Source: Muribaculaceae bacterium
GTDB taxonomy: Bacteria; Bacteroidota; Bacteroidia; Bacteroidales; Muribaculaceae
NCBI GenBank assembly: GCA_022508985.1
Contig: JAFLUA010000010.1
Span: 7,476 to 71,475 of the forward strand
Length of the DNA: 64,000 bases
Reading direction: 5' to 3'
Shown here: positions 1 through 64,000 of the stretch, in pieces
Layout of the letters: each line of letters starts with the position of its first letter
How positions within the stretch are numbered: the first letter of the stretch is position 1
Notes under the pieces: generated by a model
Database searches by the model: none
What the model was told of the DNA's origin: nothing
What the model saw: the letters and a program-made list of their open reading frames with translations, nothing else
Program-made: the position numbers and the translations under genes

Positions 1-481
1 CTTTTATGCCGAAAAGCGACCCAGAGCCCAATAATTCTCTAAAAAAGCCCACAATAACTAATATTATAGCATAGCCGATGCCATTGCCGATGCCGTCAAG
101 AAAAGATGGCCACGGACGGTTTGCCATAGCAAAAGCCTCAAGACGACCCATAAGGATGCAATTTGTAATTATGAGGCCTATAAAAACCGACAATTGCTTG
201 CTTACATTATATGCATAGGCTTGTAATAATTGCGACACAATAACGACAAGCGCCGCCACTACGACAAGTTGCACTATTATCCTTATGTTTGTAGGTATCG
301 TTTTGCGTATTAGCGATATTATAACGTTGCTAAAGGCAAGAACGGCAATAACGGATAGCCCCATCACTATAGCAGGCTCAAGTTTGGCTGTTACAGCAAG
401 AACGGAGCAAATACCCAGTATCTGCACTATCACCGGGTTATCTTTTGAAAACGGATTAAAGAAAACGTTTTTATTTGACAT
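1..481 (-). CDS. nqrD: Na+-translocating NADH:quinone oxidoreductase subunit D (N-terminal ~160 aa; gene runs off the window start)
   Basis: Not in the ORF track because there is no stop in the window. Reverse translation from ATG (cat at 479-481) gives [31 protein letters not shown]..., a polytopic NqrD/RnfE-like sequence. It starts 19 nt after the nqrC stop, in nqrABCD order. Confidence 0.85.
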
Positions 482-500
482 CATAGTGCTTTTTGAGTGA

Positions 501-1211
501 TTATTCTACCGATAAGCTTTCAAGAAAACCTGCGTATGGAGTAAGACAATTTTCTATCATTGAGCTAACGCCTTTACTCGTTATAGTTGCACCAGAAATA
601 CCATCAACATATTCTTGATTGCCCATGGGCTTTTTCCCGTTTTTAACAACGGCTACAGGTGTAAATGTGTGATTCTTTATTATTCGCTTGCCGATAAATC
701 GAGAGCCAAAATATTCATTTTCAATTTCAGCTCCAAGACCCGGCGTCTCGGATTGATGCGCAAAATAAGCGCCATAGATTGTTGAACCGTCTGCGTCAAC
801 TGAAATATAACCCCAAATAGGTCCCCACAGACCGGCGCCATACATTGGCACTATATATTTCAACGATCCATCATCGAGCCTACACTCGTAGATTGGCAGC
901 AAGCGTTTATCTTGCAATTCCTTGCTCTGCTTTGCTACATTTACATCAAAAGCTTTCACCTCTATATCAAGGCGTTTTCCGGTATTATCAATGATATAGC
1001 TATCGATGATATATTTTTCGTAATCGTTGAGTATATCTTTTTTCTCGGAAATAATGTTGACACTTGCCAATATTTGCCTCATCTTATCGGCATCGGCATT
1101 AACACGCTGCTTATCCTTTAGCGATATCGAGGTAAAAGCTAACGTTGCGCCTACAACAGTTACCAAAACTACTATATAAATAATAGTATAAATATTACCG
1201 TGTCTATTCAT
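501..1211 (-). CDS. nqrC: Na+-translocating NADH:quinone oxidoreductase subunit C
   Basis: ORF 501..1268 trimmed to the ATG at 1209-1211 ([17 protein letters not shown]..., one N-terminal TM). It has the FMN-attachment motif [12 protein letters not shown] and overlaps the nqrB stop by 8 nt. Confidence 0.85.
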
Positions 1212-2427
1212 GGCTTGAAGATTTAGCTGAAAGGCGTCTTGTGCGACGTCGCATATTTGCATGCACAACGCAATAATCTATAAGCGGCGCGAAACAGTTC
1301 ATAAGCAGTACTGCTAACATGGCACCTTCGGGATATCCATTATTGTAAATACGGATGACTATGGCGAGCATGCCTATTAACAACCCATAAATATATTTCC
1401 CTACTTTTGTTCTGGCTCCTGTTACGGGATCGGTTGCCATAAACACTGCTGCGAAAGCAAAGCCTCCAAGCATTATTTGATCGAGAGGATTTACATAAGA
1501 AACCGGATATAGCGGTGTTGCAAATATATTGGCAATCCAACTCATAAATAGGCCTCCGACAAAAACCGATAGCATTACCCTCCAAGATGCCACTCCTGCT
1601 GCGAGCAAAATCAACGCCCCGATTAGAATGCATAACATGGAGGTTTCGCCAAATGAACCCGGTATCAAGCCTATGAATGATTGCCATGTGTCAATCAAAT
1701 GTCCGTCGATGCCCGACATGTTTATATTCGGTCCTTGCTGCGTTGCTATCTGTCCAAGTGGAGTTGCCCCCGTAAATGCATCAGATAGCGGTTCGCCAAA
1801 TCCGAATGGCGCATCTGTGGCTACATATACTTTATCGCCTGACATTTGGGCCGGATATGCAAAGAAAAGGAATGCCCTGGCAACAAGGGCTACGTTCCAT
1901 ATATTGTAGCCGGTGCCTCCAAAGACTTCTTTTGCAAAAATAACAGCAAAAGCCACTGCAATTGCAAGCATCCACAATGGCAACTCGGCCGGACAAATCA
2001 ACGGAATAAGGATGCCGGTTACAAGATATCCCTCCTGTATTTCTTCGCCTTTAATCTGCGCGGAGATAAACTCTATGCCAAGCCCGACAATATACGATAC
2101 GAGCAGTCGTGGTAATACTGTCAGAAATCCATAGCACAGCAGGCTCCAAAAGGGAAAATCATTATCGCCAAGAGCAAGCCAATGCTGGTAGCCCGTATTA
2201 TACATTCCAAAAAACAAACACGGTAACAAAGCCAGGACAACGATTATCATTGTGCGCTTGCTGTCGATGCTGTCGTGAATATGCACTGCCCCCGATATGG
2301 GCGACGTTGTGCGTGGTGTATATAAAAATGTTTCAAAGCCATCGTAAACCGATCGTAAAGCATGCAGCTTGCCACCGGGCTCGAACTTAGGCTTTATTTT
2401 ATCTAAATATTTACGTAAACTTGCCAA
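1204..2427 (-). CDS. nqrB: Na+-translocating NADH:quinone oxidoreductase subunit B
   Basis: 407-aa polytopic NqrB/RnfD-type protein (..FTGATPLG.., ..FMATDPVT..) located between nqrA and nqrC. Confidence 0.9.
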   Translation of the reverse strand: MASLRKYLDKIKPKFEPGGKLHALRSVYDGFETFLYTPRTTSPISGAVHIHDSIDSKRTMIIVVLALLPCLFFGMYNTGYQHWLALGDNDFPFWSLLCYGFLTVLPRLLVSYIVGLGIEFISAQIKGEEIQEGYLVTGILIPLICPAELPLWMLAIAVAFAVIFAKEVFGGTGYNIWNVALVARAFLFFAYPAQMSGDKVYVATDAPFGFGEPLSDAFTGATPLGQIATQQGPNINMSGIDGHLIDTWQSFIGLIPGSFGETSMLCILIGALILLAAGVASWRVMLSVFVGGLFMSWIANIFATPLYPVSYVNPLDQIMLGGFAFAAVFMATDPVTGARTKVGKYIYGLLIGMLAIVIRIYNNGYPEGAMLAVLLMNCFAPLIDYCVVHANMRRRTRRLSAKSSSHE

Positions 2428-2452
2428 AACGTTGTTATGTAATATCTTGTTT

Positions 2453-3796
2453 CTACTCTAATTCTTTGCGAAGATAGTCGAGGCCTTCGCGCACTATTGC
2501 CTGCAAAGGTAATTTTGACGTATCGACATACTCTGCCGCCGCAAAATCTTCGGGAGCTACTTCATATATTCCAAGTTTCTCCATATCTTCGATATTACGC
2601 GAGATTATAGCCTTGATGAGATATTCAGGGATAATATCGATGGGCACCACGCGCTCATATTCTCCGCTCATAATCATTGCCCTACGGCCGCCATTGAGAC
2701 GCGCATCAGGAGAAAACATGCGTTTTAAGAAGTGTCCGGGGAAGGTGCGACTCTGACTCATCTTTTTTGGCGATAACGAGGCCCAGCCCATAAATTCATC
2801 AACATCGTCGCCTTCGGCTATTATCGTTATTTGTCGATATGGATAGCGTATAAAGTCGTTGTGCATATCAACTGCTACTCCGGTAAACACATTGCCGGAA
2901 ATCACGCGATGATTTCTTCCATCTTCAGCAATATTATCACTCACAAATGCCTGTACAGGAGCTCCAAGTATTGATTTATACAAGGTTGGTTCTTTTACTT
3001 CCGGCCCTACACACGCAACAACTGCCGATGAATCGAAAACGCCATTTCTAAGAGTGCGTCCAATACGACCTAATGTCATAACATCGAGAGTCCATACCAC
3101 ATCGCCTTTGTCAATCGGTTTTATGTTAGCAATCTGGACGCCTACATTTCCAGATGGATATGGACCTTCGACAACGACATCTTCGGTCCCCTTGAGCGGT
3201 CCTAATTGCCACTCCTCATCACGACAGAAATAGATTTTACCGCTGGTCGTATGCGATAACAACTCTACGGCTTCTTCAAAATCGGACTTATCGTAAAGTT
3301 GCGTCGCTAAAAGGCTAAGTGACGGCGCTAATGGAGCATTATCAATCGCCGTTATAAAAATATCGCGAACCTCATCTCCAGGCCTCGGAATAATATCGTA
3401 GGGGCGACGACGTAAAAAAACCAACAGACCCGACTCTGCCAAAAAATTTATGGCGGTAGTATGGTCTTTTGGTCTATCGAAAGTTTGGGCCGTCGTTTCA
3501 ACTTGCGCTCGAGCTACCTCTACTCGCATTATTTTGCGACGCTCACCACGCACTATAGCTTTTACGGTGCCTGATATGGGTGATACTATCTTTGTATCGG
3601 GATTTTCTTTATCAAATAGCAATGGAGAACCAACAGCAACGACATCACCTTCTTTAACCGCTACTTTCGGTGTAAAACCCGGAAAGTCATCAGGTACTAC
3701 GGCAAAAATACCGGCGTCGACCTCTTGTGCTTCCGCTCCCGATTTAAGCGCACCTTTTATGTTAAGGCTCAGTCCTTTTCGGAGTTTCAGTTTCAT
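2453..3796 (-). CDS. nqrA: Na+-translocating NADH:quinone oxidoreductase subunit A
   Basis: ORF 2453..3892 trimmed to the internal ATG (MKLKLRKGLSLNIKG...), the typical NqrA N-terminus. First gene of the nqr operon. Confidence 0.9.
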   Translation of the reverse strand: MKLKLRKGLSLNIKGALKSGAEAQEVDAGIFAVVPDDFPGFTPKVAVKEGDVVAVGSPLLFDKENPDTKIVSPISGTVKAIVRGERRKIMRVEVARAQVETTAQTFDRPKDHTTAINFLAESGLLVFLRRRPYDIIPRPGDEVRDIFITAIDNAPLAPSLSLLATQLYDKSDFEEAVELLSHTTSGKIYFCRDEEWQLGPLKGTEDVVVEGPYPSGNVGVQIANIKPIDKGDVVWTLDVMTLGRIGRTLRNGVFDSSAVVACVGPEVKEPTLYKSILGAPVQAFVSDNIAEDGRNHRVISGNVFTGVAVDMHNDFIRYPYRQITIIAEGDDVDEFMGWASLSPKKMSQSRTFPGHFLKRMFSPDARLNGGRRAMIMSGEYERVVPIDIIPEYLIKAIISRNIEDMEKLGIYEVAPEDFAAAEYVDTSKLPLQAIVREGLDYLRKELE

Positions 3797-4094
3797 AGTT
3801 GATTCTAAGGAATAACAAAATACCCACAAAGATAGACATTTTTTGCCAAAATTCCCTAAAAATCTAACTCCACAACCCCGGATAATTAACACAAAATAAC
3901 ACTTAACGATTAATCCCGCCCTTGAAAGTATACACTTATGTAAACGATGGGAAGCCTGGTATGACTGTTAAATGTTGATATTCAATCCGAACTGGGTATA
4001 TAAACTCAAGATATCGCTTTTATTCATTAGATTTACATTATAATTTTAAAATTAAGAAGTTCACATTCTAATGAATAAGTAGGTAATCGAAGTC

Positions 4095-4167
4095 AAAAAT
4101 GAGATAGAACTTTCCGTAAAAGCCAACTATCAGTGCCTAAATAAACGGATTATTCTATCTCATTTTT
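4095..4167 (-). terminator. Long hairpin: 15-bp perfect inverted repeat (AAAAATGAGATAGAA / TTCTATCTCATTTTT) with an inner 5-bp stem, directly downstream of the 4174..5373 gene
   Basis: Arms at 4095-4109 and 4153-4167 read directly from the sequence, with A/T runs on both sides. The 43-nt spacer is unusually large for an intrinsic terminator. Confidence 0.4.
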
Positions 4168-4173
4168 AAGTTT

Positions 4174-5373
4174 TTAGTAGTTTTTTCGACAAGACTTGAA
4201 AATATTTACAACCTTTTCAAATTCCTCTGCGCCAATACAGTTTGGAGAGATATATTGTGAACGATAGGTATTTGGCAAGTGAGTAATAATCCTCCCGTCA
4301 CTTTCGAGTGATGTCCATTTGTTACCAAGAAATTCTTTCCATAAACTTATCGCTCTTGGAACAATAAAGATTGTTTCGGGGTTGTTTAGCCTTATGTAAT
4401 CTATTAGCCTTCGAGTGAAAATCTGAGACGGCAGAATGACACCTTTCTTTAAAGGAGCATAATTAACCGAGGAATAAGGGATATATTGGATTACGGCAAT
4501 ATTGTCGTAAACGGTTTCCTCATCCACTCCTGCATCTGTTAAGAAGTGAAGGCGATTCTTCCAATACCAGTCGCCCATTGCGTTGTAAGCATCGCGAGCA
4601 GAAAAGCCGAGATACTTATTCCAGTCTTCAGGCATAAAGCTGTGAGATTCCAATCGATAGGTATCACGGAAAAATCCCATAACCTCTTCTGCTATGCGAG
4701 GTTCGCGTTGAAGCATCTGAGGAATAATTCTTCCGGCAGGTTCTACCCATCCCGGATTTTGACTTAATACAATAACTTTGGCCTCAAGTGGATTGCCAAG
4801 CCAGGGATAAGGAACAGTATTCAACACGAATTGTTCGTTCTCTTTATGAGTGGCATTGAACTCGTGTACGAAGTCTTCGTCGCCGGGATAGATATATTCT
4901 TTCCCGGTGGTATCATACAGAGCATCGTTACCATGAAATTCGGCAACTACAGTTTCCCAACCATTGGTTTTTTTGAGGTCTTGAACAGTTTGTTTCATAG
5001 GGTCTTTTAAATAATGAGGTTTTGAAATATCGTTAGGTAGATGATAATATCGTAAGAGATGCGAGAACAACTCATCTATAATTCTGTCGGTTGTCCAATA
5101 CTTGTGCATGGACTCGACAGTATCTATTCGTCCTCCCCATAGTTCTGCAAGAAGAATATTAAGAGTACGTTTAACATCGTCTTCCACTACTGATAAGTGC
5201 TCGCGGTATGTGGCATGAATTTCAGATCGGACATCATAACCTTTTGTGAGCAAATAGCCTATATCAAGCAACTTGTTTTCTTTAGTGTTGTAAGTAAACT
5301 CCGTACCTATCCAATCAAAATAGGTCCTTCGGCTATATGGAAATCCATGTTCATAAATTCTTTTATAATCCAT
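4174..5373 (-). CDS. Hypothetical protein (orphan, 399 aa); the C-terminal half has tentative UDG-superfamily-like motifs
   Basis: Long ORF in an AT-rich islet with a TATATTTG -7-like box about 30 nt upstream on the minus strand (5405-5412). Motifs KVIVLSQNPGW and VIQYIPYSS lie about 95 aa apart. No family confidently recognised. Confidence 0.6.
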   Translation of the reverse strand: MDYKRIYEHGFPYSRRTYFDWIGTEFTYNTKENKLLDIGYLLTKGYDVRSEIHATYREHLSVVEDDVKRTLNILLAELWGGRIDTVESMHKYWTTDRIIDELFSHLLRYYHLPNDISKPHYLKDPMKQTVQDLKKTNGWETVVAEFHGNDALYDTTGKEYIYPGDEDFVHEFNATHKENEQFVLNTVPYPWLGNPLEAKVIVLSQNPGWVEPAGRIIPQMLQREPRIAEEVMGFFRDTYRLESHSFMPEDWNKYLGFSARDAYNAMGDWYWKNRLHFLTDAGVDEETVYDNIAVIQYIPYSSVNYAPLKKGVILPSQIFTRRLIDYIRLNNPETIFIVPRAISLWKEFLGNKWTSLESDGRIITHLPNTYRSQYISPNCIGAEEFEKVVNIFKSCRKNY

Positions 5374-6068
5374 CTTTATATGCTTTAATTGTTATAATAA
5401 TACTTTGCAAATATAGCCGCCATATGTCGCAAAATTCAATACATGTTGAATTATATGAATACGATTGTATAACCTGCCGGCTATAAGTATGCACGTATCC
5501 ATAGATGGCGTTTCACAGACCTAACTCCATCTAATGATAGATTACAAATGGTAAATTTTGCTAATTGTCTCATATGGCGATTTTTACAAGAGTTCTCTTA
5601 GGCTACCAATCGGAGATTTTTTTAACTTGAGTTATATATACAAAAGCGGGTTGCCATCCTTGCACTCTTGAAGGTATCGCCAAACACCTGAACACTGCAC
5701 GGAGTAGCAACCCTATTTTTATAGAGTTACTTCCGCGCCTTATGTGTTCTTTGTTAAACTGGCGATTTATCAAGAGTTAAGGCACGTTTTCATTATTTCA
5801 TTAACCGTCTACTCTAAGACAATGCAAAAATAATAAGAATTCTTAGATTTGCTATAATTTCGTGCCTTTTGTTTTTTATATTTATCGTTAGAGCCATTTC
5901 GCAATATGATTTCATAATACAGTCGTAATTTTACGGTGACTTAATTTATTTGATAACGCCCGATTATGTCTCGGAAAGATTGAAATCGCAGATATCCATA
6001 ATCTTTTATTTTGTTTTCTATCAAAAAAGAATTAATTTTGTTGCATTATTAATTGAAAATATAGAATT

Positions 6069-6518
6069 ATGAATGTTGATTTTATCACGGCTATTAAAAT
6101 GTATTTTGCAAATTATGCAAATTTCAATGGCCGTTCTACACGCGCCGAATATTGGTGGGCAATGCTTTTTACATTCCTTGTTGGCGCTATTCTTGGATAC
6201 ATAGGCTCGAAATGGCTTGAATCCCTTGTTTCGTTGCTATTAATAGTCCCCACCTACGCTGTTATGACTCGTCGTTTTCACGACATCGGTAAAAGCGGTT
6301 GGTGGGTCCTAAAACTTGCTGTTATTGGGGCCATTGCGGGGCTACTTATCGGCCTTTCAATCGTGCTTATGATCAAAAGTGCCGTCTTGGGAATTATCTT
6401 TTTGGTTTTCGGAATCGCTATCTGTATTGCCGTAGCTGCTGTTCAGATTATTTGGCTATGTAAGCCGAGCGTGCCTGACAATGAATATGGACCATGTCCC
6501 TACCCCGACGAATTGTGA
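6069..6518 (+). CDS. DUF805-family inner-membrane protein (YhaH/YhaI-like)
   Basis: GRSTRAEYWW and RRFHDIGKSGWW motifs plus 3-4 TM helices. Confidence 0.8.
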   Translation: MNVDFITAIKMYFANYANFNGRSTRAEYWWAMLFTFLVGAILGYIGSKWLESLVSLLLIVPTYAVMTRRFHDIGKSGWWVLKLAVIGAIAGLLIGLSIVLMIKSAVLGIIFLVFGIAICIAVAAVQIIWLCKPSVPDNEYGPCPYPDEL

Positions 6519-7669
6519 TTAATGCTCTAAAATCGATATACCTATTAGCCCCGGGAGTAGTAATGCTTTTGGGGCTTTGTTCATGCGCTAATCACGGGAC
6601 AGACACTTCACAATCAGCAGTAATACAAATTGCAGATACCATCACTCATCATGCCGAGTATCTTGATATTTATGATAGTGTAGATGGTACAACTTTCATC
6701 GACATCAAAGACCCGTGGAACGATGGCAACTTCCTTGGCCGATATGCCCTTGTAAACAAAGATTCTACCATACCAAATAATATATCGGATAATTATGTTA
6801 TTATCCGCACGCCGGTCGAACGCATAGCTGCTTATTCTGCAATACACACCCAGGCCTTAGACGAACTTGGAGCCATTGGCAACCTCGTTGCTGTTGCCGA
6901 TGCTATCTATTTTCCATCGACCGACACTATCAGTGCCCTGCTCCGCTCCGGGGAAATTGTAGATGTTGGATCATCGCAAGCTCCTTCGGTTGAAAAACTT
7001 GCAATGCAACGGGTTGATCTTGTGCTCAGGTCGCCCATGCAAGGCATTATAGCGCCCAAATTGCCATCTACAATAGTCCCGATTGAGTGTGCCGATTATC
7101 TCGAGACAACACCTATTGGTCGCGCCGAATGGATTTTACTGCTTGGTGAAATATGTGATAAGCGCGATGTCGCGTCGCAAATTTTCAAAAACGTAGAAGC
7201 TCGGTATTTATCTCTTTGCGAGCGCGCAAAGGCGTCGTCATTATCAAACCCTAAAGTCATTACCGAATATGAGCAATCAGGTATTTGGTATGTACCTGCA
7301 GGAGAAAGCTATATGGCTCGCTTGCTCATTGATGCCGGAGCTGAATACCCTTGGGAAAACACCAGCGGGTCAGGCTCTTTGCCTCTCAGTTTTGAGAAGG
7401 TTGCGGAAAAAGCTATAGATGCCGACATCTGGCTATTGAGAACTTTTGGGTATACGCCCGACACACACTCGCTCATGGCTCAAAACGCTAAATATCGTAT
7501 GTTTAAGGCCGTCAAAAACAATGCCGTCTATGGTTGCGACACATCTGTAAAACCACTATTTAATGACTTGGCGTTTCATCCTGAACTAATATTGGCCGAT
7601 TACGTTGCAATTTTTCATCCCGATGTCATGCCCGGATATGAATTAAGGTATTTTTCAAAATCTAAGTGA
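6494..7669 (+). CDS. ABC transporter substrate-binding lipoprotein (iron-siderophore/cobalamin/heme type, BtuF/FhuD-like)
   Basis: Lipoprotein signal (..VMLLGLCSC). Lies upstream of FecCD-type permease and ATPase genes with overlapping or adjacent stop-start junctions. Confidence 0.8.
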   Translation: MSLPRRIVINALKSIYLLAPGVVMLLGLCSCANHGTDTSQSAVIQIADTITHHAEYLDIYDSVDGTTFIDIKDPWNDGNFLGRYALVNKDSTIPNNISDNYVIIRTPVERIAAYSAIHTQALDELGAIGNLVAVADAIYFPSTDTISALLRSGEIVDVGSSQAPSVEKLAMQRVDLVLRSPMQGIIAPKLPSTIVPIECADYLETTPIGRAEWILLLGEICDKRDVASQIFKNVEARYLSLCERAKASSLSNPKVITEYEQSGIWYVPAGESYMARLLIDAGAEYPWENTSGSGSLPLSFEKVAEKAIDADIWLLRTFGYTPDTHSLMAQNAKYRMFKAVKNNAVYGCDTSVKPLFNDLAFHPELILADYVAIFHPDVMPGYELRYFSKSK

Positions 7670-8697
7670 TGAAAAAACGGCACCATATAATACTATTAAT
7701 GCTTTGTGTACTCTCACTGGTTCTATTGCCAATAGGTCTGGTCGTTGGCGGTGTGCAATTTTCTGTGCACGACGTATTTAAGGTGTTATGTGGCAACTAC
7801 GGCGGTCAAAATGCCGAGATAGCACATTTTATAATCATAGAAAGCCGATTGCCGGCATTGATAACGGCATTTTTAGGGTGCGCCGCATTGTCTGTTGCAG
7901 GACTTATTATGCAGACTTGCTTTAACAACCCATTGGCAGGACCTTCCATTATGGGTATATCTTCGGGCGCAAGCCTTGGCGCGGCGTTAGTCATTATGCT
8001 AATGAGCGGAATAATAAGCACATGGGGCAATATTGCTATTATCATTGGTGCTACTGTTGGTGCAATGATTATACTTGGAATAATCGTGCTTTTTTCCGGT
8101 ATCGTAAAAACATCGGAAGTACTTTTAATCGTCGGTATACTAATAGGTTATCTCACAAACTCCGTCATATCCCTATTAAACTTTTTCTCAAGTGATAGCG
8201 CTGTACATTCATTTGTAATATGGGGCTTGGGCACGTTTTCGGCTGTTGGCACTGATAAACTTGCAATATTCTGCACCCTTTCTATATTGATGATATTGAG
8301 TTCGATGCTATATGCTAAGAGTTTGAACGCGATGCTTTTCGGAGAGCGATTTGCCCAAAACGTGGGAGTTTCGACTGCAAAAACACGCACTGCCCTCCTT
8401 TTCATCGCCGGAGCTTTGACTGCAGTAGTTACTGCCTGGTGTGGCCCTATAGGCTTCATAGGTCTTGTAGTGCCACACATTTCGCGTTTGATAATGGCAA
8501 GCTCTAATCATCGCATTTTACTACCCGCCACAGCATTATGCGGAGGCCTCATTGGACTTGTCTGCCAGATAGTATCGGTATGTCCGACCTTCAGCACCGG
8601 TGCTACAATACCGATTAATGCCATAACACCTTTTATCGGTGTACCTGTTATACTCTATGTTCTGATACATAGAAAGAAATTACTATATTTCAATTAA
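7666..8697 (+). CDS. Iron-chelate/cobalamin ABC transporter permease (FecCD/BtuC family)
   Basis: 343-aa polytopic protein with FecCD-like sequence throughout. 4-nt overlap with the upstream gene. Confidence 0.9.
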   Translation: MMKKRHHIILLMLCVLSLVLLPIGLVVGGVQFSVHDVFKVLCGNYGGQNAEIAHFIIIESRLPALITAFLGCAALSVAGLIMQTCFNNPLAGPSIMGISSGASLGAALVIMLMSGIISTWGNIAIIIGATVGAMIILGIIVLFSGIVKTSEVLLIVGILIGYLTNSVISLLNFFSSDSAVHSFVIWGLGTFSAVGTDKLAIFCTLSILMILSSMLYAKSLNAMLFGERFAQNVGVSTAKTRTALLFIAGALTAVVTAWCGPIGFIGLVVPHISRLIMASSNHRILLPATALCGGLIGLVCQIVSVCPTFSTGATIPINAITPFIGVPVILYVLIHRKKLLYFN

Positions 8698-8701
8698 CAC
8701 A

Positions 8702-9487
8702 ATGGAGAAGCACAGCATAATCAGCGTAAAGTTTTTGGCAGTGGGCTACGGTAAAAATATCGTGCTCTCCGACATTAATTTTTCCCTTAATGCCGGCAGC
8801 TTATCGGTGCTTATCGGTGCTAATGGTAGTGGCAAATCAACACTTTTAAGAAGCATATCAGGCATTTCTGCGCCTATTCGTGGAGAAATCGAAATATGCG
8901 GCAAAAATATTGAAACATTCCGCCGCCGCGAATTGGCAAAAACTATGGCCGTTGTTTTTACCGATCGCAATGGCGGTGGGGCCCTAACCGTCTCTGAATG
9001 CGTAGCCTTGGGCCGCCATCCTCATACCGGGCCTTTCGGACGGCTCGATAGTGAAGATAAAGATATTATCGCTAAGGCTATCGACGATGTCGGACTTGAA
9101 CACAAATCATCAAGCTACTTGGGGGCGTTGAGCGACGGCGAGCGCCAGAAAGCTATGATTGCCCGTGCATTAGCCCAACAAACACCACTAATAGTTTTAG
9201 ATGAACCTACGGCCTTCTTAGACGTTGCAGGGCGTCTCGAAATTATGCAATTATTGCATCGTCTGGCTGCAAACGGAAACACTATATTATTGTCATCACA
9301 CGATATCGCTTCGGCTATTGCTGTGGCCGATTCGCTGCTCGTAATAGATTCGCTGCATCACACTGTAATTTCCGATAATAAAGACAAAATAATAGCCTCC
9401 GGAGCTATGGATAAAGCTTTTCCGGAGGCTAATTTAAGGTTTGATGTAGAACGAGGCGATTTTATTGCCTTGCAATCTTATAAATAG
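8702..9487 (+). CDS. ABC transporter ATP-binding protein (FepC/BtuD-like)
   Basis: Walker A GANGSGKST, signature LSDGERQ, Walker B LIVLDEPT. Confidence 0.9.
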   Translation: MEKHSIISVKFLAVGYGKNIVLSDINFSLNAGSLSVLIGANGSGKSTLLRSISGISAPIRGEIEICGKNIETFRRRELAKTMAVVFTDRNGGGALTVSECVALGRHPHTGPFGRLDSEDKDIIAKAIDDVGLEHKSSSYLGALSDGERQKAMIARALAQQTPLIVLDEPTAFLDVAGRLEIMQLLHRLAANGNTILLSSHDIASAIAVADSLLVIDSLHHTVISDNKDKIIASGAMDKAFPEANLRFDVERGDFIALQSYK

Positions 9488-11303
9488 TTCCTTCTATAAG
9501 CGACACATATACGTCGCCGGTATACGGATCAACATCGATTCCATTCACTTCGCTTACGCCCAAAGGTAGCGTTGCATAAACGCCACTGCCATCAGCCTTA
9601 GATATCGTTACTACACCTCTACGCGAACCGGCGTATATAAAACCATCTTTTTCAACGATAATACAAGGAGCGTGCTCATAGCCGAGACCGAGGTCTACAA
9701 TCCACAACTCTTTGAATTCCTGTGATGTCGCGTCGATTGCTACCAACTCTCCGTCCATAGTTTTGGCGTAAATACGCGTGTTGTCTTCACTATGGCCCAA
9801 GCTCTCGCGATATTTGTGCGAATTATCGCGCCATATCTGTCGGCCTGTTGCGCGGTCGATCGCTGTCATATATCTATCAGGAGCTACAACAAACACCTTA
9901 TCTTTAGTAATTACGGGTACAACATTGCCGGGACCAAGCATATTTGCTTTTTTGCCATTATTCCACACCCATTTTAATTTCCCAGTATTTAAGTCGAGAC
10001 AACGGAGATTAGTATCCCAGGCTCCAAATATGAGGTCACGGCCATCAATAGCAGGTGCCGCTTGACAGTAATTGAAAATAGAATCGTAGCTCCACACGAG
10101 TTTTGCGTCTGATGCACGACGGCGCTCAATGCGTTTGTAGGCGCCTTGTATATAGGCTTTTCCGTCGGGAGCCAATGTGCCGTCGGCTACATACGGGCCT
10201 TCTTTGGTGGCGTGTTTAGCTCTTAGGCGGCCCGTTTTTGCGTCAAATACAAGAATACCATCATGCATTGGCACGGCAACACGACCCGAGGCGAGTACTA
10301 CAGGACGGCTAAACAATGACGCTCCCGTCGAAACGCTCCACTGCAGACTGTTGTCTTTCTTGGTTACAGCACGGGCCTGGCCAAGAGAATTGCCAAAATA
10401 GACATTATTGACGTCGAATCCCAAACGCGTGAAAACTGAAGCACTGTCGGCCCACACCTTTGATACTTCAAATCCTTCGGGCGACACTATTTCAGGACGT
10501 TGAGCAAACTGCGCCTTCTTATGTGTAGTCTTTGCCGGGAATGCATATTTTGCCTCGCGCTTTTTACCAAGTTCTTTGTTGTAGACATGAACCCATTCAT
10601 TATCTATCTCAACTTCGGAGTATCCATAGGTCTTGTTGAGGTCGAGAGCGCGAACCATCACACAAGGCAAGTCGGAACCACTACCCTCACCGCCGGCATT
10701 ATATTTGCGCCAGCTATGATAGTGTCCATTTATATGCGCTATTACTGGATAATTCTCTAATACAGCCATATAATCGGCACAATTGTCGAGGTCGTCAAGC
10801 AACGGATAATGATTTACAGAAAGTACACGCTTACCGGGTGTTACAAGGCTATCGAGTGTCGAACGGAGCCAATGCAAATCTTCTTGCTTGACGTGTCCGT
10901 CGCCCATTTTCATATATGGGCCACAATTAATACCTATTATTATCAACGAATCGAGCTCGGTAACAAATCTGTCGTTGCCCCACAGATCGACAAAAGTCTT
11001 GGTAGCACTTTGGCTCCAAGTATCTTCGTGATTACCAGGCAATACGCTTATTGGCAACGCGATACCATCGAGGATTGATTTTACATTGTTTAGCTCTACA
11101 TCCGAGCCCTCATTACCCAAGTCGCCGGATACAATTACATAGTCATAATTACCGGCATTTATTTCGTCGACTGCTCGACGCAACTGCGTTTCGTTGGCAT
11201 TACCCGGCGTGACATGCAGGTCGCTAAGCACCGCTATGCGTTGCGCCGATGCTACCGAGGCAAGACCTATAACGCTTGCAAGAATGAATTGACGTGTTGT
11301 CAT
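9462..11303 (-). CDS. Secreted metallophosphoesterase fused to a PQQ-like beta-propeller repeat domain
   Basis: Signal peptide; calcineurin-like motifs (VLSDLHV, SGDLGNEG, GNHE, NGHYH) in the N-terminal half; repeated ..G..W.. beta-propeller-like blades in the C-terminal half. Confidence 0.75.
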   Translation of the reverse strand: MTTRQFILASVIGLASVASAQRIAVLSDLHVTPGNANETQLRRAVDEINAGNYDYVIVSGDLGNEGSDVELNNVKSILDGIALPISVLPGNHEDTWSQSATKTFVDLWGNDRFVTELDSLIIIGINCGPYMKMGDGHVKQEDLHWLRSTLDSLVTPGKRVLSVNHYPLLDDLDNCADYMAVLENYPVIAHINGHYHSWRKYNAGGEGSGSDLPCVMVRALDLNKTYGYSEVEIDNEWVHVYNKELGKKREAKYAFPAKTTHKKAQFAQRPEIVSPEGFEVSKVWADSASVFTRLGFDVNNVYFGNSLGQARAVTKKDNSLQWSVSTGASLFSRPVVLASGRVAVPMHDGILVFDAKTGRLRAKHATKEGPYVADGTLAPDGKAYIQGAYKRIERRRASDAKLVWSYDSIFNYCQAAPAIDGRDLIFGAWDTNLRCLDLNTGKLKWVWNNGKKANMLGPGNVVPVITKDKVFVVAPDRYMTAIDRATGRQIWRDNSHKYRESLGHSEDNTRIYAKTMDGELVAIDATSQEFKELWIVDLGLGYEHAPCIIVEKDGFIYAGSRRGVVTISKADGSGVYATLPLGVSEVNGIDVDPYTGDVYVSLIEGTIYKIARQ

Positions 11304-11340
11304 ATAAATAATTGGTTTACTTAAAATTGAATATTCCTAT

Positions 11341-12120
11341 TTAGAGCTCTACTTGATTAAGCGACTCAAAAGTATAGCCTTTAGATTTGAGATGCTGTAT
11401 TATCTCTCCTAAGCGATCATATAAGCAATCGATGCGATCGGGCTGAGGTCCGGGATGAATTAGAAGCAATGCACCATTAAGTCCATTTGCTTCCTCAAAG
11501 TCGTACAACATGTCAATCAAAACTTGCGACGACTTATAATTGCGCTCCTTGGGGCTCATATAGTCGGCCGGCGTGACGGTGCCTGGCGTGTAATTAACAA
11601 CATGATATCCAAGGTTCTCTGTAATATCAACACTTTCGCGGTTATAATACTCATACGGAGGCAAGAACCATTTGCTATTCTCTTTCGAAACGCCAAAGCG
11701 CTCAAGCTCTTGGATATTTCTTACTATATCTTGTTCGATTTCCTCTTTTGTAACAATCAAAGAATCGCGTCGCTCCCACGTTGCATACAATATATGCCCG
11801 TCGGAATGACCGCCCACATAGTGACCACCATCTATGATATTGCGAATCAATTGCTCATGTTCTTTAAGGCGCAGGCAGTTACCAGTCAAGAAAAACGAAC
11901 CTTTCACGTTTTCTTCCTTCAATATTCGGAGAATAGTCTCCCCGCCTTGAAACAATGAGTCGGCCGAAAAAATTAAAAATATTTTTTTCTCCGACGGATT
12001 AATTCTAACCACAGCGCCATGGGCATCCCTGTCTAAAACTAAACTCTCAGCAACCGAAGATTTCGGTGCACAAGCCACCATCACAAATAGTAACGCAGCA
12101 ATAAATGTATTCTTAATCAT
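11341..12120 (-). CDS. Polysaccharide deacetylase family protein (NodB homology domain)
   Basis: Signal peptide/lipobox and NodB-like motifs (FSADS, GGHSDGH, LLIHPG). Confidence 0.8.
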   Translation of the reverse strand: MIKNTFIAALLFVMVACAPKSSVAESLVLDRDAHGAVVRINPSEKKIFLIFSADSLFQGGETILRILKEENVKGSFFLTGNCLRLKEHEQLIRNIIDGGHYVGGHSDGHILYATWERRDSLIVTKEEIEQDIVRNIQELERFGVSKENSKWFLPPYEYYNRESVDITENLGYHVVNYTPGTVTPADYMSPKERNYKSSQVLIDMLYDFEEANGLNGALLLIHPGPQPDRIDCLYDRLGEIIQHLKSKGYTFESLNQVEL

Positions 12121-12344
12121 ATATTACAATCTTCGACGCACAACATTATGCATCGGTTTTCCAAGCAAATATAATCATTATTTATCATTACACCAAATTT
12201 GATAACTCGGTTATTCTTTCCCTACTTTCGAGTCCTACACGGTCCTGCCATCGTTGTAATGATACTTTGATGATGATCCGAAACTTGCTAAGCAGATATG
12301 AGGCCTCTTTACCAGAGTGGCCGGTAAAATCACTGCAATGACGT

Positions 12345-15300
12345 TTATTCAATTTGTAATTTTTCTGAACTATCTGATAAAATATTCTCTAATGTATTCT
12401 TTACAACCGTTTCTATCTTATTCAATAGTACTTGAAATGATTCTCCTTGTTCAAAAACCTTGGCTGACATATTACTTCGATAATCAGAAATCTTTATTTG
12501 AGAATCATCTGGCATTTTGTCGGCATCCATAATGTTACTCATCATCTTCTTAAGCTTTTCACCTATATCCATTTTAACTTTTGTTGAAGAAATAATAATG
12601 CTCTCTGGTAATTCTTTCAGGTTCTGATTCTTGTATTCTCTTAAATCGACACAACATAAAGCATAATTGTCTGGATGAAGAACTGCGGTCCTAACTTGGT
12701 GCATACTCATGTGTGCAGGTTCGGTAAAGTCCCATTTGCTTTTTACTTCCACATGGAAAACATCATCCCATTGCCCATTTTTATTAACACGAACTACGAT
12801 ATCTTGTCCGTTTTGCATATCTTCTGCAAATGCATGACCATCTTCTATTGCCGGATTTATTATGTTTACAAGTTCTGAACCTATATTTTCTCGTAGCACA
12901 TCTTCTATATGCTTGCCGATGGTATAAAGATGGTTAAATCGTGCCAAATTTTCTTCTTCCAATTTTTGCTGATGTTCCATTTTGTTGAGCATCTGTTCTA
13001 TATCTCCCAATTCGCTCAATTTAGCAAGTCTTTCCAAATTATCATCTTCTAAATCCATCAATGAGAAGAGGCTTTCTTGGGCGGTTCCACTTTTCATACT
13101 AAAAGTATAAGTCGCCTTTTTCTCATTAATCTGTCCGAACCAGTTTTCCCAATCCTTTGACTTCCCAATTCTTAATATAATTTCACGAACTATTTTTGAA
13201 AACTTTCTCTCGTTACTATCTTGTTTCATATCTGCCACAAGACTTGTCTCGATTTTATTTGCAATATCTAAAGGAGTGTCTTCTGTTAAAGTAACAAGAT
13301 TCGTAAAGCCTGTATCAACCCAGTCCTCATGAAGATCTTTACGAAACAATGCTATATATATATCAGCCATCTCCTCTGGCACTCCATTATTTTTATGAAG
13401 TTCATTTTTAACACACAGCTCACCTAATTGATTGGGGATTACTCCATAATCATCAAGTTTTTTTAACCGCTCTTCGTTTTTGCTTGAAGTATATTCTTCT
13501 AAAAACTTTTTTAACCAGTTCTTGTTCTCTTTAACCCAATCTTTTGGTTGGACACTAATTTGGTAAAGCGTGTAATCGAGCAGGAAATTGAAAGCTGTTT
13601 TGTAAAACTCCTCTTCGTCATCTCGTAATTTTACGATATTAACTTTTTTAAATCCTTTACCATAGAAGTCCACAAGAATCGGCATCATGCGTCCACGTTG
13701 ATTTTGATTGATAAAATCCGTTTGTGATGATGCAGAACAAAATTTTATCAAAGCATCAATTTGTGATTGAGTTAAATCCTTTTTCGATGCTAATGAAGAA
13801 TTTCTCCATGTTGAAATGGTTGCTGAGATTGCCTTGTATAAATCATCTTGTGTATACTCTCCTACCTCACAAACATCAAGAAACGTGCTGTCATAAATTT
13901 TATCCACATCGTCACCCATTACAACATTGACAAGTTCATACACTTCTTCTGTCATAAAGTTGCCATGCAACAAATTCCTTTTTAAACGTAATTCTCCTTT
14001 TCGGTTAGGCAATAGTGCATGATTTGTCATCATTCCTTCATTTCCACTATCTTTCAGAAACATTAGGAATGTGTGTAGATCCTCAGACTTTGTTTTTATG
14101 GCATTGCAGACATCGTCAACCGAAATGAAGAATTCTGTATCACGGTTACACCTCCACCTATCTACTGTTTCCGACCAAGATATCAGACTCTCTGATGGCA
14201 TAAGATACGATTCTCCATCCACTTTCTTAGGAAAAGAAGCATATTTTGCCAATATTTCCTCATAAGCGTTCCTTTTCTCTTCGTCTAAATTTTTATAAAA
14301 ATCTGGATGCAGCAGCTTTACAGAACTATCGGATATGCTTTTATAGGCATCATCAATGGGAATAACTTTCCAATTAGGAATATTAATAATCCACATTTCT
14401 TGCATGCTTTTATAAAACCGCATGGTCTCTTCATCTTCACTTGTTGTAGGAAAAGATACTTCACACATCTTGTTACCTAATAAATGGGCATTTTCGTCTT
14501 TTTCATAATAAGACATCAAAACTGTAGTCATCTCTTTTAGTATTTCTTCATTCATCCTGCCTTTTTCTTTACGCACAGCAGCACTACCGGGAAGTATAAT
14601 ATTATTGCGAGTTTCAACTGGATGAAAGCGCCTTGAGTGAAATATAAAATTCACACCGAATTTTTCTGTCCCTAAAAGAGGAAATGATAAAAACAAACTT
14701 GGAATGTCTTTTACGTCTCCACATTCTTTTGGAAATGGAGGAATGATAATAATGTCTCCCTTATCAGATTTTAAACTTTTACAATTGTAAGATGTAGAGT
14801 TTTTACTATTACAATCTTTCATGGACACATTCTCTTCCCAAACCTTCCAGCCGTCATAATCTAAATCGGACGATTGACCTTCGGCATCTTTTTCTATTAC
14901 ATAATGTAGTTGAGTCTTATCATTGCGAATCTCAACTTTTTTTATCTCCTCGTTGATAATCAAAACAAAAGGTATCAATCTGATAACGCTTGCCAGCTGG
15001 TCTGAAACATTATTCACTTGTTCTGGAGTAAGGTCGTAACGAAATGATGTTTTATCATCGCCGATATGTTTGCGTAATTCTTCCTTGCATAAAGATTTTA
15101 CTTGGTCTAATTGTTCTTTCATTATTTTCGGTCCTTCAGGAGAATCGACCTTTGTACGATCAAGTTTAAAATCTTTTACTTGCACATAACCACTAATCTC
15201 ACCGCCACTCCTTTTAACCGAATATGGAGCGCTAACATATACCATACGGTTAAAAGCATGGGTCGTCATAAATCCTGTACCATATTGTCCAACAAGATTT

Positions 15301-15602
15301 GCATTAGCTCTATCTTTTGAACTATCTTGTTTTACAAGCGCACGAAATGAAGTATAATCAAACTCTTTTCCGCAATGGGTAAAAATGAGACTGTTATTTG
15401 TAAGTTCTATCGTAATCTGAGCCTGATTATCTTTGCACATATCACGAGCATTTTGAACAAGTTCCCATATTGCTCGTTCACCACTCTTTTCGTCAAGATT
15501 TTCTAACCCTTGACGTATTTTGTTGCAATAGCCTTCATATTCCAAACGTTCATCTTCATCCTTTTGCCACTGCTCTTCTGGTGTTAATTCTAATTCAATC
15601 AT
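12345..15602 (-). CDS. GHKL (sacsin/MORC-like) ATPase with a C-terminal DUF3883 / restriction-endonuclease-like domain, ~1085 aa
   Basis: The listed ORF start at 15632 is a TTG; the first ATG is at 15600-15602 (MIELELTPEE..). Motifs are ERAIWELVQNARDM, NLVGQYGTGFMTTHAF, FPLLGTEKFGVNFIFHSRRF, and C-terminal NGQDIVVRVN...FHVEVKSKWDF. Confidence 0.75.
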   Translation of the reverse strand: MIELELTPEEQWQKDEDERLEYEGYCNKIRQGLENLDEKSGERAIWELVQNARDMCKDNQAQITIELTNNSLIFTHCGKEFDYTSFRALVKQDSSKDRANANLVGQYGTGFMTTHAFNRMVYVSAPYSVKRSGGEISGYVQVKDFKLDRTKVDSPEGPKIMKEQLDQVKSLCKEELRKHIGDDKTSFRYDLTPEQVNNVSDQLASVIRLIPFVLIINEEIKKVEIRNDKTQLHYVIEKDAEGQSSDLDYDGWKVWEENVSMKDCNSKNSTSYNCKSLKSDKGDIIIIPPFPKECGDVKDIPSLFLSFPLLGTEKFGVNFIFHSRRFHPVETRNNIILPGSAAVRKEKGRMNEEILKEMTTVLMSYYEKDENAHLLGNKMCEVSFPTTSEDEETMRFYKSMQEMWIINIPNWKVIPIDDAYKSISDSSVKLLHPDFYKNLDEEKRNAYEEILAKYASFPKKVDGESYLMPSESLISWSETVDRWRCNRDTEFFISVDDVCNAIKTKSEDLHTFLMFLKDSGNEGMMTNHALLPNRKGELRLKRNLLHGNFMTEEVYELVNVVMGDDVDKIYDSTFLDVCEVGEYTQDDLYKAISATISTWRNSSLASKKDLTQSQIDALIKFCSASSQTDFINQNQRGRMMPILVDFYGKGFKKVNIVKLRDDEEEFYKTAFNFLLDYTLYQISVQPKDWVKENKNWLKKFLEEYTSSKNEERLKKLDDYGVIPNQLGELCVKNELHKNNGVPEEMADIYIALFRKDLHEDWVDTGFTNLVTLTEDTPLDIANKIETSLVADMKQDSNERKFSKIVREIILRIGKSKDWENWFGQINEKKATYTFSMKSGTAQESLFSLMDLEDDNLERLAKLSELGDIEQMLNKMEHQQKLEEENLARFNHLYTIGKHIEDVLRENIGSELVNIINPAIEDGHAFAEDMQNGQDIVVRVNKNGQWDDVFHVEVKSKWDFTEPAHMSMHQVRTAVLHPDNYALCCVDLREYKNQNLKELPESIIISSTKVKMDIGEKLKKMMSNIMDADKMPDDSQIKISDYRSNMSAKVFEQGESFQVLLNKIETVVKNTLENILSDSSEKLQIE

Positions 15603-16057
15603 AACGATTTCATTTTTATATTTTACAAACAATGTTGACTATCACTAAATTTAATGGACAGATTTGAGTGTGAATAACTAATGAGTTTATAGTTTTTTTC
15701 GCCTAAATCAGGTTTATTTTTCGTTTAAAACTTCACGAAACAGGTTTAAGCCGTTATTTTATTCCTAATTTAGTTGTCATCTCCCTGACAACGCAAATTT
15801 ATAAATTATATTTTGTATTTTTTGTATGTCCGTCATATCACCGGATATTTCATTTCATATTTGACAACTGCCAAGCCACAGTTGACCCTATCTCAACAAT
15901 CCGACTTTGCCAGTTGAGTTAGCCCTTCTTCTAATTTATATTAAATTATATTTTAGCATTATTTTTGTATATTTGCATATAATTTTTAAGTTACCTTAGT
16001 AACATAAAATACAGAGAAGTAGTAACAAATAAAATTAAAAAATTATTTTTCATAAAA

Positions 16058-16519
16058 ATGGAAAAGATGATATACTACAAAACCAAAATAGATGGATGGT
16101 TTTGGATTTTAATCTTTGTAATAACATTCACCCTTCTTATGGTTTGCTCTATTTCTGAAGATGGATGGTCTTGGCCGGGAATAGTGGTAATCTGCGTGTT
16201 TCTCTTAATTGTTTTGCTATTGATATGGATAATTATCACAGTTAAATATGCTATTAGAGGAGCCGAATTAGGGGTAAGAAACTTAGCCTATAAATGGGAA
16301 TGGTTTCCTATAAAAAAAATTGAATCTATTAAGCCGGTAAAGAGCGTGCTTGCCGGAGCTGCTTTGTCCTTCAATAGGCTTTCCATAAAATTTACCGACC
16401 ATAAGGTGTTATTGAGTACAATGCCTTTGGAGATTGCTCCTAAAGACCAAAATAAATTTATAAATGATCTCAAATCTGTTAATCCTCAGATTAAAGTATT
16501 AAACCTCAATAATAATTAA
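16058..16519 (+). CDS. Membrane protein with a bacterial PH-like (bPH) domain
   Basis: Two N-terminal TM helices followed by an ~80-aa domain resembling YdbS/YdbT-type bPH. A TATATTTG box lies about 80 nt upstream. Confidence 0.55.
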   Translation: MEKMIYYKTKIDGWFWILIFVITFTLLMVCSISEDGWSWPGIVVICVFLLIVLLLIWIIITVKYAIRGAELGVRNLAYKWEWFPIKKIESIKPVKSVLAGAALSFNRLSIKFTDHKVLLSTMPLEIAPKDQNKFINDLKSVNPQIKVLNLNNN

Positions 16520-16604
16520 TTATTGTTAATCAAATAATAACTGCTTGATTGTACTATTGCCTCTAAAAGTATTCACCAAGGACGACGGAAATAGTCTCCT
16601 TTTC

Positions 16605-16634
16605 AAAAGCGGCTCGAATTTCGGGTCGCTTTTG
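16605..16634. terminator. Hairpin AAAAGCGGCTCGAA-TT-TCGGGTCGCTTTT between the 16058 and 16836 genes
   Basis: Imperfect GC-containing stem flanked by an A-run and a T-run (bidirectional-terminator shape). Confidence 0.4.
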
Positions 16635-16835
16635 CTGTCTTGTAGATTAATCATGCACACTATGTTAAATATAATTGTTATATTTACACACAGAATAGAT
16701 ATGAATAATCTCTTCTAATAATCAATATATTCTCCTTTCAAGTGAAAGCTGAAGAAGTATCATATCAACCGCAAGTTGTTTTAAGACACCGTCTATGAAG
16801 AATTTGAATTCTAATCACGTTATAATCTATAAGTT

Positions 16836-17528
16836 ATGGACGAAAAGAAAATAAAAGTGCTGGTGGTAAACGGTTCTCCGCGACCTAACCGCAACACGGG
16901 CAAAGCGTTAAGAGCTGCAATGGAAGGAGCCAAAGAAAACGGCGCTGATGTTGAACCCGTCAATCTCTACACTATCAAGGCTTTGAAAGGCTGCTACAGC
17001 TGCTTTCAATGTCAACGCAAGGATTTTGACAAAACCAATCCCGTGTGCAGCATGAAAGACGAGGCTTGGCCATGGCTCGAAAAGGCTCGCGAGGCTGATG
17101 TCGTGATTTTCGGTTCACCGGTTTATTTCAGTTATCCTACAGGTCTGCTCCGCGCATTCATCGAACGTTTTCTTTTTCCGAAATATTCCTATGACTCAAA
17201 TGTCAATCTCGTTAATCCTAAAAATACGGCCTGTATATTCACTATGAATTGCCCTCGTGAGTATATGGAAAGCATCAATTACCCCATTTTGTTGGGCAAT
17301 ACTGCCGATGGACTGAAGCACGTTTACGGTTTTGGAGAGGCTCTTTACATCTGCAACACCTATCAGTTTGACGACTACTCTCAAATGCAGTTCGACATGT
17401 TCAGTGAGGAAGAAAAACGAGCCTACCGCGACACGCACTTCCGAGAAGACCTCGACCGCGCTAAAGAATTAGGGCGTAGATTGGTGGAAGACGCTAAAAA
17501 ACGAGTGAATCTATTAATTAATTTTTAG
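16836..17528 (+). CDS. Flavodoxin-like / NADPH-dependent FMN reductase family protein (iron-sulfur flavoprotein-like)
   Basis: VLVVNGSPRPNRNTGK N-terminus, Cys cluster CYSCFQCQ, FGSPVYF motif. Confidence 0.75.
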   Translation: MDEKKIKVLVVNGSPRPNRNTGKALRAAMEGAKENGADVEPVNLYTIKALKGCYSCFQCQRKDFDKTNPVCSMKDEAWPWLEKAREADVVIFGSPVYFSYPTGLLRAFIERFLFPKYSYDSNVNLVNPKNTACIFTMNCPREYMESINYPILLGNTADGLKHVYGFGEALYICNTYQFDDYSQMQFDMFSEEEKRAYRDTHFREDLDRAKELGRRLVEDAKKRVNLLINF

Positions 17529-18054
17529 GCTTATGATGTGCCGCATCCCAACGGTCTGCTGCATTGATGATTTTCCAAAGTTGACTTTTCCCGGCCTTTG
17601 CTCTATCCTTTTTAGCTTCTTCGTTCTCGGACCAGTTCCCCATGTGCCAACGAATTGCAAGCCTTTCGTCTTCAGTAAGATTAAATCCCAAGTCCTCAAT
17701 TATCCTTACAGATCGATAACCATGACCTGGTGTCTTAACTTTTTTAGTCTTTATGTTCCCATTTTCATCAAAATAGAATTGCCTTGTTTTGCAAATATCA
17801 TGTAACAAGGCCGATATAATGATACGATCTTGTGGGATTTCATCATTACTCTTTTCGATTGCCTTTTTTAATACACCCAAGCTATGTTGAGCCAAGCCGC
17901 CACGCCAATTATGATGCCGATTTTTTGAAGATGGTACCTCAAAAAAATTATTTTCCTTCATGTACTCGATAATCTTATCTACCCCTTCTCGGTGAGTAGA
18001 TTTCAAATATTTAATGATTATCGCTTTGTTATATAAATTTTTGAGATACACCAT
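17518..18054 (-). CDS. HD-domain phosphohydrolase
   Basis: HHNWRGGLAQHSL, LLHDICK, PGHGYRS and AADRWDA motifs. The 3' end overlaps the convergent flavoprotein gene by 11 nt. Confidence 0.75.
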   Translation of the reverse strand: MVYLKNLYNKAIIIKYLKSTHREGVDKIIEYMKENNFFEVPSSKNRHHNWRGGLAQHSLGVLKKAIEKSNDEIPQDRIIISALLHDICKTRQFYFDENGNIKTKKVKTPGHGYRSVRIIEDLGFNLTEDERLAIRWHMGNWSENEEAKKDRAKAGKSQLWKIINAADRWDAAHHKPKN

Positions 18055-18085
18055 TAATCGACAACTGCCTCAACAGCCCACTTCT

Positions 18086-19663
18086 TTACTTAACTATTTC
18101 AGGGGCTTGCCAAAACCATTCGTCATCAGTTGTGATGATGTCTGCATTTGTGTAGTTGCTATTCAAAGGGACCAACGCAACATGTTGACCTTTCGGATGG
18201 TCGGTTTCTCCTTCCGGCTCGGCTTGATTTATGGTATTGATCGACATTATATAGAGGTTCTTAGCCATATAATGATCAAGATGATCTTCTTTGGTCTGTT
18301 TATTGCGATGGTTCCAGTTCGCATCTTCATTCAATACCAAAGGTAAATCATTTTGCAATCTATACCTTACTTCACCTGGATGTAGAAGAAGTCCTTTTTC
18401 ATCGGTAACATAAGCTGCAAATGTGGGGTCAACCCATATCCATTTATTAAGCGAGTTGCTCCATGCAACGCAGATAACATGACAATCATAGTCAGTGTCC
18501 CATTTTTTTGATTCACATGTTATATAACGAGCTGGAATTCCTTCTGCAAGGAGTGCCTCTGTGAGACTGATTGCCAGGGCCCGACAATTGTAACCACAGC
18601 TATCCCGTTTTGACGAATCATATATGTTTCGCATATTTCTTGGTCCTCGAGGAAAATCATTATGGCCGTCGTGCTCGATATTATCGTGTACCCAGTACAT
18701 CAAATTCTTAATTCTGCTTATATCATCGCCATTCCCGGCTATGCTGTCAAGATTAAATCTTTCGCGTGTTAATCTAAGCAACGAATCCGTAGGCTGGGCA
18801 TAAACGAATTTAGGCTTCTGAATACTATCTTTCTGATAACTTGGAGATTCTTTCAGAACTTCCAGTTCGCTCTTGACATCATCGCCTACATTCCATGCGT
18901 AATCGATAGCCTCCTTAAGTATCTTGGCCTTTTCACTATTTATTTGTTCAAGGTAAGGAAGCAATTCCTTAGCATTAAAGTATTGCCACTTACGCATCCA
19001 CTTGGGATTAGTTGCTCGTAAGACCTCACACTGATACTCAGCAAGTTGCTCCAACCCTTTTATTAGTTCATGATTTGCTATAATATCTTCTACGGTAGCT
19101 TTCGGCGTTAAATTTTCATACCACACATTTAAGAAAGCCCCATTATTGGTAAATTCTTCAAGTTTCGGACATTCAGCGGTAGGAACAATATTAAGGTTGA
19201 ACCTGTCAACGACATTTTCAAATATCACACTATCGAGCTGTGGACAATCAAAAGCAAAAGTCGGCCCTCCTGTGCTTGACACAGGTCCACGAAACACTAC
19301 CTTACGAAGATTTGGGCAATGTGAAACCAGTGTGCAATCAAAATGGCCTACTATACCGTTAAATTCGATTTCTTCGATTGTTGCATTATCTCTAAACAAC
19401 CCAGATGGAACATAATCAATGTTCCCAAAAGAAACTTTCTTTAGATTTTTGAACCCATAATCCTCAAATCTTCCAATCATTCCAACATCTGGTATTGTAA
19501 TTTCTTCAGCTTCGCTTGAACACACAAGACTGTCCGGGAACAATATATAGTTGTCTCGAATCGGAGAATCAAAAAAATTCGGCTTTTTGATTACTACATT
19601 TTCGGCAAACGAAATAATTGTGCCAATCGCACAAAGAACTATCGTAAAAAGAAGCTTTTTCAT
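18086..19663 (-). CDS. Secreted protein: BspA-type leucine-rich repeats plus a transglutaminase-like cysteine protease domain
   Basis: Signal peptide, N-terminal LRR_5-like repeats (F..C..L..V.F), and C-terminal Cys-His-Asp arrangement (CGYNCRALA ... DCHVICVAW ... WVDPT). Confidence 0.7.
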   Translation of the reverse strand: MKKLLFTIVLCAIGTIISFAENVVIKKPNFFDSPIRDNYILFPDSLVCSSEAEEITIPDVGMIGRFEDYGFKNLKKVSFGNIDYVPSGLFRDNATIEEIEFNGIVGHFDCTLVSHCPNLRKVVFRGPVSSTGGPTFAFDCPQLDSVIFENVVDRFNLNIVPTAECPKLEEFTNNGAFLNVWYENLTPKATVEDIIANHELIKGLEQLAEYQCEVLRATNPKWMRKWQYFNAKELLPYLEQINSEKAKILKEAIDYAWNVGDDVKSELEVLKESPSYQKDSIQKPKFVYAQPTDSLLRLTRERFNLDSIAGNGDDISRIKNLMYWVHDNIEHDGHNDFPRGPRNMRNIYDSSKRDSCGYNCRALAISLTEALLAEGIPARYITCESKKWDTDYDCHVICVAWSNSLNKWIWVDPTFAAYVTDEKGLLLHPGEVRYRLQNDLPLVLNEDANWNHRNKQTKEDHLDHYMAKNLYIMSINTINQAEPEGETDHPKGQHVALVPLNSNYTNADIITTDDEWFWQAPEIVK

Positions 19664-19817
19664 TTGAGTAATTTGCGGTTATTATCACTATTCTCCAAAA
19701 TATCCATTTGATGAATAGCTATTTATATGAACGAAAAGAAGTTAATTGAAGTAGTCTTCGCCTGGTGATTGTTTGTTTTCCGCGTACATCTGACCGATTA
19801 ACGCCTCCTTATTTCTT

Positions 19818-20207
19818 TTATCCAAACATACTACATATACCTGCAATAATCATTATGAAAATTATAGCAAGAAATACAGTTCCTATCGTACTGCCGATAA
19901 ATGCCCAAAAGCCATTTGAACGAGATATTTCTCTTCCTGTTTTTCCTACTAAAACGTATTGTGTAACCTGCTCATTTTTTATTTGAGCATTTGGATATTG
20001 CTTCTTACATTTAATTGCAAGCGACAATGCATCTACTAAATTATTTCTTTCTTGAGTTGACATGATAGGACTATTTAACTCTGTTTGTACAATTGGTTTT
20101 ATTGTGCAATCTTCATTTATACATTTTGTACAAAGCATAAATATAGGGCATCCTATACATGGCGAATCAGTGGCTTTTGCCGGAGTATATTTTTTTAATT
20201 TTAACAT
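19818..20207 (-). CDS. Hypothetical Cys-rich protein with a C-terminal TM anchor
   Basis: 129-aa ORF with N-terminal CIGCPIFMLCTKCINEDC and a C-terminal hydrophobic helix. No family recognised. Confidence 0.45.
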   Translation of the reverse strand: MLKLKKYTPAKATDSPCIGCPIFMLCTKCINEDCTIKPIVQTELNSPIMSTQERNNLVDALSLAIKCKKQYPNAQIKNEQVTQYVLVGKTGREISRSNGFWAFIGSTIGTVFLAIIFIMIIAGICSMFG

Positions 20208-20343
20208 GGTATTTTGATTAAGTATTTACAGTTGCAAAATTATGTATTTTCTATCAAATAATGTCTTTTACTCCTTACAAATAGCGGTGTAATTTTGTGG
20301 CGTAAACATAATTACGTATGTCTATTATCGTCTGTCATCGTTC

Positions 20344-20535
20344 TTAGGACGCTTGTTTAGCAAGAACGACGCTTTGGACCTCTATAAAATATACCATGCC
20401 CAAAGATGCCGCATACCATTTACTATACTCAATGGCTTTGTCAGCGGTGCCGACTTCGCCCGGTATCTTCAACGATAGTTCGACCCAGTTTACGGTTAAA
20501 GCTATGGCAACAACAAGATTTAATCCGGCATCCAA
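20344..20535 (-). CDS. Small hypothetical protein (63 aa), start overlaps the stop of the nucleotidyltransferase gene by 16 nt
   Basis: ORF only; ATG embedded in ..TGGATGCCGGATTAA. Could be a gene fragment. Confidence 0.3.
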   Translation of the reverse strand: MDAGLNLVVAIALTVNWVELSLKIPGEVGTADKAIEYSKWYAASLGMVYFIEVQSVVLAKQAS

Positions 20536-21146
20536 TAAGCGCCTCCTTCTTTACGATTTTTTAATACCCACTCTCGCAACTCTGCGAGAGTTTCTATTTT
20601 ATCTTCCATTACTGCCTGATAATATTCCACGCCATGAATAATTTCATCCTCCGGCGTTTCATATTTCAACCTCAAAATCGTATCTCTTTGAATATCCGTA
20701 AGATTTCGCTCTATTTTATCGGCCATTAGTTCAAAGAACCCATCATATTGAGTACCACTCTCAATATGAATAATATCTAATTGCCAAGTCCGACCATCAA
20801 AGTCTTCATACTTAATATGCCAAGCAATACAGTGTTCATCTGTATATAGCCCATTTATACATTTTAATTCTTTGGCTCTTTTATCTTTCGCAATCTGAGA
20901 AGCAATTTGAAAACTGAATTCTTCGGTAATACCCGAAGAATAGACATGGAGGTCAATATCAAGGTGCTTTACCAGTAATTTCATGGCCAAAGAGCCTATT
21001 AAATTTACTTTGCACCCATATTTTTCCCACAATTCAACTATTTGTAATTCCTTGAGGATTTCAAAAGCCCTTTTCTGATTTCGTTGTGCTATTACTTCGT
21101 AATCTTTCATCTTTTTAGTGTCAAATAAATCGGTAAAGTTACACAA
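20520..21146 (-). CDS. Pol-beta superfamily nucleotidyltransferase-domain protein
   Basis: G-S-x10-D-x-D motif (IGSLAMKLLVKHLDIDLHV); 208 aa; subfamily not recognised. Confidence 0.65.
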   Translation of the reverse strand: MCNFTDLFDTKKMKDYEVIAQRNQKRAFEILKELQIVELWEKYGCKVNLIGSLAMKLLVKHLDIDLHVYSSGITEEFSFQIASQIAKDKRAKELKCINGLYTDEHCIAWHIKYEDFDGRTWQLDIIHIESGTQYDGFFELMADKIERNLTDIQRDTILRLKYETPEDEIIHGVEYYQAVMEDKIETLAELREWVLKNRKEGGAYWMPD

Positions 21147-21371
21147 ATTCTGTCTTTTTGAGCCTGGTCGAACCTATTTAATTTTGTGGTAAAGAAATTT
21201 TTAGAGTAAAAATTATGGACCACAAACTCACTAAATAGTTCGGCCTATGGCTTAACTCGCCCGACGACGAAAGAGATTATCGTGTCGGTGCGGTTTTACT
21301 TTCGGCGCTGAACATCCGAAAGAAAATAACATCTTCTTCTATTACGATTTCGTCACAACCGGTGCCACGAT

Positions 21372-21475
21372 GATTTCAATAAAAACTTGTTGCTTCCAGC
21401 GAGTGGCTCAAGCTCCGCGATGTGTGCATATTCCGCGCGATCGATTGTCCGGTGTTCTTAATCCTTTGTGATTAA
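21372..21475 (+). repeat. Repeat copy D: ~100-bp 3' stub of the W-X-Y module (frameshifted tail of ORF Y)
   Basis: ..EWLKLRDVCIFRAIDCPVFL.. in one frame. There is a 16-nt identity CGATTGTCCGGTGTTC with copy A (40036-40051) and a 1-nt deletion relative to A. Confidence 0.55.
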
Positions 21476-21486
21476 AAAATAATACT

Positions 21487-21494
21487 TACCTTTG
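21487..21494 (+). promoter_or_regulatory. Bacteroidetes -7 box TACCTTTG, 4 nt upstream of the ATG of the TfoX-like gene
   Basis: Matches TAnnTTTG. Confidence 0.45.
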
Positions 21495-21498
21495 CATT

Positions 21499-21813
21499 AT
21501 GGCTTGTTCACAGGAATATATAGATTTTATATGTGATGTTCTCGCTCCACTTGGAGAAGTCCGTTCTCGCAAGATGATGGGTGATTACGTCATATATGTT
21601 AACGAGAAATGCGTTATCACTGCTTGTGATAATAATGCATTTGTAAAGAAACTTGACTGTATTGCATCATTAATGTCGGACGCTGAAATCGGTTGCCCAT
21701 ACGAGGGAGCGAAAGAAGCATATATACTTGATTTTGCCGACCAACGTAAAGCAAGAGAAGTCATATCTATTCTGTGGGAGGCTTTGCCTTTCCCAAAGAA
21801 AAAGAAGAAATAG
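21499..21813 (+). CDS. TfoX/Sxy N-terminal-domain family protein
   Basis: 104 aa; RKMMGDYVIYVNEKCVITACDNNAFVKK resembles the TfoX_N core (KKMFGG.. LYLK). Confidence 0.6.
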   Translation: MACSQEYIDFICDVLAPLGEVRSRKMMGDYVIYVNEKCVITACDNNAFVKKLDCIASLMSDAEIGCPYEGAKEAYILDFADQRKAREVISILWEALPFPKKKKK

Positions 21814-22114
21814 TTGTCATTTCGTACCCAAGATACGGTCTATATCTTTGCTACCATCGCCTTGGCGCTTTGCCCCGCAAAGAACCTTACATGAGCGAAT
21901 GGGATAGCGAAGTCATCGGCTTGCCGCTTTCGTAGCTAAGCGGAGGAAGAACGCCAACGGCTCTATCCTCGAACTCCGTAACGTCATGTCACTTCGATAC
22001 GACTTTTACGGAGGTTGGCGAAACGTCAAAATCCTTTCGTCGGGCGAGTGTCGCAGAATCCGCGACGTCTGTATTTTCCGTGTTAATTCCCTCGAAGTGT
22101 TCCTTTAATCACAA
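21810..22114 (+). repeat. Repeat copy B: internally deleted W-X-Y module (5' ~75-nt conserved segment joined to a start-less 3' part of ORF Y)
   Basis: 21810-21885 is about 88% identical to 41743-41818. 21915-22108 aligns with 42306-42478 and with 39908-40057. The frame encoding ..RLAAFVAKRRKNANGSILELRNVMSLRYDFYGGWRNVKILSSGECRRIRDVCIFRVNSLEVFL has no start codon. Confidence 0.65.
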
Positions 22115-22142
22115 TCTTTTGGACTATCTCGTAACGAATGAG

Positions 22143-22150
22143 TAACTTTG
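22143..22150 (+). promoter_or_regulatory. Bacteroidetes -7 box TAACTTTG, 4 nt upstream of the ATG of the 22155 gene
   Basis: Matches TAnnTTTG. Confidence 0.45.
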
Positions 22151-22154
22151 CGAT

Positions 22155-22565
22155 ATGAATAAACGACAGCAACTTAAATTTTGCGATTGGACGTTACTAT
22201 TTCTTATGATAGTAACTCTTGCATCAAGTATTCAACTTGAAGTATCTGATAGCAGAAGCACAACATTCATTTGTCTTCACGCTATTATCGCATCTGTTTT
22301 TATTGGTTTTGTCGTTTATCACATTATATTACATTTTGGATCAAATAGATGGTTTTTTAAGTTCAGTAAACTTAAAAGCAGCGTTACACGTTTATTATGG
22401 TGGATAACTACAATTACAATTATTTCGGCTATTGTTGCTTTCATTCATTGGATAACTACATTTACTCATTCTCCCATTGGAGGGGTACACGGTAAAATAG
22501 GCTTCCTCATGATTTTGTTTGCAATAATTCATACCATAAAGAGAGCTGCTTTCTTCAAACGATAA
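22155..22565 (+). CDS. Four-TM membrane protein with conserved histidines (DUF4405-like)
   Basis: 136 aa with 4 predicted TM helices, each carrying His (..YHIILHFG.., ..FIHWITTFTH.., ..IIHTIKR). Confidence 0.5.
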   Translation: MNKRQQLKFCDWTLLFLMIVTLASSIQLEVSDSRSTTFICLHAIIASVFIGFVVYHIILHFGSNRWFFKFSKLKSSVTRLLWWITTITIISAIVAFIHWITTFTHSPIGGVHGKIGFLMILFAIIHTIKRAAFFKR

Positions 22566-22601
22566 AAATGCATAAGAGCCACGCTTTCGCGCAGCTCTTA
22601 T
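22564..22601 (-). terminator. Hairpin ATAAGAGC-N14-GCTCTTAT plus a T-run (minus strand) just after the tRNA-Ser 3' end
   Basis: 8-bp perfect stem at 22572-22579 / 22594-22601, followed on the minus strand by TTTTT. Confidence 0.55.
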
Positions 22602-22603
22602 TG

Positions 22604-22691
22604 CGGAGTGAGGGGGATTCGAACCCCCGATACGCTTTTGGCGTATACACGCTTTCCAGGCGTGCCTCTTCAACCACTCGAGCATCACTCC
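22604..22691 (-). tRNA. tRNA-Ser (anticodon GGA), class II with a long variable arm
   Basis: The reverse complement reads GGAGTGATGCTCGAGTGGTTGAAGAGGCACGCCTGGAAAGCGTGTATACGCCAAAAGCGTATCGGGGGTTCGAATCCCCCTCACTCCG. It has a 7-bp acceptor stem, anticodon loop CTGGAAA, T-loop GGTTCGAATCC, and no encoded CCA. Confidence 0.9.
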
Positions 22692-22892
22692 AGAGGGTGG
22701 TTGGTGGCGTTTTAGGAAATGTCGTTGGCTTATAACCGACGGCTATGCCGTTTCTCAAACGCGATTGCAAAGTTCGTAACAAATAATCAAATATGCAAAT
22801 TTAATTTTTAGTCTGCTTTCCTGTGATAATAAATTTTGCACTTCGATTTTGATTCTACGAGTCTGCTCACTCTCCGAGCCCGTAAAATGAAA

Positions 22893-22923
22893 TTTGCACC
22901 GACTGTGTGTCAGCCGATGCAAA
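22893..22923 (-). terminator. Imperfect hairpin TTTGCACCGACTG-TGTGT-CAGCCGATGCAAA downstream of the MFS gene
   Basis: 13-nt arms with 2 mismatches, T-rich on the minus strand after the stem. Confidence 0.4.
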
Positions 22924-22946
22924 TATTCTTATGTTTTAATATCGTA

Positions 22947-24341
22947 CTATTTCTTGATATTAGGATCTTCGAGGCCGTATTTGTGTTTTGAATTCAGAAT
23001 TTTAAGCCAGATTCCGAAGAATAGAGCAAGCACTCCAAGGCTTGCAAATACAAGCATTGGTACCGTATAATTATATTGCATTGGATCGTTGATACCCGGA
23101 TTTGACCACATCAGCACCTTCCCGATTAGAACGGGGAACAACGCAAGTCCTATATTTTGAACCCAGAATATAAGCGAGTATGCCGATCCGAGGTAGCGTG
23201 CTTCCATAATTTTAGGCACCGACGGCCACAACGACGCCGGTACGAGTGAGAACGAAACGCCCAACACAATAATTGCGCTGAATGCAAGCACTGTAGACGG
23301 ATATACAGGAAGTAATAATGCAAATGTGAGGTGACACACAATCATGAGTATTGCGCCTCCGATGAGCATTGAAGCCCCTTTACCTACTCTGTCGAGGAAA
23401 TAACCGAGGAAAGGTGTAAGGAACGCGGCACCTATTGGGAACCAACGGAAGATATCGGCCGCTTGTTGTTCGCCCATGCCGAGTGTGCATTGCAGCATAT
23501 TTGTTGCATAGCGCTGGAATGGGAATATTGCAGAGTAGTAAAGGACACAAAGGAGAGCTATCACCCAGAATAATTTGCTTGTCAGGATTTTACTTACATC
23601 GCTCAACTTGAATTCTTCATCAGAAGCATCATCTGTCGCAATTTTGGCGGCCTTAAGGTCTTTGTCGAGACGCGTATCCATGAATGTGAATACGATATAT
23701 GAAATCAAGCCGATGAGGAGTAGCGTTGTGCAGAAAGCGACCGGCGTAACAACTGTAGGCTCTCCCATCCATGTCGACAGACGTGGCGAGATTGTAAACA
23801 CGCACCATACGCCAATGCGCGCAAGTGCCATCTCGAGACCCATGGCAAGTGCCATTTCGTGTCCCTCAAACCATTTGGCAAGTGTTTTCGACACTGTAAT
23901 ACCTGCCATTTCGCAGCCACAACCGAATATCATAAAGCCAAGGGCTGCTAATTTTGCGCTACCGGGCATCTCAACCCACCACGACGACAACCATTGTTCA
24001 AAAGCTGAGCCGGCAAAATAGCTACTGATGGCATAGAGCTTGATGCAGGCTCCCGCAAACATCAGCGACGCTGAAAGAGTTCCCGTAAAACGAACACCCA
24101 TCTTATCGAGAATAATGCCGGCGATTATCAAAAAGCCAAACACATTTAGAATATATTCCGCTCCGGCATAATAGCCATAGGCCGATGGTGTCCAATCCAA
24201 TTGTTTCTCAACGAGTGATTGTAGTGGCGACATTACGTCGACAAACATATAGGCGAAGAACATCATCAACGCCACCAGGACAAGAGCTGTCCAACGCGCC
24301 CACGCTTTATCGCGAAGGGTTGCTTTAATCATTTCTGTCAT
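22947..24341 (-). CDS. MFS transporter
   Basis: 464 aa, about 12 TM helices, with a central hydrophilic loop. Confidence 0.85.
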   Translation of the reverse strand: MTEMIKATLRDKAWARWTALVLVALMMFFAYMFVDVMSPLQSLVEKQLDWTPSAYGYYAGAEYILNVFGFLIIAGIILDKMGVRFTGTLSASLMFAGACIKLYAISSYFAGSAFEQWLSSWWVEMPGSAKLAALGFMIFGCGCEMAGITVSKTLAKWFEGHEMALAMGLEMALARIGVWCVFTISPRLSTWMGEPTVVTPVAFCTTLLLIGLISYIVFTFMDTRLDKDLKAAKIATDDASDEEFKLSDVSKILTSKLFWVIALLCVLYYSAIFPFQRYATNMLQCTLGMGEQQAADIFRWFPIGAAFLTPFLGYFLDRVGKGASMLIGGAILMIVCHLTFALLLPVYPSTVLAFSAIIVLGVSFSLVPASLWPSVPKIMEARYLGSAYSLIFWVQNIGLALFPVLIGKVLMWSNPGINDPMQYNYTVPMLVFASLGVLALFFGIWLKILNSKHKYGLEDPNIKK

Positions 24342-24482
24342 TTTGTCAAATTTTATTTCGTTTTAGTGCCACAAAGATAGCAAAAAAACGGCAATGACTA
24401 AAATGATGAGCCATAAAAAGAATATCGGCCGGACAACTATGTTATCCAACCGATAATTCTTTATAAGCCTAAAACGTTATGC

Positions 24483-24659
24483 TTATTTTTTTGCGCACTC
24501 GAGAGAAGCTTTGCGGAAAGCTTTCATAAGTTTTTCGAGTTCGAGAGAAGCCTTGCGAGCACGTGTACCGGCAGCCTTGTTGTTCTTTTCAACTTGGAGA
24601 GTAGCGTCTTTGCAGAAAGCTTCGAAAGTAGCGTTGATTGATTGAACCAATGATTCCAT
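24483..24659 (-). CDS. Histone H1-like small basic DNA-binding protein (58 aa)
   Basis: Below the ORF-track length cutoff. Minus-strand translation gives MESLVQSINATFEAFCKDATLQVEKNNKAAGTRARKASLELEKLMKAFRKASLECAKK, typical of the Bacteroidetes H1/Hc1-like family. Confidence 0.7.
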   Translation of the reverse strand: MESLVQSINATFEAFCKDATLQVEKNNKAAGTRARKASLELEKLMKAFRKASLECAKK

Positions 24660-24702
24660 TTTCTGTTAATTTAAGGTTTGACAATAATGTTAGTTATATA
24701 TG

Positions 24703-25374
24703 TTATTCTTCTTCATATTGAGTTGTGTCTACTATACCGGCATCGGCAAGCGCTTGTCGACGTTCGCGACATGTGCCGCATTTACCGCAATGCTTCTCAA
24801 GGCCCCTATAGCACGAATAGGTGGTCGCATAATCTATTCCGAGGCGTTTACCGCGCACTGCAATATCTGTTTTAGTGAACAAGGTATATGGTGCCTTCAG
24901 GCGTATTCCTTCATATGTACCCTCCTCTATCGCTTTTGCCATTGAGGTGATGAAGCTTTGCCGACAATCGGGATATAGAGCATGGTCGCCGGCATGGTTG
25001 GCTATCATTATCACTTCCAGACCATGGCTCTCGGCCAGACCGGCAGCGGCTGCAAGCATAATTCCATTACGGAACGGAACGACGGTCGACTTCATGTTGT
25101 CGAAATCGTATTCGCCTTCAGGGATAGCGTCTGGCCCTTCAAGAAGCGAGCTATGAAAATGCTTACCGATAAACGACAAATCTATCTCGATAAGCTCTAT
25201 GCCCAGTTTTTCGCAGTGATAACGAGCCCATTGCAGTTCTCGCTCATTGTGGTTTGACCCATACGAAAAATTCACGGCGAAATCAATTTCCGAGGCATAC
25301 TCATACAGCATCGTCACCGAGTCCATGCCGCCCGAAAGCACCATCAATGCGTTCTTTTTGGGTCTATTGCTCAT
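24703..25374 (-). CDS. queC: 7-cyano-7-deazaguanine synthase
   Basis: VLSGGMDS PP-loop and C-terminal Zn cluster CYRGLEKHCGKCGTCRERR. Confidence 0.9.
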   Translation of the reverse strand: MSNRPKKNALMVLSGGMDSVTMLYEYASEIDFAVNFSYGSNHNERELQWARYHCEKLGIELIEIDLSFIGKHFHSSLLEGPDAIPEGEYDFDNMKSTVVPFRNGIMLAAAAGLAESHGLEVIMIANHAGDHALYPDCRQSFITSMAKAIEEGTYEGIRLKAPYTLFTKTDIAVRGKRLGIDYATTYSCYRGLEKHCGKCGTCRERRQALADAGIVDTTQYEEE

Positions 25375-25853
25375 TATCTTATCTTATTTAGCGGAAATGC
25401 AGCCAGCAAGCGCTCGCGCACCATATCCTGGTGCTCGCTGTCTCCGTAATTAGCAAATGGAACTATTGATAAGCCACCTCTTGGCATAAATATCCCGCGT
25501 ACTTCCAGATACTTGGGCTTCATCAGCGCCACAAGGTCTTTCATGATTATATTTACGCAATCTTCATGAAAGTCTCCATGATTGCGAAAACTGAAAAGAT
25601 ATAGCTTCAAACTCTTACTTTCCACCATATCCTCTGCCGGGATATAGTTGATGATTATGTGCCCGAAGTCGGGCTGGCCGGTTTTTGGGCAGAGAGAGGT
25701 GAACTCTGGGCAGTCGAATGTAACGAGATACTCGTTCTCGGGGTGCTTGTTTTTGAATGTTTCAAGCAGTCCGGGAGAATAAGTCTCAGGGTATTTTACA
25801 CCTGCGCTTCCGAGCAAAGTACAATCAACAAGTTCGTCTATCTGTCGGGCCAT
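25374..25853 (-). CDS. queF: NADPH-dependent 7-cyano-7-deazaguanine (preQ0) reductase
   Basis: [17 protein letters not shown] catalytic Cys region and the [12 protein letters not shown] QueF motif. Confidence 0.9.
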
Positions 25854-26044
25854 TTATTTATATAAATTTTCAGGCTATATCAAAATTTTAGCATTAGATA
25901 GGCCTACAAGCCTAAAAATGCACGGCAAACATACAAAAAAAAATTCACCATTCCAAAAAAAACGCTAATAGAGACGCGCAAAAAAGTATTTTTCTTGTGT
26001 TTTTGTGGCTTTATCGCTATTTTTGCAACAAAATTCAATGCATT

Positions 26045-27379
26045 ATGGATATTATTAACGTAGAAACCACGGGGGTGCTCGGCTTCGTTGATCAAGCTTC
26101 GATCGATGCCTTGAAAGACGTAGGCAACAAAGCACTCCGTAAGTTAATAGATGGCACCGGAGTCGGAAATGATTATATCGGCTGGGTGAACCTGCCACAA
26201 CATATTTCAGGTGAGCTCCTCGACGACATTTCAGCAACAGCAGCTCAGCTCCGTTCGAGATGTGAAGTCGTTGTAGCTATAGGTATCGGTGGCTCCTATC
26301 TTGGTGCCAAAGCTATAATCGAAGCCCTTTCAAATACTTTTTCGGCATACACTAATAATGCCAATACAAAAGTTCTTTTTGCCGGGCAGAATATAGGCGA
26401 AGATTATCTTTACGAACTTCAAGATTTTTTACGCGATAAGCAATTTGGCATTATCGTAATTTCAAAATCGGGAACGACTACCGAACCGGCCATCGCCTTC
26501 CGTTTATTGAAAGAGCAATTAGAGCAACAAGTAGGTGTCGACGAAGCTCGTAAAAGAATTGTCGCAATCACCGATGCTAAAAAGGGTGCTCTACGCTCTC
26601 TAACGGTCACCGAGGGCTATAAATCGTTTGTTATCGCAGATAACATTGGAGGCCGTTTCTCTGTATTGACTCCGGTTGGCCTTCTACCTATTGCCGTGGC
26701 GGGCTTCGATATCCATGCATTGATAAAAGGCGCTGCCGATATGGCAAAATTATCGTTAAGCGGCCAGAACGATTGCGCCATGACCTACGCTCTTACACGT
26801 AACACCCTATACCGTAGCGGCAAGAAAATTGAAATTCTTGTCAACTACAACCCCAAGCTTCATTCTGTAGGTGAATGGTGGAAACAATTATACGGCGAAA
26901 GCGAAGGAAAAGACGGCAAAGGCATCTTCCCGGCGTCGGTCGACAATACCACCGATTTACATTCCATGGGCCAATGGATTCAAGATGGCGAACGCACTGT
27001 GTTCGAAACTGTGATCTCGGTAGCGGCTCCGGAAAACGAACTTCGCATCCCAACCGACAAAGAAAACCTCGACGGCCTAAATTATCTTGCCGGAAAACGT
27101 GTTGACGAAGTTAACAAAATGGCCGAATTAGGCACTCGCATCGCTCATATCGACGGCGGTGTGCCCAACATTAAGATTTCTCTACCCTGCATCTCTCCAT
27201 ATTACCTCGGGCAACTCATTTACTTTTTCGAGGTTGCCTGTGGCATTAGTGGCTACATTCTCGGCGTTAACCCATTTAATCAGCCGGGGGTGGAAGGTTA
27301 TAAGCGTAATATGTTTGCGCTTCTTGAGAAACCCGGATATGAAAAAGAAAGTAATGCAATAAAAGCCAAGCTCAAGTAA
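26045..27379 (+). CDS. pgi: Glucose-6-phosphate isomerase
   Basis: ORF 25997.. trimmed to ATG 26045 ([10 protein letters not shown]..). Motifs GIGGSYLG and [19 protein letters not shown] box lies about 25 nt upstream. Confidence 0.9.
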
Positions 27380-28245
27380 TGACGATTTCTGATGCCATAA
27401 AAGCTACAGTCGGCCAACCGGGACCTATTGGCGTATTCGATAGCGGCTACGGTGGGCTAACTATATTGCGGTCGCTCAAGCAGGCCTTGCCCGATGCCGA
27501 TTTCATATATTTAGGCGATAATGCCAGGGCCCCTTATGGCAATAGATCTTTCGACCTTATTTATCACTTCACCCTCGAGGCTGTCCGCTACCTCTTTGCC
27601 AAAGGTTGTCAGCTCATTATTATTGCGTGTAACACCGCTTCAGCTAAAGCTTTGCGTACTATTCAGCAACGCGATCTACCCTTACTCGATGCCTCTCGAC
27701 GCGTTTTAGGCGTAATTCGTCCCACCGCAGAAATTGTAGGCGAGCTTAGCAAAACAGGTGCCATAGGACTCGTTGGCACGCCCGGCACTGTAGCATCTAA
27801 ATCGTATGATATCGAGATAGAAAAGCTGCATCCCGATTTGCGTTTATACTCCAAGGCTTGCCCTATGTGGGTACCCTTAGTCGAAAATATGGAATCGGAT
27901 AGCGAGGGCGCCGATTACTTCGTCAAACGTGATTTGAACGATCTGTTCAGTAAAGCCAACGATATCGACACCCTTATCTTAGGCTGTACGCACTACCCTC
28001 TCCTTATCGAAAAAATACGGAAATATTCACCGGCCGGAATAAACATTTTGCCCCAGGGCGATATTGTGTCGTCTTCTTTGACCGATTATCTGAAACGTCA
28101 TCCCGAAATCGACACGAGAATAACGCGTGGCGCTGTTACTGATTACATAACAACCGAAGAGCCCGACAAATTCTCCACTTTGGCAGCCGTTTTTATGGGT
28201 GCGCCCATAAAGGCTTGTCGCGTGCACTCTCTAACCGACCTATAA
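27379..28245 (+). CDS. murI: Glutamate racemase
   Basis: FDSGYGGLT, IACNTAS and GCTHYP motifs. Confidence 0.9.
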   Translation: MTISDAIKATVGQPGPIGVFDSGYGGLTILRSLKQALPDADFIYLGDNARAPYGNRSFDLIYHFTLEAVRYLFAKGCQLIIIACNTASAKALRTIQQRDLPLLDASRRVLGVIRPTAEIVGELSKTGAIGLVGTPGTVASKSYDIEIEKLHPDLRLYSKACPMWVPLVENMESDSEGADYFVKRDLNDLFSKANDIDTLILGCTHYPLLIEKIRKYSPAGINILPQGDIVSSSLTDYLKRHPEIDTRITRGAVTDYITTEEPDKFSTLAAVFMGAPIKACRVHSLTDL

Positions 28246-28378
28246 AAGCCCTCTCCCAACCCTCTTTAGGATTACATACATCACACAATTAAAAAAGGCC
28301 TCACACTATTGCGTAAGACCTTTTTAATCTTTTGATATATGCTCTAATTTAGAGCATACTACTGTTGTAATTGCTAAA

Positions 28379-28594
28379 TTATTCAGCAACAGCTGCTTCA
28401 ACAGCTTCAGCTACTTCAGCTACAACGCTATCAGCGCAGCAAGCAGCAGAGTCAGCTACTTCTTCAGCAGCTTCTTCAACAACAGCTTCTACTTCAGTTG
28501 CTTCAACTTCAGCTTCTGTAGCTTGTTCTTTGTTACCACAAGCGAAGAAAGACATGCTGAAAACAACAGCAAGCATTAAAACTAACTTTTTCAT
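28379..28594 (-). CDS. Small acidic Ala/Glu/Val-rich lipoprotein (71 aa)
   Basis: Signal peptide with lipobox (..SMSFFACGN) followed by low-complexity EAxVE repeats. The opposite strand is also open but has no signal. Confidence 0.5.
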   Translation of the reverse strand: MKKLVLMLAVVFSMSFFACGNKEQATEAEVEATEVEAVVEEAAEEVADSAACCADSVVAEVAEAVEAAVAE

Positions 28595-28780
28595 TTTTTT
28601 CGTTTTGATTTAGTGTAAAACAATTGTTTGCTTCAAAAACGCTACAAAGGTAGCGCAAATTTATTAATTGACAAAGAAATCAAGCAATTATTTTTCACAA
28701 ATAATATAGATATTTAGCACTCAAGCCTCACAACTAACGATACAACCCTATCAATCAACACTTTAGCACAGACGCAAAAC

Positions 28781-29575
28781 TTAATTTTTTGCGCCTGTCA
28801 ATATACAATGAACACTTCCTATCGGCAATTTTCCCTCCAATCTCAAAGGTATACGCGTATCATCGGCCGCAATCCACGCATCCATATCGTCCGACGATTT
28901 CTTTCCCCCTCGTGAGGTAAAGGTAAATGTAATATGATATGTTCGACGGCTCATTTCTCCAATCGTCACTTCTTCTATCCCCTTATAATTAATCGTCAAT
29001 CGTTCTTTTTGCTTACCGGAAAATATATCAAGCCCAACTTGGTGACCAGCTTTCCAGCTATCGTATGGCAGGCTTCTCATGTAGTAAAACGAAGCAAGAA
29101 TATCCACTACTGTATCGTCGGTCTCGAGGGTCTGTTGCTCATCGACTTTTTGCTCGCCCTTTTTCCATTCTTTTCGACTACATTGCGCCACCACAAGGCC
29201 ATTGTCGTAATGTGTATATCGCACCACATCGTGTTTCTGCTCCGAACCCTCATGCGCTATTTTTTCATAATACAAAGGAGCAAAACCGGGGTATGTCATA
29301 CGCCCGATTAGTGTATCGCGTACACAATATAACTTATCGGCCCATGGTGCCGATGCCGCTGTCACCGTTGCATGATAGCCCTCTGTTGTATGCGACAGCG
29401 TTATCGTTGCCGTTCCGGCTTGCTTGTTTATCAAGCCCCATTTATACATTACTTTATAATGCAATGTTTCCGGTTCCAGTCGATGCGAAATAAGCGTTTC
29501 GGCGGCCGACGCCTCATGGCTAACCGAGAAGCTCAACAACAATATCGCAACGATGCGTAGTATGCTACGAATCAT
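28781..29575 (-). CDS. DUF3108-family protein
   Basis: ORF 28781..29617 trimmed to ATG 29573-29575 (MIRSILRIVAILLL.. signal). HYKVMYKWGLINKQAGTATITL is typical of DUF3108. Confidence 0.7.
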   Translation of the reverse strand: MIRSILRIVAILLLSFSVSHEASAAETLISHRLEPETLHYKVMYKWGLINKQAGTATITLSHTTEGYHATVTAASAPWADKLYCVRDTLIGRMTYPGFAPLYYEKIAHEGSEQKHDVVRYTHYDNGLVVAQCSRKEWKKGEQKVDEQQTLETDDTVVDILASFYYMRSLPYDSWKAGHQVGLDIFSGKQKERLTINYKGIEEVTIGEMSRRTYHITFTFTSRGGKKSSDDMDAWIAADDTRIPLRLEGKLPIGSVHCILTGAKN

Positions 29576-29579
29576 AGAA

Positions 29580-30242
29580 TTATATAGTGTCGGGCAGATG
29601 TGCATTGCCTTCCTCATCGAATTCTAATGGCAAGATTGAGCGCTTTGATTGTTCTATCCGTTTGTTTCGCCAGCACTTACGGCACACTGCTATATATCGG
29701 TCGTTGCCGCCTATTTCTACCTGCTGCCCCTCTACGACAATATTCCCGGAGGCATCTATACGTGCATTTACTATCGTTTTATGACCGCAATTACACGTCG
29801 ATTTTATTTCGTCGATAGTATCTGCTATCTCAAATAATCGCCGCGACCCCTCAAACAGATTTGTCTTGAAGTCGGTGCGTAGGCCATAACAGATAACATT
29901 GCTGCCAAAGTCGTCTACCACACGCGATAGCTGGTCTACTTGCGCCGCAGTAAGAAATTGTGCCTCGTCTATTAAGAACCAGTCAACAAGGCGACCATCG
30001 CGCCGATATAACTCTGCGGCATATTCATATAGATTGGTGTTGTTATATATCCACTGGCACTCTCGCTCTATTCCTATCCGCGAGCGTATCACGTTGGCAT
30101 TCTCACGCGTATCAACTACCGGCTTCATGCATATATAATCCATGTGTCGCTCATCAAAATTATATGCCGTTGTCAACAACAAGGCCGTCTTTGCCGACCC
30201 CATTGTCCCGTAGCGGAAGTAAAGTTTCCCTTTTCTATACAT
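29580..30242 (-). CDS. tdk: Thymidine kinase
   Basis: P-loop GTMGSAKTALLL and C-terminal Zn ribbon CNCGHKT...CRKCW. E. coli-type Tdk. Confidence 0.9.
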   Translation of the reverse strand: MYRKGKLYFRYGTMGSAKTALLLTTAYNFDERHMDYICMKPVVDTRENANVIRSRIGIERECQWIYNNTNLYEYAAELYRRDGRLVDWFLIDEAQFLTAAQVDQLSRVVDDFGSNVICYGLRTDFKTNLFEGSRRLFEIADTIDEIKSTCNCGHKTIVNARIDASGNIVVEGQQVEIGGNDRYIAVCRKCWRNKRIEQSKRSILPLEFDEEGNAHLPDTI

Positions 30243-30389
30243 AATTAAAAACTCTATTTGTGCTTCAAAGTTAACAACAAATTTTTAATTATCTATTGCC
30301 GGTCTTTTCTAATTTTAATTAAAAAGTCAAAGACCGTACCCGAACGTTTCGCCCTTGACGGCCTTCGACTATTTTTTATTGCTGCACAA

Positions 30390-31085
30390 TTACTCCGATA
30401 GCATCTCTTCTATCAGTTCTTTAATATGAATCTGCATCGTATCGAGACATGGAACAGGACTGTTGGCATCGCTTAATATAAGTGGCAGCTCGGTGCACCC
30501 TAATATTATGGCATCAATGCCGTCGTCGGCTTTCATCCGCCCTACGATTTCGACAAACTTTTGCACGGTCGCCTCCCGCGTGATTCCATACTCAAGCTCA
30601 TCGTAAATCTTACTGTTGATATATGCCATTTCAACTTCGGTAGGCACCACTATGTCAATATCATTTCTCAAAAAGGCGCTTTTGAAAAAATCTTCCGTCA
30701 TAGTGAAAATAGTGCCGATCAACCCTAAATTCTTATAACCTCTTCGCTTTGCTTCCCTACACGTAGCCTCGACTATGCTTATTAAAGGCACGGGCGATTT
30801 TTTCAACACTTCATCGAAAACGATGTGCGATGTGTTGGCTGTCAGAGCCACTATATCGGCGCCAGCTTTTACGAGGTTATCAATAGCATCAAGGAAGTAT
30901 TCGCATAATTCGTCATACTTTCTATCGCGGCATAATTCAACCACATGAAACAAGTCGACACTCTCAATGGTCATATTCGGAAAATACGGCTTGCCCACCT
31001 TTTGTTGTACACCATGCACGATACCTTTATAATATGGTATCGTCGACTCCGGGCCCATGCCGCCTATCAGTCCTATCTTTTTCAT
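30390..31085 (-). CDS. Aspartate/glutamate racemase family protein
   Basis: GGMGPEST and LGCTELP motifs. Confidence 0.8.
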   Translation of the reverse strand: MKKIGLIGGMGPESTIPYYKGIVHGVQQKVGKPYFPNMTIESVDLFHVVELCRDRKYDELCEYFLDAIDNLVKAGADIVALTANTSHIVFDEVLKKSPVPLISIVEATCREAKRRGYKNLGLIGTIFTMTEDFFKSAFLRNDIDIVVPTEVEMAYINSKIYDELEYGITREATVQKFVEIVGRMKADDGIDAIILGCTELPLILSDANSPVPCLDTMQIHIKELIEEMLSE

Positions 31086-31260
31086 AAAGCCATCGTCTTT
31101 ATGCTACAAATTTAATTCTTTTTTTTTATTCACTATTTAACAATACCAATCTTATGAAGCAAAGGATTTAACCTTTCATCAAAATTTATTAATTTTGCAA
31201 ATATCACGATTAATAGATAGCGATATAAATTAATGAAACCATAAATCACACAAACCTAAT

Positions 31261-32694
31261 ATGATCTTAGACAACGACATAAAAACCAAAGATATGGCAA
31301 GGCCGGAAAACCCTGAAAGACAGGTGTTTGCCAAAACGATATGGGCTGCCGCAAAAATTCTTCGCAACTCATTGCTTGCCTTATGCCTCGTCGGCTCGGC
31401 AATACCGGCCGCCGCATTCTCAATTATAGACGGCCGCATCGACAACTCCGATGTTTACCCCGGCACTGTCCACTCCTTCAAAATATCGATACCCGACGCT
31501 TATAACCCCGCAGAGCCTGCTTGCCTTTATTTGGGCTTAGATGGTATTCTCTGCAAGGCTCCAGCCGTTATCGATAGCCTCATAACCTGTGGCGATATGC
31601 CCATGACGATAGGCGTCTATCTCAATCCCGGTGTGGTATATGGCGCTGATGGAACGACGCCGTTACGCTACAATCGAAGCAACGAATTCGATGCTACCGA
31701 CGGCCGTTTTGCCTCGTTTTTGGAGAACGAACTCATTCCGGCGGTTGAACAATTGTCGACACCCGACGGCCGTACGATAAAACTGAAAGCCGGGGGCGAG
31801 AACGCCGCAATATTTGGCTTGAGTAGCGGCGGCATAGCGGCTTTCAATGCTGCATGGCATCGTCCCGACCTCTTCGGACGCGTATTCTCGGGCTGCGGCA
31901 CCTTCGTGCCTATGCGTGGGGGCGACCAACTCGAAGCCTTAGTGCGAAAACACGAGCCAAAAGCTCTCAGGATTTTCTTGCAAGACGGTTTTTCCGACAC
32001 TTGGAATCCGATCTTCGGCAGCTGGTATGAACACAACAGACTCTTGGCGTCGGCATTGGAGTTCGCTGGTTATGATTGCGACTTCGATTGGGCTGAGGGC
32101 GGACATAGCGTCGTACGCTCCACACAGATTTTTGCCGATGTAATGCGCTGGCTATGGCGCGACTACCCGGCGCCGATTAAAGAAGGCGAGACTAAAAACA
32201 ATTTCCTTGGGCCTTTGCTAAAATCTCATTCGCAACAATGGGCTGTCAACTCAGGTAATTACGAACCGATAAGTAATGCCGGCGGCATTTTCAATGCCGA
32301 CACTACTCTATTTGTTACGCCCGAAACAAACACCAACTTCATGACCCAATATACTGTCGACTCGGCAACCAAGACTTTGGCTAACGGACAGCGATTCTAC
32401 TATCTGCATTCGTATAACAATTCTATGCTAACGGTAGCATCGCTAACATTCGATAGCCTCGGCAATCTATGGGCCTTGACAGAGACTGGAATACAGATTC
32501 TCGACCAAAACGGGCGCGTACGAGGTATCCTGTCACTGCCAAAAGGTATCGATTTATCGGATGGCAGCACATACCAACTCACCTTAGACGAAGGCCGCGT
32601 TTCTATCATAACAGCCAATGCCGCATATAGCCGCGATGTCAACGCTTCTCCGGCCGTATCAGGGCAAACACCGCCATCGCAAGGCGCCGCTTAA
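31261..32694 (+). CDS. Secreted esterase-family alpha/beta hydrolase with a C-terminal beta-propeller-like region
   Basis: Nucleophile elbow FGLSSGG and esterase-D/enterochelin-esterase-like context. The start may be the internal ATG at 31294. Confidence 0.65.
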   Translation: MILDNDIKTKDMARPENPERQVFAKTIWAAAKILRNSLLALCLVGSAIPAAAFSIIDGRIDNSDVYPGTVHSFKISIPDAYNPAEPACLYLGLDGILCKAPAVIDSLITCGDMPMTIGVYLNPGVVYGADGTTPLRYNRSNEFDATDGRFASFLENELIPAVEQLSTPDGRTIKLKAGGENAAIFGLSSGGIAAFNAAWHRPDLFGRVFSGCGTFVPMRGGDQLEALVRKHEPKALRIFLQDGFSDTWNPIFGSWYEHNRLLASALEFAGYDCDFDWAEGGHSVVRSTQIFADVMRWLWRDYPAPIKEGETKNNFLGPLLKSHSQQWAVNSGNYEPISNAGGIFNADTTLFVTPETNTNFMTQYTVDSATKTLANGQRFYYLHSYNNSMLTVASLTFDSLGNLWALTETGIQILDQNGRVRGILSLPKGIDLSDGSTYQLTLDEGRVSIITANAAYSRDVNASPAVSGQTPPSQGAA

Positions 32695-32746
32695 TCGGCA
32701 CTTGCAAAAATAGCTGTCGCACCGAGAGTTTTTTATCTTATATTTC

Positions 32747-35599
32747 TCAAAGTTTCAATTCCGCATGCAAAAAAGGAGCTGTGGGAGAGTCGGTTCTTGC
32801 CACCTCTTCCGGAGTGCCGCACGCAATTATTTCGCCGCCTCCACATCCGCCATCGGGCCCCATATCGACAAGATAATCGGCCAGTCGTATCACATCGAGA
32901 TTATGCTCAATGACCAAGACGGTGTTACCTCGGTCGACTAAGCGGTTGAGAATACCCATAAGTGTCCGAATATCATCGAAATGCAAGCCCGTAGTAGGCT
33001 CGTCGAGTATAAATAAGGTACTGCCCGTATCTCTTTTTGCAAGCTCGGTTGCTAATTTTACTCGTTGGTTTTCACCGCCCGAAAGTGTCGACGATGGCTG
33101 TCCCAACTTTATATATCCAAGCCCAATATCCTGTAACACCTTTATTTTCTTATAAATAGAGGGGATGCCGGCAAAGAATTCGACAGCTTGATTGATTGTC
33201 ATATCGAGCACATCGGCTATCGATTTGCCCTTATAGCGCACCTCAAGTGTCTCCCTGTTATACCTCTTGCCTCCACACTCCTCACATGGAATAAGAACGT
33301 CGGGCAAGAAATTCATTTCAATCGTCTTATAGCCATTGCCATTACATGCTTCGCAACGACCACCTACGACATTAAACGAAAATCGGCCTGACTTATAACC
33401 TCTAATTTTTGCTTCGGGAAGACCCACAAATAGATTTCGAATGTCGGTAAACACTCCTGTATATGTTGCCGGATTTGAGCGCGGTGTGCGGCCGAGTGGC
33501 GATTGGTCGACGGTAACAACCTTGTCGATATTCTCTATCCCTATTATCTCATTATAAGGCAATGGCTCTGTTTCAGAACGATAGAAATGCTGCGACAGTA
33601 TCGGTTGCAGAGTACCATTTACCAACGACGATTTGCCGCTGCCCGACACACCGGCTATAACAGTAAGAGTGCCAAGCGGTAGAGTAAAATCAATGTTTTT
33701 AAGGTTATGCCCCGAGGCGCCCTTTATGGTGATTGACTTTCCATTGCCCTCTCTACGTTTATCCGGAGGCGTAATGCGCTCTTTATCGGACAGATAGCGA
33801 GCCGTAACGGTGTCGGTCTTTAGCATCTGTTGCGGTGTGCCCTGGAATACTACCTTGCCACCTTTACGCCCTGCTCCGGGCCCTATATCGATAATATAAT
33901 CGGCACGAAGCATTATATCTTTATCGTGTTCGACCACGATAATAGTATTAGATGCGTCGCGCAACCTTTCAAGCGATGTTATTAATCGGTGATTATCTCT
34001 TTGATGCAAACCTATCGATGGTTCGTCGAGTATATATAAGACGTTTACGAGCTCCGACCCTATCTGCGTTGCCAGACGTATGCGCTGACTTTCGCCTCCC
34101 GATAAAGTAGCAGAATTTCGGTTAAGCTGTAAATATCCAAGGCCCACATCGACAAGGAAATGAAGGCGTGCCGATATTTCTTTTATAATCTCAGCGGTAA
34201 CCTTCCTATCGCGAGAGTCGAGCCTCTCCGACACCGTATCGGCCCATTCCGACAAGGCCGATATGTCGAGTCGGCATAGTTCTGCTATATTTTTCCCGTC
34301 GACAAAAAAATGCAAAGCCTCACGGTTGAGCCTATCGCCATTACACTCAGGACAGGTGCACCGCGAAAAAAATTGGCCGCTCCATTTACGCGCCTGATAT
34401 CCGGCATCTTCATCGGTTTGAGTTTCAATAAATTTGACTATACCATCAAACGAACGGAAAAAATCGAGAACCGATGCTGTTGAATCGGCAAGGACAGGCA
34501 CCGACGTTGTGCCGTTAAAAATCTCATCAACAGCTTCTTCCGACAGCTCTGAGAATGGAGTTTTAAGAGTATAGCCATGGCTCTCGAGAATAGCTCGTAT
34601 CTGCATAAATATCACATTGTCGCGATACTTCCCGAGCGGCAATAAAGCGCCCGAATATATCGAGACAGACTCGTCGGGCACTATTTTGGCCCTGTCGATA
34701 ATGTTTACATAACCCAAGCCTTTGCACCTACGGCAAGCTCCCTGCGGTGAATTAAACGAAAAATTATGTGGTGCCGGGTCGTGATACGAAATACCGGTTA
34801 CGGGGTCCATGAGTTCTTGGCTATAATAAGCCGACTCGTTGTCCTCAACATCGTATACCATCATTTCTTTATCGCCCTGTGATAGAGCTTTTTCCACCGA
34901 GGCAAGAAGGCGTTCTTGATCTTTATCCGAAACCTTAAGACGATCTATCACTAATTCGATGCTATGGTTTTTATAGCGATCGAGACGCATTCCCTGCTTT
35001 ATTTCCGATAATTCGCCATCGACTCTAACATTGAGAAAGCCTTTTCGGGTAAGTTGCTCGAATAATTCTTTATAATGGCCTTTCCTATTTTTTACCAATG
35101 GGGCCAATATATAAATTTTGCGTCCGGCGTATTTTTCAAGAATGAGTTCAACAATTTTCTCGTCGGTATATTTCACCATCTCACGTCCGGATATATAACT
35201 TCGGGCATGACCAATGCGAGCATAAAGCAAGCGTAAAAAATCGTACACCTCGGTGGTTGTGCCTATGGTGCTTCGCGGGTTGCGATTTACTGTCTTTTGT
35301 TCAATGGCAATCACCGGGCACAAGCCTGATATATTATCAACATCGGGGCGCTCAAGAGTGCCAAGCATATTGCGAGCATATGACGAGAACGTCTCGATAT
35401 AACGGCGCTGTCCTTCGGCAAAAATGGTGTCAAAAGCCAACGACGATTTACCCGACCCTGAAAGACCGGTTATAACCGTCAGATTATTGTGCGGAATTTC
35501 GACGTCGATATTTTTAAGGTTGTTGACACGCGCTCCGATAACAACAATTTTACCGGAGGTGCCATCATCGGCTACTGACGACAGATAATCTTCAGCCAT
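32747..35599 (-). CDS. uvrA: Excinuclease ABC subunit A
   Basis: ORF 32747..35677 trimmed to ATG 35597-35599 (MAEDYLSS..). Two ABC modules ([18 protein letters not shown]) and Zn-finger Cys clusters. Confidence 0.95.
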
Positions 35600-35609
35600 A
35601 TATTTTGTT

Positions 35610-36566
35610 TTATCTGACAGTCCAATTTTGATTATATGTTTTTGTTCCGGCTTTCTTACGCGAAAGGCTGTCGGCAACAGGAATCCTCACCTTATATGTT
35701 TTGCCGCTTTTATTAGTGAGCGAATTAGAGCGTATCCACATATTTTCTTCACGTAACTCGGAGTAGGTAATGCCTTGTTTTTTAGCCCAAGCGGCCCAAT
35801 CTTCAACAGCACCTTTAACTTCAACGACACGATATTTACGTGGCTGATAAAGCTGGTCGTCGCGTAGGCGAAATCCATATTTTGCCGGATTCTCCATCAT
35901 TATTTTCATCGCCATGACGCGATAAGGATAGCGTGTAGTCTCTTCGGTGAGATACAAGTCGAGCGATGTTTTTACTCCTTGAGTCGATAAGGCTTTTGCA
36001 ACTCTTGTAAGGCCGCCATTATACGCAGCCATAGCCGTCGACCAATCGCCATATTTGTTATATGCTTTTTTCAGAAACTTAGCCGCAGCCGCTGTCGCTT
36101 TCTCTATGTTATACCTTTCGTCTACTTCGTTATTAACTTCAAGGCCATACTCCTTAGCTGCTGACTCTATAAATTGCCAAAAGCCGGCGGCTTTAGCGGG
36201 AGAATAAGCGCGTGGATTAAGCGAAGACTCCACACAAGCAAGATAGAGCAAGTCGTCAGGCACACCATTTACCCTAAGTATCGGCGCCATTTCAGGAAAA
36301 TAACGGTTGGCCCGCTTGATAATGAGCATTGTAGTGCCATGTGTATATACTACCGAACTCAATTCGCGATCAAGCCGCTCGTACATATCAACGCGGTCGA
36401 AATCAATTTTATTTCCACAAAAAGTCATACTTGTCGGAATATCAGGCGAATACACCTCCGCAAATTGTTGTTGCGGACGCTGACAAGAAGCATCAATCGT
36501 AATTAACGAGGCCGCAAGAAAGACTATATGCGGCAATAATATACTGGTTTTCATATATTTATTCAA
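35610..36566 (-). CDS. Lytic transglycosylase (SLT domain, MltD-like)
   Basis: LACVESSLNPRAYSPAKAAGFWQF catalytic-Glu region and AYNGG motif. Confidence 0.8.
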   Translation of the reverse strand: MNKYMKTSILLPHIVFLAASLITIDASCQRPQQQFAEVYSPDIPTSMTFCGNKIDFDRVDMYERLDRELSSVVYTHGTTMLIIKRANRYFPEMAPILRVNGVPDDLLYLACVESSLNPRAYSPAKAAGFWQFIESAAKEYGLEVNNEVDERYNIEKATAAAAKFLKKAYNKYGDWSTAMAAYNGGLTRVAKALSTQGVKTSLDLYLTEETTRYPYRVMAMKIMMENPAKYGFRLRDDQLYQPRKYRVVEVKGAVEDWAAWAKKQGITYSELREENMWIRSNSLTNKSGKTYKVRIPVADSLSRKKAGTKTYNQNWTVR

Positions 36567-37893
36567 TATTTTCCGAGCCGGAAGTAGTCGAGCCCTCTTT
36601 ATATTTTATTATGTTTATGTCGCCCGACTTTTCATATTTAATGCCGTCGGCGCCCTCGGCCTTGATTACATAAAAATACACACCTGCCGGCACATATTTA
36701 CCGGCATATTTACCATCCCACCCTTCAGCCGAGTCTTTCGATGAAAACAATCTTGTACCCCAACGATTAAATATGTGGCACTCATAGGAAACCAGCGATC
36801 GATAACTTACCTTCCATTCATCATTAACTCCCGGAGATGCTTCGGGCGAAAAGGCATTTGGAATTGACAATCTCGATTCTCCTATAAACACTTCGTAAGT
36901 ATTTCCGACATACTCACAGTTACCATCGGCATTGTTGGCAACAAAACGAACATAAGTTGTGCCGTTTTCACGAAAAGTATAATCAAACGATAATTCGTTA
37001 AAGGTGTTTTCGTTGATTTCAAATTCGGCAGAACGTGATATCTGCCACTCAGTAAACACGGCTGCATCGGAAACGGCTGCTTCAAACGTAATTTCACATG
37101 GCGCGGAGCCACCGAGGCCATCGGCCGACCCATCTTTCTGTTCGTTGTCGTTATCGCGAGATATCTGAGTCGCTTTTGTTTGAACATCAACCGTGATAGG
37201 CGTTATTAAAGGCGACTCAATAGCTACCTCATTACCCCACGCTCTAAGAAATTTGTCGCCATGAAGTTTTACGGTAGTATTACACAATGGCGCCATAATA
37301 TGCAATTCCGAACCTATCGATTCGAAAGTTTCTTCAGCCGTTTGGGTGATATATGAAAACGAAGCTTCATCATATCGCAACGTCGTGTACTCGGCAATGA
37401 GTTCTCGTGACAACACCATGCGACGACCATTAATCGTGTAATAGGGTATTTCTTCAGCCTTGCCGCTAAACTTTAACTCATATCGACCGCACTCTTGCTC
37501 TTCGGAAGGCATCAGGCTACTCATTGAGAGATGATGCGCAGAATAGTCTATCACCCAGAAGCATAGGCGATGACTCCCCTCCTCTACGATATATCCCATA
37601 TCGGAATTCTGAGCTTGAACTATAGATTTGTCACCATCAACTGTCGACGTAATTTCTTCGGCATATGCACCGCCAAGATTACTGAAACGATACCACTTCA
37701 CGCTTGCCGTCGACGACTGTGCTGTGTATGAAATAGAAACGCCTTGCAATGAAGGCACAACAAAAACACCGGCATCCAAGCCTGTTGCCGCTTCCGCCTC
37801 AACATGTATTGCTGACGACGAAACGCCCTCAAAATCAATAGCTATTGCCCGTATCGATAAAACTAAAACAAGTATAAATGCTAATATTCTCAT
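36559..37893 (-). CDS. Protein with a T9SS type-B (gliding-motility CHU_C) C-terminal sorting domain
   Basis: C-terminus IPNAFSP..NDEWKV...IFNRWGTRLF...GWDGKY..GVYFYVIKA is typical of the type-B CTD. Confidence 0.75.
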   Translation of the reverse strand: MRILAFILVLVLSIRAIAIDFEGVSSSAIHVEAEAATGLDAGVFVVPSLQGVSISYTAQSSTASVKWYRFSNLGGAYAEEITSTVDGDKSIVQAQNSDMGYIVEEGSHRLCFWVIDYSAHHLSMSSLMPSEEQECGRYELKFSGKAEEIPYYTINGRRMVLSRELIAEYTTLRYDEASFSYITQTAEETFESIGSELHIMAPLCNTTVKLHGDKFLRAWGNEVAIESPLITPITVDVQTKATQISRDNDNEQKDGSADGLGGSAPCEITFEAAVSDAAVFTEWQISRSAEFEINENTFNELSFDYTFRENGTTYVRFVANNADGNCEYVGNTYEVFIGESRLSIPNAFSPEASPGVNDEWKVSYRSLVSYECHIFNRWGTRLFSSKDSAEGWDGKYAGKYVPAGVYFYVIKAEGADGIKYEKSGDINIIKYKEGSTTSGSENIE

Positions 37894-37999
37894 CTTACAT
37901 AATTGTGCAACATTAATTCTACAAAGTTACAAAAAAAATGCGAGATTTTTATCCCATGCATAAATTTTGTAACTTTGCATGGTAAACTACTGCAACAAA

Positions 38000-39241
38000 A
38001 TGCAAAACATAGAAATAATACTGATAAACATAACCGGGGCCGATCGTCCCGGCGTAACTTCCGCACTAACCGAAATACTGGCCCGACATGAGGCGCAGAT
38101 TCTCGATATCGGTCAAGCCGACATCCACCACTCTTTGTCGCTGGGTATAATGTTCAGAACAACACCCGATCGCTCCGGTGACATAATGAAAGATTTATTA
38201 TTTAAGTGCTATGAGCTCAACGTCAAAATACGCTTTTCGCCGGTAACGATTGAAGACTATGAAGCTTGGGTCTCTCGACAAGGAAAAAACAGGTGGATTA
38301 TTACAATATTAGGCCGACAGCTCACCGCTAAGCATATTGCAATGGTGACTGAAGAAATAGCCCGTCAAGAGCTAAATATCGATGGTATACAACGTCTTAC
38401 CGGACGTATGCCCTTGAGCGCCGATGAAGAGCCGAGATCGAAATCGTGTGTTGAATTTTCTGTGCGCGGCAACCCTATCAGCCATAGCGCTATGCAACAC
38501 AGATTTATGCAGATATCACAGCAAGAAGAGTTCGATATCTCGCTACAAGAAGACAATGTATTCCGACGCTGTCGCCGCCTTATTTGTTTTGATATGGATT
38601 CAACTCTTATTGAAACAGAAGTAATCGACGAACTTGCCGTACGCGCCGGCGTTGGCGATAAAGTCAAGGCTATAACAGAATCGGCCATGCGTGGCGAAAT
38701 TGATTTCTGCGAAAGTTTCAAAAAGCGTATTGCACTCTTGGAAGGCCTCGACGAAAGCGTTTTGCGTGATATCGCAGAAAACTTACCCATCACCGAAGGT
38801 GTTGAGAGAATGATGCAAGTACTAAAGCGCACCGGTTATAAGACAGCAATATTATCAGGCGGCTTCACTTATTTCGGCAACTATCTCAAGCAAAAATTCG
38901 GTTTTGATTATGTATATGCCAACGAATTAGAGATTGTCGACGGGAAACTTACAGGCCGCTATATCGGCGATATTGTCGATGGCAAACGCAAGGCCGAACT
39001 CCTTCGTATAATTGCACAAGTAGAAAACATCAACATTGCCCAAACAATTGCTGTCGGCGACGGCGCTAACGACCTACCAATGCTATCGACCGCCGGTTTG
39101 GGAATAGCATTCCATGCCAAGCCTAAAGTTAAGCAGACAGCACGGCAATCGATTTCTACCATAGGGCTTGATGGCGTTTTATATTTCTTGGGCTTCAAAG
39201 ATAGTTTTATTGGAGAGACACCGGCCAGTAATGTTGAATAA
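38000..39241 (+). CDS. serB: Phosphoserine phosphatase with N-terminal ACT domains
   Basis: HAD motifs FDMDSTLI and GDGANDLPML. ATG 38000 is preferred because a TAACTTTG box (37968-37975) lies too close to the listed 37979 start. Confidence 0.85.
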   Translation: MQNIEIILINITGADRPGVTSALTEILARHEAQILDIGQADIHHSLSLGIMFRTTPDRSGDIMKDLLFKCYELNVKIRFSPVTIEDYEAWVSRQGKNRWIITILGRQLTAKHIAMVTEEIARQELNIDGIQRLTGRMPLSADEEPRSKSCVEFSVRGNPISHSAMQHRFMQISQQEEFDISLQEDNVFRRCRRLICFDMDSTLIETEVIDELAVRAGVGDKVKAITESAMRGEIDFCESFKKRIALLEGLDESVLRDIAENLPITEGVERMMQVLKRTGYKTAILSGGFTYFGNYLKQKFGFDYVYANELEIVDGKLTGRYIGDIVDGKRKAELLRIIAQVENINIAQTIAVGDGANDLPMLSTAGLGIAFHAKPKVKQTARQSISTIGLDGVLYFLGFKDSFIGETPASNVE

Positions 39242-39661
39242 AAACAAAAGAAATACAATTAATTACAGCACCTCAGAAGCCTGATAGTGCAATCTTCAAA
39301 ATCCTATATTTTCCCAACTTTTACCCCTTTCTCGCTTGACTCGGCTCGTAAGTTCTATTTCGTCAACTGCTTCAACATCGTTGAACAGCTGCCGCTTGTC
39401 TGCTCCACGACTGACAAGATAAGCTCCGACCGCTCCGTGGCGGTTATAGGTCGTGGCGCACAATTCTACGACGTTACCAACTCCAAGGAGTATGAGACCG
39501 AAACCGGACCTTTGACTTCCGACGAGTGCCGTCTTATTGAGCAAATGCTCCAATCGCCAAAGGTCAGGATACAATGAGGCTTCGAGTCGGATGTCGAGGA
39601 AGATTTCTTTGGTCATTGTTTATCTTTTAAGAAGTCCAAAGCGCTTCGCGATAACGACGCC

Positions 39662-39820
39662 ATGTTTGAAATTCTCATTACCGACTTCACTTGTGAGTTG
39701 TCGAACTCCGAACTTAACAAGGTCAAGTTCACATGGCAGTTTGCGGAGGCTACTCCGAAACTCAATCTTCCGACTACTCCGAGAATATTCAACTCCGTTT
39801 ATAACCCTGTCTATTCGTAA
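39662..39820 (+). CDS. Small ORF X (52 aa), ends ..RIFNSVYNPVYS
   Basis: Below the ORF-track cutoff. Its C-terminal codons are conserved with copy C (GIFNDKFNPVYS, stop 42222-42224), with synonymous changes gtc/gtt, tat/tac and tcg/agc. The frame is open back to 39578. Confidence 0.35.
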   Translation: MFEILITDFTCELSNSELNKVKFTWQFAEATPKLNLPTTPRIFNSVYNPVYS

Positions 39821-39823
39821 CCA

Positions 39824-40057
39824 ATGGCTCGCTCGATAGATATATCCACAGCTCGGCACATCCTTAACTCCGGCGACCCTGTCGATATTTCCGTTTGGAA
39901 ATCCGATGGCTCTATCCTCGAACTCCGTAACGTCATTTCTATTCGCTACGACTTTTACGGAGGTTGGAGAAATGTCAAAATCCTTGCTTCCGGCGAGTGC
40001 AGAAAATTGAGAGACATCTGCATTTTCCGCGTGAACGATTGTCCGGTGTTCCTTTAA
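39824..40057 (+). CDS. Small conserved hypothetical protein Y (77 aa): ..SGDPVDISVWKSDGSILELRNVISIRYDFYGGWRNVKILASGECRKLRDICIFRVNDCPVFL
   Basis: ATG lies 3 nt after the X stop. 12 of 21 differing codons versus copy B are synonymous in this frame. It is followed by its own palindromic terminator. Confidence 0.6.
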   Translation: MARSIDISTARHILNSGDPVDISVWKSDGSILELRNVISIRYDFYGGWRNVKILASGECRKLRDICIFRVNDCPVFL

Positions 40058-40080
40058 TCACAACGTTGTGATTATTTTTA
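40056..40080 (+). terminator. Perfect palindrome AATCACAAC/GTTGTGATT followed by ATTTTTA
   Basis: Read directly; overlaps the Y stop codon. Confidence 0.55.
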
Positions 40081-40199
40081 TAAATTTATTTATGTCATAA
40101 TAGTCTTTTCGCTATATTGTTTTTCCTTTAAGCTCCATTTTTACGCAAAATGTGAAAATTTCAGAGTAAAATTGAAAACATTATTAGATAAAAATATCG

Positions 40200-40207
40200 T
40201 AACTTTG
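40200..40207 (+). promoter_or_regulatory. Bacteroidetes -7 box TAACTTTG upstream of the SDR gene
   Basis: Matches TAnnTTTG, 19 nt before ATG 40227. Confidence 0.45.
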
Positions 40208-40226
40208 CATTGAAAATTAACTGTAT

Positions 40227-41060
40227 ATGAGAAAAGATGTAATGATATTGACCGGTGCAGGTCAAATAGGTATGGCGATTGCCCGAAGAATGGGATATGG
40301 AATGAAAATCATTATCGGAGACAAAAGTCTTAATAATGCACAGACCATTGCAAAGATAATGAATGACGCCGGTTTTGATTGTGAAGCCGTCGAAACCGAC
40401 ATTTCTTCAAGAGAGTCAATCTTAAATATCATAAATGTTGCCAAAAGTTACGGCGATATAAAAATGCTTGTTAATGCCGCCGGGGTTTCTCCCAGTCAGG
40501 CTCCGATTGAAGCCATTTTGAAAGTTGACCTTTACGGCACTGCCGTTTTGCTTGAAGAAGTCGGGAAAGTTATCTCGGAAGGAGGTACGGGAGTAACTAT
40601 ATCCAGTCAATCGGGTTATCGGATGCCGGCACTAACTCCACAAGAAGATGAACTATTGGCGACAACCCCAACCGATGAATTATTAAAGCTCGACATTCTT
40701 CAGCCGTCTGCCATACGCGACACCCTCCACGCCTATCAAATGGCGAAACGGTGTAATGTGAAACGAGTGATGGCCGAAGCCGTGAAATGGGGAGAAAGAG
40801 GTGCGCGAATTAACTCTATTTCTCCAGGCATTATCGTTACTCCGCTTGCTATTGATGAATTTAATGGTCCAAGAGGCGATTTCTACAAAAATATGTTTGC
40901 CAAATGTCCGGCTCGTAGACCAGGCACTGCGGATGAAGTTGCCAATGTTGCCGAACTTCTGATGCGTCCGCAAGGAGCTTTTGTCACAGGAGCAGACTTC
41001 TTGATAGATGGTGGAGCTACCGCATCATATTTCTATGGACAATTACGACCTCAAAACTAA
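40227..41060 (+). CDS. SDR-family oxidoreductase
   Basis: TGAGQIGMAIARR (TGxxxGxG), catalytic YQMAK (YxxxK), and the NAAG motif. Confidence 0.85.
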   Translation: MRKDVMILTGAGQIGMAIARRMGYGMKIIIGDKSLNNAQTIAKIMNDAGFDCEAVETDISSRESILNIINVAKSYGDIKMLVNAAGVSPSQAPIEAILKVDLYGTAVLLEEVGKVISEGGTGVTISSQSGYRMPALTPQEDELLATTPTDELLKLDILQPSAIRDTLHAYQMAKRCNVKRVMAEAVKWGERGARINSISPGIIVTPLAIDEFNGPRGDFYKNMFAKCPARRPGTADEVANVAELLMRPQGAFVTGADFLIDGGATASYFYGQLRPQN

Positions 41061-41073
41061 CAAAATAACGAGT

Positions 41074-41721
41074 ATGATTAAGAAATTTATCATCGGTCTT
41101 TGCTCAATTTTTAGCTTAACCGCTTGTGCTTCAAACTCAGACCAAAATAACGAAAACAATACCATTCAACAATCAGAAGAAATAAAAATGGACGGAAAAA
41201 AATTAGTAGTTTATTTCTCCCATAAAGGCGAAAACTACAATGTAGGTTATATCGAGAAAGGCAATACGGCTATCATAGCAGATATGATTGCAGAAGCCAC
41301 AGGCGCCGACAAATTCGAGATTGTGCCTGAAAAGGAATATCCAGTTAATTACAGTGAATGTATCGAAGTAGCACAACAGGAAAAACGAGACAATGCACGT
41401 CCCGCTGTCAAGGGAGACATCGCCATTGAGGATTACGATATAATTTTTATCGGTTATCCTAACTGGTGGGGCGAGGTGCCGATGTGTGTTTATGCTTTCA
41501 TCGAAAAACACGACTGGAACGGCAAAACCGTTATTCCTTTTATAACTCATGAAGGTAGCGGAATGGGTGGCACCGACAGCAAGATTGCAAAGGCTACGAC
41601 CGGCTCTAATACTCTCGTTGGCAAAGGGCTTGCCGTTCAGGGTAAAGTTGCACAGAAAAATCGTAAATCCGCACAAAAAAGTGTTGTAAATTGGCTGACA
41701 GGGCTTAATGTTAATAAATAA
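41074..41721 (+). CDS. Flavodoxin-like lipoprotein
   Basis: ORF 41008.. trimmed to ATG 41074 (MIKKFIIGLCSIFSLTACAS lipobox). Motifs LVVYFSHKGENY and FIGYPNWWG. Confidence 0.75.
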   Translation: MIKKFIIGLCSIFSLTACASNSDQNNENNTIQQSEEIKMDGKKLVVYFSHKGENYNVGYIEKGNTAIIADMIAEATGADKFEIVPEKEYPVNYSECIEVAQQEKRDNARPAVKGDIAIEDYDIIFIGYPNWWGEVPMCVYAFIEKHDWNGKTVIPFITHEGSGMGGTDSKIAKATTGSNTLVGKGLAVQGKVAQKNRKSAQKSVVNWLTGLNVNK

Positions 41722-41742
41722 TTAGTTCGTTTCGCAAGTCAT

Positions 41743-42507
41743 ATAGTTGTCTTTTCGTACCCAAGAGACTGTCCATATCTTTGCTGTCATCGCCTTGGCG
41801 CTTTGCCTTGGCAAAGAATAAAGCAAAAAAGATATGGACTTTTTAGATTCTAACAATTCCGGATGCGCTCGGCAAAGCGCAAGCGAACTTGGCTCTGCAC
41901 TCACTGCACGGAAAGTCTTAATTTTAACTCCGTCGAGAACGTGCCCGGCTTCGAGGCTCGGGCAGCGTTCACTGTCAACTCTGCAACTGTGTTCACTCCC
42001 GTTGGTCGTGGCTGCTTCGCGGTCAAGGAAGACGTTGACATCGTGCCGATCATTATTGACGACACATTAAGTTATGTGCTGTGGGTGGCGACAACCAACT
42101 GCCCTATAACGTCATCGACCTTATAGAGAGGGACGAAACCCTCTCTACGTGCCAAGTGTTCAACGCCGAGGTCTGCTTCGGGTACGGTATCTTCAACGAT
42201 AAGTTCAACCCTGTTTACAGCTAAAGCTATATCACAAGAGGTTCGCATTACCACCGTACGAAAAATGCTCAACAGCGGTGACCCCGTCGATATTACGGCA
42301 TGGTTATCGGCTTGCCGCTTTCGTAGCTAAGCGGAGAAAGAACGCCGACGGCTTAATCGTTCACCACAAGCGTTGTATATCACTGCGTTACAACTTCTAC
42401 GGAGGTTGGCGCAACATCAAAATCCTTGCTTACGGCGAGTGCCGCAAGCTCCGTGACGATGCATTTTCCGCGTTGTAACGCGTGAAACGATTGGTGGTGT
42501 TTTTATA
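41743..42507 (+). pseudogene. Repeat copy C: full-length but disrupted W-X-Y module with the conserved 5' segment
   Basis: The 5' 75 nt is shared with copy B. The W-like frame is 41863-42126 (TAG). X-like ends NPVYS at 42224. Y is split by a frameshift near 42300-42315 (..MLNSGDPVDITAW / ..RLAAFVAKRRKNADGLIV..SLRYNFYGGWRNIKILAYGECRKLRD) and has a 10-nt insertion in its tail. Confidence 0.65.
41771..41844 (+). terminator. Nested hairpin: 12-bp perfect arms GTCCATATCTTT / AAAGATATGGAC enclosing CTTTGCC-TT-GGCAAAG, followed by TTTTT
   Basis: Arms at 41771-41782 and 41828-41839, inner palindrome 41801-41816, T-run 41840-44. It could terminate the flavodoxin cassette. The 5' arm also contains a TATCTTTG -7-like box. 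Confidence 0.45.
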
Positions 42508-42539
42508 GCGGCAGTTGCCTATTTCTCAGCAAAATTTCC

Positions 42540-42547
42540 TAATTTTG
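42540..42547 (+). promoter_or_regulatory. Bacteroidetes -7 box TAATTTTG upstream of ssb
   Basis: Matches TAnnTTTG. Confidence 0.4.
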
Positions 42548-42626
42548 CAGAATAAAAAAAACTAAACCCGATAGCTTGACAAGTCAGGGGCTACCGGGAA
42601 TCAACATTGCAAAAATACATAACAGA

Positions 42627-42959
42627 ATGAACAAAGTAATACTGCTCGGAAATGTAGGACAAGACCCGCGAATGCGTATGGTTGACAGTAGCCAGGTGGC
42701 AGAGTTCAGTCTTGCAACAAACGAGCGTCGCAGCACACGCGCTGCCGACGGGTCGATTGTAGAGCTACCCGAATTGACCGAATGGCACAATATTGTCATG
42801 TGGGGCCGTGCCGCCGAATTTGCCGAAAAATATATACGCAAAGGTTCTCGCCTGCTGATCGAAGGGAAAATACGTACTCGCACGTGGGAAGACCGCAACG
42901 CTATAAAACGTAATATCACAGAGATATATGTTGACTCATTTGAATTATTACCACGCTAA
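42627..42959 (+). CDS. ssb: Single-stranded DNA-binding protein, short form (110 aa, OB fold only)
   Basis: ORF 42576.. trimmed to ATG 42627 (MNKVILLGNVGQDP..). Ends ..YVDSFELLPR with no Gly/Pro linker or acidic tail. Confidence 0.85.
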   Translation: MNKVILLGNVGQDPRMRMVDSSQVAEFSLATNERRSTRAADGSIVELPELTEWHNIVMWGRAAEFAEKYIRKGSRLLIEGKIRTRTWEDRNAIKRNITEIYVDSFELLPR

Positions 42960-42972
42960 AGCATAATTTTAT

Positions 42973-43845
42973 ATGAAGATGAACGGACGCCGCCTCAGCG
43001 GCAATGTTGAAGACCGTCGCGGCATAAGCGGTGGCAAAATAGGCCTCGGTGGAGGCATTATAGGTGTTATTATCGTAGCCGCCATTACATTGTTTTCCGG
43101 AGGAAATATTGGAGATGTACTCACAAATGTTATGGGCAGCAATATGATGCAAGCGAACTATGCATCATCGGAATATCAACCAACAGAAGAAGATGAACGC
43201 CTTGCAACCTTCGCTTCGCAAATATTGGCAGGGACGGAAGACGTATGGACTCAAGTCTTCAGGCAGAAAGGTTGGGGCGAATATAAATGTCCTAAATTGG
43301 TATTGTTTAGTGGTAGCGTTAACTCCGGATGCGGCAGCGCGACAGCTCAAACAGGTCCATTCTACTGCTCTGCCGATCAAACGGTTTATATAGACCTCGA
43401 CTTTTTCAAAGAAATGCCGAAATCGATAGGCGCCGGTGGCGATTTTGCTTATGCATATGTGATAGCGCACGAGGTCGGACACCATGTGCAGTATCTATTG
43501 GGCACACTCAATCAAGCTCACTCATTAATGTCGAGATTAAGCGAAAGAGAATCAAATCAGATAAGCGTACGCCTGGAGCTACAAGCCGATTTCTACGCCG
43601 GTGTATGGGCATCGCTTGACAATAAGATGTTTGGTTCGATCGAAGAAGGCGACATCGAAAATGCTATCAATGCAGCCTCCAAAATCGGCGACGATTACTT
43701 GCAGCGAAAAGCGTATGGAGGTGAGATGCCCGATAGCTTCAACCATGGCCGCTCAGAACAACGCGTTCGTTGGCTAAGTAAAGGCATTCAGACCGGAAAT
43801 CCCGACTACGGCGACACCTTCACGCCCGCCTATTCTCAGTTATGA
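42973..43845 (+). CDS. ypfJ: Neutral zinc metallopeptidase (YpfJ family)
   Basis: N-terminal TM and HEVGHHVQ zinc motif. Confidence 0.8.
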   Translation: MKMNGRRLSGNVEDRRGISGGKIGLGGGIIGVIIVAAITLFSGGNIGDVLTNVMGSNMMQANYASSEYQPTEEDERLATFASQILAGTEDVWTQVFRQKGWGEYKCPKLVLFSGSVNSGCGSATAQTGPFYCSADQTVYIDLDFFKEMPKSIGAGGDFAYAYVIAHEVGHHVQYLLGTLNQAHSLMSRLSERESNQISVRLELQADFYAGVWASLDNKMFGSIEEGDIENAINAASKIGDDYLQRKAYGGEMPDSFNHGRSEQRVRWLSKGIQTGNPDYGDTFTPAYSQL

Positions 43846-44858
43846 TAAATGCCGAGCACGATAAGCGCTATATGCGCCGTGCCTTGCAATTGGCATTGAA
43901 CGGCAATGGACACGTCTCGCCCAACCCTATGGTTGGCGCTGTAATTGTTGCGCCCGACGGTCGAATTATCGGTGAAGGGTGGCATCGTAAATATGGCGGC
44001 CCTCATGCCGAAGTTAACGCTGTTGACTCAGTATCTGAAGCAGATAAAAATCTTCTTAAGAAATCGACAATATACGTCACGTTAGAGCCTTGCTCGCACT
44101 ACGGCAAAACGCCTCCTTGCGCAGAATTACTTATTAAGTGTGGAATAGCTCGTGTCGTAATTGGTGCCGGAGACCCCAATCCGCGTGTTGCCGGAAAAGG
44201 TATCTCTATGCTTAAAGATGCAGGCATAGATGTTGTAACAGGTATCCTCGAAGCCGAGTCAATAGCATTAAACAAAAAGTTTATGACAGCCCATCGTCTT
44301 CGTCGCCCGTTCATCACCTTAAAATGGGCACGCAGCGCCGACGGTTTTATGGATGTTCATAGGTCGCAAGATGAACCTCCGGCACGTTTTTCCACACCTC
44401 TAACACAGCAGGTCGTTCATCAACGGCGAGCCTTACATGATGCCATTGCCGTTGGTGCGGGCTCCATTCTGGCGGATAACCCGAGTCTTAATGTAAGATT
44501 AATTGCCGGAAACAATCCTATCCCTATCATTTTCGACCGACATGGGTTAATTGACAAACAAAATTGCAAAATATATGATTATGCAATACATATCACCGAC
44601 AAAACAGAACTAAAAGACGTCTTGAGCAATCTTTTTATAGAAAAAGGCATTACTTCGATTCTCGTAGAAGGTGGTGCAGGTCTACTTAAAGAATTTATTA
44701 ATAATGATTTGTGGGATGAAGCATACGAGGAAATCTCCCCCGAGACATTAGGCAATAATGGCTGTGTAGAAGCCCCGACAATTGAAGGTGGGATATGTCT
44801 TGCAAAGGAAAAATGTAATAGTATTAATTTTTATTCGCATAACTTTAACGCCTTTTAG
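43842..44858 (+). CDS. ribD: Bifunctional riboflavin biosynthesis deaminase/reductase
   Basis: HAEVNA and PCSHYGKTPPC deaminase motifs with a C-terminal reductase domain. Confidence 0.9.
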   Translation: MINAEHDKRYMRRALQLALNGNGHVSPNPMVGAVIVAPDGRIIGEGWHRKYGGPHAEVNAVDSVSEADKNLLKKSTIYVTLEPCSHYGKTPPCAELLIKCGIARVVIGAGDPNPRVAGKGISMLKDAGIDVVTGILEAESIALNKKFMTAHRLRRPFITLKWARSADGFMDVHRSQDEPPARFSTPLTQQVVHQRRALHDAIAVGAGSILADNPSLNVRLIAGNNPIPIIFDRHGLIDKQNCKIYDYAIHITDKTELKDVLSNLFIEKGITSILVEGGAGLLKEFINNDLWDEAYEEISPETLGNNGCVEAPTIEGGICLAKEKCNSINFYSHNFNAF

Positions 44859-44923
44859 CAAAAAGATTTTGCCCTATTAATGCCAAAATTATAATTTTGC
44901 ATTTTGAAATATAAAAAACCACG

Positions 44924-46438
44924 ATGAAGAAACTAACATTCCTATGCATGGCGGTAGTTCTTGCCACGGTATCGTTTGTCAGATGTAACTCTGATTATAC
45001 CGATGTCGAGAACTTGTCATCAAATATAGTTGTATATTCATTCAATCTCACCGCAGATGACAATGTACTTGAGAATCTCGATACAGTATTTTTTTCAATA
45101 GACCTTGATCGAAAAAGAATATATAATGCCGACTCTCTACCTTTCGGCACAAAGACAGATCGTCTTATTCCGGTTATTAGACTGGTCGAGACAGCGTCGA
45201 GAGCTACATTAACCGTGCATCGAGCCGATGGCACAGATTCCATCTACGATTATCTTACAAATTCTACCGACTCTATCGATTTTAGCAATGGACCTGTTAC
45301 ATTAGATGTAACATCTCCCAGCGGAGCAATAACGGGGTCTTATTCAATTTTCGTAAATGTACATCAACTCAAGACCGACTCACTCGTATGGAACGAATCG
45401 GCAAAGCGCCCTCTCCCTACTACGATTGAAAATCCCGTAACCCAACGCACCGTACAGACTGGTGACGGCGTGTACTGCCTTGTAATAGACGACGATAATT
45501 CAACAATAGCCTACTCGCAAAATCCCGGCAATGAAGACTGGGATATATACGCAATCGAGTTACCGACGAGTGCCGATGTCGCAACATTCTCAGCAACCGA
45601 CACCGATCTGTATATTCTTGCCAATGGCACTTTATATACTTCGGCCGACGGTGGCAAGACATGGAACTCTACCGGTGAAGAATGGTACAGCATATATGGC
45701 GGATATACAAATCGCATTACCGGTGTAAAAAAGACCGATGATGGCTACGTATTTGTAGAATATCCAACCGAGATTGAGCCTATGCCTATTCCCGAAGATA
45801 TGCCCGTATCTGACGTATCGGTTCCGCTGTCGTTTTCTTTTGCAATGAGTCCCGACCCTCAGATTATTATGGTTGGAGGCGTGCTTGCCGACGGTTCTTT
45901 AAGTAATGCAACGTGGGCTTTTGACGGCAAGAGCTGGGCTAAAATCTCTACCAAATCTCTCCCCGAAGGCATTAAAGGCATTACAGTTGTGCCATTTTTC
46001 TCATTCAGGGTAAATCGCACGTTTGTCGTAACAAAAGACTCTATCCTGTTGGCATTTGGCGGCATATGTAACGGCGAGCTCAATCGCACCGTATACGTTT
46101 CGTCAAATTATGGAATGACGTGGAACACGGGTGGCGAATTAGTACAACTACCTGAGCACGTACCTTCAATGGCATATGCTCAAGCATACGTTTACGAAAG
46201 TATACTTCCCTTTGAAGACGCCGCCGATGATTGGATTGACTTCGAAACATCATATCGCATTCCAGCAAACGCCTCTCTTTTATTCTATCCCGAAACGACG
46301 AGTCGAGCTACCGAAGATATCGACACGTGGCCTTGCCCATATATATATGTATTCGGTGGGGTATCGGAAGAAGGCCTCACATACAATACCGTATGGCGAG
46401 CTACCATCAATAGACTGACGTTTAAGCCTATCCTCTAA
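44924..46438 (+). CDS. Hypothetical lipoprotein with a beta-propeller-like C-terminal region
   Basis: Lipoprotein signal (..VSFVRCNS). Family not confidently recognised (possibly DUF6242-like). Confidence 0.5.
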   Translation: MKKLTFLCMAVVLATVSFVRCNSDYTDVENLSSNIVVYSFNLTADDNVLENLDTVFFSIDLDRKRIYNADSLPFGTKTDRLIPVIRLVETASRATLTVHRADGTDSIYDYLTNSTDSIDFSNGPVTLDVTSPSGAITGSYSIFVNVHQLKTDSLVWNESAKRPLPTTIENPVTQRTVQTGDGVYCLVIDDDNSTIAYSQNPGNEDWDIYAIELPTSADVATFSATDTDLYILANGTLYTSADGGKTWNSTGEEWYSIYGGYTNRITGVKKTDDGYVFVEYPTEIEPMPIPEDMPVSDVSVPLSFSFAMSPDPQIIMVGGVLADGSLSNATWAFDGKSWAKISTKSLPEGIKGITVVPFFSFRVNRTFVVTKDSILLAFGGICNGELNRTVYVSSNYGMTWNTGGELVQLPEHVPSMAYAQAYVYESILPFEDAADDWIDFETSYRIPANASLLFYPETTSRATEDIDTWPCPYIYVFGGVSEEGLTYNTVWRATINRLTFKPIL

Positions 46439-47155
46439 ATGACACACTGCCGCCGCATAACATTAGCAACGAAAGGCGCACGCGCAATTATTGCCATGTG
46501 CTTGTTGGCTACGTTTGCATACGGAGCTACGGCCCAATCGGCACCTTATAAATTCGATGCAGGCGCGCAAATCGGCATAAGCGGATATATAGGCGAAGCT
46601 AACGGGTCAAACATTTTCAAGCATCCGGGGTTTGACGGTGAATTATCATTACGATATATCGCCGATACTCGTTGGGCTATTCGCGGTGTGCTTTCAACAT
46701 TCGGGCTCAGTGGTAATACATCGGAAGTCAACAATGTGCTACCCGGAAATGCCTCATATTCATTCACTTCGCAAATTTTAGACCTTAGCGTGCGTGGCGA
46801 ATTCAATTTCTTTGCGTATGGTATAGGCGAAACTTATAAAAGACTTCGTCGCTGGACTCCTTATCTAACACTTGGAGTGGGCGCAGGCCTTGCATTGACA
46901 GGTGGCAAAGTGTATGCTGCGCCTATAATCCCAATGGGTTTAGGTGTGAAATATAAAATTGCCACACGTTGGAATATCGGAGCTGAATTTACTATGACAA
47001 AGTCGTTCAGCGACCATTTTGACGGCGCAAATCTCGCCGATCTAAATCTAATAAAGACAGCGTTCTACAAAAATACCGATTGGTACTCCCGACTAACAAT
47101 TGGGGTGTCATACGAATTTGGCGAGCGCTGCGAAACGTGCCATTATGTCGACTGA
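46439..47155 (+). CDS. Outer-membrane beta-barrel protein (possibly DUF6089 family)
   Basis: Signal peptide, alternating beta-strand pattern, and a position upstream of uppS-bamA as in many Bacteroidota. Confidence 0.6.
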   Translation: MTHCRRITLATKGARAIIAMCLLATFAYGATAQSAPYKFDAGAQIGISGYIGEANGSNIFKHPGFDGELSLRYIADTRWAIRGVLSTFGLSGNTSEVNNVLPGNASYSFTSQILDLSVRGEFNFFAYGIGETYKRLRRWTPYLTLGVGAGLALTGGKVYAAPIIPMGLGVKYKIATRWNIGAEFTMTKSFSDHFDGANLADLNLIKTAFYKNTDWYSRLTIGVSYEFGERCETCHYVD

Positions 47156-47161
47156 TTTAAT

Positions 47162-47908
47162 ATGACTAACGACATCCAAATAGATTACGCTAAGCTACCG
47201 TCCCATATTGCAATAATAATGGACGGGAATGGCCGTTGGGCTAAAGCTCGCGGTCTCGAACGCTCTGCCGGTCATATTGAGGGTGTAAAATCAGTCCGTC
47301 GTATCACAGAAGAGGCCGCTCGGTTGGGAGTGAAATTCTTGACGCTGTATACTTTCTCAACAGAGAATTGGAATAGGCCCCAAGATGAAGTTGATGCATT
47401 GATGTCTCTAATCGTCAGTGCTATAGAACGAGAAACACCCGACCTCATCAAAAACAACATACGGCTACGCGCCATAGGCAACCTTGAACGAGTGCCATCG
47501 TATGCTCTAAACAGACTCAAAAAATGCATTGAAGACACATCGCATTGCACAGGCCTTACTTTAGTGGTGGCCCTAAGCTATTCCGCACGCTGGGAAATAG
47601 TCGAAGCGGTGCGTAAAATGGCTAACGATGCTATTAGTGGCACTCTCAACCCCGAAAATATTAGCGAAGAAACAATCTCTGAATATTTAACCACCGCTCA
47701 AATGCCCGACCCCGATCTCTTGATACGAACAGGTGGCGATATGAGAATTAGTAATTTTTTACTTTATCAGATTGCTTATACCGAAATAATCGTCACCCCG
47801 ACATATTGGCCTGATTATAGCGGCGAGGAATTTAGAGCTAACATTGCCCAATACCAAAGTCGGCAACGTAGGTTTGGATTAACCGGAGACCAAATAGAAA
47901 CTACATAA
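47162..47908 (+). CDS. uppS: Undecaprenyl diphosphate synthase
   Basis: IIMDGNGRWA and RTGGDMRISNFLLYQ motifs. Confidence 0.9.
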   Translation: MTNDIQIDYAKLPSHIAIIMDGNGRWAKARGLERSAGHIEGVKSVRRITEEAARLGVKFLTLYTFSTENWNRPQDEVDALMSLIVSAIERETPDLIKNNIRLRAIGNLERVPSYALNRLKKCIEDTSHCTGLTLVVALSYSARWEIVEAVRKMANDAISGTLNPENISEETISEYLTTAQMPDPDLLIRTGGDMRISNFLLYQIAYTEIIVTPTYWPDYSGEEFRANIAQYQSRQRRFGLTGDQIETT

Positions 47909-47948
47909 CACACTATTTATTCAGAAAAAGGTAGCACATAAATATATT

Positions 47949-50582
47949 ATGCGATCAAAGATAATTCTGCTAACAGCATTCCTCTCCATACTGCTTGCAA
48001 CGAACTTCGAAAGTTCGGCGCAAACTGCTAATGATACCATCTATGCGCCAACGGTGCTCTACACCGCTATGCCGCGTACGTATGAAATCGCCGACATAAA
48101 AGTTGAAGGAGCTCCTAACTATGACGAGTTTTTGATTTTAGGTTATGCAGGATTAAAAGTGGGCGACCGAGTTGCTATCCCGGGCGACGATATTACAAAT
48201 GCTGTCAAACGCCTCATGCATCAAACACTATTTGCACAAGCAAGAATAGAACTTGAAAAAACAGTAGGCGACAAAGCTTGGCTCAAAATTGCTCTCCGCA
48301 CTCAACCCCGTATTGGCACCGTAAACTACCTTGGCGCTAAAAAGGGCGAAATAAAAGAACTTCAGGAAAAGCTCAATCTTACCAAAGGTAATCAAATAAC
48401 ACAGAATATCGTAAACCGCATTGAAGCTATTGTTAAGAAATATTACAACGATAAAGGGTTTGGCAACGCAACTGTAAAGGTTAATCTCCATGAGGATTTA
48501 TCTCATGAAAATGAGACTATTGTTGATATCGTTATCGACAAAAATAACAAAGTTAAAGTACACAAAATCTACATTGACGGCAATAGCGTATTGTCCGACC
48601 GTGCCATCAAACGGACAATGAAGAAAACAAATGAGAAAACGGATATTCTCAAAATATTCAGCCAGAAAAAATTCATTGTAAACGATTATGAAGATGACAA
48701 AAACCGCATTCTTGATAAATACAATGAAAAAGGCTATCGCGATGCTCGTATTCTTGCCGATAGCGTCGTACCATACGACGATAACAACGTCGATGTCTAT
48801 TTATCGGTTGAAGAAGGTCGTAAATTCTATATCAAAGACATAAAATGGGTTGGCAACACAATATATCCCAATGAGATACTCGACGCATATCTCGAAATGA
48901 AACCGGGTGACGTGTACAATCAAAAACACCTGCGCAAACGCTTGAATGAAGATGAAGATGCCGTCTCTAATTTATATATGGACAAAGGCTACCTCTTCTA
49001 TCAGCTCGTGCCTATCGAGAAAGAAATTGAAGGCGATTCCATTTCGTTGGAGATGCGTATGATGGAAGGGCCGCAAGCCCGTATCAATAACGTGGTGATT
49101 AATGGTAACGACCGCCTATACGAAAAGGTTGTGCGCCGTGAATTGCGCGTGCGTCCCGGTGAGCTCTTCAGCAAAAGCGACCTCATGCGTTCGGCTCGTG
49201 AAATTGCCACCTCAGGCCATTTCGACCCTGAAAAGATGGATATTCAACCTGAGCCTAACGAAGAAAATGGCACCGTCGACATTATTTTTAATCTTGAAAC
49301 AAAAAACAACGACCAAGTTGAATTGTCGCTCGGCTGGGGCCAAACCGGCATCATTGGTAAGGTACAGCTTAAATTCTCCAATTTTTCAATTAAGAATATA
49401 TTTTACCCGAGTAGATACCACGGTATAATACCTCAAGGCGAAGGACAGACATTCTCGATTAGTGCTCAGACAAATGCGAGATATTACCAGTCATACTCCA
49501 TATCGTTCCTCGACCCGTGGTTTGGTGGCAAGCGCCCCAACTCGCTATCGGTGTCGGCTTATTATAGCCGTCAGACAGGCGTGAACTCGTCATTCTATAA
49601 CAATTCATGGGCCAACTCTTCTATCTGGGGCACCGGGTTGGGATATTATCCCGGTTATACCTACGGATATGACGACTACTACCAAAACAGCTACCAAAAT
49701 TCTCTCGACCCCAACAAAGTGCTTCAGATGGTGGGCGTTAATGTCGGTTTTGGCAAGCGACTCAAGTGGCCTGACGACTATTTTACCTTCACGGCCGAAT
49801 TGGGATACAACTGGTATTACCTTAAAAATTGGGACTACCTATATTATATGAACAATGGCACATCGAATGCTATTGTGCTCGGTCTTACGTTGGCTCGAAA
49901 CTCTATCGACAACCCGATATACACACGTAGCGGTTCTACATTCTCCCTTAACTTGCAGATTACGCCTCCGGCAGAACTATTCACAGGAAAACGTGATTGG
50001 AAGAAACTTTCAGAAGAAAATACCATCGAGTCGAAAAAACAGCTTTATCAGTGGATTGAATATTGGAAATTGCGTTTCAAATCGCGCACCTATACCCCAC
50101 TATCAACAAGCCAACAATGGACTCCGGTATTGATGACACGTTTTGACTTCGGTATAATCGGAAGCTTCAACAAGTATCTTAAAACGCCGTTTGAAACATT
50201 CTACGTTGGCGGCGACGGCATGTCGGGCTCTTATACCTACGCAACAGAAACGATCGGTCTGCGTGGCTACGACAACGGCTCACTCACACCATGGCAACGC
50301 GATGGATATGCCTACACGCGTATGGGCCTTGAAATACACTTCCCTCTCATGTTGCAACAGTCAACAACAATTTATGCACTGGGATTTGTTGAAGGTGGTA
50401 ACGCTTGGACATCTCTTGGCGAGTTCAACCCATTCTCACTCAAACGCTCGGCCGGATTTGGCGCTCGTATCCTACTGCCTATGGTTGGCTTGATGGGTAT
50501 CGACTGGGCTTATGGTTTCGACCGTGTTGATGGCGTTCGCGGTGGTAGTCACTTCCACTTTATTCTCGGCCAAGAATTCTAA
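47949..50582 (+). CDS. bamA: Outer membrane protein assembly factor BamA
   Basis: 877 aa with a signal peptide, POTRA repeats, an Omp85 barrel, and a terminal ..ILGQEF. Confidence 0.9.
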   Translation: MRSKIILLTAFLSILLATNFESSAQTANDTIYAPTVLYTAMPRTYEIADIKVEGAPNYDEFLILGYAGLKVGDRVAIPGDDITNAVKRLMHQTLFAQARIELEKTVGDKAWLKIALRTQPRIGTVNYLGAKKGEIKELQEKLNLTKGNQITQNIVNRIEAIVKKYYNDKGFGNATVKVNLHEDLSHENETIVDIVIDKNNKVKVHKIYIDGNSVLSDRAIKRTMKKTNEKTDILKIFSQKKFIVNDYEDDKNRILDKYNEKGYRDARILADSVVPYDDNNVDVYLSVEEGRKFYIKDIKWVGNTIYPNEILDAYLEMKPGDVYNQKHLRKRLNEDEDAVSNLYMDKGYLFYQLVPIEKEIEGDSISLEMRMMEGPQARINNVVINGNDRLYEKVVRRELRVRPGELFSKSDLMRSAREIATSGHFDPEKMDIQPEPNEENGTVDIIFNLETKNNDQVELSLGWGQTGIIGKVQLKFSNFSIKNIFYPSRYHGIIPQGEGQTFSISAQTNARYYQSYSISFLDPWFGGKRPNSLSVSAYYSRQTGVNSSFYNNSWANSSIWGTGLGYYPGYTYGYDDYYQNSYQNSLDPNKVLQMVGVNVGFGKRLKWPDDYFTFTAELGYNWYYLKNWDYLYYMNNGTSNAIVLGLTLARNSIDNPIYTRSGSTFSLNLQITPPAELFTGKRDWKKLSEENTIESKKQLYQWIEYWKLRFKSRTYTPLSTSQQWTPVLMTRFDFGIIGSFNKYLKTPFETFYVGGDGMSGSYTYATETIGLRGYDNGSLTPWQRDGYAYTRMGLEIHFPLMLQQSTTIYALGFVEGGNAWTSLGEFNPFSLKRSAGFGARILLPMVGLMGIDWAYGFDRVDGVRGGSHFHFILGQEF

Positions 50583-50643
50583 TGAACTAAACCTTTACGA
50601 TATTTGTTCATCTTATATATAGAACACCTAAACAACGATTGAC

Positions 50644-51159
50644 ATGAAGAAAACAGCAATAACTCTTGTCTTTGCCCTTATGGCAATAGTTGCAGCATCT
50701 GCACAGAAATTTGCGCTTGTAGATATGGAATATATCTTCCGTAATGTTCCGGCTTACGAAATGGCCAACGAGCAGCTAAATCAATTGTCTCAACGCTGGC
50801 AAAAAGAAGTTGAAGCAGTGGGCAAAGAAGCAGAGACTATGTATAACAACTACCTTGCCGACAAGGTATTCCTAACCGAGGAACAAGTAAAAAAACGCGA
50901 AGAAGAAATCGTTGCTAAAGAAAAAGAAGCAACAGAACTTCGATATAAATATTTCGGCCCTGAAGGCGAACTCTATCAAAAACGCCAGACACTTCTCAAA
51001 CCCATACAAGACGATGTATATAACGCCGTTAAAAAAGTTGCCGAAGAGCGTGGATATCAAACAATCTTCGACCGTGCATCATCGTCCGACATTGTTTATG
51101 CTTCTCCTCGCATCGATATTAGTAACGAAGTACTCGCTAAATTGGGATATTCAAAATAA
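50644..51159 (+). CDS. skp: OmpH/Skp-family periplasmic chaperone
   Basis: Signal peptide, coiled-coil-rich OmpH-like sequence, downstream of bamA. Confidence 0.85.
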   Translation: MKKTAITLVFALMAIVAASAQKFALVDMEYIFRNVPAYEMANEQLNQLSQRWQKEVEAVGKEAETMYNNYLADKVFLTEEQVKKREEEIVAKEKEATELRYKYFGPEGELYQKRQTLLKPIQDDVYNAVKKVAEERGYQTIFDRASSSDIVYASPRIDISNEVLAKLGYSK

Positions 51160-51218
51160 ATTCCTTAATTTTGCACAAGAAACAAATTAAAAAATCAAAC
51201 ATATAACATCAAACAATT

Positions 51219-51722
51219 ATGTTCAAGAAAGTAATTCTTGCTGTAGCGCTTGCCCTTCCGTTCAGCGCTTTCGCACAAAAATTCGGTACTATCGACCTTG
51301 AATCTGTTTTTCAAGCAATGCCAGAAACTGCTGCTATGCAGACTCAGCTGACTGATACTTCTAAGAAATACGAAGAAGAGTTTGCTAAACTTCAAGAAGA
51401 AGTAAACAAATTATACGCCGAATTCCAAAACATCCAGAACGACGCCAACACTCCCGAATCTATAAAAGAACGTCGTATACAAGAGATTCAGGAACGTGCA
51501 CAAAAAGTAGAACAGTTCCGCAATACTGCTCAACAAGATCTCGCACGCCTCCAAGAAACTCTCATGGCCCCGATTCAGTCTAAAATCCAAGATGCTGTTA
51601 AAGCCGTTGGCGCTGAAGGTTCGTTCACATTCATTTTCCCGCATGAAGAAGGATTGCTCCTCTACACCGGAAATGATGTTGTCGACGTTACTCCACAAGT
51701 TCGCGCTAAATTAGGTCTCTAA
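51219..51722 (+). CDS. skp: OmpH/Skp-family periplasmic chaperone (second copy)
   Basis: Same evidence as the first copy; a tandem paralogue. Confidence 0.85.
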   Translation: MFKKVILAVALALPFSAFAQKFGTIDLESVFQAMPETAAMQTQLTDTSKKYEEEFAKLQEEVNKLYAEFQNIQNDANTPESIKERRIQEIQERAQKVEQFRNTAQQDLARLQETLMAPIQSKIQDAVKAVGAEGSFTFIFPHEEGLLLYTGNDVVDVTPQVRAKLGL

Positions 51723-51742
51723 TATATTATAAATATAATGCT

Positions 51743-51780
51743 ACGGTCGGGCAGTTGTGCTCGACCGTTGTATTTGTTTA
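51743..51780 (+). terminator. Hairpin ACGGTCG-N12-CGACCGT followed by a T-rich tract
   Basis: 7-bp GC-rich stem 21 nt after the skp stop. Confidence 0.5.
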
Positions 51781-51914
51781 CTTTTCATTGGTGGCGCATA
51801 AAAAAGTAATTTTTTTTGCTACAGATTTGCAATATTTTTGTAATTTTGCATTAGTTGTTCAATAACAGTGTTGCAGACCTATCTCCTTAATCTTAGAAAA
51901 ACTACAATAAGCTT

Positions 51915-52379
51915 ATGTCACGCCAATATTTTGACAAACTCGATCTCACTATACTCAATGCTTTGTGCGAAAACGCACGTACCCCCTATCTTGAAATAGC
52001 ACGCGATTATGGCGTTTCCGGAGCTGCCGTACATCAGCGCGTACAACGCTTATTAGCAAATAATGTAATAATCGGTTCTCACTGCGACGTCGACCCTACA
52101 ACAATAGGCTTTAATGTCGTTGCTTATTTGGGCATCTGTGCAAGGCCCGGCAGCGACATCAATAAACTTGTTGACGAAATCGCTAAAATAAAAGAAATAA
52201 CCGAGTGCCACATTGTCACTGGACGATATGACTTGATTGTGAAGCTTAATGCACGTAGCAACTCCGACATACTCGAAATAATACAAGAACGTATGCGCCC
52301 GCTCGAAATTGTATCGACCGAAACGATGGTGTCGTTCCGCGAAGCTTTCAAGCGTCCTTTACCTGTTGAAAACGAATAA
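51915..52379 (+). CDS. Lrp/AsnC-family transcriptional regulator
   Basis: N-terminal HTH (LDLTILNAL..NARTPYLEIA) plus a RAM/ACT-like C-terminal domain. Confidence 0.85.
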   Translation: MSRQYFDKLDLTILNALCENARTPYLEIARDYGVSGAAVHQRVQRLLANNVIIGSHCDVDPTTIGFNVVAYLGICARPGSDINKLVDEIAKIKEITECHIVTGRYDLIVKLNARSNSDILEIIQERMRPLEIVSTETMVSFREAFKRPLPVENE

Positions 52380-52401
52380 CACATCTAAATAACAATATTA
52401 C

Positions 52402-52427
52402 GACTCTCCGCAAGGAGAGTTTTTTTA
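52402..52427 (+). terminator. Rho-independent terminator GACTCTCC-GCAA-GGAGAGT + TTTTTTT
   Basis: Perfect 7-bp stem and a 7-T run, 23 nt after the Lrp stop. Confidence 0.6.
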
Positions 52428-52714
52428 TCTTCATATCTTACAATATATGTCATTTTACAGCTCTTAAATCATATTTAACCAGTAATAAAAAAGCAGCTTT
52501 GATATCGTTGTAGAAACGCCTAAACAATTAGCCTATATATTAGGCGACAAAATGAAAATTCGATTGATATATTTTATATAAAGTTTGCGCTTATGCCAAA
52601 GATTTTGCTTAATTTTGCAAACGGAAGACCGATGGTCGGAAGTATGCAGAGGCATACGCCAGCCATCAGGCTCGATTTTATTAGAATTTATTAATTCTCA
52701 ACATATTAACAGCT

Positions 52715-53134
52715 ATGGATATTTCACATATCGAACACATCGGCATTGCAGTGCCTTCATTGGACGAAGCAATTCCATTTTACGAAAACATTTTAGGCTT
52801 CAAATGCTTTGCCATTGAAGAAGTTGCCGACCAGAAAGTACGCACAGCGTTTTTCAAAGTAGGCCAAACAAAATTAGAACTTCTTGAAGGAACAAGCGAA
52901 GACAGCGCTATATCGAAATTCATTGCAGCCAACGGTGGCCGTGGCGGAATACAACACATCGCCTTTGCTGTTGAAGATGGCGTAGCTAACGCTCTCGCTG
53001 AAGTAGAAACTAAAGGTTGCCGTCTCATCGACAAGGCACCACGTAAAGGAGCCGAAGGTCTTAACATCGCCTTCTTGCATCCTAAGTCGACTGTAGGTAC
53101 GCTTATAGAACTTTGCGAAGATCCTAACAAGTAA
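52715..53134 (+). CDS. mce: Methylmalonyl-CoA epimerase (VOC/glyoxalase fold)
   Basis: IEHIGIAV..., ..GGIQHIAF.. motifs, located upstream of the mmd operon. Confidence 0.85.
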   Translation: MDISHIEHIGIAVPSLDEAIPFYENILGFKCFAIEEVADQKVRTAFFKVGQTKLELLEGTSEDSAISKFIAANGGRGGIQHIAFAVEDGVANALAEVETKGCRLIDKAPRKGAEGLNIAFLHPKSTVGTLIELCEDPNK

Positions 53135-53203
53135 TAAAAATTACAACAGAGAAGTCCTCACACACCTTGTGGCAGGACTTTTCGTCATATTATACATAAA
53201 CCA

Positions 53204-54757
53204 ATGAGCAATCAACTCGAAAAAGTAAAAGAACTCATCGAGCTACGCGCCGAAGCGCGACTCGGAGGTGGCGAAAAAGCCATTGAAAAACAACATGAGC
53301 GTGGAAAATACACTGCTCGTGAGCGTATAGCACAACTTCTTGACGAAGGTTCGTTTGAAGAACTCGATATGTTTGTGCGCCATCGTTGCACTAACTTCGG
53401 TCAGGAAAAGAAATCATATCTTGGCGACGGTGTCGTTACCGGTTATGGTACGATTGAAGGCCGCCTTGTGTATGTCTTTGCACAAGACTTCACCGTATTC
53501 GGAGGTTCTCTTTCCGAAACTATGGCATTGAAAATATGCAAAGTGATGGATATGGCAATGAAGATGGGTGCTCCTGTTATCGGCCTTAACGATTCCGGTG
53601 GTGCTCGTATTCAAGAAGGCATCAACGCTCTTGCCGGTTATGCCGAAATCTTCCAACGCAATATCATGGCATCGGGCGTTGTACCCCAGATATCTGCTAT
53701 CCTTGGCCCATGTGCCGGTGGCGCCGTGTACTCCCCTGCCCTTACCGACTTCACAATCATGGCCAAAGGCATTTCGTATATGTTCCTCACAGGCCCGAAA
53801 GTTGTAAAAACTGTTACCGGTGAAGACGTAAGCCAAGAAACTCTCGGTGGTGCCGAAGTTCACTCTCAGAAGAGCGGCGTTTGCCACTTTGCTGCCGAAG
53901 ATGGCGAAGATGCTTTACGCATTATCCGCAAACTTTTCGGTTTCATTCCGCAAAACAACCTCGAAGAGCCGCCATTGGTTGAATGTAACGACCCCATCGA
54001 CCGCCTTGAAGACTCTCTTAACGAAATCATACCCGACTCGGCTAATCGCCCATACGACATGTATGAAGTTATCGGTGCTATCATCGACAATGGCGAATTC
54101 CTTGAAGTACAGCGCGACTATGCTAAGAATATCATCGTAGGTTTTGCTCGCTTCAACGGACAGGCTGTCGGCATCGTTGCCAACCAGCCCAAGTATCTTG
54201 CCGGCGTGCTCGATTGCAATGCTTCGCGAAAAGGCGCTCGTTTCGTTCGTTTCTGCGACGCGTTCAACATTCCGTTGGTAACTCTTGTCGACGTTCCGGG
54301 ATTCCTCCCAGGCACAGGCCAAGAATACAATGGTGTAATTTTACATGGTGCTAAGTTGCTATATGCTTTTGGCGAAGCTACTGTGCCCAAAGTAACTGTT
54401 ACTCTCCGCAAGAGCTACGGTGGCAGCCACATCGTGATGAGCTGTAAACAACTACGCGGCGACATGAACTACGCATGGCCTACGGCCGAAATCGCTGTTA
54501 TGGGTGGTGCCGGTGCTGTTGAAGTTCTTTACGCTAAAGAAGCTAAAGAAAGCGACAATCCCGCTCAAGTGCTTGCAACTCGCGAAGCAGAATATAACAA
54601 ATTGTTCTGCAACCCCTACAATGCTGCTAAATACGGTTATATCGACGACGTTATCGAACCTCGCAATACTCGTTTCCGCATTATCCGCGCATTGCAACAA
54701 CTCGCTACCAAAAAGGTTGTCAACCCCGCTAAAAAGCACGGTAACATTCCGCTCTAA
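53204..54757 (+). CDS. mmdA: Methylmalonyl-CoA decarboxylase alpha subunit (carboxyltransferase)
   Basis: 517-aa acyl-CoA carboxyltransferase with two crotonase-like halves. Confidence 0.9.
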
Positions 54758-54758
54758 T

Positions 54759-55685
54759 ATGAAAAAGATAATATCAACAATAGCCCTGACTCTTTTGATG
54801 CTTGCGCCCGTGTTGGCTTCGGCTCAAACGCGCGACGCTCTACGCATCAATGAGGTGATGGTGGTTAACGACAATAGTCTTGTCGATGAATATGGAAATA
54901 CGAGTGCTTGGATTGAACTTTTCAACTCCAATTTCGCACCACTCGAAATTTCAAAAATATTCATTACCAACGACAAAAATAATCCGAGAAAATATCCTGT
55001 TCCGCTTGGCGATGTAAACACTCGTATTTCAAAACGCCAACACGTTGTATTTTTTGCCGACGGTGAGCCAAATAGAGGCACATTCCACACCAACTTCACA
55101 TTGATTCCTGGTGAAGAAAACTGGATTGGAATTTATGACGCCGATGGTAAGACTCTCATCGACCAGGTTACCATTCCTGCTACATTAGAGCCTAATCATT
55201 CATGGGCGCGCACTCAAGACGGAACCGGAGAATGGGCAATTCGCACCGGTGGTGAAAGCGATTACATCACTCCTTCGAGTGCCAATGTCATTACCGACAC
55301 CAACTCCAAAATACAACTATTTGCCGAAAACGACGAACATGGATTCGGCATAACACTGATGGCTATGTGCATCGTGTTCAGCGCGCTACTCGTTTTGTGC
55401 CTTAGCTTCTACGCTATCGGCAAAATTGGAGGCGCTATATCTAAGATGAATAAATTCCGCTCGCATGGCGTTACTCGCAGCGAAGCTAAAGAACTTGAGC
55501 ACTTATCTTCTCACGATTCAGGCGAAGAAATAGCCGCTATCGTTCTTGCTCTACACGAACATCTTAACGCACACGACACAGAAAGCACAATATTGACTAT
55601 CAACAAAGTTAAGCGTGCTTACTCGCCTTGGAGCTCCAAAATTTACAGCCTGCGCGAAATACCCGAACATCGCCGTGCTAAATAA
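54759..55685 (+). CDS. Lamin-tail-domain (LTD) protein fused to an OadG/MmdD-like membrane anchor
   Basis: ORF 54504.. trimmed to ATG 54759 (MKKIISTIALTLLMLAPVLASAQ signal). It has an LTD-like INEVMV..AWIELFN.. region and a TM helix GITLMAMCIVFSALLVLCL, and lies between mmdA and the biotin carrier. Confidence 0.65.
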   Translation: MKKIISTIALTLLMLAPVLASAQTRDALRINEVMVVNDNSLVDEYGNTSAWIELFNSNFAPLEISKIFITNDKNNPRKYPVPLGDVNTRISKRQHVVFFADGEPNRGTFHTNFTLIPGEENWIGIYDADGKTLIDQVTIPATLEPNHSWARTQDGTGEWAIRTGGESDYITPSSANVITDTNSKIQLFAENDEHGFGITLMAMCIVFSALLVLCLSFYAIGKIGGAISKMNKFRSHGVTRSEAKELEHLSSHDSGEEIAAIVLALHEHLNAHDTESTILTINKVKRAYSPWSSKIYSLREIPEHRRAK

Positions 55686-55709
55686 CCACTATCAATAAAA
55701 TAAAATACG

Positions 55710-56147
55710 ATGAAAGAATATAAATATAAAATTAACGGTAACAACTACTCTGTAACCATCGGCGACATCGACGACAATATCGCTCAGGTTGAAGTAAATG
55801 GTGTGCCTTACAAAGTAGAACTCGACAAGACTAAACCGGCAGCGGCTGTTAAAGTATCGGCTCCGCGCCCATCTGCTGCGCCTCGCACTGCTGCCGGCGA
55901 AAAAGTTATTGCGCCCAAAACCACTGTAGCAGGTCCCGGCTCTGTTGTCGCTCCCCTACCCGGTGTCGTTATTTCTGTTAACGTAAAAGTTGGCGATACT
56001 GTTAAAGCAGCTGATACTGTTGTAGTTCTCGAAGCCATGAAAATGGAAAACTCAATTCGCGCCGGCCGCGACGGTAAAGTTGCTTCCATCAATGTAAATC
56101 CGGGCGATTCCATCCTCCAGGATGCCGTTCTTATTACCCTTGAATAA
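55710..56147 (+). CDS. mmdC: Biotin carboxyl carrier subunit (biotin/lipoyl attachment)
   Basis: Ala/Pro-rich linker and the biotinylation motif EAMKMEN. Confidence 0.85.
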   Translation: MKEYKYKINGNNYSVTIGDIDDNIAQVEVNGVPYKVELDKTKPAAAVKVSAPRPSAAPRTAAGEKVIAPKTTVAGPGSVVAPLPGVVISVNVKVGDTVKAADTVVVLEAMKMENSIRAGRDGKVASINVNPGDSILQDAVLITLE

Positions 56148-56167
56148 TCCGCTATAACAAACGAATT

Positions 56168-57325
56168 ATGTCATTCGGTGATTTTATTTCCAACAACCTT
56201 GCTCAGTTCTGGCAACTGACCGGGTTTGCCAACGCGGAATTTGGTAATTTCGCCATGTTGGCTGTCGGCCTATTCTTTATATGGCTCGCCATTAAAAAGA
56301 ATTTTGAGCCAATGCTTCTCGTGCCCATCGGCTTCGGTATTCTCATTGGCAACATTCCCTTCAATGCTGCCGCCGGCCTTGAGATAGGTATATACGAAGA
56401 AGGTTCGGTCCTCAACATTCTCTACAACGGTGTTTCTGCCGGTTGGTATCCGCCTCTCATCTTCCTCGGTATTGGTGCTATGACCGATTTCTCGGCCCTT
56501 ATAGCCAATCCGAAATTGATGCTTATCGGTGCTGCCGCTCAATTTGGCATTTTCGGCGCTTATATGGTTGCCCTTGCTATCGGATTTACGCCCGACCAAG
56601 CTGGTGCTATCGCCATTATTGGTGGCGCTGACGGCCCTACGGCTATATTCCTCTCGTCTAAGCTGGCGCCTAACCTCATGGGGGCTATCGCTGTTTCGGC
56701 ATACTCATATATGGCTCTCGTTCCTGTGATACAGCCCCCATTGATGCGTCTGTTTACAACTAAGAAAGAGCGTCTTATTAAGATGAAACCAGCTCGTGCC
56801 GTATCGCAAAACGAGAAGATAATATTCCCGATTGTAGGTATGCTCCTTACGTGCTTCGTTGTTCCATCGGGTATTCCACTGCTCGGTATGCTCTTCTTCG
56901 GAAACTTACTGCGTGAATGTGGTGTAACTTCTCGTCTTGCTAAAACGGCAAGTAATGCTCTTACCGACATTGTCACCATTCTTCTCGGACTTACAGTGGG
57001 CGCGTCGACTCAAGCATCACAGTTCTTGACACCTCAGACAATCTTCATTTTCTTCCTTGGCTTCATGGCATTTATTTTCGCATCAACCAGCGGTATTTTA
57101 TTTGCCAAGTTCTTCAACTTACTGTTGCCGAAAGACAAGAAAATCAACCCGCTCATTGGTAATGCCGGTGTTTCGGCCGTACCTATGTCTGCTCGTATAT
57201 CCAACAATCTCGGACTTGAATACGACCCATCGAATTATCTTTTGATGCATGCTATGGGTCCGAATGTCGCAGGTGTTATCGGTTCTGCAGTTGCAGCCGG
57301 TGTCCTCCTCGGTTTCTTAGCATAA
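56168..57325 (+). CDS. mmdB: Na+-translocating decarboxylase beta subunit
   Basis: 385-aa polytopic OadB/MmdB-like protein. Confidence 0.9.
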   Translation: MSFGDFISNNLAQFWQLTGFANAEFGNFAMLAVGLFFIWLAIKKNFEPMLLVPIGFGILIGNIPFNAAAGLEIGIYEEGSVLNILYNGVSAGWYPPLIFLGIGAMTDFSALIANPKLMLIGAAAQFGIFGAYMVALAIGFTPDQAGAIAIIGGADGPTAIFLSSKLAPNLMGAIAVSAYSYMALVPVIQPPLMRLFTTKKERLIKMKPARAVSQNEKIIFPIVGMLLTCFVVPSGIPLLGMLFFGNLLRECGVTSRLAKTASNALTDIVTILLGLTVGASTQASQFLTPQTIFIFFLGFMAFIFASTSGILFAKFFNLLLPKDKKINPLIGNAGVSAVPMSARISNNLGLEYDPSNYLLMHAMGPNVAGVIGSAVAAGVLLGFLA

Positions 57326-57356
57326 AGATACGAGTAAATACTGAATATCAAAGCAA

Positions 57357-57391
57357 GCGCCATCAGATCGACATCTGTTGGCGTTTGTTTT
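57357..57391 (+). terminator. Rho-independent terminator (GCGCCATCAGAT-CGAC-ATCTGTTGGCG + TTTGTTTT)
   Basis: ~11-bp stem with one mismatch, 32 nt after the mmdB stop. Confidence 0.6.
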
Positions 57392-57437
57392 ATTACGGCT
57401 AAAATCATTATCTTTGCGACACAAAAAACCGTATAAT

Positions 57438-59303
57438 ATGAGAAAAGCCTTCTATCTTGGTTTTATTACAATAGTAATAGTACTATCTACCTATATACCG
57501 GCAAATGCACAAAGTGACACTACCGAAGTGCAGCGTCTGCACGAAATTGTCGTCACCGGTAGCAATCAAGCCGTTGGGCGAAATCTACTGCCATATACCG
57601 TGAGCACTGTCGACAATAAACAATTAGAATCGACTGGAAAAACACAACTGTTGGCGGCCGTGTCGGGAATTGTTCCAAGTCTTTTTATATCCGAGCGCAA
57701 CATTTTCGGTTTTGGCCTTAGTAATGGCGGCTCCGGAGGCATTAAGATTCGCGGTGTCGGTAGCGCTCCGACCAATGCAATTCTAATGATGGTTGACGGA
57801 CAACCGCAATTTGCAGGCATCTACTCTCACCACGTTGCCGATTTTTATGAGACAGAATACGTAGAGCGTGTTGAAGTACTTCGCGGTCCGGCTTCGGTTC
57901 TATACGGCTCGAATGCTATGGGCGGCGTAATTAATGTTATAACGAAAGACGTGAAGGAAAATGGCATACACACCACTCTGTCGTCGCAATATGGCTCATT
58001 CAACACATGGCAATCCTCACTAAGCAACACTACCCGTTTCGGTAAATTTTCTTCATTAGTATCTGCTGGCTACGATCGCACCGACGGCACTACCAAAAAC
58101 TTCGACTTTAAGCAGACGAGTGTGTATGCAAAAGTAGGCTACGATTTCAGTAACTATTGGCGTGCTCGTGCCGATTACTCTTTTATGCATTATGTGGGTA
58201 ACGATCCTATATATGCAACCTTATCCAACCCTGAATCTACAGATATCTACCATCAAAATGTAATACGCGGCGAAGCTTCACTCACCATCACCGATAATTA
58301 TGCCTCAACAAATGGTGCTTTACGCATATATTATAGCTACGGCAACCATTTTATTTATGATCCGCGATATTTCCATAGTCTCGACGACCGTTTCGGCATA
58401 TTGGCATATCAAAATTTCACGCCATGGCGTGGCGCTGATGCAACAATAGGCTTTGATTTTGATCGATATACGGGCCAAATACCTTTTTCGGGTGGAAAAG
58501 AACATACCGAAGGCTCATTATCTACAATGGCGCGAAAGTATATAACAGAATATTCGCCTTATATCACGTTTGCTCAAAAATTGTGCAACAATCACATCGT
58601 GTTAAATGGAGGCTTGCGCTTGGCTAATAGCAGCATGTTTTCTTCTAAATTAATACCACAAGTCGGTTTTGTTATACACCCTGCCAATAGCTGGCAGATA
58701 AAAGGGTCTATCGCTAAAGGCTATCGCAATCCCTCTTTTCACGAAATGTATTTATATGCTCCGGCAAACCCCGACTTAGAACCGGAGAATATGCTTAATT
58801 ACGAGTTAGCGCTCGGTAAAAGTTTTGGCAGATACTTCAGTATCGACCTTACAGCCTATTTCTGCAAAGGTTATGATATGATTCAGACGGTTGACATGAA
58901 AAATGTTAACACAGGCTCATTCATTAACAAAGGAATCGAAGTATCGGCTAAAAGTAACCCAATAGACAATGTTGTGATACGCGCTTCTTACAGCTATCTG
59001 CACACAACGCTATCTAATCTAACGGGCGCACCATCTAACCAGTATTATTTAGGCATCAATTGGAAGATAACTAACAAGCTACATGCCGATGCGGAATTAA
59101 AAGGCGTTGGCAACCTATATGTAGGCGGATATATTGAAAATCAGAACTATGCACTCTTAAATATGAAGTTTAACTATAGGCTTATAAAGTGCCTCGATTT
59201 ATTTATAAACTTTGACAATGTCACCAACACTCAATATGTTATAAATCGAGGTTACGACATGCCAGGATTTACTGTGATGGGCGGTTTTAAGTTAAGCCTA
59301 TGA
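57438..59303 (+). CDS. TonB-dependent receptor
   Basis: ORF 57378.. trimmed to ATG 57438 (MRKAFYLGFITIVIV.. signal). Plug motif VEVLRGPASVLYGSNAMGGVINVITK and a beta-barrel. A TATCTTTG box lies upstream. Confidence 0.85.
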   Translation: MRKAFYLGFITIVIVLSTYIPANAQSDTTEVQRLHEIVVTGSNQAVGRNLLPYTVSTVDNKQLESTGKTQLLAAVSGIVPSLFISERNIFGFGLSNGGSGGIKIRGVGSAPTNAILMMVDGQPQFAGIYSHHVADFYETEYVERVEVLRGPASVLYGSNAMGGVINVITKDVKENGIHTTLSSQYGSFNTWQSSLSNTTRFGKFSSLVSAGYDRTDGTTKNFDFKQTSVYAKVGYDFSNYWRARADYSFMHYVGNDPIYATLSNPESTDIYHQNVIRGEASLTITDNYASTNGALRIYYSYGNHFIYDPRYFHSLDDRFGILAYQNFTPWRGADATIGFDFDRYTGQIPFSGGKEHTEGSLSTMARKYITEYSPYITFAQKLCNNHIVLNGGLRLANSSMFSSKLIPQVGFVIHPANSWQIKGSIAKGYRNPSFHEMYLYAPANPDLEPENMLNYELALGKSFGRYFSIDLTAYFCKGYDMIQTVDMKNVNTGSFINKGIEVSAKSNPIDNVVIRASYSYLHTTLSNLTGAPSNQYYLGINWKITNKLHADAELKGVGNLYVGGYIENQNYALLNMKFNYRLIKCLDLFINFDNVTNTQYVINRGYDMPGFTVMGGFKLSL

Positions 59304-59307
59304 TTGC

Positions 59308-60459
59308 TCACTTCAATTTAGAAAGATAGCAACAAACACGCTCGAGGCCATCGGAAAGAACGGATTTAGGACAGGCAATATTGAGACGAATATACCCATC
59401 GACACCATACATCGTGCCCGCATTTACCCACACCCCGGCATCTTCAAGCAGGCGCGACTCCATCTCATCAGAGGGCATACCGAATGACGAGATATCAACC
59501 CACGGGAGGTAGGTTGCCTCAAGACGCCCTACAGCACATGATAGGCGCGCCACTAAAAGTTCTCGCGTATATATATAATTGTTATATAGATAGTTGCGCA
59601 AACCGTCAAGCCAAGCGGCGCCTTCCGGTGAATATGCGGCTATAAGGCCTTCAACGCCAAACGGGTTTACATCGCACACCTCATTAATATTTATGGCTCT
59701 GTCAATTTTTTCGCGCCATTCTGCTTTACTACATATAATATTGGCTATCTGTAATCCGGCAGTATTAAATGCCTTCGATGGTGACAAACACACAATAGCC
59801 TGAGAATCAACAGTTCCATAAGGTACATATCTAAATCCGGGCATAGTTAATTCGCAGTGAATTTCATCACTTACAACTATTACATTGTGCCTCCGACATA
59901 TTTTATGCACCGACTCAAGTTCCTCTTTAGTCCAGACTCGTCCGGCCGGGTTATGAGGATTACACAATAACAGCATCTTATTTGTCGAGTCGGCCGCAAG
60001 CTTTTCAAGGCCCTCAAAATCTATTATATAAGTAAACTCCTCTGCTGAAATATTTTTACGTATAAGCGGATTTTCGACTATACGGCAACCGTTATTTCTT
60101 ATCGAAGAAAAAAAGCAATTATACACCGGAGTTTGAATTATAACACCCTCTCCGGGAGCTACTAACGCCTTAATTATAGCCGAAATAGCAGGCACGACGC
60201 CGGGAACGTACAACACGTCGCTACGTTTGATAGCAAACCCATGACGTTTCGAGAACCATTCCGTAAGAGCTTCGTAATATTCATCACGTACTAAAGTGTA
60301 ACCAAAGACACCATGCTCCACTCGCCGATGCAAAGCCTCTATAATACATGGTGCAGTTTTGAAATCCATGTCTGCAACCCATAAGGGCAATACATCGGAG
60401 CGCGAATCCCACTTATACGACCCGCTATGTCGTCGATCTACTATCTCGTCAAATATCAT
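59308..60459 (-). CDS. PLP-dependent C-S lyase (MalY/PatB family cystathionine beta-lyase)
   Basis: Class I/II aminotransferase fold with PLP-Lys motif SPSKAFNTAGL. Confidence 0.85.
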   Translation of the reverse strand: MIFDEIVDRRHSGSYKWDSRSDVLPLWVADMDFKTAPCIIEALHRRVEHGVFGYTLVRDEYYEALTEWFSKRHGFAIKRSDVLYVPGVVPAISAIIKALVAPGEGVIIQTPVYNCFFSSIRNNGCRIVENPLIRKNISAEEFTYIIDFEGLEKLAADSTNKMLLLCNPHNPAGRVWTKEELESVHKICRRHNVIVVSDEIHCELTMPGFRYVPYGTVDSQAIVCLSPSKAFNTAGLQIANIICSKAEWREKIDRAININEVCDVNPFGVEGLIAAYSPEGAAWLDGLRNYLYNNYIYTRELLVARLSCAVGRLEATYLPWVDISSFGMPSDEMESRLLEDAGVWVNAGTMYGVDGYIRLNIACPKSVLSDGLERVCCYLSKLK

Positions 60460-61301
60460 TGTTCAGTCTCTATTTTGCAATCAGCCGGCGCAAGTATGTT
60501 TTTATCAATAATAATCTCGCCTATCGAATGGGCTTTAATGCTACCTGTCCGCGGATTTTTTACACTTACAATATTAGAAATGATAGTTGCATCAAGATCG
60601 CTATCTTCAAAGGCTAAATCGGCATCATCGCCAAAGCTGCAATTTTCAAGAATAAGGTTCTTACAATAACACAACGGCTGGGTCCCGCTTATTTTACAAC
60701 GAACAAGACGCAGATTGTGCGAATGCCAACCAAGATATTCGCCATTAAGCGTTGAATCATATACTGTCACATTCTCCGTATTCCAAAACGCATCTTTTGA
60801 ATCTATTTCGGCATTACGGATTACAACATTCTTACAATACTGAAAAGAGTAATTGCCCTGCTGTCGATAATTCTCAATATCAATGTTCGACGAGTGCATA
60901 AACAAGTAGTCGGCATGCGCGACTTCAACCTCTCGCAACTTTACATTCGAGCAATGCCAAAATGTTTCTTGAGCATCAGGTATGCCTACTTTCAATAAAT
61001 CAACACCATCCATTTCTCGAAACATCTTTGGTGCATCGACAACCGTATCGGTCATAACACATTTGGTTGAATACCATAGTGCGGCTCGTGCCCCGGGTGT
61101 AAAAACGCAGTTACGTACCTTAAAACCATGCGTGTGCCAAAACGGGTATTTACCTTCAAACACGCAATTTACAGCTTCTATATTAGAACAACACTTTAAG
61201 GCAGATTCCCCTGCGTGGATAGTTACATTTTCAAGAGAAAGATCGTGAGAAGCAAATAGCGGTCTTTCACCTCCGAATTCAGCGTCTTTAATATGTTTCA
61301 T
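60456..61301 (-). CDS. DUF3737-family protein (parallel beta-helix)
   Basis: N-terminus MKHIKDAEFGGERPLF..L..V......ESALK is typical of DUF3737. 4-nt overlap with the downstream lyase gene. Confidence 0.7.
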   Translation of the reverse strand: MKHIKDAEFGGERPLFASHDLSLENVTIHAGESALKCCSNIEAVNCVFEGKYPFWHTHGFKVRNCVFTPGARAALWYSTKCVMTDTVVDAPKMFREMDGVDLLKVGIPDAQETFWHCSNVKLREVEVAHADYLFMHSSNIDIENYRQQGNYSFQYCKNVVIRNAEIDSKDAFWNTENVTVYDSTLNGEYLGWHSHNLRLVRCKISGTQPLCYCKNLILENCSFGDDADLAFEDSDLDATIISNIVSVKNPRTGSIKAHSIGEIIIDKNILAPADCKIETEQ

Positions 61302-61483
61302 ATCTCTTTGGTTATAATATCAATTGTATTTGTGGCACAAAATTACGCCTTTTTGTCATTATTTGCAACAAGGCACAGTTATTGTAATACCAAATAAAAA
61401 ATGATATAGAACAATATCAACGCAGTGTGTGTTATTATTTCATCAAACAAAATTACTAACAGAAAAATAAATTAACCAAATAT

Positions 61484-64000
61484 ATGAATTTCAACAACTT
61501 CACTATCAAATCTCAAGAGGCTATACAGAAAGCCGTGGAAATAACACGACGTGCCGGTTCTCAATCGATAGAGCCTGTTTGCCTCTTGAAAGGTGTTATC
61601 GACGAAGGCGAGTCGGTTGTAAACTTCATCTTCCGTAAGACGGGCACAAGCACAGCCTCTATCTCGCTTCAGATTGATAAAGAAATTGCCGCCCTACCAA
61701 AAGTGTCGGGCCAAGAGCCATATTTGAGCCGTGCAAGCAACGATGTGCTGCAAAAAGCTCTCGACATTGCAAGTAAAATGGGCGATGAATACGTTACTCT
61801 CGAAACTCTTTTGCTCGCTATATTCGACGTCAACTCATCGGCATCAACGATGCTTAAAGATGCAGGCCTTACGAAAAAAGAATTAGAGGCGGCTATCGAT
61901 GAATTGCGCAAAGGCAAAAAAGCCACTGAGCAAAGTGCCGAAGATACTTACAATGCCCTCTCAAAGTATGCGATAAACCTCAATGAACGTGCTCGTGCCG
62001 GAAAACTCGACCCCGTTATTGGTCGCGATGAAGAGATACGTCGTGTATTACAGATATTAAGCAGGCGCACGAAGAACAACCCAATGTTGATTGGCGAACC
62101 CGGAACCGGCAAAACAGCTATTGCCGAAGGGCTGGCACATCGTATCGTGCGCGGCGATGTACCCGAAAATTTGAGAAGCAAACAAATTTATTCTCTCGAT
62201 ATGGGTGCGCTCGTTGCAGGGGCCAAATACAAAGGTGAATTCGAAGAGCGTCTAAAAGCGATCGTGAACGAAGTAACGTCTTCCGATGGTGAGATTATTC
62301 TTTTCATCGACGAGATTCACACTCTCGTTGGAGCCGGTAAAGGCGAAGGCGCCATGGACGCGGCTAATATCCTCAAGCCGGCACTCGCTCGTGGAGAGTT
62401 GCGTAGCATCGGAGCTACCACTCTCGATGAATATCAAAAATATTTTGAGAAAGATAAAGCTCTCGAGCGTCGTTTTCAGAAAGTCATGGTTAACGAGCCC
62501 GACGAAATGAGCGCTATCGCAATACTTCGTGGATTGAAAGAACGCTACGAAAATCATCACAAAGTACGTATTCGCGACGAAGCTATTATCGCCGCCGTGC
62601 AACTCTCTGAAAGGTATATCAGCGATCGTTTCCTCCCCGACAAAGCTATCGACCTTATCGATGAGGCTGCCTCGAAACTAAAACTGGAAATCGACTCCGT
62701 ACCTCAGGCCTTAGACGATATTACTCGACGTATCGCGCAAAAAGAAATTGAGCGAGAGGCTATCAAACGCGAAGGCCAAGATGAAAAGGTATCTGAAATT
62801 GAACGAGAAATTGCCGAAATGCGCGAAGAGGAAAAAGAATACAAAGCTAAATGGCAAGCCGAGCGCGAACTCATCAACCGTATTCAGCAAAATAAAATCG
62901 ACATCGAAAAATTGAATTTCGAAGCTGACAGAGCCGAGCGCGAAGGCAATTATGCTCGTGTTGCTGAAATAAGATACTCAAGTATCGCCGACAAGCAAAA
63001 GGAAATAGAGGCTACACAAGCTCAACTTCGTAGTATTCAAGGCGAAAAATCGCTCATCAAGGAAGAAGTCGATGCCGAAGATATTGCCGATGTCGTATCG
63101 CGATGGACCGGTATTCCTGTGAACAAAATGGTGCAAAGCGAAAAAGACAAACTGTTGCATCTCGAAGAAGAACTGCACCACCGCGTTGTCGGACAAGAAG
63201 AAGCCATTACGGCAATTGCCGATGCCGTACGTCGCAGTCGTGCCGGATTAAACGACCCCAAGCGGCCTATCGGATCTTTCATTTTCCTGGGCACTACAGG
63301 TGTCGGGAAAACCGAGCTCGCAAAGGCTCTTGCCGAATATCTTTTCGACGATGAAAATATGATGACACGCATCGACATGAGCGAGTATCAGGAGAAACAC
63401 TCCGTATCTCGTCTCGTGGGGGCCCCTCCCGGATATATCGGTTACGACGAAGGGGGACAGCTCACCGAGGCCGTTAGGCGCAAACCATATTCCGTTGTCC
63501 TTTTCGATGAAATAGAAAAAGCGCACCCCGATGTTTTCAACATCCTTCTTCAAGTGCTTGATGATGGAAGGCTTACCGACAACAAAGGGCGAAACGTGAA
63601 CTTCAAAAACACGATTATAATTATGACGTCGAATATGGGGTCGCAACTTATTCGTGATAATTTCGATAAAATAAGGCCCGATAACAGAGAACAAATAATA
63701 GAATCTACTAAAAATAAAGTTCTTGAGATGCTGAAACAAACCATTCGGCCCGAATTTCTTAATCGCATCGACGAAGTGATTATGTTTACCCCCTTGTCAC
63801 GCGAAGAAATTGAAGAAATTGTTGGTTTACAAATACGCAGCATCCAACACATGTTGTCTCAAGCATCAGGAATGGCTCTTGAAGTTACGCCCGAAGCTAT
63901 TTCCTACCTCGCCGACGAAGGTTTCGACCCTGTATTCGGTGCAAGACCTGTTAAACGTGCAATTCACCGTCTTGTATTGAACCAACTCTCGAAAGACATT
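61484..64000 (+). CDS. clpB: ATP-dependent chaperone ClpB (first 839 aa; 3' end beyond the window)
   Basis: Not in the ORF track (no stop in window). [19 protein letters not shown].. Clp_N domain, Walker [11 protein letters not shown] and [10 protein letters not shown], coiled-coil middle domain. All listed minus-strand ORFs here are antisense artefacts. Confidence 0.95.

Follow-up and report, generated by a model that had tools for sequence, protein, structure and literature searches.

A CALIN is a cluster of attC sites without an integrase, and the cassettes of integrons are generally promoterless ORFs that are expressed from the platform promoter. The moron concept, which is said to go back to Juhala, Hendrix and colleagues in 2000, concerns the late operons of temperate tailed phages. 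In T4-type phages, the promoter and stem-loop motifs known as PeSLs flank variable ORFs in hyperplastic regions; they number about 50 per genome, contain sigma-70 early promoters of virulent phages, and were proposed to provide both homology for modular shuffling and transcription signals (Arbiol et al. 2010, PMC2839356). Mini-circles formed through recombination of the flanking motifs also count among the traits of such cassettes. The rAID-1 arrays of Bacteroidales are headed by a XerD-family recombinase, and their cargo genes encode T6SS immunity proteins (Ross et al., bioRxiv 10.1101/471110).

In the window analyzed here (a 64-kb stretch of Muribaculaceae DNA), two short genes lie between module remnants beside tRNA-Ser(GGA), and related module copies lie at serB-ssb. 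The array had been interpreted as an integron-like or CALIN-like accretion of cassettes with a different, protein-coding boundary element. As to mechanism and category, this interpretation was not supported: the boundary pieces came from two phage genes, Y (its 3' end) and P (its promoter and 5' end), the junctions were not uniform, and no integrase domain was found among the ORFs scanned across 4 to 24 kb of the window. We conclude that the array is probably the decayed relic of a cargo (moron) slot that belongs to a temperate Muribaculaceae phage family.

Phage genes X, Y, and P and segment R

Y is a conserved phage protein of 76 to 77 aa. It had 329 homologues and was located in 29 IMG/VR viral contigs, where its neighbours were a large terminase (phrog_2, 1.4e-9), DUF6712, and an amidase endolysin (5.7e-58). 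The phage late gene order was TerL ... X (~368 aa), Y (76-77 aa), P (~440 aa), DUF6712 ... endolysin. P had a weak portal match only (phrog_11226, 2.9e-4), X and Y matched no family in Pfam or PHROGs, and X had no match among INPHARED phages or PLSDB plasmids. The predicted structure of Y was a small SH3/Tudor/WYL-like beta-barrel (pLDDT 88.6) with weak fold matches. Because phage-type loci were present on contigs longer than 100 kb, the phages exist as prophages. They represent an abundant and uncharacterised Muribaculaceae phage family of mouse and human gut samples, with one extremely plastic cargo slot.

A motif of the class GTCTTTTC-N19-TAnnTTTG was found 5' of X, P, and two other genes in the phage loci, at about 2-4 occurrences per 20 kb. 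Segment R consists of a putative phage promoter of this kind (GTCTTTTC-N19-TAACTTTG) and a strong hairpin that contains the ATG of P, followed by a T-run. In 12 phages, the hairpin (predicted at -17 to -26 kcal/mol) had an invariant outer stem and at least four different inner stems, all of which paired. RNAalifold recovered the invariant outer stem alone because the inner stems were out of register, so single-sequence folds were used. In IMG/VR, the hairpin-bearing form of R was found only upstream of P. These signals suggest that R would terminate transcription of the cargo and restart that of P.

The array at tRNA-Ser(GGA) and the copies at serB-ssb

The order at the locus was stub D, a TfoX-like gene, deleted copy B, a DUF4405-like gene, a hairpin, and tRNA-Ser(GGA), with scraps of phage genes upstream of D:

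21152-21186, plus strand: phage late-promoter-like motif GTCTTTTT ... TAATTTTG, 5' of a phage gene fragment (motif class match)
21215-21313, plus strand: fragment of phage gene 'MDHK...', codons 1-33, with an in-frame stop (tblastn, 52% identity)
21295-21396, plus strand: fragment of a phosphoribosyltransferase-like phage gene, codons about 175-213 (tblastn, 53-56% identity)
21383-21460, plus strand: stub D, the 3' end of phage gene Y, codons 51-76, stop lost (nucleotide identity, tblastn, 16-mer)
21487-21494, plus strand: Bacteroidetes-type -7 box TACCTTTG, 4 nt 5' of the TfoX-like ATG (box-to-ATG spacing as in phage cassettes)
21499-21813, plus strand: cassette 1, TfoX-like gene, 104 aa (Pfam TfoX_N, E=2.5e-6)
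21810-21884, plus strand: copy B part 1, truncated promoter region R of the portal-like gene P (84% identity to copy C 41743-41817)
21885-21911, plus strand: 27-nt filler at the copy B deletion junction, without a match to copy C or phage sequences
21912-21952, plus strand: insertion with hairpin CCGCTT...AAGCGG (21924-21943), common only to B and C (identity to copy C)
21953-22108, plus strand: copy B part 2, Y codons 26-76 and stop codon (tblastn, 80% aa identity, E=1e-25)
22143-22150, plus strand: -7 promoter box TAACTTTG, 4 nt 5' of the membrane-protein ATG (sequence)
22155-22565, plus strand: cassette 2, DUF4405-like membrane protein, 136 aa (weak DUF4405 match)
22572-22601, minus strand: terminator-like hairpin of tRNA-Ser, 13 pairs then a T-run (fold and T-run on the minus strand)
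22603-22691, minus strand: tRNA-Ser(GGA) (ARAGORN and Rfam)

The sequence-only reading had described this anatomy, and its features were found where it had placed them or close by. The 16-nt identity that it had claimed between D and copy A was located as the exact 16-mer CGATTGTCCGGTGTTC at 21442-21457 and 40036-40051. Over 75 nt, D (21383-21457) was 75% identical to copy A (39977-40051), and tblastn against the 64-kb window assigned D to codons 51-76 of Y at E=0.004. Two details needed correction: D keeps about 78 nt of Y and not ~100 nt, and its difference from copy A is one of 2 nt, at the stop, and not a 1-nt deletion.

Copy B comprises, much as claimed, a segment of 75 nt, unrelated sequence (27 nt, against ~30 nt), and the 3' two-thirds of Y (codons 26-76), and the TAG stop of the TfoX-like gene (21811-21813) does lie within its first bases. 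The 75-nt segment does not belong to Y but to another phage gene, P, whose promoter region it represents, and it is homologous to the R upstream of P in all occupied phage slots. Its promoter elements are a -33-like GTCATTTC at 21816 and a -7 box TATCTTTG at 21843-21850. Of the hairpin, only the left arm remains; a deletion has removed the right arm together with the ATG of P. The insertion interrupts Y at codon 26. A 20-mer of the insertion was present in B and C only, and 21912-21967 was 91% identical to 42303-42358 of copy C. The Y part of copy B had been said to have no start codon; it has an internal in-frame ATG at 21986 (40-aa ORF).

In the case of cassette 1, close homologues bear the name TfoX/Sxy, and the protein had 1031 homologues in varied chromosomal contexts. 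A role as phage cargo was considered and not retained, as no TfoX-like gene was found among the phage slots fetched; one chromosomal homologue has a Y stub of ~35 nt upstream. Because TfoX-like genes are widespread chromosomal genes and were not seen in these slots, cassette 1 may be a gene taken up from the host, or it may at no time have belonged to phage cargo. A homologue of cassette 2 (48% identical) was the second cassette, 3' of a fusion of P and Y fragments (P'-Y'), in phage contigs L024-L029. Searches for the exact sequences of both cassette proteins led only to the contig of the window itself and to a single further contig of 2.5 kb.

The two scraps upstream of D have counterparts in phage contigs ('MDHK...', L018 1902-2474 and L037 1225-1842; phosphoribosyltransferase-like, L018 1195-1869 and L037 214-903; tblastn). 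Their order in the window is reversed relative to the phage, in which the two genes lie about 8 kb from the slot.

On the other side of the array, the hairpin at 22572-22601 is probably the tRNA's own terminator because it is terminator-like on the minus strand. The tRNA was the sole match in an Rfam scan of the window, so the 5' segment was explained by no known RNA family. A phage attP at tRNA-Ser was considered and rejected: there was no second copy of the tRNA 3' end in the window, and a tRNA-Ser fragment was absent from every phage and remnant locus fetched. Synteny was not conserved, with tRNA-Ser(GGA) beside the neighbouring MFS gene in 0 of 80 related genomes.

The boundary remnants had been likened to those at serB-ssb. 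The same remnants were indeed found there, and in hundreds of other sequences. The copies at serB-ssb were resolved as follows:

39353-39817, plus strand: copy A part 1, codons 227-368 of phage gene X as a pseudogene (tblastn, 48% identity, E=1e-40)
39824-40057, plus strand: copy A part 2, intact phage gene Y, 77 aa (329 homologues)
41743-41839, plus strand: copy C part 1, complete R segment with promoter and hairpin (predicted hairpin, -29.6 kcal/mol)
41908-42225, plus strand: copy C part 2, frameshifted N-terminal ~93 codons of P and an X tail (tblastn, E=1e-26)
42241-42505, plus strand: copy C part 3, degenerate Y with codons 4-26, the shared insertion, and codons 26-76 (tblastn)

The X pseudogene of copy A has an in-frame stop at 39575-39577, and a 106-aa minus-strand ORF (39296-39616) was dismissed as its antisense shadow. 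In copy C, the right arm of the R hairpin holds the ATG of P at 41834, and the outer stem has a compensatory change. The P part maps to P codons 6-93 (tblastn), and the X tail corresponds to the last 11-12 codons, which end in ...IFNDKFNPVYS and the stop (compared with L065 and L166). Similarity among the module copies, with pairwise identities of 67-91%, was far above chance; the expected count of the 20-mer common to B and C was 0.01. Template and variable repeats of the DGR type were rejected, as the substitutions between copies were spread over all bases and were not adenine-specific.

The Y-P junction in phages and chromosomes

The Y-P junction was compared across about 120 loci of phages, prophages, and remnants; it was empty in 22 and occupied in 96, with 46 distinct contents. 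The slot is bounded by the Y stop codon and R. The junction is tight when the slot is empty, and a filled slot holds one or more foreign genes. The inserted unit has a host-type TAnnTTTG box (a predicted promoter) directly 3' of the Y stop and R at its end. Its boundaries are precise: R follows directly on the cargo stop codon, and several cassettes have 4 nt between the -7 box and the ATG. The cargo included an Rce1-like protease, a TonB-dependent receptor, a redoxin, lipoproteins, a Gp49/HTH toxin-antitoxin pair, and DUF4405-like proteins, and certain contents were common to phage-type and remnant-type loci. In keeping with the earlier description, both genes of the window were single-gene cassettes with predicted promoter boxes of their own, bounded by recurring remnants.

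Two-cassette arrays with P'-Y' fusions like that of copy B were also found in real phage genomes. In L024-L029, the order was Y, a 443-aa gene, a separator (R and P codons 1-19 joined to Y codons 60-76), a DUF4405-like gene, R, and P. In the L255 separator, ~15 P codons were fused near Y codon 44. Because the P'-Y' join point was different in all four separators examined, the fusions point to illegitimate or homologous recombination and not to a site-specific event.

Slot-centred relics of the form X'-Y-cargo-P' were present at many chromosomal sites (e.g., L065, L166, D. muris L001-8, L185, L190/191, L193/194, and L195). In a 1.46-Mb chromosomal sample, the phage-core fragments were X, Y, P, and the scraps upstream of D only, and no phage-core genes beyond X, Y, P, and the two gene fragments were found in the 64-kb window. 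At a site downstream of hisS in one species, the flanks were 98-99% identical between strains, the cargo differed, and P was only 77-85% identical. Remnants of graded length occurred at this site, the longest of them extending through P and DUF6712 to include two further genes. One D. muris remnant has a tyrosine recombinase immediately 5' of it; no counterpart of this recombinase was found in the fetched phage loci. Pieces of the slot are scattered through host chromosomes, with the cargo still changing inside a species.

Cassette turnover between the same boundaries, which the sequence-only reading had anticipated, was therefore evident both among slots (46 contents in 96 occupied slots) and within one species at hisS. 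That reading had also named an invariant arrangement, with module fragments nowhere else, as the outcome that would speak against it; we found turnover, and remnants in hundreds of sequences.

Origin of the array and comparison with known systems

Homology, slot variability, arrays in phages, heterogeneous junctions, and chromosomal turnover were observed, and the reading of the array as a cargo-slot relic builds on them. The order of events that we infer, together with the activity of the promoters and terminators and the recombination pathway, would be as follows. A two-cassette array would arise when the 5' end of P was joined to the 3' end of Y through unequal or illegitimate recombination, and this joining would yield separators like those of copies B and C. 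After lysogeny, most phage genes would be deleted, the cargo and its regulatory flanks would be retained, and the leftover Y and P' stubs could serve as homology arms for cargo exchange with related phages. The tRNA-Ser locus would then be left with phage scraps, a Y' stub, the TfoX-like gene, an R'/Y' separator, the DUF4405-like gene, and the tRNA terminator. Such a history would account for the puzzling repeat architecture without a new recombination system.

Random prophage decay does not fully account for the fact that the slot region alone has survived at many sites. A tentative idea, which we regard as possible but doubtful, is that the chromosomal Y-slot-P' stubs are maintained landing pads that form, with a family of temperate phages, an integrase-independent network of cassette exchange, in which homologous recombination in the Y and P arms shuttles promoter-equipped genes from phage genomes to fixed chromosomal platforms and back, and unequal crossover stacks them into arrays. 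If this network were real, it would be a phage-borne functional analogue of the integron in gut Muribaculaceae, and stubs acting as recombination platforms would allow gut Bacteroidales and their phages to trade accessory genes, expression signals included. The conserved flanks would make such exchange easy to track in metagenomes and open to experimental test.

The graded-length remnants at hisS fit progressive decay, and the scraps of two phage genes from ~8 kb away suggest that a larger phage piece was once at the tRNA-Ser locus. Both observations argue against the rather improbable alternative to in-place prophage decay, namely that X'-Y-cargo-P' is a mobile module (small circular or transduced DNA) that inserts by single-crossover or illegitimate integration. 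This alternative would explain why, at five or more unrelated chromosomal sites, the relic amounts to the slot and a few hundred bp per side, and why the separators of B and C, at loci 20 kb apart, have a private insertion in common. It would also suit the L166 unit, on either side of which ~460 bp from the 3' part of a host ABC-ATPase gene is present as a direct repeat, the pattern expected of a Campbell-type insertion of a circle carrying a host fragment.

We consider it very unlikely that an undetected recombinase acts at a fixed site (the R hairpin or the Y 3' end), with the module remnants as recombination sites of an integron-like or CALIN-like system. R is a conserved structured element of ~70 nt at the 3' end of every cassette, and its inner AAC/GTT stem bases are as in attC; however, its conserved extent coincides with the -33/-7 promoter and the P start codon, and it occurs in IMG/VR only 5' of P. 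Although the cargo boundaries are very precise, the separators are coding fragments of P and Y whose join point was never the same twice (4/4 cases). The D. muris tyrosine recombinase would suit such a system, but it is without a counterpart in the fetched phage loci, the window island has no integrase, and the cassettes appear to have their own promoters. For the exchange of cargo, homologous or illegitimate recombination is the simplest explanation, as opposed to an integron mechanism.

A misjoining of the repeated modules in this metagenomic contig (ENA ERZ27293309, 72 kb) is hardly credible: the D-TfoX-B join is no assembly artefact because window positions 19445-21944 (2,500 nt that include island genes, D, TfoX, and the start of B) were reproduced at 100% identity in contig L052 from an independent sample, the copies are too divergent for assembler confusion, and analogous arrays were found in many independent assemblies.

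Like rAID-1, the cargo-slot relic is a Bacteroidales gene array in which the intergenic sequences are repetitive and gene acquisition shows signs of being active. It was rejected as a rAID-1 array, as it has no XerD recombinase or immunity genes, its cargo is TfoX-like and DUF4405-like, and its repeats are phage gene remnants. The likeness to PeSLs lies in the conserved promoter and stem-loop motifs beside variable ORFs. Unlike PeSLs, the hairpin-bearing element here occurs only before P, the promoter class is sparse (~2-4 per 20 kb), the phages are temperate, and the separators include coding fragments.

As in cryptic prophage remnants, truncated and frameshifted phage genes lie by retained accessory genes and a tRNA gene, and no complete phage is present, only pieces of X, Y, P, and two further phage genes; att-site and integrase marks were not seen in the window, in the 4-24 kb integrase scan, or as a tRNA-Ser fragment in fetched phage loci. 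Unlike a cryptic prophage, the relic retains only the slot with its immediate flanks, mini-relics of the same kind are found at many sites, and the cargo turns over within a species.

The phage slot itself shares with morons an extra gene between two conserved late genes, with sequence signs of a promoter and a terminator belonging to it (-7 boxes of the consensus type, and a strong hairpin that precedes a T-run). It also shares presence or absence among close relatives (22 Y-P junctions empty and 96 occupied) and diverse cargo unrelated to virion functions or phage propagation, often a membrane or secreted protein. Unlike morons, a single Y-P junction is the hypervariable slot, with 46 or more contents, and a dedicated R (a putative restart promoter and hairpin) accompanies every occupied slot. 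In addition, cassettes can stack via P'-Y' separators, and the slot survives alone at many chromosomal sites.

With integrons and CALINs, the array has in common single-gene cassettes, a recurring structured element at each 3' end, and variable content at a fixed platform. It differs in having no IntI, non-uniform junctions, separators made of phage gene fragments, and, in each cassette, a TAnnTTTG box 4 nt 5' of the ATG. The best reading is that the likeness to integrons is one of function only and that the mechanism is different.

Array anatomy at the tRNA-Ser(GGA) locus

The window was Bacteroidales-like, with TAnnTTTG promoter boxes present, and its best protein matches came from Muribaculaceae. 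A repeat search identified four related module copies: copies A and C at the serB-ssb locus, and the remnants stub D and copy B beside tRNA-Ser(GGA). The features at the tRNA locus were as follows.

21383-21457: stub D, 75% identity with positions 39977-40051 of copy A
21810-22105: copy B, whose 5' segment matched copy C over 65 nt at 91% and 75 nt at 84%
22603-22691, minus strand: tRNA-Ser(GGA)

A 56-nt block of copy B also matched copy C (91%), and the part of copy B derived from Y, one of the phage genes X, Y, and P described below, matched copy A at 82% over 138 nt.

The array observed in the sequence-only reading was confirmed. To the left of the tRNA, the 16-mer, the two promoter boxes, and the two ORFs (cassette 1, a TfoX-like gene, and cassette 2, a DUF4405-like membrane-protein gene) were at the places reported, and the TfoX stop codon overlapped the first bases of copy B, as claimed. 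Some details required correction. Stub D did contain a Y remnant, but ~78 nt of Y were retained rather than the last ~100 nt; the Y part of copy B was present but had an internal ATG at 21986, whereas it had been described as lacking a start codon; and the hairpin at 22572-22601 was present but was assigned to the tRNA because it was terminator-like on the minus strand. Since positions 19445-21944 were 100% identical to a contig from a different sample, the assembly is sound over this interval.

A GC-poor stretch extended over ~12-22.6 kb (positions 12000-22600; GC content of 0.33-0.40 versus 0.43-0.48 around it), and no integrase was found in this island. Its accessory genes encoded a 1095-aa protein without Pfam hits, a bPH protein, an FMN reductase, an HD protein, a BspA-LRR/transglutaminase lipoprotein, and a nucleotidyltransferase; a BspA-LRR gene was also carried as cargo by phage L037 (15050-16225). 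We found no second copy of the tRNA 3' end in the window and no tRNA-Ser fragments in the phage loci, and the MFS-tRNA-Ser adjacency was not conserved in 80 related genomes. Apart from the contig that includes the window, a single 2.5-kb contig was the only one with the exact cassette proteins. The TfoX-like family was large (1031 proteins at varied chromosomal sites), and no member was detected among the fetched phage slots. One TfoX-like homologue (L173) had a ~35-nt Y stub upstream and the same promoter spacing as the window cassette.

Phage genes X, Y, and P as the source of the modules

The intact ORF of copy A, Y (39824-40057; 77 aa), matched no Pfam family; its 329 homologues were 74-88% identical to it. 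The gene order in other contigs was X (357-370 aa), Y, P (433-461 aa), and a DUF6712 protein. Y was contained in 29 IMG/VR viral contigs of ~20-70 kb, and the neighbors in the Y region included a large terminase (phrog_2, E=1.4e-9) and an amidase endolysin (phrog_822, E=5.7e-58); the portal match of P was weak (phrog_11226, E=2.9e-4 to 1.1e-3). The X-Y-P region is of phage origin. Contigs of 116-144 kb also carried complete X-Y-P-DUF6712 sets, which shows that the phages occur in the prophage state. The phage proteins were searched against the window with tblastn, which redefined the window copies as follows.

Copy A: X codons 227-368, with an in-frame stop at 39575, and an intact Y
Copy C: P promoter region, P codons 6-93 (E=1e-26), the last 11-12 X codons, and then a degenerate Y
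Copy B: a truncated form of the P promoter region of copy C, joined to Y codons 26-76
Stub D: Y codons 51-76
21215-21313 and 21295-21396, upstream of stub D: scraps from two additional phage genes

The conserved 75-nt 5' segment thus belonged to the upstream region of P rather than to Y. The order of the two scraps was reversed relative to the phage, which makes this a duplication-type junction. At Y codon 26, copies B and C both had an insertion of ~40 nt that contained a small hairpin, and a search of 163 loci found it in no other; therefore, the separators (P'-Y' fusions) of the two window loci are related by descent.

A 106-aa ORF at 39296-39616 (minus strand) was rejected as a gene because it was an antisense shadow of the X pseudogene, and it matched the X antisense strand in many phage loci. 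Y was predicted to fold as a small SH3/Tudor/WYL-like barrel (pLDDT 88.6); its fold matches were weak, to uncharacterized phage proteins, and gave no functional lead. A duplicate of the Y N-terminus (codons 3-23) lay just upstream of full Y in L045 (9840-9902), L251 (939-1001), and L001-L008 (~3845-3907). This duplicate was present in one phage lineage and in a Duncaniella muris chromosomal relic, which ties the relic to that lineage.

The Y-P cargo slot and segment R

Both the end of Y and the start of P were visible in 120 loci. The Y-P gap was ≤17 nt in 22 loci, 104 nt in 2, and 297-2,910 nt in 96, and the 96 occupied gaps fell into 46 unrelated content groups. In empty-slot phages, the Y stop codon was followed by ~20 nt and then the P ATG. 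Every occupied slot was opened by a TAnnTTTG box shortly after the Y stop codon, and the cargo ATG was 4 nt past this box in several slots. A distance of exactly 4 nt from the -7 box to the ATG was seen in several cassettes (window 21487-21501 and 22143-22157; L026:11766-11779; the L040 and L043 slots). Judged from the sequence, this spacing would imply that the mRNAs are leaderless or nearly so and that the cargo boundaries coincide exactly with the ORFs.

Every occupied slot was closed by a conserved segment, R (GCGTCTTTTCGC-N-GTCCATAACTT(T/C)G...GTTATGGAC), which had -33/-7 promoter-type spacing and was often directly abutted by the cargo stop codon. R was predicted to form a strong hairpin of -17 to -26 kcal/mol, whose outer stem was invariant and whose inner stems came in at least four different versions, all of which paired; the P ATG was in the right arm, and a T-run followed. 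Two variants (window 41771-41839 and L255:7760-7830) kept pairing through compensatory changes (GTCCATATC/GATATGGAC and GCTCCATAAT/ATTATGGAGC) in the otherwise invariant outer stem. The hairpin-bearing R pattern in IMG/VR was confined to this phage family, once per slot boundary. We infer from these motifs that R would end cargo transcripts and restart P transcription.

The genes X and P, and two others of the phage, were each preceded by the recurring motif GTCTTTTC-N19-TAnnTTTG. This promoter-like motif was located at the following positions.

L018: 8832, 11447, 14816, and 17128
L037: 10531 and 16301
Window: 21152-21186

One phage contig encoded an ECF-type sigma factor (L020:17721-18215), which might read this motif.

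The slot cargo, which included lipoproteins, membrane proteins, an Rce1-like protease, a TonB-dependent receptor, a redoxin, and a Gp49/HTH toxin-antitoxin pair, is typical moron material. The Gp49 (HigB-like)/HTH pair was the cargo of one phage (L047:10306-10909), and a 45% identical pair was found directly upstream of the D. muris relic (L001-L008:2863-3511), adjoining a tyrosine recombinase. A second variable region of the phages, bounded by the terminase gene on one side and a 64-aa gene on the other, contained a GerE regulator, a TonB-dependent receptor, and an OMP beta-barrel in L017 (2039-6336) versus a single 145-aa gene in L018 (6088-6525). The short ssb gene after copy C (window 42540-42959) had a promoter region (GCAAAATTTCCTAATTTTGCA) resembling the phage-slot cargo promoter, and no R segment was found downstream of it; this ssb may be either a captured cassette or the original chromosomal neighbor.

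Chromosomal relics, separators, and the history of the array

Slot-centered fragments, X' (C-terminal part)-Y-cargo-P' (N-terminal part), occurred at many chromosomal sites, including those below.

L065: relic after hisS
L166, a 501-kb contig: relic inside an ABC-ATPase gene duplication
L001-8, Duncaniella muris: relic adjoining an integrase and a toxin-antitoxin pair
L191 and L194: relics on contigs of 188-267 kb

The phage-core fragments detected in a 1.46 Mb chromosomal sample were only X, Y, P, and the scraps upstream of stub D. The unit in the L166 metagenome contig (7147-11137) consisted of X'(215-368), Y, two zinc-ribbon genes, and P'(1-45), with a ~460-bp direct duplication on both sides. 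The repeated sequence came from the 3' part of an MlaF-like ABC-ATPase gene, which was complete on the right (257 aa) and reduced to a 153-aa fragment on the left. The arrangement looks like the product of a circle inserted in Campbell fashion or of a replicative duplication-insertion.

At the hisS site (peptidase S9, Zn-peptidase, hisS, Y, cargo, P), 10 contigs of one species (L256, L250, L241, L253, L245, L259, L248, L227, L212, and L210; ~5800-7700 in each) were 98-99% identical as far as the last ~60 nt of Y. The cargo then varied (a DUF4405-like gene, a 167-aa gene, a 153-aa gene, a zinc-ribbon gene, and others), and past it P was full-length or truncated, with 77-85% identity. The turnover sought in the sequence-only reading, varying cassettes between persistent flanks, was seen within one species at hisS, a locus other than tRNA-Ser. 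It fits homologous exchange with related phages.

Two-cassette arrays were also found in phage contigs. L024-L029 had the order Y, 443-aa gene, separator, DUF4405-like gene, R, and P; the separator combined R with P codons 1-19, which were joined to Y codons 60-76, and the DUF4405-like gene was 48% identical to window cassette 2. The L255 separator joined ~15 P codons to ~Y codon 44. The join points all differed in the four separators (copies B and C, L024-L029, and L255), with short microhomology at one or more of them. Such varied join points are characteristic of crossover, unequal or illegitimate, between the P 5' end and the Y 3' end, not of a site-specific recombinase; in formal terms, the slot is duplicated in tandem.

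The tRNA-Ser array is best explained by a phage moron slot, relics of which make up cassette arrays on the chromosome. The most economical history appears to have two steps: a phage with a ready-made two-cassette array would have become resident at the tRNA-Ser locus, and deletions would then have trimmed it on the left as far as Y codon 51 and on the right back to the stop codon of the DUF4405-like gene. It is equally possible that the history started with a stub that later gained cargo from a phage.

Among known systems, rAID-1 arrays (bioRxiv 10.1101/471110) are defined by a XerD recombinase and immunity genes, both of which were absent from the window array. The interpretation given in the sequence-only reading was supported in part. 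Its integron-like or CALIN-like aspect held for the functional picture only; uniform junctions, promoterless cassettes, and an integrase were each looked for and not found. Phage morons in late operons are among the closest concepts to the slot and its cassette arrays. The promoter/stem-loop (PeSL) cassettes of T4-type phages (PMC2839356) are also a closest concept.

Follow-up and report, generated by a model that had tools for sequence, protein, structure and literature searches.

The serB–ssb interval of a Muribaculaceae genome probably holds a decayed phage fragment with its accessory cargo

The window, the whole 64,000-nt stretch of Muribaculaceae DNA that was analysed, contains between serB (end at 39241) and ssb (42627–42959) an SDR gene and a flavodoxin gene flanked by pieces homologous to phage genes. 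An earlier note on this DNA had given the coordinates and order of the genes from serB to ssb correctly, and had described the interval as two copies (A and C) of one module of three small ORFs, W, X and Y, bracketing the SDR–flavodoxin pair. The features of the interval and of a second island are listed in Table 1. In addition, TAnnTTTG boxes were located at 40200 and 42540.

Table 1. Features of the serB–ssb interval and of the island next to tRNA-Ser, in window positions
Feature	Position	Strand	Remarks
p368 pseudogene	39320–39820	+	C-terminal ~145 codons (residues ~223–368), ~40% of p368; 'W' and 'X' of copy A
Y	39824–40057	+	intact 77-aa phage gene; on the left, the cargo slot begins at its stop codon
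20-nt perfect palindrome AATCACAACGTTGTGATT followed by a T-run	40055–40074		overlaps the Y stop; from a minus-strand blastn self-hit and sequence reading
Cargo unit	40200–41721	+	TAACTTTG box 40200–40207, SDR 40227–41060, flavodoxin lipoprotein 41074–41721
Portal-gene leader	41743–41833	+	TATCTTTG box at 41776; right edge of the cargo slot; '75-nt 5' segment' of the earlier note
Portal pseudogene, codons 1 to ~100	41834–42200	+	'W' and most of 'X' of copy C
59-nt hairpin repeat element	41856–41914	+	inserted in the portal pseudogene
p368 tail, last ~12 codons	42184–42224	+	GIFNDKFNPVYS and stop; fused directly to portal codon ~100
Y pseudogene	42226–42505	+	no start codon; ~37 nt inserted after Trp25 (TTATCGGCTTGCCGCTTTCGTAGCTAAGCGGAG...); 3' indels lead to a premature stop
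Second relic	20460–22565	+	adjoins tRNA-Ser (22603–22691, minus strand)
p368 tail	20460–20518	+	tRNA-Ser relic
208-aa gene	20520–21146	reverse	tRNA-Ser relic
Y 3' remnant	21383–21474	+	tRNA-Ser relic
104-aa TfoX_N-like gene	21499–21813	+	tRNA-Ser relic
Portal leader	21810–21884	+	tRNA-Ser relic
Dead Y without codons 1–25	21912–22108	+	tRNA-Ser relic
136-aa membrane-protein cargo	22155–22565	+	TAACTTTG box at 22143; tRNA-Ser relic

On the left side of the interval, 'W' and 'X' of copy A are one truncated pseudogene and not separate genes, because W, X and Y share one frame that is split by a TGA (39575) and a TAA (39818); the real gene, Y, follows. The in-frame TGA (39575–39577) occupies a position at which homologs have TGG (Trp), the TAA (39818–39820) is the natural stop, and residues 1 to ~222 are missing. 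Full-length p368 from phage loci aligned to the window by tblastn with 48% identity over 157 aa (E = 1e-40), and p368 gave no match in Pfam, NCBIfam or PHROG.

Y has 329 homologs at E ≤ 1e-3, nearly all of 76–77 aa and 74–88% identical, and all of them come from Muribaculaceae phages or prophages. Y sits between p368 and the portal gene in every intact relative, and the order p368–Y–portal was found in 49 IMG/VR viral loci. Moreover, Y is conserved at the level of the portal protein (75–88% aa identity), whereas p368 is only 36–59% identical. The AlphaFold model of Y (pLDDT 84) displays one helix and a small beta-barrel, with no significant structural match in PDB or BFVD. The best PDB match was a Rof/YaeO-like Rho inhibitor (E = 0.27, TM 0.49, 22% identity) and Y has no Pfam match; Y was therefore not filed under the Rof/YaeO family. 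Its intactness in the window is perhaps owed solely to its shortness. The palindrome AATCACAACGTTGTGATT with its T-run may act as a terminator that separates Y from the cargo unit; a simple terminator scan did not call it.

The cargo SDR matched Pfam adh_short_C2 (E = 1.8e-29) and the flavodoxin, which has a lipobox, matched Flavodoxin_4 (E = 1.9e-23). The TAACTTTG box, a putative promoter on motif evidence, lies 20 nt upstream of the SDR, and the cargo is probably still expressed from it. SDR and flavodoxin are also adjacent in two other loci (L153 and L154; SDR 75–78% identical), and these closest copies stand in unrelated, Firmicutes-like contexts. No phage with the pair in its Y–portal slot was found, and GC content did not clearly set the cargo apart. 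The pair was gained horizontally, most likely via phage.

The portal-gene leader starts 22 nt past the flavodoxin stop and is 88–91% identical to 21810–21884 in the tRNA-Ser relic. Its motif GTCTTTTCG..GTCCATAnCTTTG is common to the leader that comes right after the cargo stop in every cargo-bearing phage. The portal pseudogene is broken by the 59-nt element and by a frameshift near 42084–42105; tblastn with phage portals gave 54% identity at 41917–42105 and 67% at 42084–42200 (joint E = 3e-27). The intact gene, of 433–442 aa, was identified as a portal gene by tblastn to the annotated portal of Polaribacter phage Leef_1 (E = 4e-25), with further hits to a Microcystis phage portal (1e-21) and to PHROG 11226 (E = 7e-4). 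Deleting the 59-nt element restored the portal reading frame (MDFLDSNSLNFNSVEN...). A covariance model built from eight copies of this hairpin repeat scored 62.9 bits (E = 4e-13) at this sole copy in the window, and 21 further copies were found in phage loci in both orientations. The p368 tail fused to the portal pseudogene is 89% identical to the remnant at 20460–20518, and the fusion reads as the junction of a second, partial unit. The Y pseudogene behind it was read by global alignment with Y of copy A, by blastn and by tblastn; its inserted linker also occurs in phage L107 (89% over 54 nt).

In intact phages the gene order is p368–Y–portal–DUF6712 (in the adaptor position)–head genes–Amidase_2 lysin–tape measure, and the wider contexts of the Y loci comprise phage head, lysis and tail genes. 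These phages form a family that is common in Muribaculaceae and had not been described before. The gap between Y and portal was ≤14 nt in 21 of 54 phage loci (~40% empty) and 279–2438 nt in 33. These 33 loci contained 41 cargo ORFs of at least 27 families, each filled slot holding one or two genes on the phage strand; an SDR is slot cargo in viral contig L123. As read from these loci, the gap is a hypervariable accessory-gene ('moron') slot, and the cargo of the window occupies exactly this position. Annotated slot cargo includes proteases, a TonB receptor, redox enzymes and a toxin, and many cargo ORFs have N-termini that read, by eye, as signal peptides or membrane segments.

The slot has the same edges in the window and in the phages. 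On the left, a putative Bacteroidota-type TAnnTTTG promoter comes right after the Y stop and the cargo follows; on the right, the cargo ends just before the GTCTTTTCG...CCATAnCTTTG leader. This conserved leader of ~65 nt brings a new promoter and the first ~8 portal codons. In phage loci it shows a covarying hairpin, and the left promoter block is likewise conserved; the two blocks do not repeat a single motif. Furthermore, partial duplications of the flanks occur in bona fide phages, as Y'(1–27)+Y in L107, L119 and L129 and as portal'(1–20)+cargo+portal in L138–L143.

These edges differ from the proposed bracketing of the cassette by two copies of one three-ORF module, since the left edge is the Y stop and the right edge is the portal leader and 5' end. 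The conserved pieces do edge inserted foreign cargo, as had been proposed, and it is their nature that was misread: the flanks are phage genes and not one module. The Y–Y homology is far above chance by blastn, with 89 nt at 80% between copies A and C (E = 4.5e-18), 159 nt at 82% between A and the tRNA-Ser copy (E = 1e-39) and 175 nt at 79% between C and the tRNA-Ser copy (E = 5e-37). The X match between A and C held for the last 11 residues only (IFNxxxNPVYS, pairwise E = 1e-4) and not for the remainder. For W, BLASTP of A against C returned no alignment even at E ≤ 100, and the source genes of the two 'W' ORFs differ, being p368 residues ~223–310 in A and portal residues ~10–70 in C.

The recurrence of the module near tRNA-Ser was confirmed by the p368 tail, the Y remnants and the portal leader there, and this island has the same build as the serB–ssb relic. 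Its 136-aa protein is 48% identical over the full length to the Y–portal slot cargo of viral contigs L138–L143 (E = 1e-34). No repeat of the tRNA-Ser 3' end was found in the window; within this check and a tblastn search with the Duncaniella integrase, neither island yielded an integrase, excisionase or att repeat.

The serB–ssb interval was compared with that of the nearest genomes available, which are species- or genus-level relatives. In six related genomes in which serB and ssb are syntenic (serB 84–88% identical) it contains a patatin-like gene with or without proC, and Y, p368, portal, SDR and flavodoxin are all absent from it. The invariance that the earlier note had named beforehand as speaking against it was thus not seen. 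The strain of the window was found in only two samples. Chromosomal relics with other cargo and other truncation points exist in other Muribaculaceae genomes (L157, L162, L001–L008); they are recurrent and always centred on the slot. Across these genomes and the window, the relics end at p368 residues 181, 219 and ~223 and at portal residues 51, 106, 186 and 265. Such variable ends speak for decay and illegitimate recombination. At two independent loci the left ends of the truncated p368 lie within ~5 codons of each other (~223 in the window, 219 in L157), a coincidence that pure random decay does not predict.

Positions 39320–42200 are collinear with one phage segment, p368'–Y–[SDR+flavodoxin]–portal'. 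Given the homologies, this collinearity, the edges of the slot, the inactivated genes and the lack of these sequences between serB and ssb in the nearest genomes available, we take the serB–ssb interval, with a probability of about 0.85, to be what decay has left of a temperate tailed phage that is widespread in Muribaculaceae, Bacteroidales of the mouse and human gut. On this reading the interval is a prophage remnant of the ordinary sort rather than a novel type of cassette system. A phage with SDR and flavodoxin as slot cargo, or two related phages in succession, would have entered the chromosome, and the remaining prophage would have been lost through deletions at microhomologies. The junction would be explained if one such deletion had run from portal codon ~100 round to the p368 tail of a second copy, tandem or recombined. 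The tandem accretion of units suggested in the earlier note fits this arrangement, which looks like more than one unit, the second being more decayed and joined at portal codon ~100. The cargo and its nearest flanks would have survived, presumably as the cargo was useful or neutral.

Cryptic (defective, 'grounded') prophage remnants that retain lysogenic-conversion genes have been reviewed (PMC6379469). The window resembles them in its truncated and frameshifted pieces of phage structural genes collinear with intact phages, in the intact accessory unit that these pieces flank, in the related genomes whose locus is empty of it, and in the tRNA gene adjoining one of the two islands. Unlike them, the remnant is very small (~3.2 kb), has no integrase or att site left and consists of two partial units joined inside the portal gene, and same-slot relics recur in several genomes. 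The moron of the Hendrix/Juhala concept is an independent promoter–gene(–terminator) unit between genes that are adjacent in related phages (PMC3594210). Likewise, the cargo here lies between Y and portal, which are 0–14 nt apart in 21 related phages, and has its own promoter-like box and late-gene orientation. This slot differs in having constant regulatory blocks on either side, among them a portable leader that brings the portal promoter and first ~8 codons, and in carrying an unusually wide range of cargo for a single site (27 families in 33 phages). The nearest annotated phage, Leef_1 (Helgolandviridae), shares the homologous portal (26% identity), an annotated adaptor downstream of it, where the Muribaculaceae family has the DUF6712 gene, and a small gene directly upstream of it whose C-terminus weakly resembles that of Y (hhalign E = 0.0015, probability 17%). 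In contrast, it is very distant, with no p368 homolog and no cargo at the slot position.

The prophage-remnant reading can be extended, compatibly, by taking the relics as homology 'landing pads', whose Y and portal-5' arms would recombine with incoming phages of the family; a double crossover would move cargo between slot and chromosome, and a single crossover would integrate a whole phage. Crossovers would occur preferentially in the conserved promoter blocks at the two edges of the slot, as in the proposal for the PeSL cassettes of T4-type phages, where promoter-early stem-loop motifs flank variable ORFs and mediate modular shuffling (PMC2839356, PMC4122927). As in that precedent, variable ORFs are bounded here by repeated promoter-containing motifs, the right leader has a small covarying hairpin, and the partial flank duplications fit recombination at or near the motifs. 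The present case differs in being a temperate siphovirus-like Bacteroidota phage with a single main slot, no long hyperplastic regions and unrelated motif sequences. Many different cargo ORFs share one left promoter block (TTCCGCTGAAAATGCGTAACTTTGC) and one right leader as their borders; L010 and L015 have this left block in common and carry different ORFs. A single crossover into an older p368'–Y relic followed by a deletion would, as the sequence reads, give exactly Y–cargo–portal'–p368 tail–Y, and the recurrence of slot-centred relics also suits the extension. However, no phage and chromosome were found to share a cargo, the second Y and the portal arm have suffered heavy damage, and flank DNA identity between the window and known phages is only 75–88%, a poor substrate for homologous recombination. 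We regard the extension as possible and rather unlikely. A broader form is distinctly doubtful: in it the slot would be dedicated to cassette exchange in a very abundant family of Muribaculaceae phages, the edge promoter blocks, perhaps with the 59-nt hairpin repeat, would serve as recombination substrates, and the relics would act as reservoirs or landing pads. If it were true, host genes would enter phages and phage cargo would be fixed in chromosomes via the relics. The 59-nt hairpin repeat in the window sits exactly at the right-hand exchange boundary of this broader form.

Two further explanations treat the islands as elements in their own right. As phage satellites or mobilisable islands, they would have kept Y and the portal 5' end as a helper packaging signal or regulator that allows packaging or induction by a helper. 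The portal-like conservation of Y against that of p368, the survival of Y alone in intact form in the window, the position of the L007 relic within an element that also has HTH_17 and a primase-like gene (DUF3987), and the integrase adjoining the L001–L006 relics would agree with such a role. The window islands themselves lack integrase, primase and regulator genes, one of the two serB–ssb Y copies is dead and none in the tRNA-Ser island is intact; moreover, with no terminase or pac site placed in the phage family, a packaging site in Y would be hypothetical. We consider satellites very improbable. The least probable explanation, a site-specific cassette system, integron-like or a tandem-accreting small integrative element, with the module as its end or recombination site, is already largely refuted. 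It could appeal to the sharp cargo boundaries, to a Duncaniella Y'–Y–cargo–portal' block adjoining a tyrosine integrase with an HTH_17 protein and a Gp49/HTH toxin–antitoxin pair, and to a short motif, TCGSCTTGSCGCTTT, present in both the portal leader and the Y insertion. Yet the flanks are two normal phage genes, which adjoin each other in phages with an empty slot, the outer truncation points vary, and the W–W homology that this model needs is absent. The covariance model of the hairpin repeat did not match TCGSCTTGSCGCTTT, and the linked Duncaniella integrase, used as a tblastn query, had no hit in the window. Unlike integron gene cassettes, the slot has two ends of unrelated sequence (Y stop region and portal leader) and no integrase was found. 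The site-specific insertion target or element end considered in the earlier note is likewise unsupported, with no recombinase or att repeat found and relic end points varying between genomes.

The slot offers a handy marker for phage-mediated gene flow in mouse and human gut Bacteroidales, and, should cargo pass between relics and phages, it would also offer an accessible model for how morons are acquired. For this genome, the analysis corrects the gene calls of the interval and explains an odd repeat. The gene call of the source assembly in the interval is an antisense ORF across a pseudogene.

The interval between serB and ssb is very probably (about 85%) a small defective prophage remnant spanning an accessory ("moron") slot, the gap that phages of one Muribaculaceae family carry between the stop codon of the small gene Y and the start of the portal gene. 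Comparison of phage proteins with the window located a truncated p368 gene (p368 being the ~368-aa phage protein encoded upstream of Y), a portal fragment and a second p368 tail (see table). The stop codon of the first Y copy is followed by a palindrome and T-run, AT-rich sequence, a TAACTTTG box and the genes for SDR and flavodoxin; a leader, GTCTTTTCGTAC...GTCCATATCTTTG, begins 22 nt past the flavodoxin stop and leads into ATGGAC. Because this layout matches that of cargo-bearing phages, window 39320-42200 is collinear with a single phage segment, and the SDR and flavodoxin genes sit in the slot. The GC profile did not discriminate, and neither a recombinase nor an att site was found near this interval or the tRNA-Ser island, the second relic in the window. 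An att repeat of the tRNA-Ser was also not found, nor was tRNA-Ser sequence in the phage loci. The ssb promoter region had no significant similarity to phage sequence, and a phage origin for it was rejected; it resembles generic Bacteroidota promoters (family D4).

An earlier note had described the cargo as bracketed by two copies, A (39287-40085) and C (41743-42507), of a module of three small ORFs (W, X and Y). These ORFs were present at the coordinates given. In addition, a repeat search and blastn detected the Y segment three times in the window, with a fourth, short remnant, and the 5' segment of copy C recurs in the tRNA-Ser island. The proposed homology between the two W ORFs gave no BLASTP alignment even at E ≤ 100, and that between the X ORFs withstood formal statistics only over the last 11 residues. 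Since tblastn matched one to p368 and the other to the portal, the "W+X" portions of copies A and C are pieces of two different phage genes, and the true duplication is restricted to the p368 tail and Y. In copy A, W, X and Y share one reading frame, with only a TGA and a TAA between them. The portal pseudogene contains about ten extra codons relative to all phage portals examined, and these account for the apparent match to VIGRGAQFYDV of p368. Conserved pieces do mark the cargo edges and units have accreted, as had been proposed; the pieces themselves had been misidentified, and the bracket is not symmetrical. No Pfam, NCBIfam or PHROG match was obtained for W, X, Y or the ORFs antisense to them. 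Coding on the minus strand was considered for two such ORFs and rejected: the plus frame matches p368 at E 1e-40, and the antisense alignments are weaker echoes of that match. The public gene call for a 106-aa protein antisense to the p368 pseudogene is almost certainly spurious.

The Muribaculaceae phages carrying Y form an abundant, undescribed family, and a literature search for the family or its slot found nothing specific. Y (77 aa) has 329 homologs of near-constant length (74-88% identity), which come from Muribaculaceae genomes and from gut metagenomes of mouse or human and are all unannotated. Phage context was seen around two abundant members; moreover, Y occurs in 49 IMG/VR viral contigs, with p368-Y-portal in every contig of sufficient length. 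The gene order is small genes, p368 (368/369 aa), Y, a 433-442-aa protein, a DUF6712 protein, and then several genes of structural size, an Amidase_2 lysin and a PhageMin_Tail tape-measure protein. Matches to the annotated portal of Polaribacter phage Leef_1 (tblastn E 4e-25), to those of Microcystis phages (tblastn) and to PHROG 11226 identify the 433-442-aa protein as a portal. Y weakly resembles the gene directly upstream of the Leef_1 portal, in syntenic position, and was treated as a putative conserved head- or packaging-region gene. The structural model of Y was confident (pLDDT 84; one helix and a small beta-barrel) and had no significant neighbour in PDB or BFVD, the best being the Rho inhibitor YaeO/Rof at a non-significant E of 0.27; the model of the p368 C-terminal part (pLDDT 54) was unusable. 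In some of these phages, a second variable region lies downstream of the DUF6712 (adaptor-position) gene, where the cargo differs between phages (an 80-aa protein with an aspartyl protease, a 126-aa protein, an acetyltransferase or an LRR_5 protein).

Of 54 phage loci, 21 had no more than 14 nt between the Y stop and the portal start, and the other 33 had 279-2438 nt. The inserts comprised 41 ORFs of 27 families, nearly all on the phage strand, among them Peptidase_S41, aspartyl proteases, a CarboxypepD_reg protein, a TonB-dependent receptor, an Rce1-like protein, redoxin, a Gp49 toxin and an SDR (viral contig L123). Many cargo N-termini, judged by eye from the first 70 residues, resemble signal peptides or membrane segments. 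Each insert begins immediately after the Y stop, many opening with a semi-conserved promoter block TTCCGCTGAAAATGCGTAACTTTGC that includes the Bacteroidota TAnnTTTG box, and ends at a conserved leader of ~65 nt, 0-3 nt past the stop codon of the cargo. This leader consists of GCGTCTTTTCGC...GTCCATAACTTTG and a small covarying hairpin, followed by ATGGAC and about eight codons. Empty-slot phages have neither block and a different portal N-terminus. The leader hairpin (L104-L148) lies after the TAnnTTTG box and ~25 nt before the portal ATG, with compensatory stem substitutions (GCTGA/TCAGC, GTGG/CCAC, GAGC/(C)CTC, GGAGC/GCTCT); it may act as a regulatory stem-loop in the 5'-UTR of the portal mRNA.

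With the window p368 fragment as query, only truncated homologs were found, all in chromosomal relics. One relic (L157), which borders a beta-lactamase gene, carries p368 219-368, Y, aspartyl-protease cargo and portal 1-265; another (L162) retains p368 181-367 and Y 1-34. The Duncaniella relics (L001-L008) contain an integrase, a toxin-antitoxin pair, a p368 tail, Y', Y, variable cargo and portal 1-51 or 1-186. All relics are centred on the slot, and their outer ends vary, as expected from decay. The tRNA-Ser island has the same structure, and the membrane protein of 136 aa encoded in it shares 48% identity with a slot cargo of phages L138-L143. Two further proteins are encoded in this island. 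One, of 104 aa, matches TfoX_N below threshold (E 2.5e-6, 27.9 bits vs. a cutoff of 30.1); the other, of 208 aa and on the reverse strand, has no family match, and its gene occupies the expected place of the Y body, between the p368 tail and a Y 3' remnant.

The p368 pseudogene is truncated, with a TGA in place of the TGG of its homologs. A 59-nt insertion interrupts the portal fragment, and removing it restores the reading frame; the fragment also has a later frameshift and ends at codon ~100, joined to the p368 tail at a GG-AT-TTC microhomology. The Y copy after this tail has no ATG, about 37 extra nt after Trp25 and 3' indels. These extra nucleotides are non-random: the same linker recurs behind the truncated Y' of phage L107 (89% over 54 nt), and phages L119 and L129 as well as the Duncaniella relics have a related, longer linker, with a Y' ORF of 42-50 aa ahead of full Y. 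Phages L138-L143 have the arrangement portal'(1-20)-cargo2-portal. These Y' and portal' cases indicate that cargo turnover in Y phages normally leaves partial duplications of the slot flanks. We infer a simple two-step route to the arrangement in the window: a pair of phage copies, tandem or recombined, would have arisen, or a phage would have integrated by single crossover into an older p368'-Y relic, and a deletion would then have removed portal codon ~100 through to the next p368 tail. Y', found ahead of full Y in some phages and relics, comprises the first 22-25 Y residues and a basic tail (…SACRFRSAAEKELRRL or …SAFSACRLKAGARCRRQNDRPQIRRL) and may be a functional paralog or a recurrent scar; its linker disrupts both dead Y copies of the window.

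The SDR-flavodoxin pair was not found as slot cargo in viral contigs, occurring only in unrelated contexts. Adjacent homologs (SDR 75-78%, flavodoxin 45-64% identity) were present in IMG/VR contigs L153 and L154. As read from ORF translations, they lie beside MerR-type regulators, a carboxymuconolactone-decarboxylase-like protein, an alpha/beta hydrolase, FMN reductase, aldo-keto reductase and a 514-aa large serine recombinase. This context is Firmicutes-like, so the pair is a horizontally mobile unit. The arrangement suggests a mobile redox or detoxification gene pair common to more than one phylum.

A serB genome scan returned 80 related loci, six of which keep ssb, Zn-peptidase and ribD downstream of a serB 84-88% identical to that of the window. 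In these six, serB and ssb are separated by a gene for a patatin-like protein of ~765 aa and usually also by proC, with ssb immediately adjoining, and no relative of Y, p368, portal, SDR or flavodoxin is present between them. Both the patatin-like gene and proC are absent across the whole 64-kb window, indicating that these housekeeping genes were replaced or displaced by DNA of phage origin. Only two samples contained this exact strain, and the assembly of one of them is broken at the repeats.

Coordinates of features in the window and in loci retrieved for comparison (L numbers)
Feature	Location	Strand	Remarks
p368 residues ~223-368	window 39320-39817	+	48% identity, E 1e-40 (tblastn)
Public 106-aa call	window 39296-39616 = L164 8318-8638	-
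Second antisense ORF	window 39620-39859	-
Y segments	window 39898-40063, 42303-42477, 21912-22114		pairwise E 5e-18 to 1e-39
Short Y remnant	window 21383-21474
TAACTTTG box	window 40200
Copy C 5' segment	window 41743-41818		88-91% identical to 21810-21884
Portal residues ~10-100	window 41908-42200		54% identity in one frame, 67% in the other; joint E 3e-27 (tblastn)
Extra portal codons	window 41985-42015		TPVGRGCFAV
Last 12 p368 codons	window 42184-42224		tblastn
208-aa protein	window 20520-21146	-
104-aa protein	window 21499-21813
Y'/linker sites	window 42250-42335, 21912-21950; L107 5861-5990; L119, L129, L001-L008 ~5836-5990
Leader hairpins	L104; L105; L009		CTTCGCTGAAAATCTCAGCAAGTT; CTTTGTGGCAAATACCACTCAGTT; CTTTGAGCAACCAACCTCAATGTT
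Second variable region (L009-L016)	L009 9301-10893; L012 10874-11968; L015 6860-8500		example spans
ORF-poor stretch	L012 2300-4100; L144 1600-4400
59-nt element	window 41856-41914; L018 17177; L019/L020 13131 (-)
59-nt element	L144 1684, 1882, 2400, 3840	+
59-nt element	L106, L108, L115, L117, L126, L127	+
59-nt element	L114, L115, L120, L123, L128, L133	-
SDR-flavodoxin homologs	L153 3656-9631; L154 270-3461
Patatin-like/proC intervals	L024 1648-4775; L025 2178-4481; L028 10342-13449; L029; L031; L033

The most interesting by-product is the slot architecture of the Y phages, together with a structured repeat associated with it. Each phage locus carrying this ~59-nt hairpin element (consensus AATCGGCTGCGCTCGGCATAGCTCAAGCAAGCTTGGCTCTGCTCTCG..TTGCACGATT) has 1-4 copies, and both orientations occur, with compensatory changes in the inner stem (CAAGC/GCTTG vs. 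GGAGC/GCTCC). An Rfam scan of window 39000-43000 gave no match to it or to any other part of that region. An ~18-nt motif shared by the portal leader and the Y insertion was considered as a further member and was unsupported by the covariance model. The element could be MITE-like, a regulatory hairpin or a recombination hot spot. Its single window copy is a clean insertion in the portal pseudogene, where slot cassettes meet the portal; the phage copies that were placed are intergenic or in a stretch without clear ORFs. The four copies of L144 fall inside a ~2-kb stretch, also seen in L012, upstream of the small early phage genes; the ORFs listed there are Arg/Pro-rich, overlapping, on both strands and unconvincing, and the stretch is possibly an origin, packaging region or non-coding RNA region.

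What the first reader, a model, noticed from the sequence alone, without database searches (positions are those of the whole stretch)
39824..40057. ORF Y (77 aa): synonymous-substitution signature proves a coding, selected small protein of unknown family
Seen in sequence: I aligned the last 50 codons of copy A with copy B (21958-22108). 21 codons differ and 12 of those are synonymous in the + frame: tct/tca, cgc/cga, aga/cga, aat/aac, tcc/tcg, tgc/tgt twice, aga/cgc twice, cgc/cgt, gtg/gtt and aac/aat. Six of the other nine changes are conservative (I/M, I/L, A/S, K/R, L/I, I/V). Comparing A with C over STARHILNSGDPVDISVW gives the same pattern, including a Ser tcc/agc codon-family switch. The conserved core is SGDPVDI-x-W ... 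RYDFYGGWRN(V/I)KIL-x-(S/Y)GECR(K/R)(L/I)RD. I cannot place it in any family I know. Its size and alternating hydrophobic pattern suggest a small beta-rich domain.
Basis: seen in the sequence. Interest (0 to 1): 0.6.

Follow-up and report, generated by a model that had tools for sequence, protein, structure and literature searches.

The report
Small phage gene beside the portal
ORF Y is a real, strongly conserved 77-residue protein of a family of gut Muribaculaceae phages, always encoded just upstream of the portal gene and predicted to fold like Hfq, and the copy in this window is a leftover of a decayed prophage.

Summary
ORF Y (39824-40057, +) is intact. Against fragment B, 12 of the 21 codons that differ in the last 50 are synonymous. 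pN/pS is 0.30 and dN/dS 0.21 in the Y frame only. A codon model on 18 diverse homologues gives omega 0.052; omega = 1 costs 312 log-likelihood units.

Y belongs to an unnamed family with no match in Pfam, PHROGs, NCBIfam, PADLOC or PDB sequences. It has 329 relatives, mostly 76-77 aa. Matches occur in 47 of 151 sampled Muribaculaceae genomes and in 55 viral contigs.

The order is TerL, X, Y, a variable cargo slot, then portal. In compact and distant relatives Y abuts or overlaps the portal start.

The AlphaFold model (pLDDT 81) is a helix plus a small beta-barrel. It is closest to Hfq (Z 6.0) and WYL domains (Z about 5), which is fold-level similarity only.

This genome has no intact phage. 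Copy A sits among broken X and portal pieces and carries H6D at a position otherwise invariant. The selection signal is therefore inherited from phage life.

My best guess at function is a portal or neck accessory protein, at about 0.3. This scan had already reached the cargo-slot relic reading on neighbouring DNA of this window.

The parts
39824..40057 (+). ORF Y copy A: intact 77-aa gene (stop included)
   Evidence: 100% self match and the only full-length copy in the 2.07-Mb genome. It carries H6D, where H is found in 61 of 61 intact-context proteins.
39320..39820 (+).
   Evidence: tblastn with X380 and X366. The ORF list shows it split into 96-aa and 52-aa ORFs. The junction TAA-CCA-ATG to Y is the same as in intact phages.
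40055..40085 (+). AT-rich 8-bp hairpin plus T-run that overlaps the Y stop; a possible weak terminator
   Evidence: Fold -8 kcal/mol, z -1.39, not significant. The terminator scan does not call it.
40227..41721 (+). Cargo genes in the slot downstream of Y: a short-chain dehydrogenase and a flavodoxin-like protein
   Evidence: Pfam adh_short_C2 at 1.8e-29 and Flavodoxin_4 at 2.4e-23.
41743..41807 (+). Repeat D3, the conserved segment that precedes the portal gene (second copy at 21810-21874)
   Evidence: The two copies are 91% identical. B and C share it.
41917..42191 (+). Relic of the portal gene (residues about 8-89 of 448, frame-shifted)
   Evidence: tblastn with portal448.
42229..42457 (+). 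Y copy C, a pseudogene. Residues 1-25 are followed by a 37-nt palindrome-bearing insertion (42304-42340) that shifts the frame, then residues 27-64. The 3' end is degraded.
21912..22108 (+). Y copy B, a pseudogene. It has the same insertion (repeat D4) followed by residues 27-77. It equals copy C with 484 nt deleted.
21383..21463 (+). Y stub D: the last 26 codons only, directly upstream of a TfoX_N-like cargo gene

Best explanation
Y is a genuine protein-coding gene. It is a core gene of a family of roughly 45-kb tailed phages and prophages of gut Muribaculaceae. SHOWN: the order is large terminase, X (a variable beta-sandwich protein of about 370 aa), Y, an optional cargo slot, then portal. 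Y is under strong purifying selection and is usually 76-77 aa. In compact genomes and in relatives only 40% identical, which lack X, its stop lies within 40 nt of the portal start or overlaps it by 4 nt. SHOWN by prediction only: the fold is an N-terminal helix followed by a strongly bent beta-sheet barrel, closest to Hfq/Sm and WYL domains. INFERRED, about 0.3: Y is made together with the portal and acts at the portal or neck during or after DNA packaging. It could be a small, possibly ring-forming, head-completion or genome-retention factor. It would then be a positional analogue of lambda gpW and a phage-encoded counterpart of the host Hfq hexamer that T4 places on its neck. SHOWN for this window: no intact phage remains. 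Copy A is the one unbroken gene in a row of cargo-slot relics, and B, C and D are fragments. The codon signature is therefore inherited from selection in phages. It is not evidence of a present function in this bacterium.
For: Coding and selection: (omega 0.052, 2*deltaLnL = 624.6). Family size and length: 329 proteins at E <= 0.001 among 331 candidates, mostly 76-77 aa, and 189 representatives at 50% clustering. Phage origin: 55 IMG/VR contigs, nine of them 44-47 kb. Synteny TerL-X-Y-portal-DUF6712 protein-...-amidase holds across 80 genome loci and 55 viral loci. The portal assignment is weak (phrog_11226, E 2.9e-4) and the amidase assignment is strong (1.3e-60). Coupling to the portal: of 99 Y-portal pairs, 6 overlap, 39 lie 1-40 nt apart, 4 lie 41-200 nt apart and 50 hold cargo of more than 200 nt. 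Four distant loci have Y-portal with no X, two of them (L147, L148) with TerL upstream in the fetched stretch. Fold: pLDDT 81.1, pTM 0.67. The best match is Hfq 1kq1_A, Z 6.0, rmsd 2.6 over 59 of 60 residues, and WYL domains of DriD, CapW, BrxR and PafBC score Z 4.8-5.5. Precedent: T4 uses the host Hfq hexamer as a second genome gate on the gp13/gp14 neck (PMC12929587; I read the abstract and sections 7 and 10). The host genome, 99.94% complete, has no Hfq match. Relic status: only fragments of X, portal, TerL, p143 and p347 are in the genome. Among 87 Y matches in 151 family genomes, 40 are full length without stops, 2 are full length with stops, 32 are C-terminal stubs, 8 are N-terminal stubs and 5 are internal (my count of the table). 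Portal relics are mostly N-terminal stubs. H6D in copy A.
Against: No experiment or sequence-level homology ties Y to any function. Structural Z scores of 5-6 are middling by the tool's own note and small beta-barrels are common. Foldseek found nothing at E <= 0.001 in PDB or BFVD. Two of the five AF2 models were poor (pLDDT 45.5 and 37.7) and the conserved RY-x-FYGGWRN loop has the lowest confidence. Ring formation and portal binding were not modelled. Gene adjacency does not show a physical interaction. In half of the pairs cargo genes separate Y from the portal, so tight co-translation is not required. The Hfq-related fold would fit a nucleic-acid-binding regulator equally well. The portal call itself rests on a weak PHROG hit plus position.
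Confidence: 0.6

Rival explanations
1. Y is a stand-alone Sm/WYL-like nucleic-acid-binding protein that regulates phage gene expression. It could be an RNA chaperone or an ssDNA sensor controlling late or cargo genes, rather than an assembly factor.
For: The nearest folds are the RNA-binding Hfq and the ssDNA-binding WYL domains. BFVD rows include phage proteins named as WYL domain proteins. One Atlas neighbour cluster has WYL_2 on 13% of its members. Conserved Arg and aromatic residues lie in the loops. The host lacks Hfq.
Against: No HMM match to Hfq, WYL or WYL_2 in 45 diverse members. hhalign against five WYL_2 proteins gives probability 1.4% and covers only the first hairpin. The gene sits inside the packaging and head module, overlapping the portal start in distant relatives, not among early or regulatory genes.
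Confidence: 0.2
2. Copy A is a domesticated gene that the bacterium keeps for its own benefit, for example superinfection exclusion or a toxin-antitoxin part, as the first reader suggested should be examined.
For: A is intact while its neighbours X and portal are broken. Six relic loci elsewhere also keep a full Y beside a truncated or missing portal: G260 twice, G000, G247, G219 and G265. Pooled pN/pS of 15 unique relic copies (0.145) is no higher than that of 64 intact-context copies (0.182).
Against: Relic copies are mostly stubs: 32 C-terminal, 8 N-terminal and 5 internal against 40 full-length copies, most of which lie in complete clusters. This is what random deletion end-points around a retained cargo slot would give. 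A carries H6D at a position invariant in 61 of 61 intact-context proteins, plus three more rare residues. There is no PADLOC or NCBIfam hit. The pN/pS test has little power because most of the divergence predates decay. No RNA run was found to test expression.
Confidence: 0.07
3. Y is the small terminase or another DNA-recognition subunit of the packaging machine.
For: It lies next to the large terminase in compact genomes. Recurrent rearrangement break-points lie inside the gene at codon 25/26, as might be expected near a packaging site.
Against: Better candidates lie in the classical place. These are an HTH-like protein of 93-106 aa and a protein of 197-215 aa directly upstream of TerL, the latter overlapping its start in the loci read. 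At 77 aa with one short helix, Y lacks the usual DNA-binding plus oligomerisation helices (recalled architecture, not tested).
Confidence: 0.05
4. Y is not a gene, or is a fragment of a larger known gene.
For: None beyond its short length.
Against: Omega 0.052; a constant length of 76-77 aa in most of the 120 listed homologues, the longer ones being upstream ORF extensions; no family match for longer forms.
Confidence: 0.01

Closest known systems
Hfq / bacterial Sm-like proteins (Pfam PF17209)
   Same: The predicted topology is the same: an N-terminal helix followed by a strongly bent small beta-barrel. 59 of the 60 core residues of S. aureus Hfq superpose (Z 6.0, rmsd 2.6). The sizes are similar (77 aa against 60-100 aa).
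   Different: There is no sequence similarity: 0 Pfam hits in 45 members, and structural alignments show 10-16% identity. Sm1/Sm2 motifs were not detected. Hexamer formation is untested. Y is encoded in a phage head module, not as a host regulator.
WYL and WYL_2 domains (PF13280, PF10902), including small phage proteins named as WYL domain proteins
   Same: They share the Sm-like barrel (Z 4.8-5.5 to DriD, CapW, BrxR and PafBC). Small stand-alone phage versions exist. The first hairpin aligns with the corresponding WYL_2 hairpin.
   Different: The profile-profile probability is 1.4%. No HMM hit was found. WYL_2 proteins of Bacteroidales are 105-120 aa with a long helical N-terminus.
Host Hfq as an accessory genome gate on the T4 portal-neck complex (PMC12929587)
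   Same: It is a precedent for an Sm-like ring acting at the portal or neck to retain packaged DNA. Y has the same fold class and is encoded next to the portal.
   Different: In T4 the protein is the host's, is transient and is absent from the virion. The paper calls it a T4-lineage adaptation. For Y nothing beyond fold and gene position is known.
Lambda gpW, the head-tail joining protein of 68 aa encoded between terminase A and portal B (recalled, not from a call)
   Same: It has the same place in the gene order, between the large terminase and the portal, and a similar size.
   Different: As I recall, gpW has two helices and one hairpin, which is not a barrel. No gpW family hit appeared in the Pfam scans. 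The analogy is of position only.

Membership tests
Hfq (PF17209) / Sm-like | Significant match to the family HMM (Sm1/Sm2 motifs) | tested here: not met
   No Pfam family at E <= 0.1 for Y. No Hfq hit at E <= 10 in 30 close members or 45 diverse members.
Hfq (PF17209) / Sm-like | N-terminal helix plus a five-stranded, strongly bent antiparallel sheet | tested here: inconclusive
   The AF2 model has a helix at 7-14 and strands from 20 to 76. The best structural matches are Hfq chains at Z 6.0, rmsd 2.6-2.7 over 59 aligned residues. This is a prediction and the Z is middling.
Hfq (PF17209) / Sm-like | Hexameric or heptameric ring that binds RNA | not testable with these tools
   No multimer prediction or binding assay is available.
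WYL_2 (PF10902) | Match to the family HMM or profile | tested here: not met
   0 of 45 members hit it. hhalign of A2 against five WYL_2 proteins gives probability 1.4%, E 0.038, over 20 columns.
WYL (PF13280) ligand-sensing domain | Sm-like barrel fused to HTH/WCX regulator modules | tested here: not met
   Y is a stand-alone protein of 76-77 aa. The fold resemblance is Z 4.8-5.5 only.
Lambda gpW-like head-tail joining proteins (PF02831) | Small gene between the large terminase and the portal | tested here: met
   TerL-(X)-Y-portal in 135 loci, and TerL-Y-portal in L147.
Lambda gpW-like head-tail joining proteins (PF02831) | Sequence match to the family | tested here: not met
   No such hit in the Pfam scans of 30 and 45 members at E <= 10.
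Small terminase subunit | Gene directly upstream of, or overlapping, the large terminase; HTH plus helical oligomerisation core | tested here: not met
   Y lies downstream of TerL. Other candidates occupy the upstream position. Y has a single 8-residue helix.
Known anti-phage defence proteins (PADLOC-DB) | Match to any model | tested here: not met
   0 hits at E <= 1 for 7 diverse members.

The most novel reading that the evidence does not exclude
Y is a phage-encoded Hfq-like ring that docks on the portal or neck after packaging and acts as a genome gate. T4 is reported to borrow host Hfq for this job. These phages would have to bring their own because their Bacteroidota hosts have no Hfq. 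The very conserved, aromatic and arginine-rich RY-x-FYGGWRN loop would line the channel or contact DNA.
Probability: 0.15. Interest if true: 0.7.

Novelty: new member of a known kind. Interest (0 to 1): 0.35.

Why it matters
The finding gives a home and a testable role to an unnamed small-protein family. The family occurs in about a third of sampled Muribaculaceae genomes and in dozens of gut viral contigs. It marks the upstream edge of a hypervariable cargo slot, so it is a handy anchor for finding phage-borne accessory genes and their relics in gut Bacteroidales. If the portal-gate idea is right, genome retention by an Sm-like ring would be more general than the single T4 case. It would also show that the ring can be virus-encoded.

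Tried and rejected
Searches that found nothing:
- Pfam, PHROGs, NCBIfam and PADLOC scans of Y and of 30, 45 or 7 homologues gave no meaningful family.
- A PDB sequence search with the profile gave only a 16-residue resemblance to GH18 chitinase A (the YDFYGGW motif, E 0.32). I take this as chance.
- tblastn against 50,697 deposited phage genomes gave no match.
- Foldseek against PDB and BFVD gave nothing at E <= 0.001.

Tests that came out negative or without power:
- hhalign against five WYL_2 proteins was negative at 1.4% probability.
- The host-selection test of relic against intact-context copies showed no difference (0.145 against 0.182) and has little power.
- The hairpin after the Y stop is not significant (z -1.39) and the terminator scan does not call it.

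Expression: the search for sequencing runs listed no RNA holder. It returned only 7 DNA runs from 2 studies with small shares, so expression of copy A could not be examined.

Readings I considered and dropped:
- Translational bypass, read-through or a mini-intron for the 30- to about 60-nt insertions at codon 25/26. I saw no matched take-off and landing codons, and phages that carry such a stub also carry a second, intact Y.
- An integron-like cassette array. The flanks are pieces of Y and of the portal gene.
- X-Y read-through fusion. The X stop and Y start overlap by 1 nt, or are spaced, in different frames in different phages.

Literature: four searches found no paper that names this protein or this phage family's gene order. 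I saw only the listings and abstract starts, apart from PMC12929587. Supplementary files were not consulted.

Full report
**The observation**

tblastn of this protein against the window finds three further pieces:
- B at 21953-22105, residues 27-77, 78% identity.
- C split over two frames at 42229-42309 and 42344-42457.
- D at 21383-21460, residues 52-77. The finding does not mention D.

My codon-by-codon comparison of A and B gives 22 differing codons of 51, 12 of them synonymous.

Nei-Gojobori counting gives pS 0.481 against pN 0.144 in the Y frame. In four of the five other frames pS is close to or below pN (ratios 0.3 to 1.3). The one exception is an antisense frame with pS 0.375 and pN 0.174.

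**Formal test of selection**

I took Y coding sequences from the fetched loci: 71 in all (70 from loci plus copy A), 67 of them unique. I therefore kept sequences under 88% nucleotide identity to one another (38) and used the first 18 on a fixed nucleotide tree.

GY+F3X4 gives omega 0.052 with lnL -2069.95. With omega fixed at 1 the lnL is -2382.26, so twice the difference is 624.6 for one parameter.

**Family**

Y has no match in any of these libraries:
- Pfam or PHROGs.
- Pfam scans of 30 close and 45 diverse members, or a PHROGs scan of the 45.
- NCBIfam or PADLOC, with 7 members.
- PDB sequences, apart from a 16-residue resemblance to a chitinase motif at E 0.32.
- 50,697 deposited phage genomes.

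Y is nevertheless common. The word-indexed search gave 329 proteins at E <= 0.001 among 331 candidates. Most are 76-77 aa and those that carry a name are called hypothetical, for example in Duncaniella muris. The exhaustive search gave 189 representatives at 50% clustering. Many shorter or longer hits are fragments or fusions produced by decay. Homologues are therefore not pieces of a larger known gene.

**Genomic context**

One scan of GTDB genomes gave 161 confirmed loci, of which 80 were kept. A scan of IMG/VR gave 55 viral contigs, nine of them 44-47 kb. Mapping reference proteins onto all of them shows one gene order:
1. Large terminase.
2. A variable stretch and a basic 105-aa protein (optional).
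3. X, 366-380 aa.
4. Y.
5. Cargo of 0 to about 4 kb.
6. A 448-aa protein with a weak portal hit (phrog_11226, E 2.9e-4).
7. A DUF6712 protein.
8. Four more conserved proteins.
9. An amidase endolysin (phrog_822, E 1.3e-60).

In compact members the order is TerL-X-Y-portal with no gaps (L134, L135, L139-L142).

I examined four loci with Y only about 40% identical and the portal about 39% identical. X is absent from them, and in three of the four the Y stop overlaps the portal start by 4 nt (25 nt by my estimate in the fourth).

Over 99 Y-portal pairs the spacing is:

| Spacing between Y stop and portal start | Pairs |
|---|---|
| Overlap | 6 |
| 1-40 nt | 39 |
| 41-200 nt | 4 |
| More than 200 nt (inserted cargo) | 50 |

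The X stop and Y start are also tight. Of 92 rows, 19 overlap by 1 nt and 45 have spacers of at most 10 nt, by a crude measure.

Candidates for the small terminase lie upstream of TerL. Y is therefore a core gene of the packaging and head module, and its constant partner is the portal.

**Fold of Y**

AlphaFold2 with the 30-sequence alignment gives pLDDT 81.1 and pTM 0.67. The model has a helix at 7-14 followed by six strands. Two of the five models were poor, and the most conserved loop (RY-x-FYGGWRN) has the lowest confidence.

Foldseek finds nothing at E <= 0.001 in PDB or BFVD. The exhaustive structural aligner gives Hfq as the best match (1kq1_A, Z 6.0, rmsd 2.6, 59 residues aligned of 60). 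WYL domains of DriD, CapW, BrxR and PafBC follow at Z 4.8-5.5, together with other Sm proteins. The second look at Foldseek's candidates is dominated by Hfq chains.

By the tool's own calibration these Z values are middling, so I claim only the fold class. A language-model neighbour cluster carries WYL_2 on 13% of its members. I fetched five WYL_2 proteins from Bacteroidales genomes and compared profiles. The probability was 1.4%, and only the first hairpin aligned. Y is not a demonstrable member of Hfq, WYL or WYL_2.

**The neighbour X**

Its model (pLDDT 81.7) has two Ig- or macroglobulin-like sandwiches at residues 10-235. A C-terminal domain at 236-369 resembles the N-terminal domains of baseplate and distal-tail proteins at Z 7.0-7.5.

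X is far more variable than Y or the portal: 26-81% identity among 23 sequences. It is missing from the distant relatives, so Y does not depend on it.

**This window is a graveyard of that phage**

The own genome is 2.07 Mb and 99.94% complete. It has no intact X, portal, terminase or capsid-region gene. It has only these pieces:
- X residues about 218-380.
- Portal residues 8-89.
- A TerL tail.
- Stubs of p143 and p347.
- A near-full copy of the basic 105-aa protein (residues 1-101) at a contig end.
- One more Y stub on another contig.

B and C share a 37-nt insertion after codon 25 and the repeat D3. B equals C with 484 nt deleted.

In a sample of 151 genomes of the family, Y matches occur in 47. 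That is 43 of the 120 high-quality genomes and 21 of 35 genera. My count of the 87 matches in the table is:

| Kind of match | Count |
|---|---|
| Full length, no stop | 40 |
| Full length with stops | 2 |
| C-terminal stub | 32 |
| N-terminal stub | 8 |
| Internal | 5 |

Portal matches also occur in 47 genomes, and the partial ones are mostly N-terminal stubs. Relics thus cluster on the two edges of the cargo slot. This is what results if deletions remove phage genes but spare the cargo.

Copy A owes its integrity to where the upstream deletion ended. It also carries H6D at a position that is H in 61 of 61 intact-context proteins, plus three more rare residues. Relic copies pooled do not show a raised pN/pS (0.145 against 0.182), but the test has little power.

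I conclude that the codon signature was written in phages. An earlier follow-up of this scan on the neighbouring array at 21372-22603 reached the same cargo-slot-relic reading. I arrived at it from my own.

**Function**

What is shown: core status, strong constraint, coupling to the portal, and a predicted Sm-like barrel.

What is inferred: Y acts at the portal or neck. Two known cases make this plausible.
- Lambda gpW is a 68-aa head-tail joining protein encoded between terminase and portal. This is recalled and is an analogy of position only.
- T4 places the host Hfq hexamer under the gp13/gp14 neck as a second genome gate. It leaves when the tail joins, and yield is about 2-fold lower without it (PMC12929587; abstract and sections 7 and 10 read).

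The host here has no Hfq match, so a phage needing such a ring would have to encode it.

I rate this specific role at about 0.3, a nucleic-acid-binding regulator at 0.2, host domestication at 0.07 and small terminase at 0.05.

**Novelty**

The family is unnamed and uncharacterised, but it is a conserved hypothetical protein of a phage head module with a common fold class. I class it as a new member of a known kind, of moderate interest.

Noticed in passing
window 42304-42340 and 21912-21949; L094 9933-9985; also L003, L004, L009, L011, L028, L043, L050, L105, L114: Short palindrome-bearing insertions sit exactly between codons 25 and 26 of Y. They come in three related forms of 30, 37 and about 60 nt that share a TTTAGC-like core. 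In 10 loci a stub made of Y residues 1-25, the insertion and codons 28-30 lies directly upstream of a second, intact Y. Split copies at residues 25-29 recur in three genomes of the family sample (G000, G164, G169). The cause of this hot spot is unexplained.
   Followed up: partly
proteins P0121, P0132, P0137, P0152: There is a second recurrent small insertion after codon about 60 of Y (translated as II-A-L/F-A/E-L...). It shifts the frame in three of the proteins and is in frame in one.
   Followed up: no
L015 6855-7994 and homologues; window 39320-39820 (relic): Gene X upstream of Y is predicted to have two Ig- or macroglobulin-like sandwiches plus a C-terminal domain like baseplate and distal-tail protein N-domains (Z 7.0-7.5). 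It is hypervariable (26-81% identity) between conserved neighbours. It may be a surface or host-contact protein.
   Followed up: partly
own genome C1:315643-322081 and C12:6-281, C12:48649-48726: Further small relics of the same phage lie outside the window: a TerL tail, stubs of p143 and p347, a basic105 copy covering residues 1-101 at a contig end, and a Y stub. The C1 stubs again lie at the edges of places that hold cargo in intact phages.
   Followed up: partly
L013 6336-7877 and L040 about 7100-7880: A tyrosine integrase gene (Arm-DNA-bind_5, SAM-like and catalytic domains) lies immediately upstream of a 39-residue X tail and an intact Y. Another mobile element seems to have landed in X.
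   Followed up: no
L139 2052-4059: A ClpP-like protease candidate and a capsid-like 320-aa gene lie upstream of the terminase genes, while the portal lies downstream. This is an unusual head-module order, judged from sequence reading only.
   Followed up: no
proteins P0183 (1400 aa) and P0261 (840 aa): Two long cell-surface proteins (with WxL, SLH and Big_2 domains) match residues about 13-56 of Y in 7 and 5 repeated stretches (E 8.8e-11 and 8.5e-6). They may hold a repeat related to the first hairpins of Y.
   Followed up: no
window 39945-39965 (Y residues 41-48): The invariant YDFYGGW stretch equals a motif of GH18 chitinase A (3aro_A residues 364-379, E 0.32). This is probably chance.
   Followed up: no
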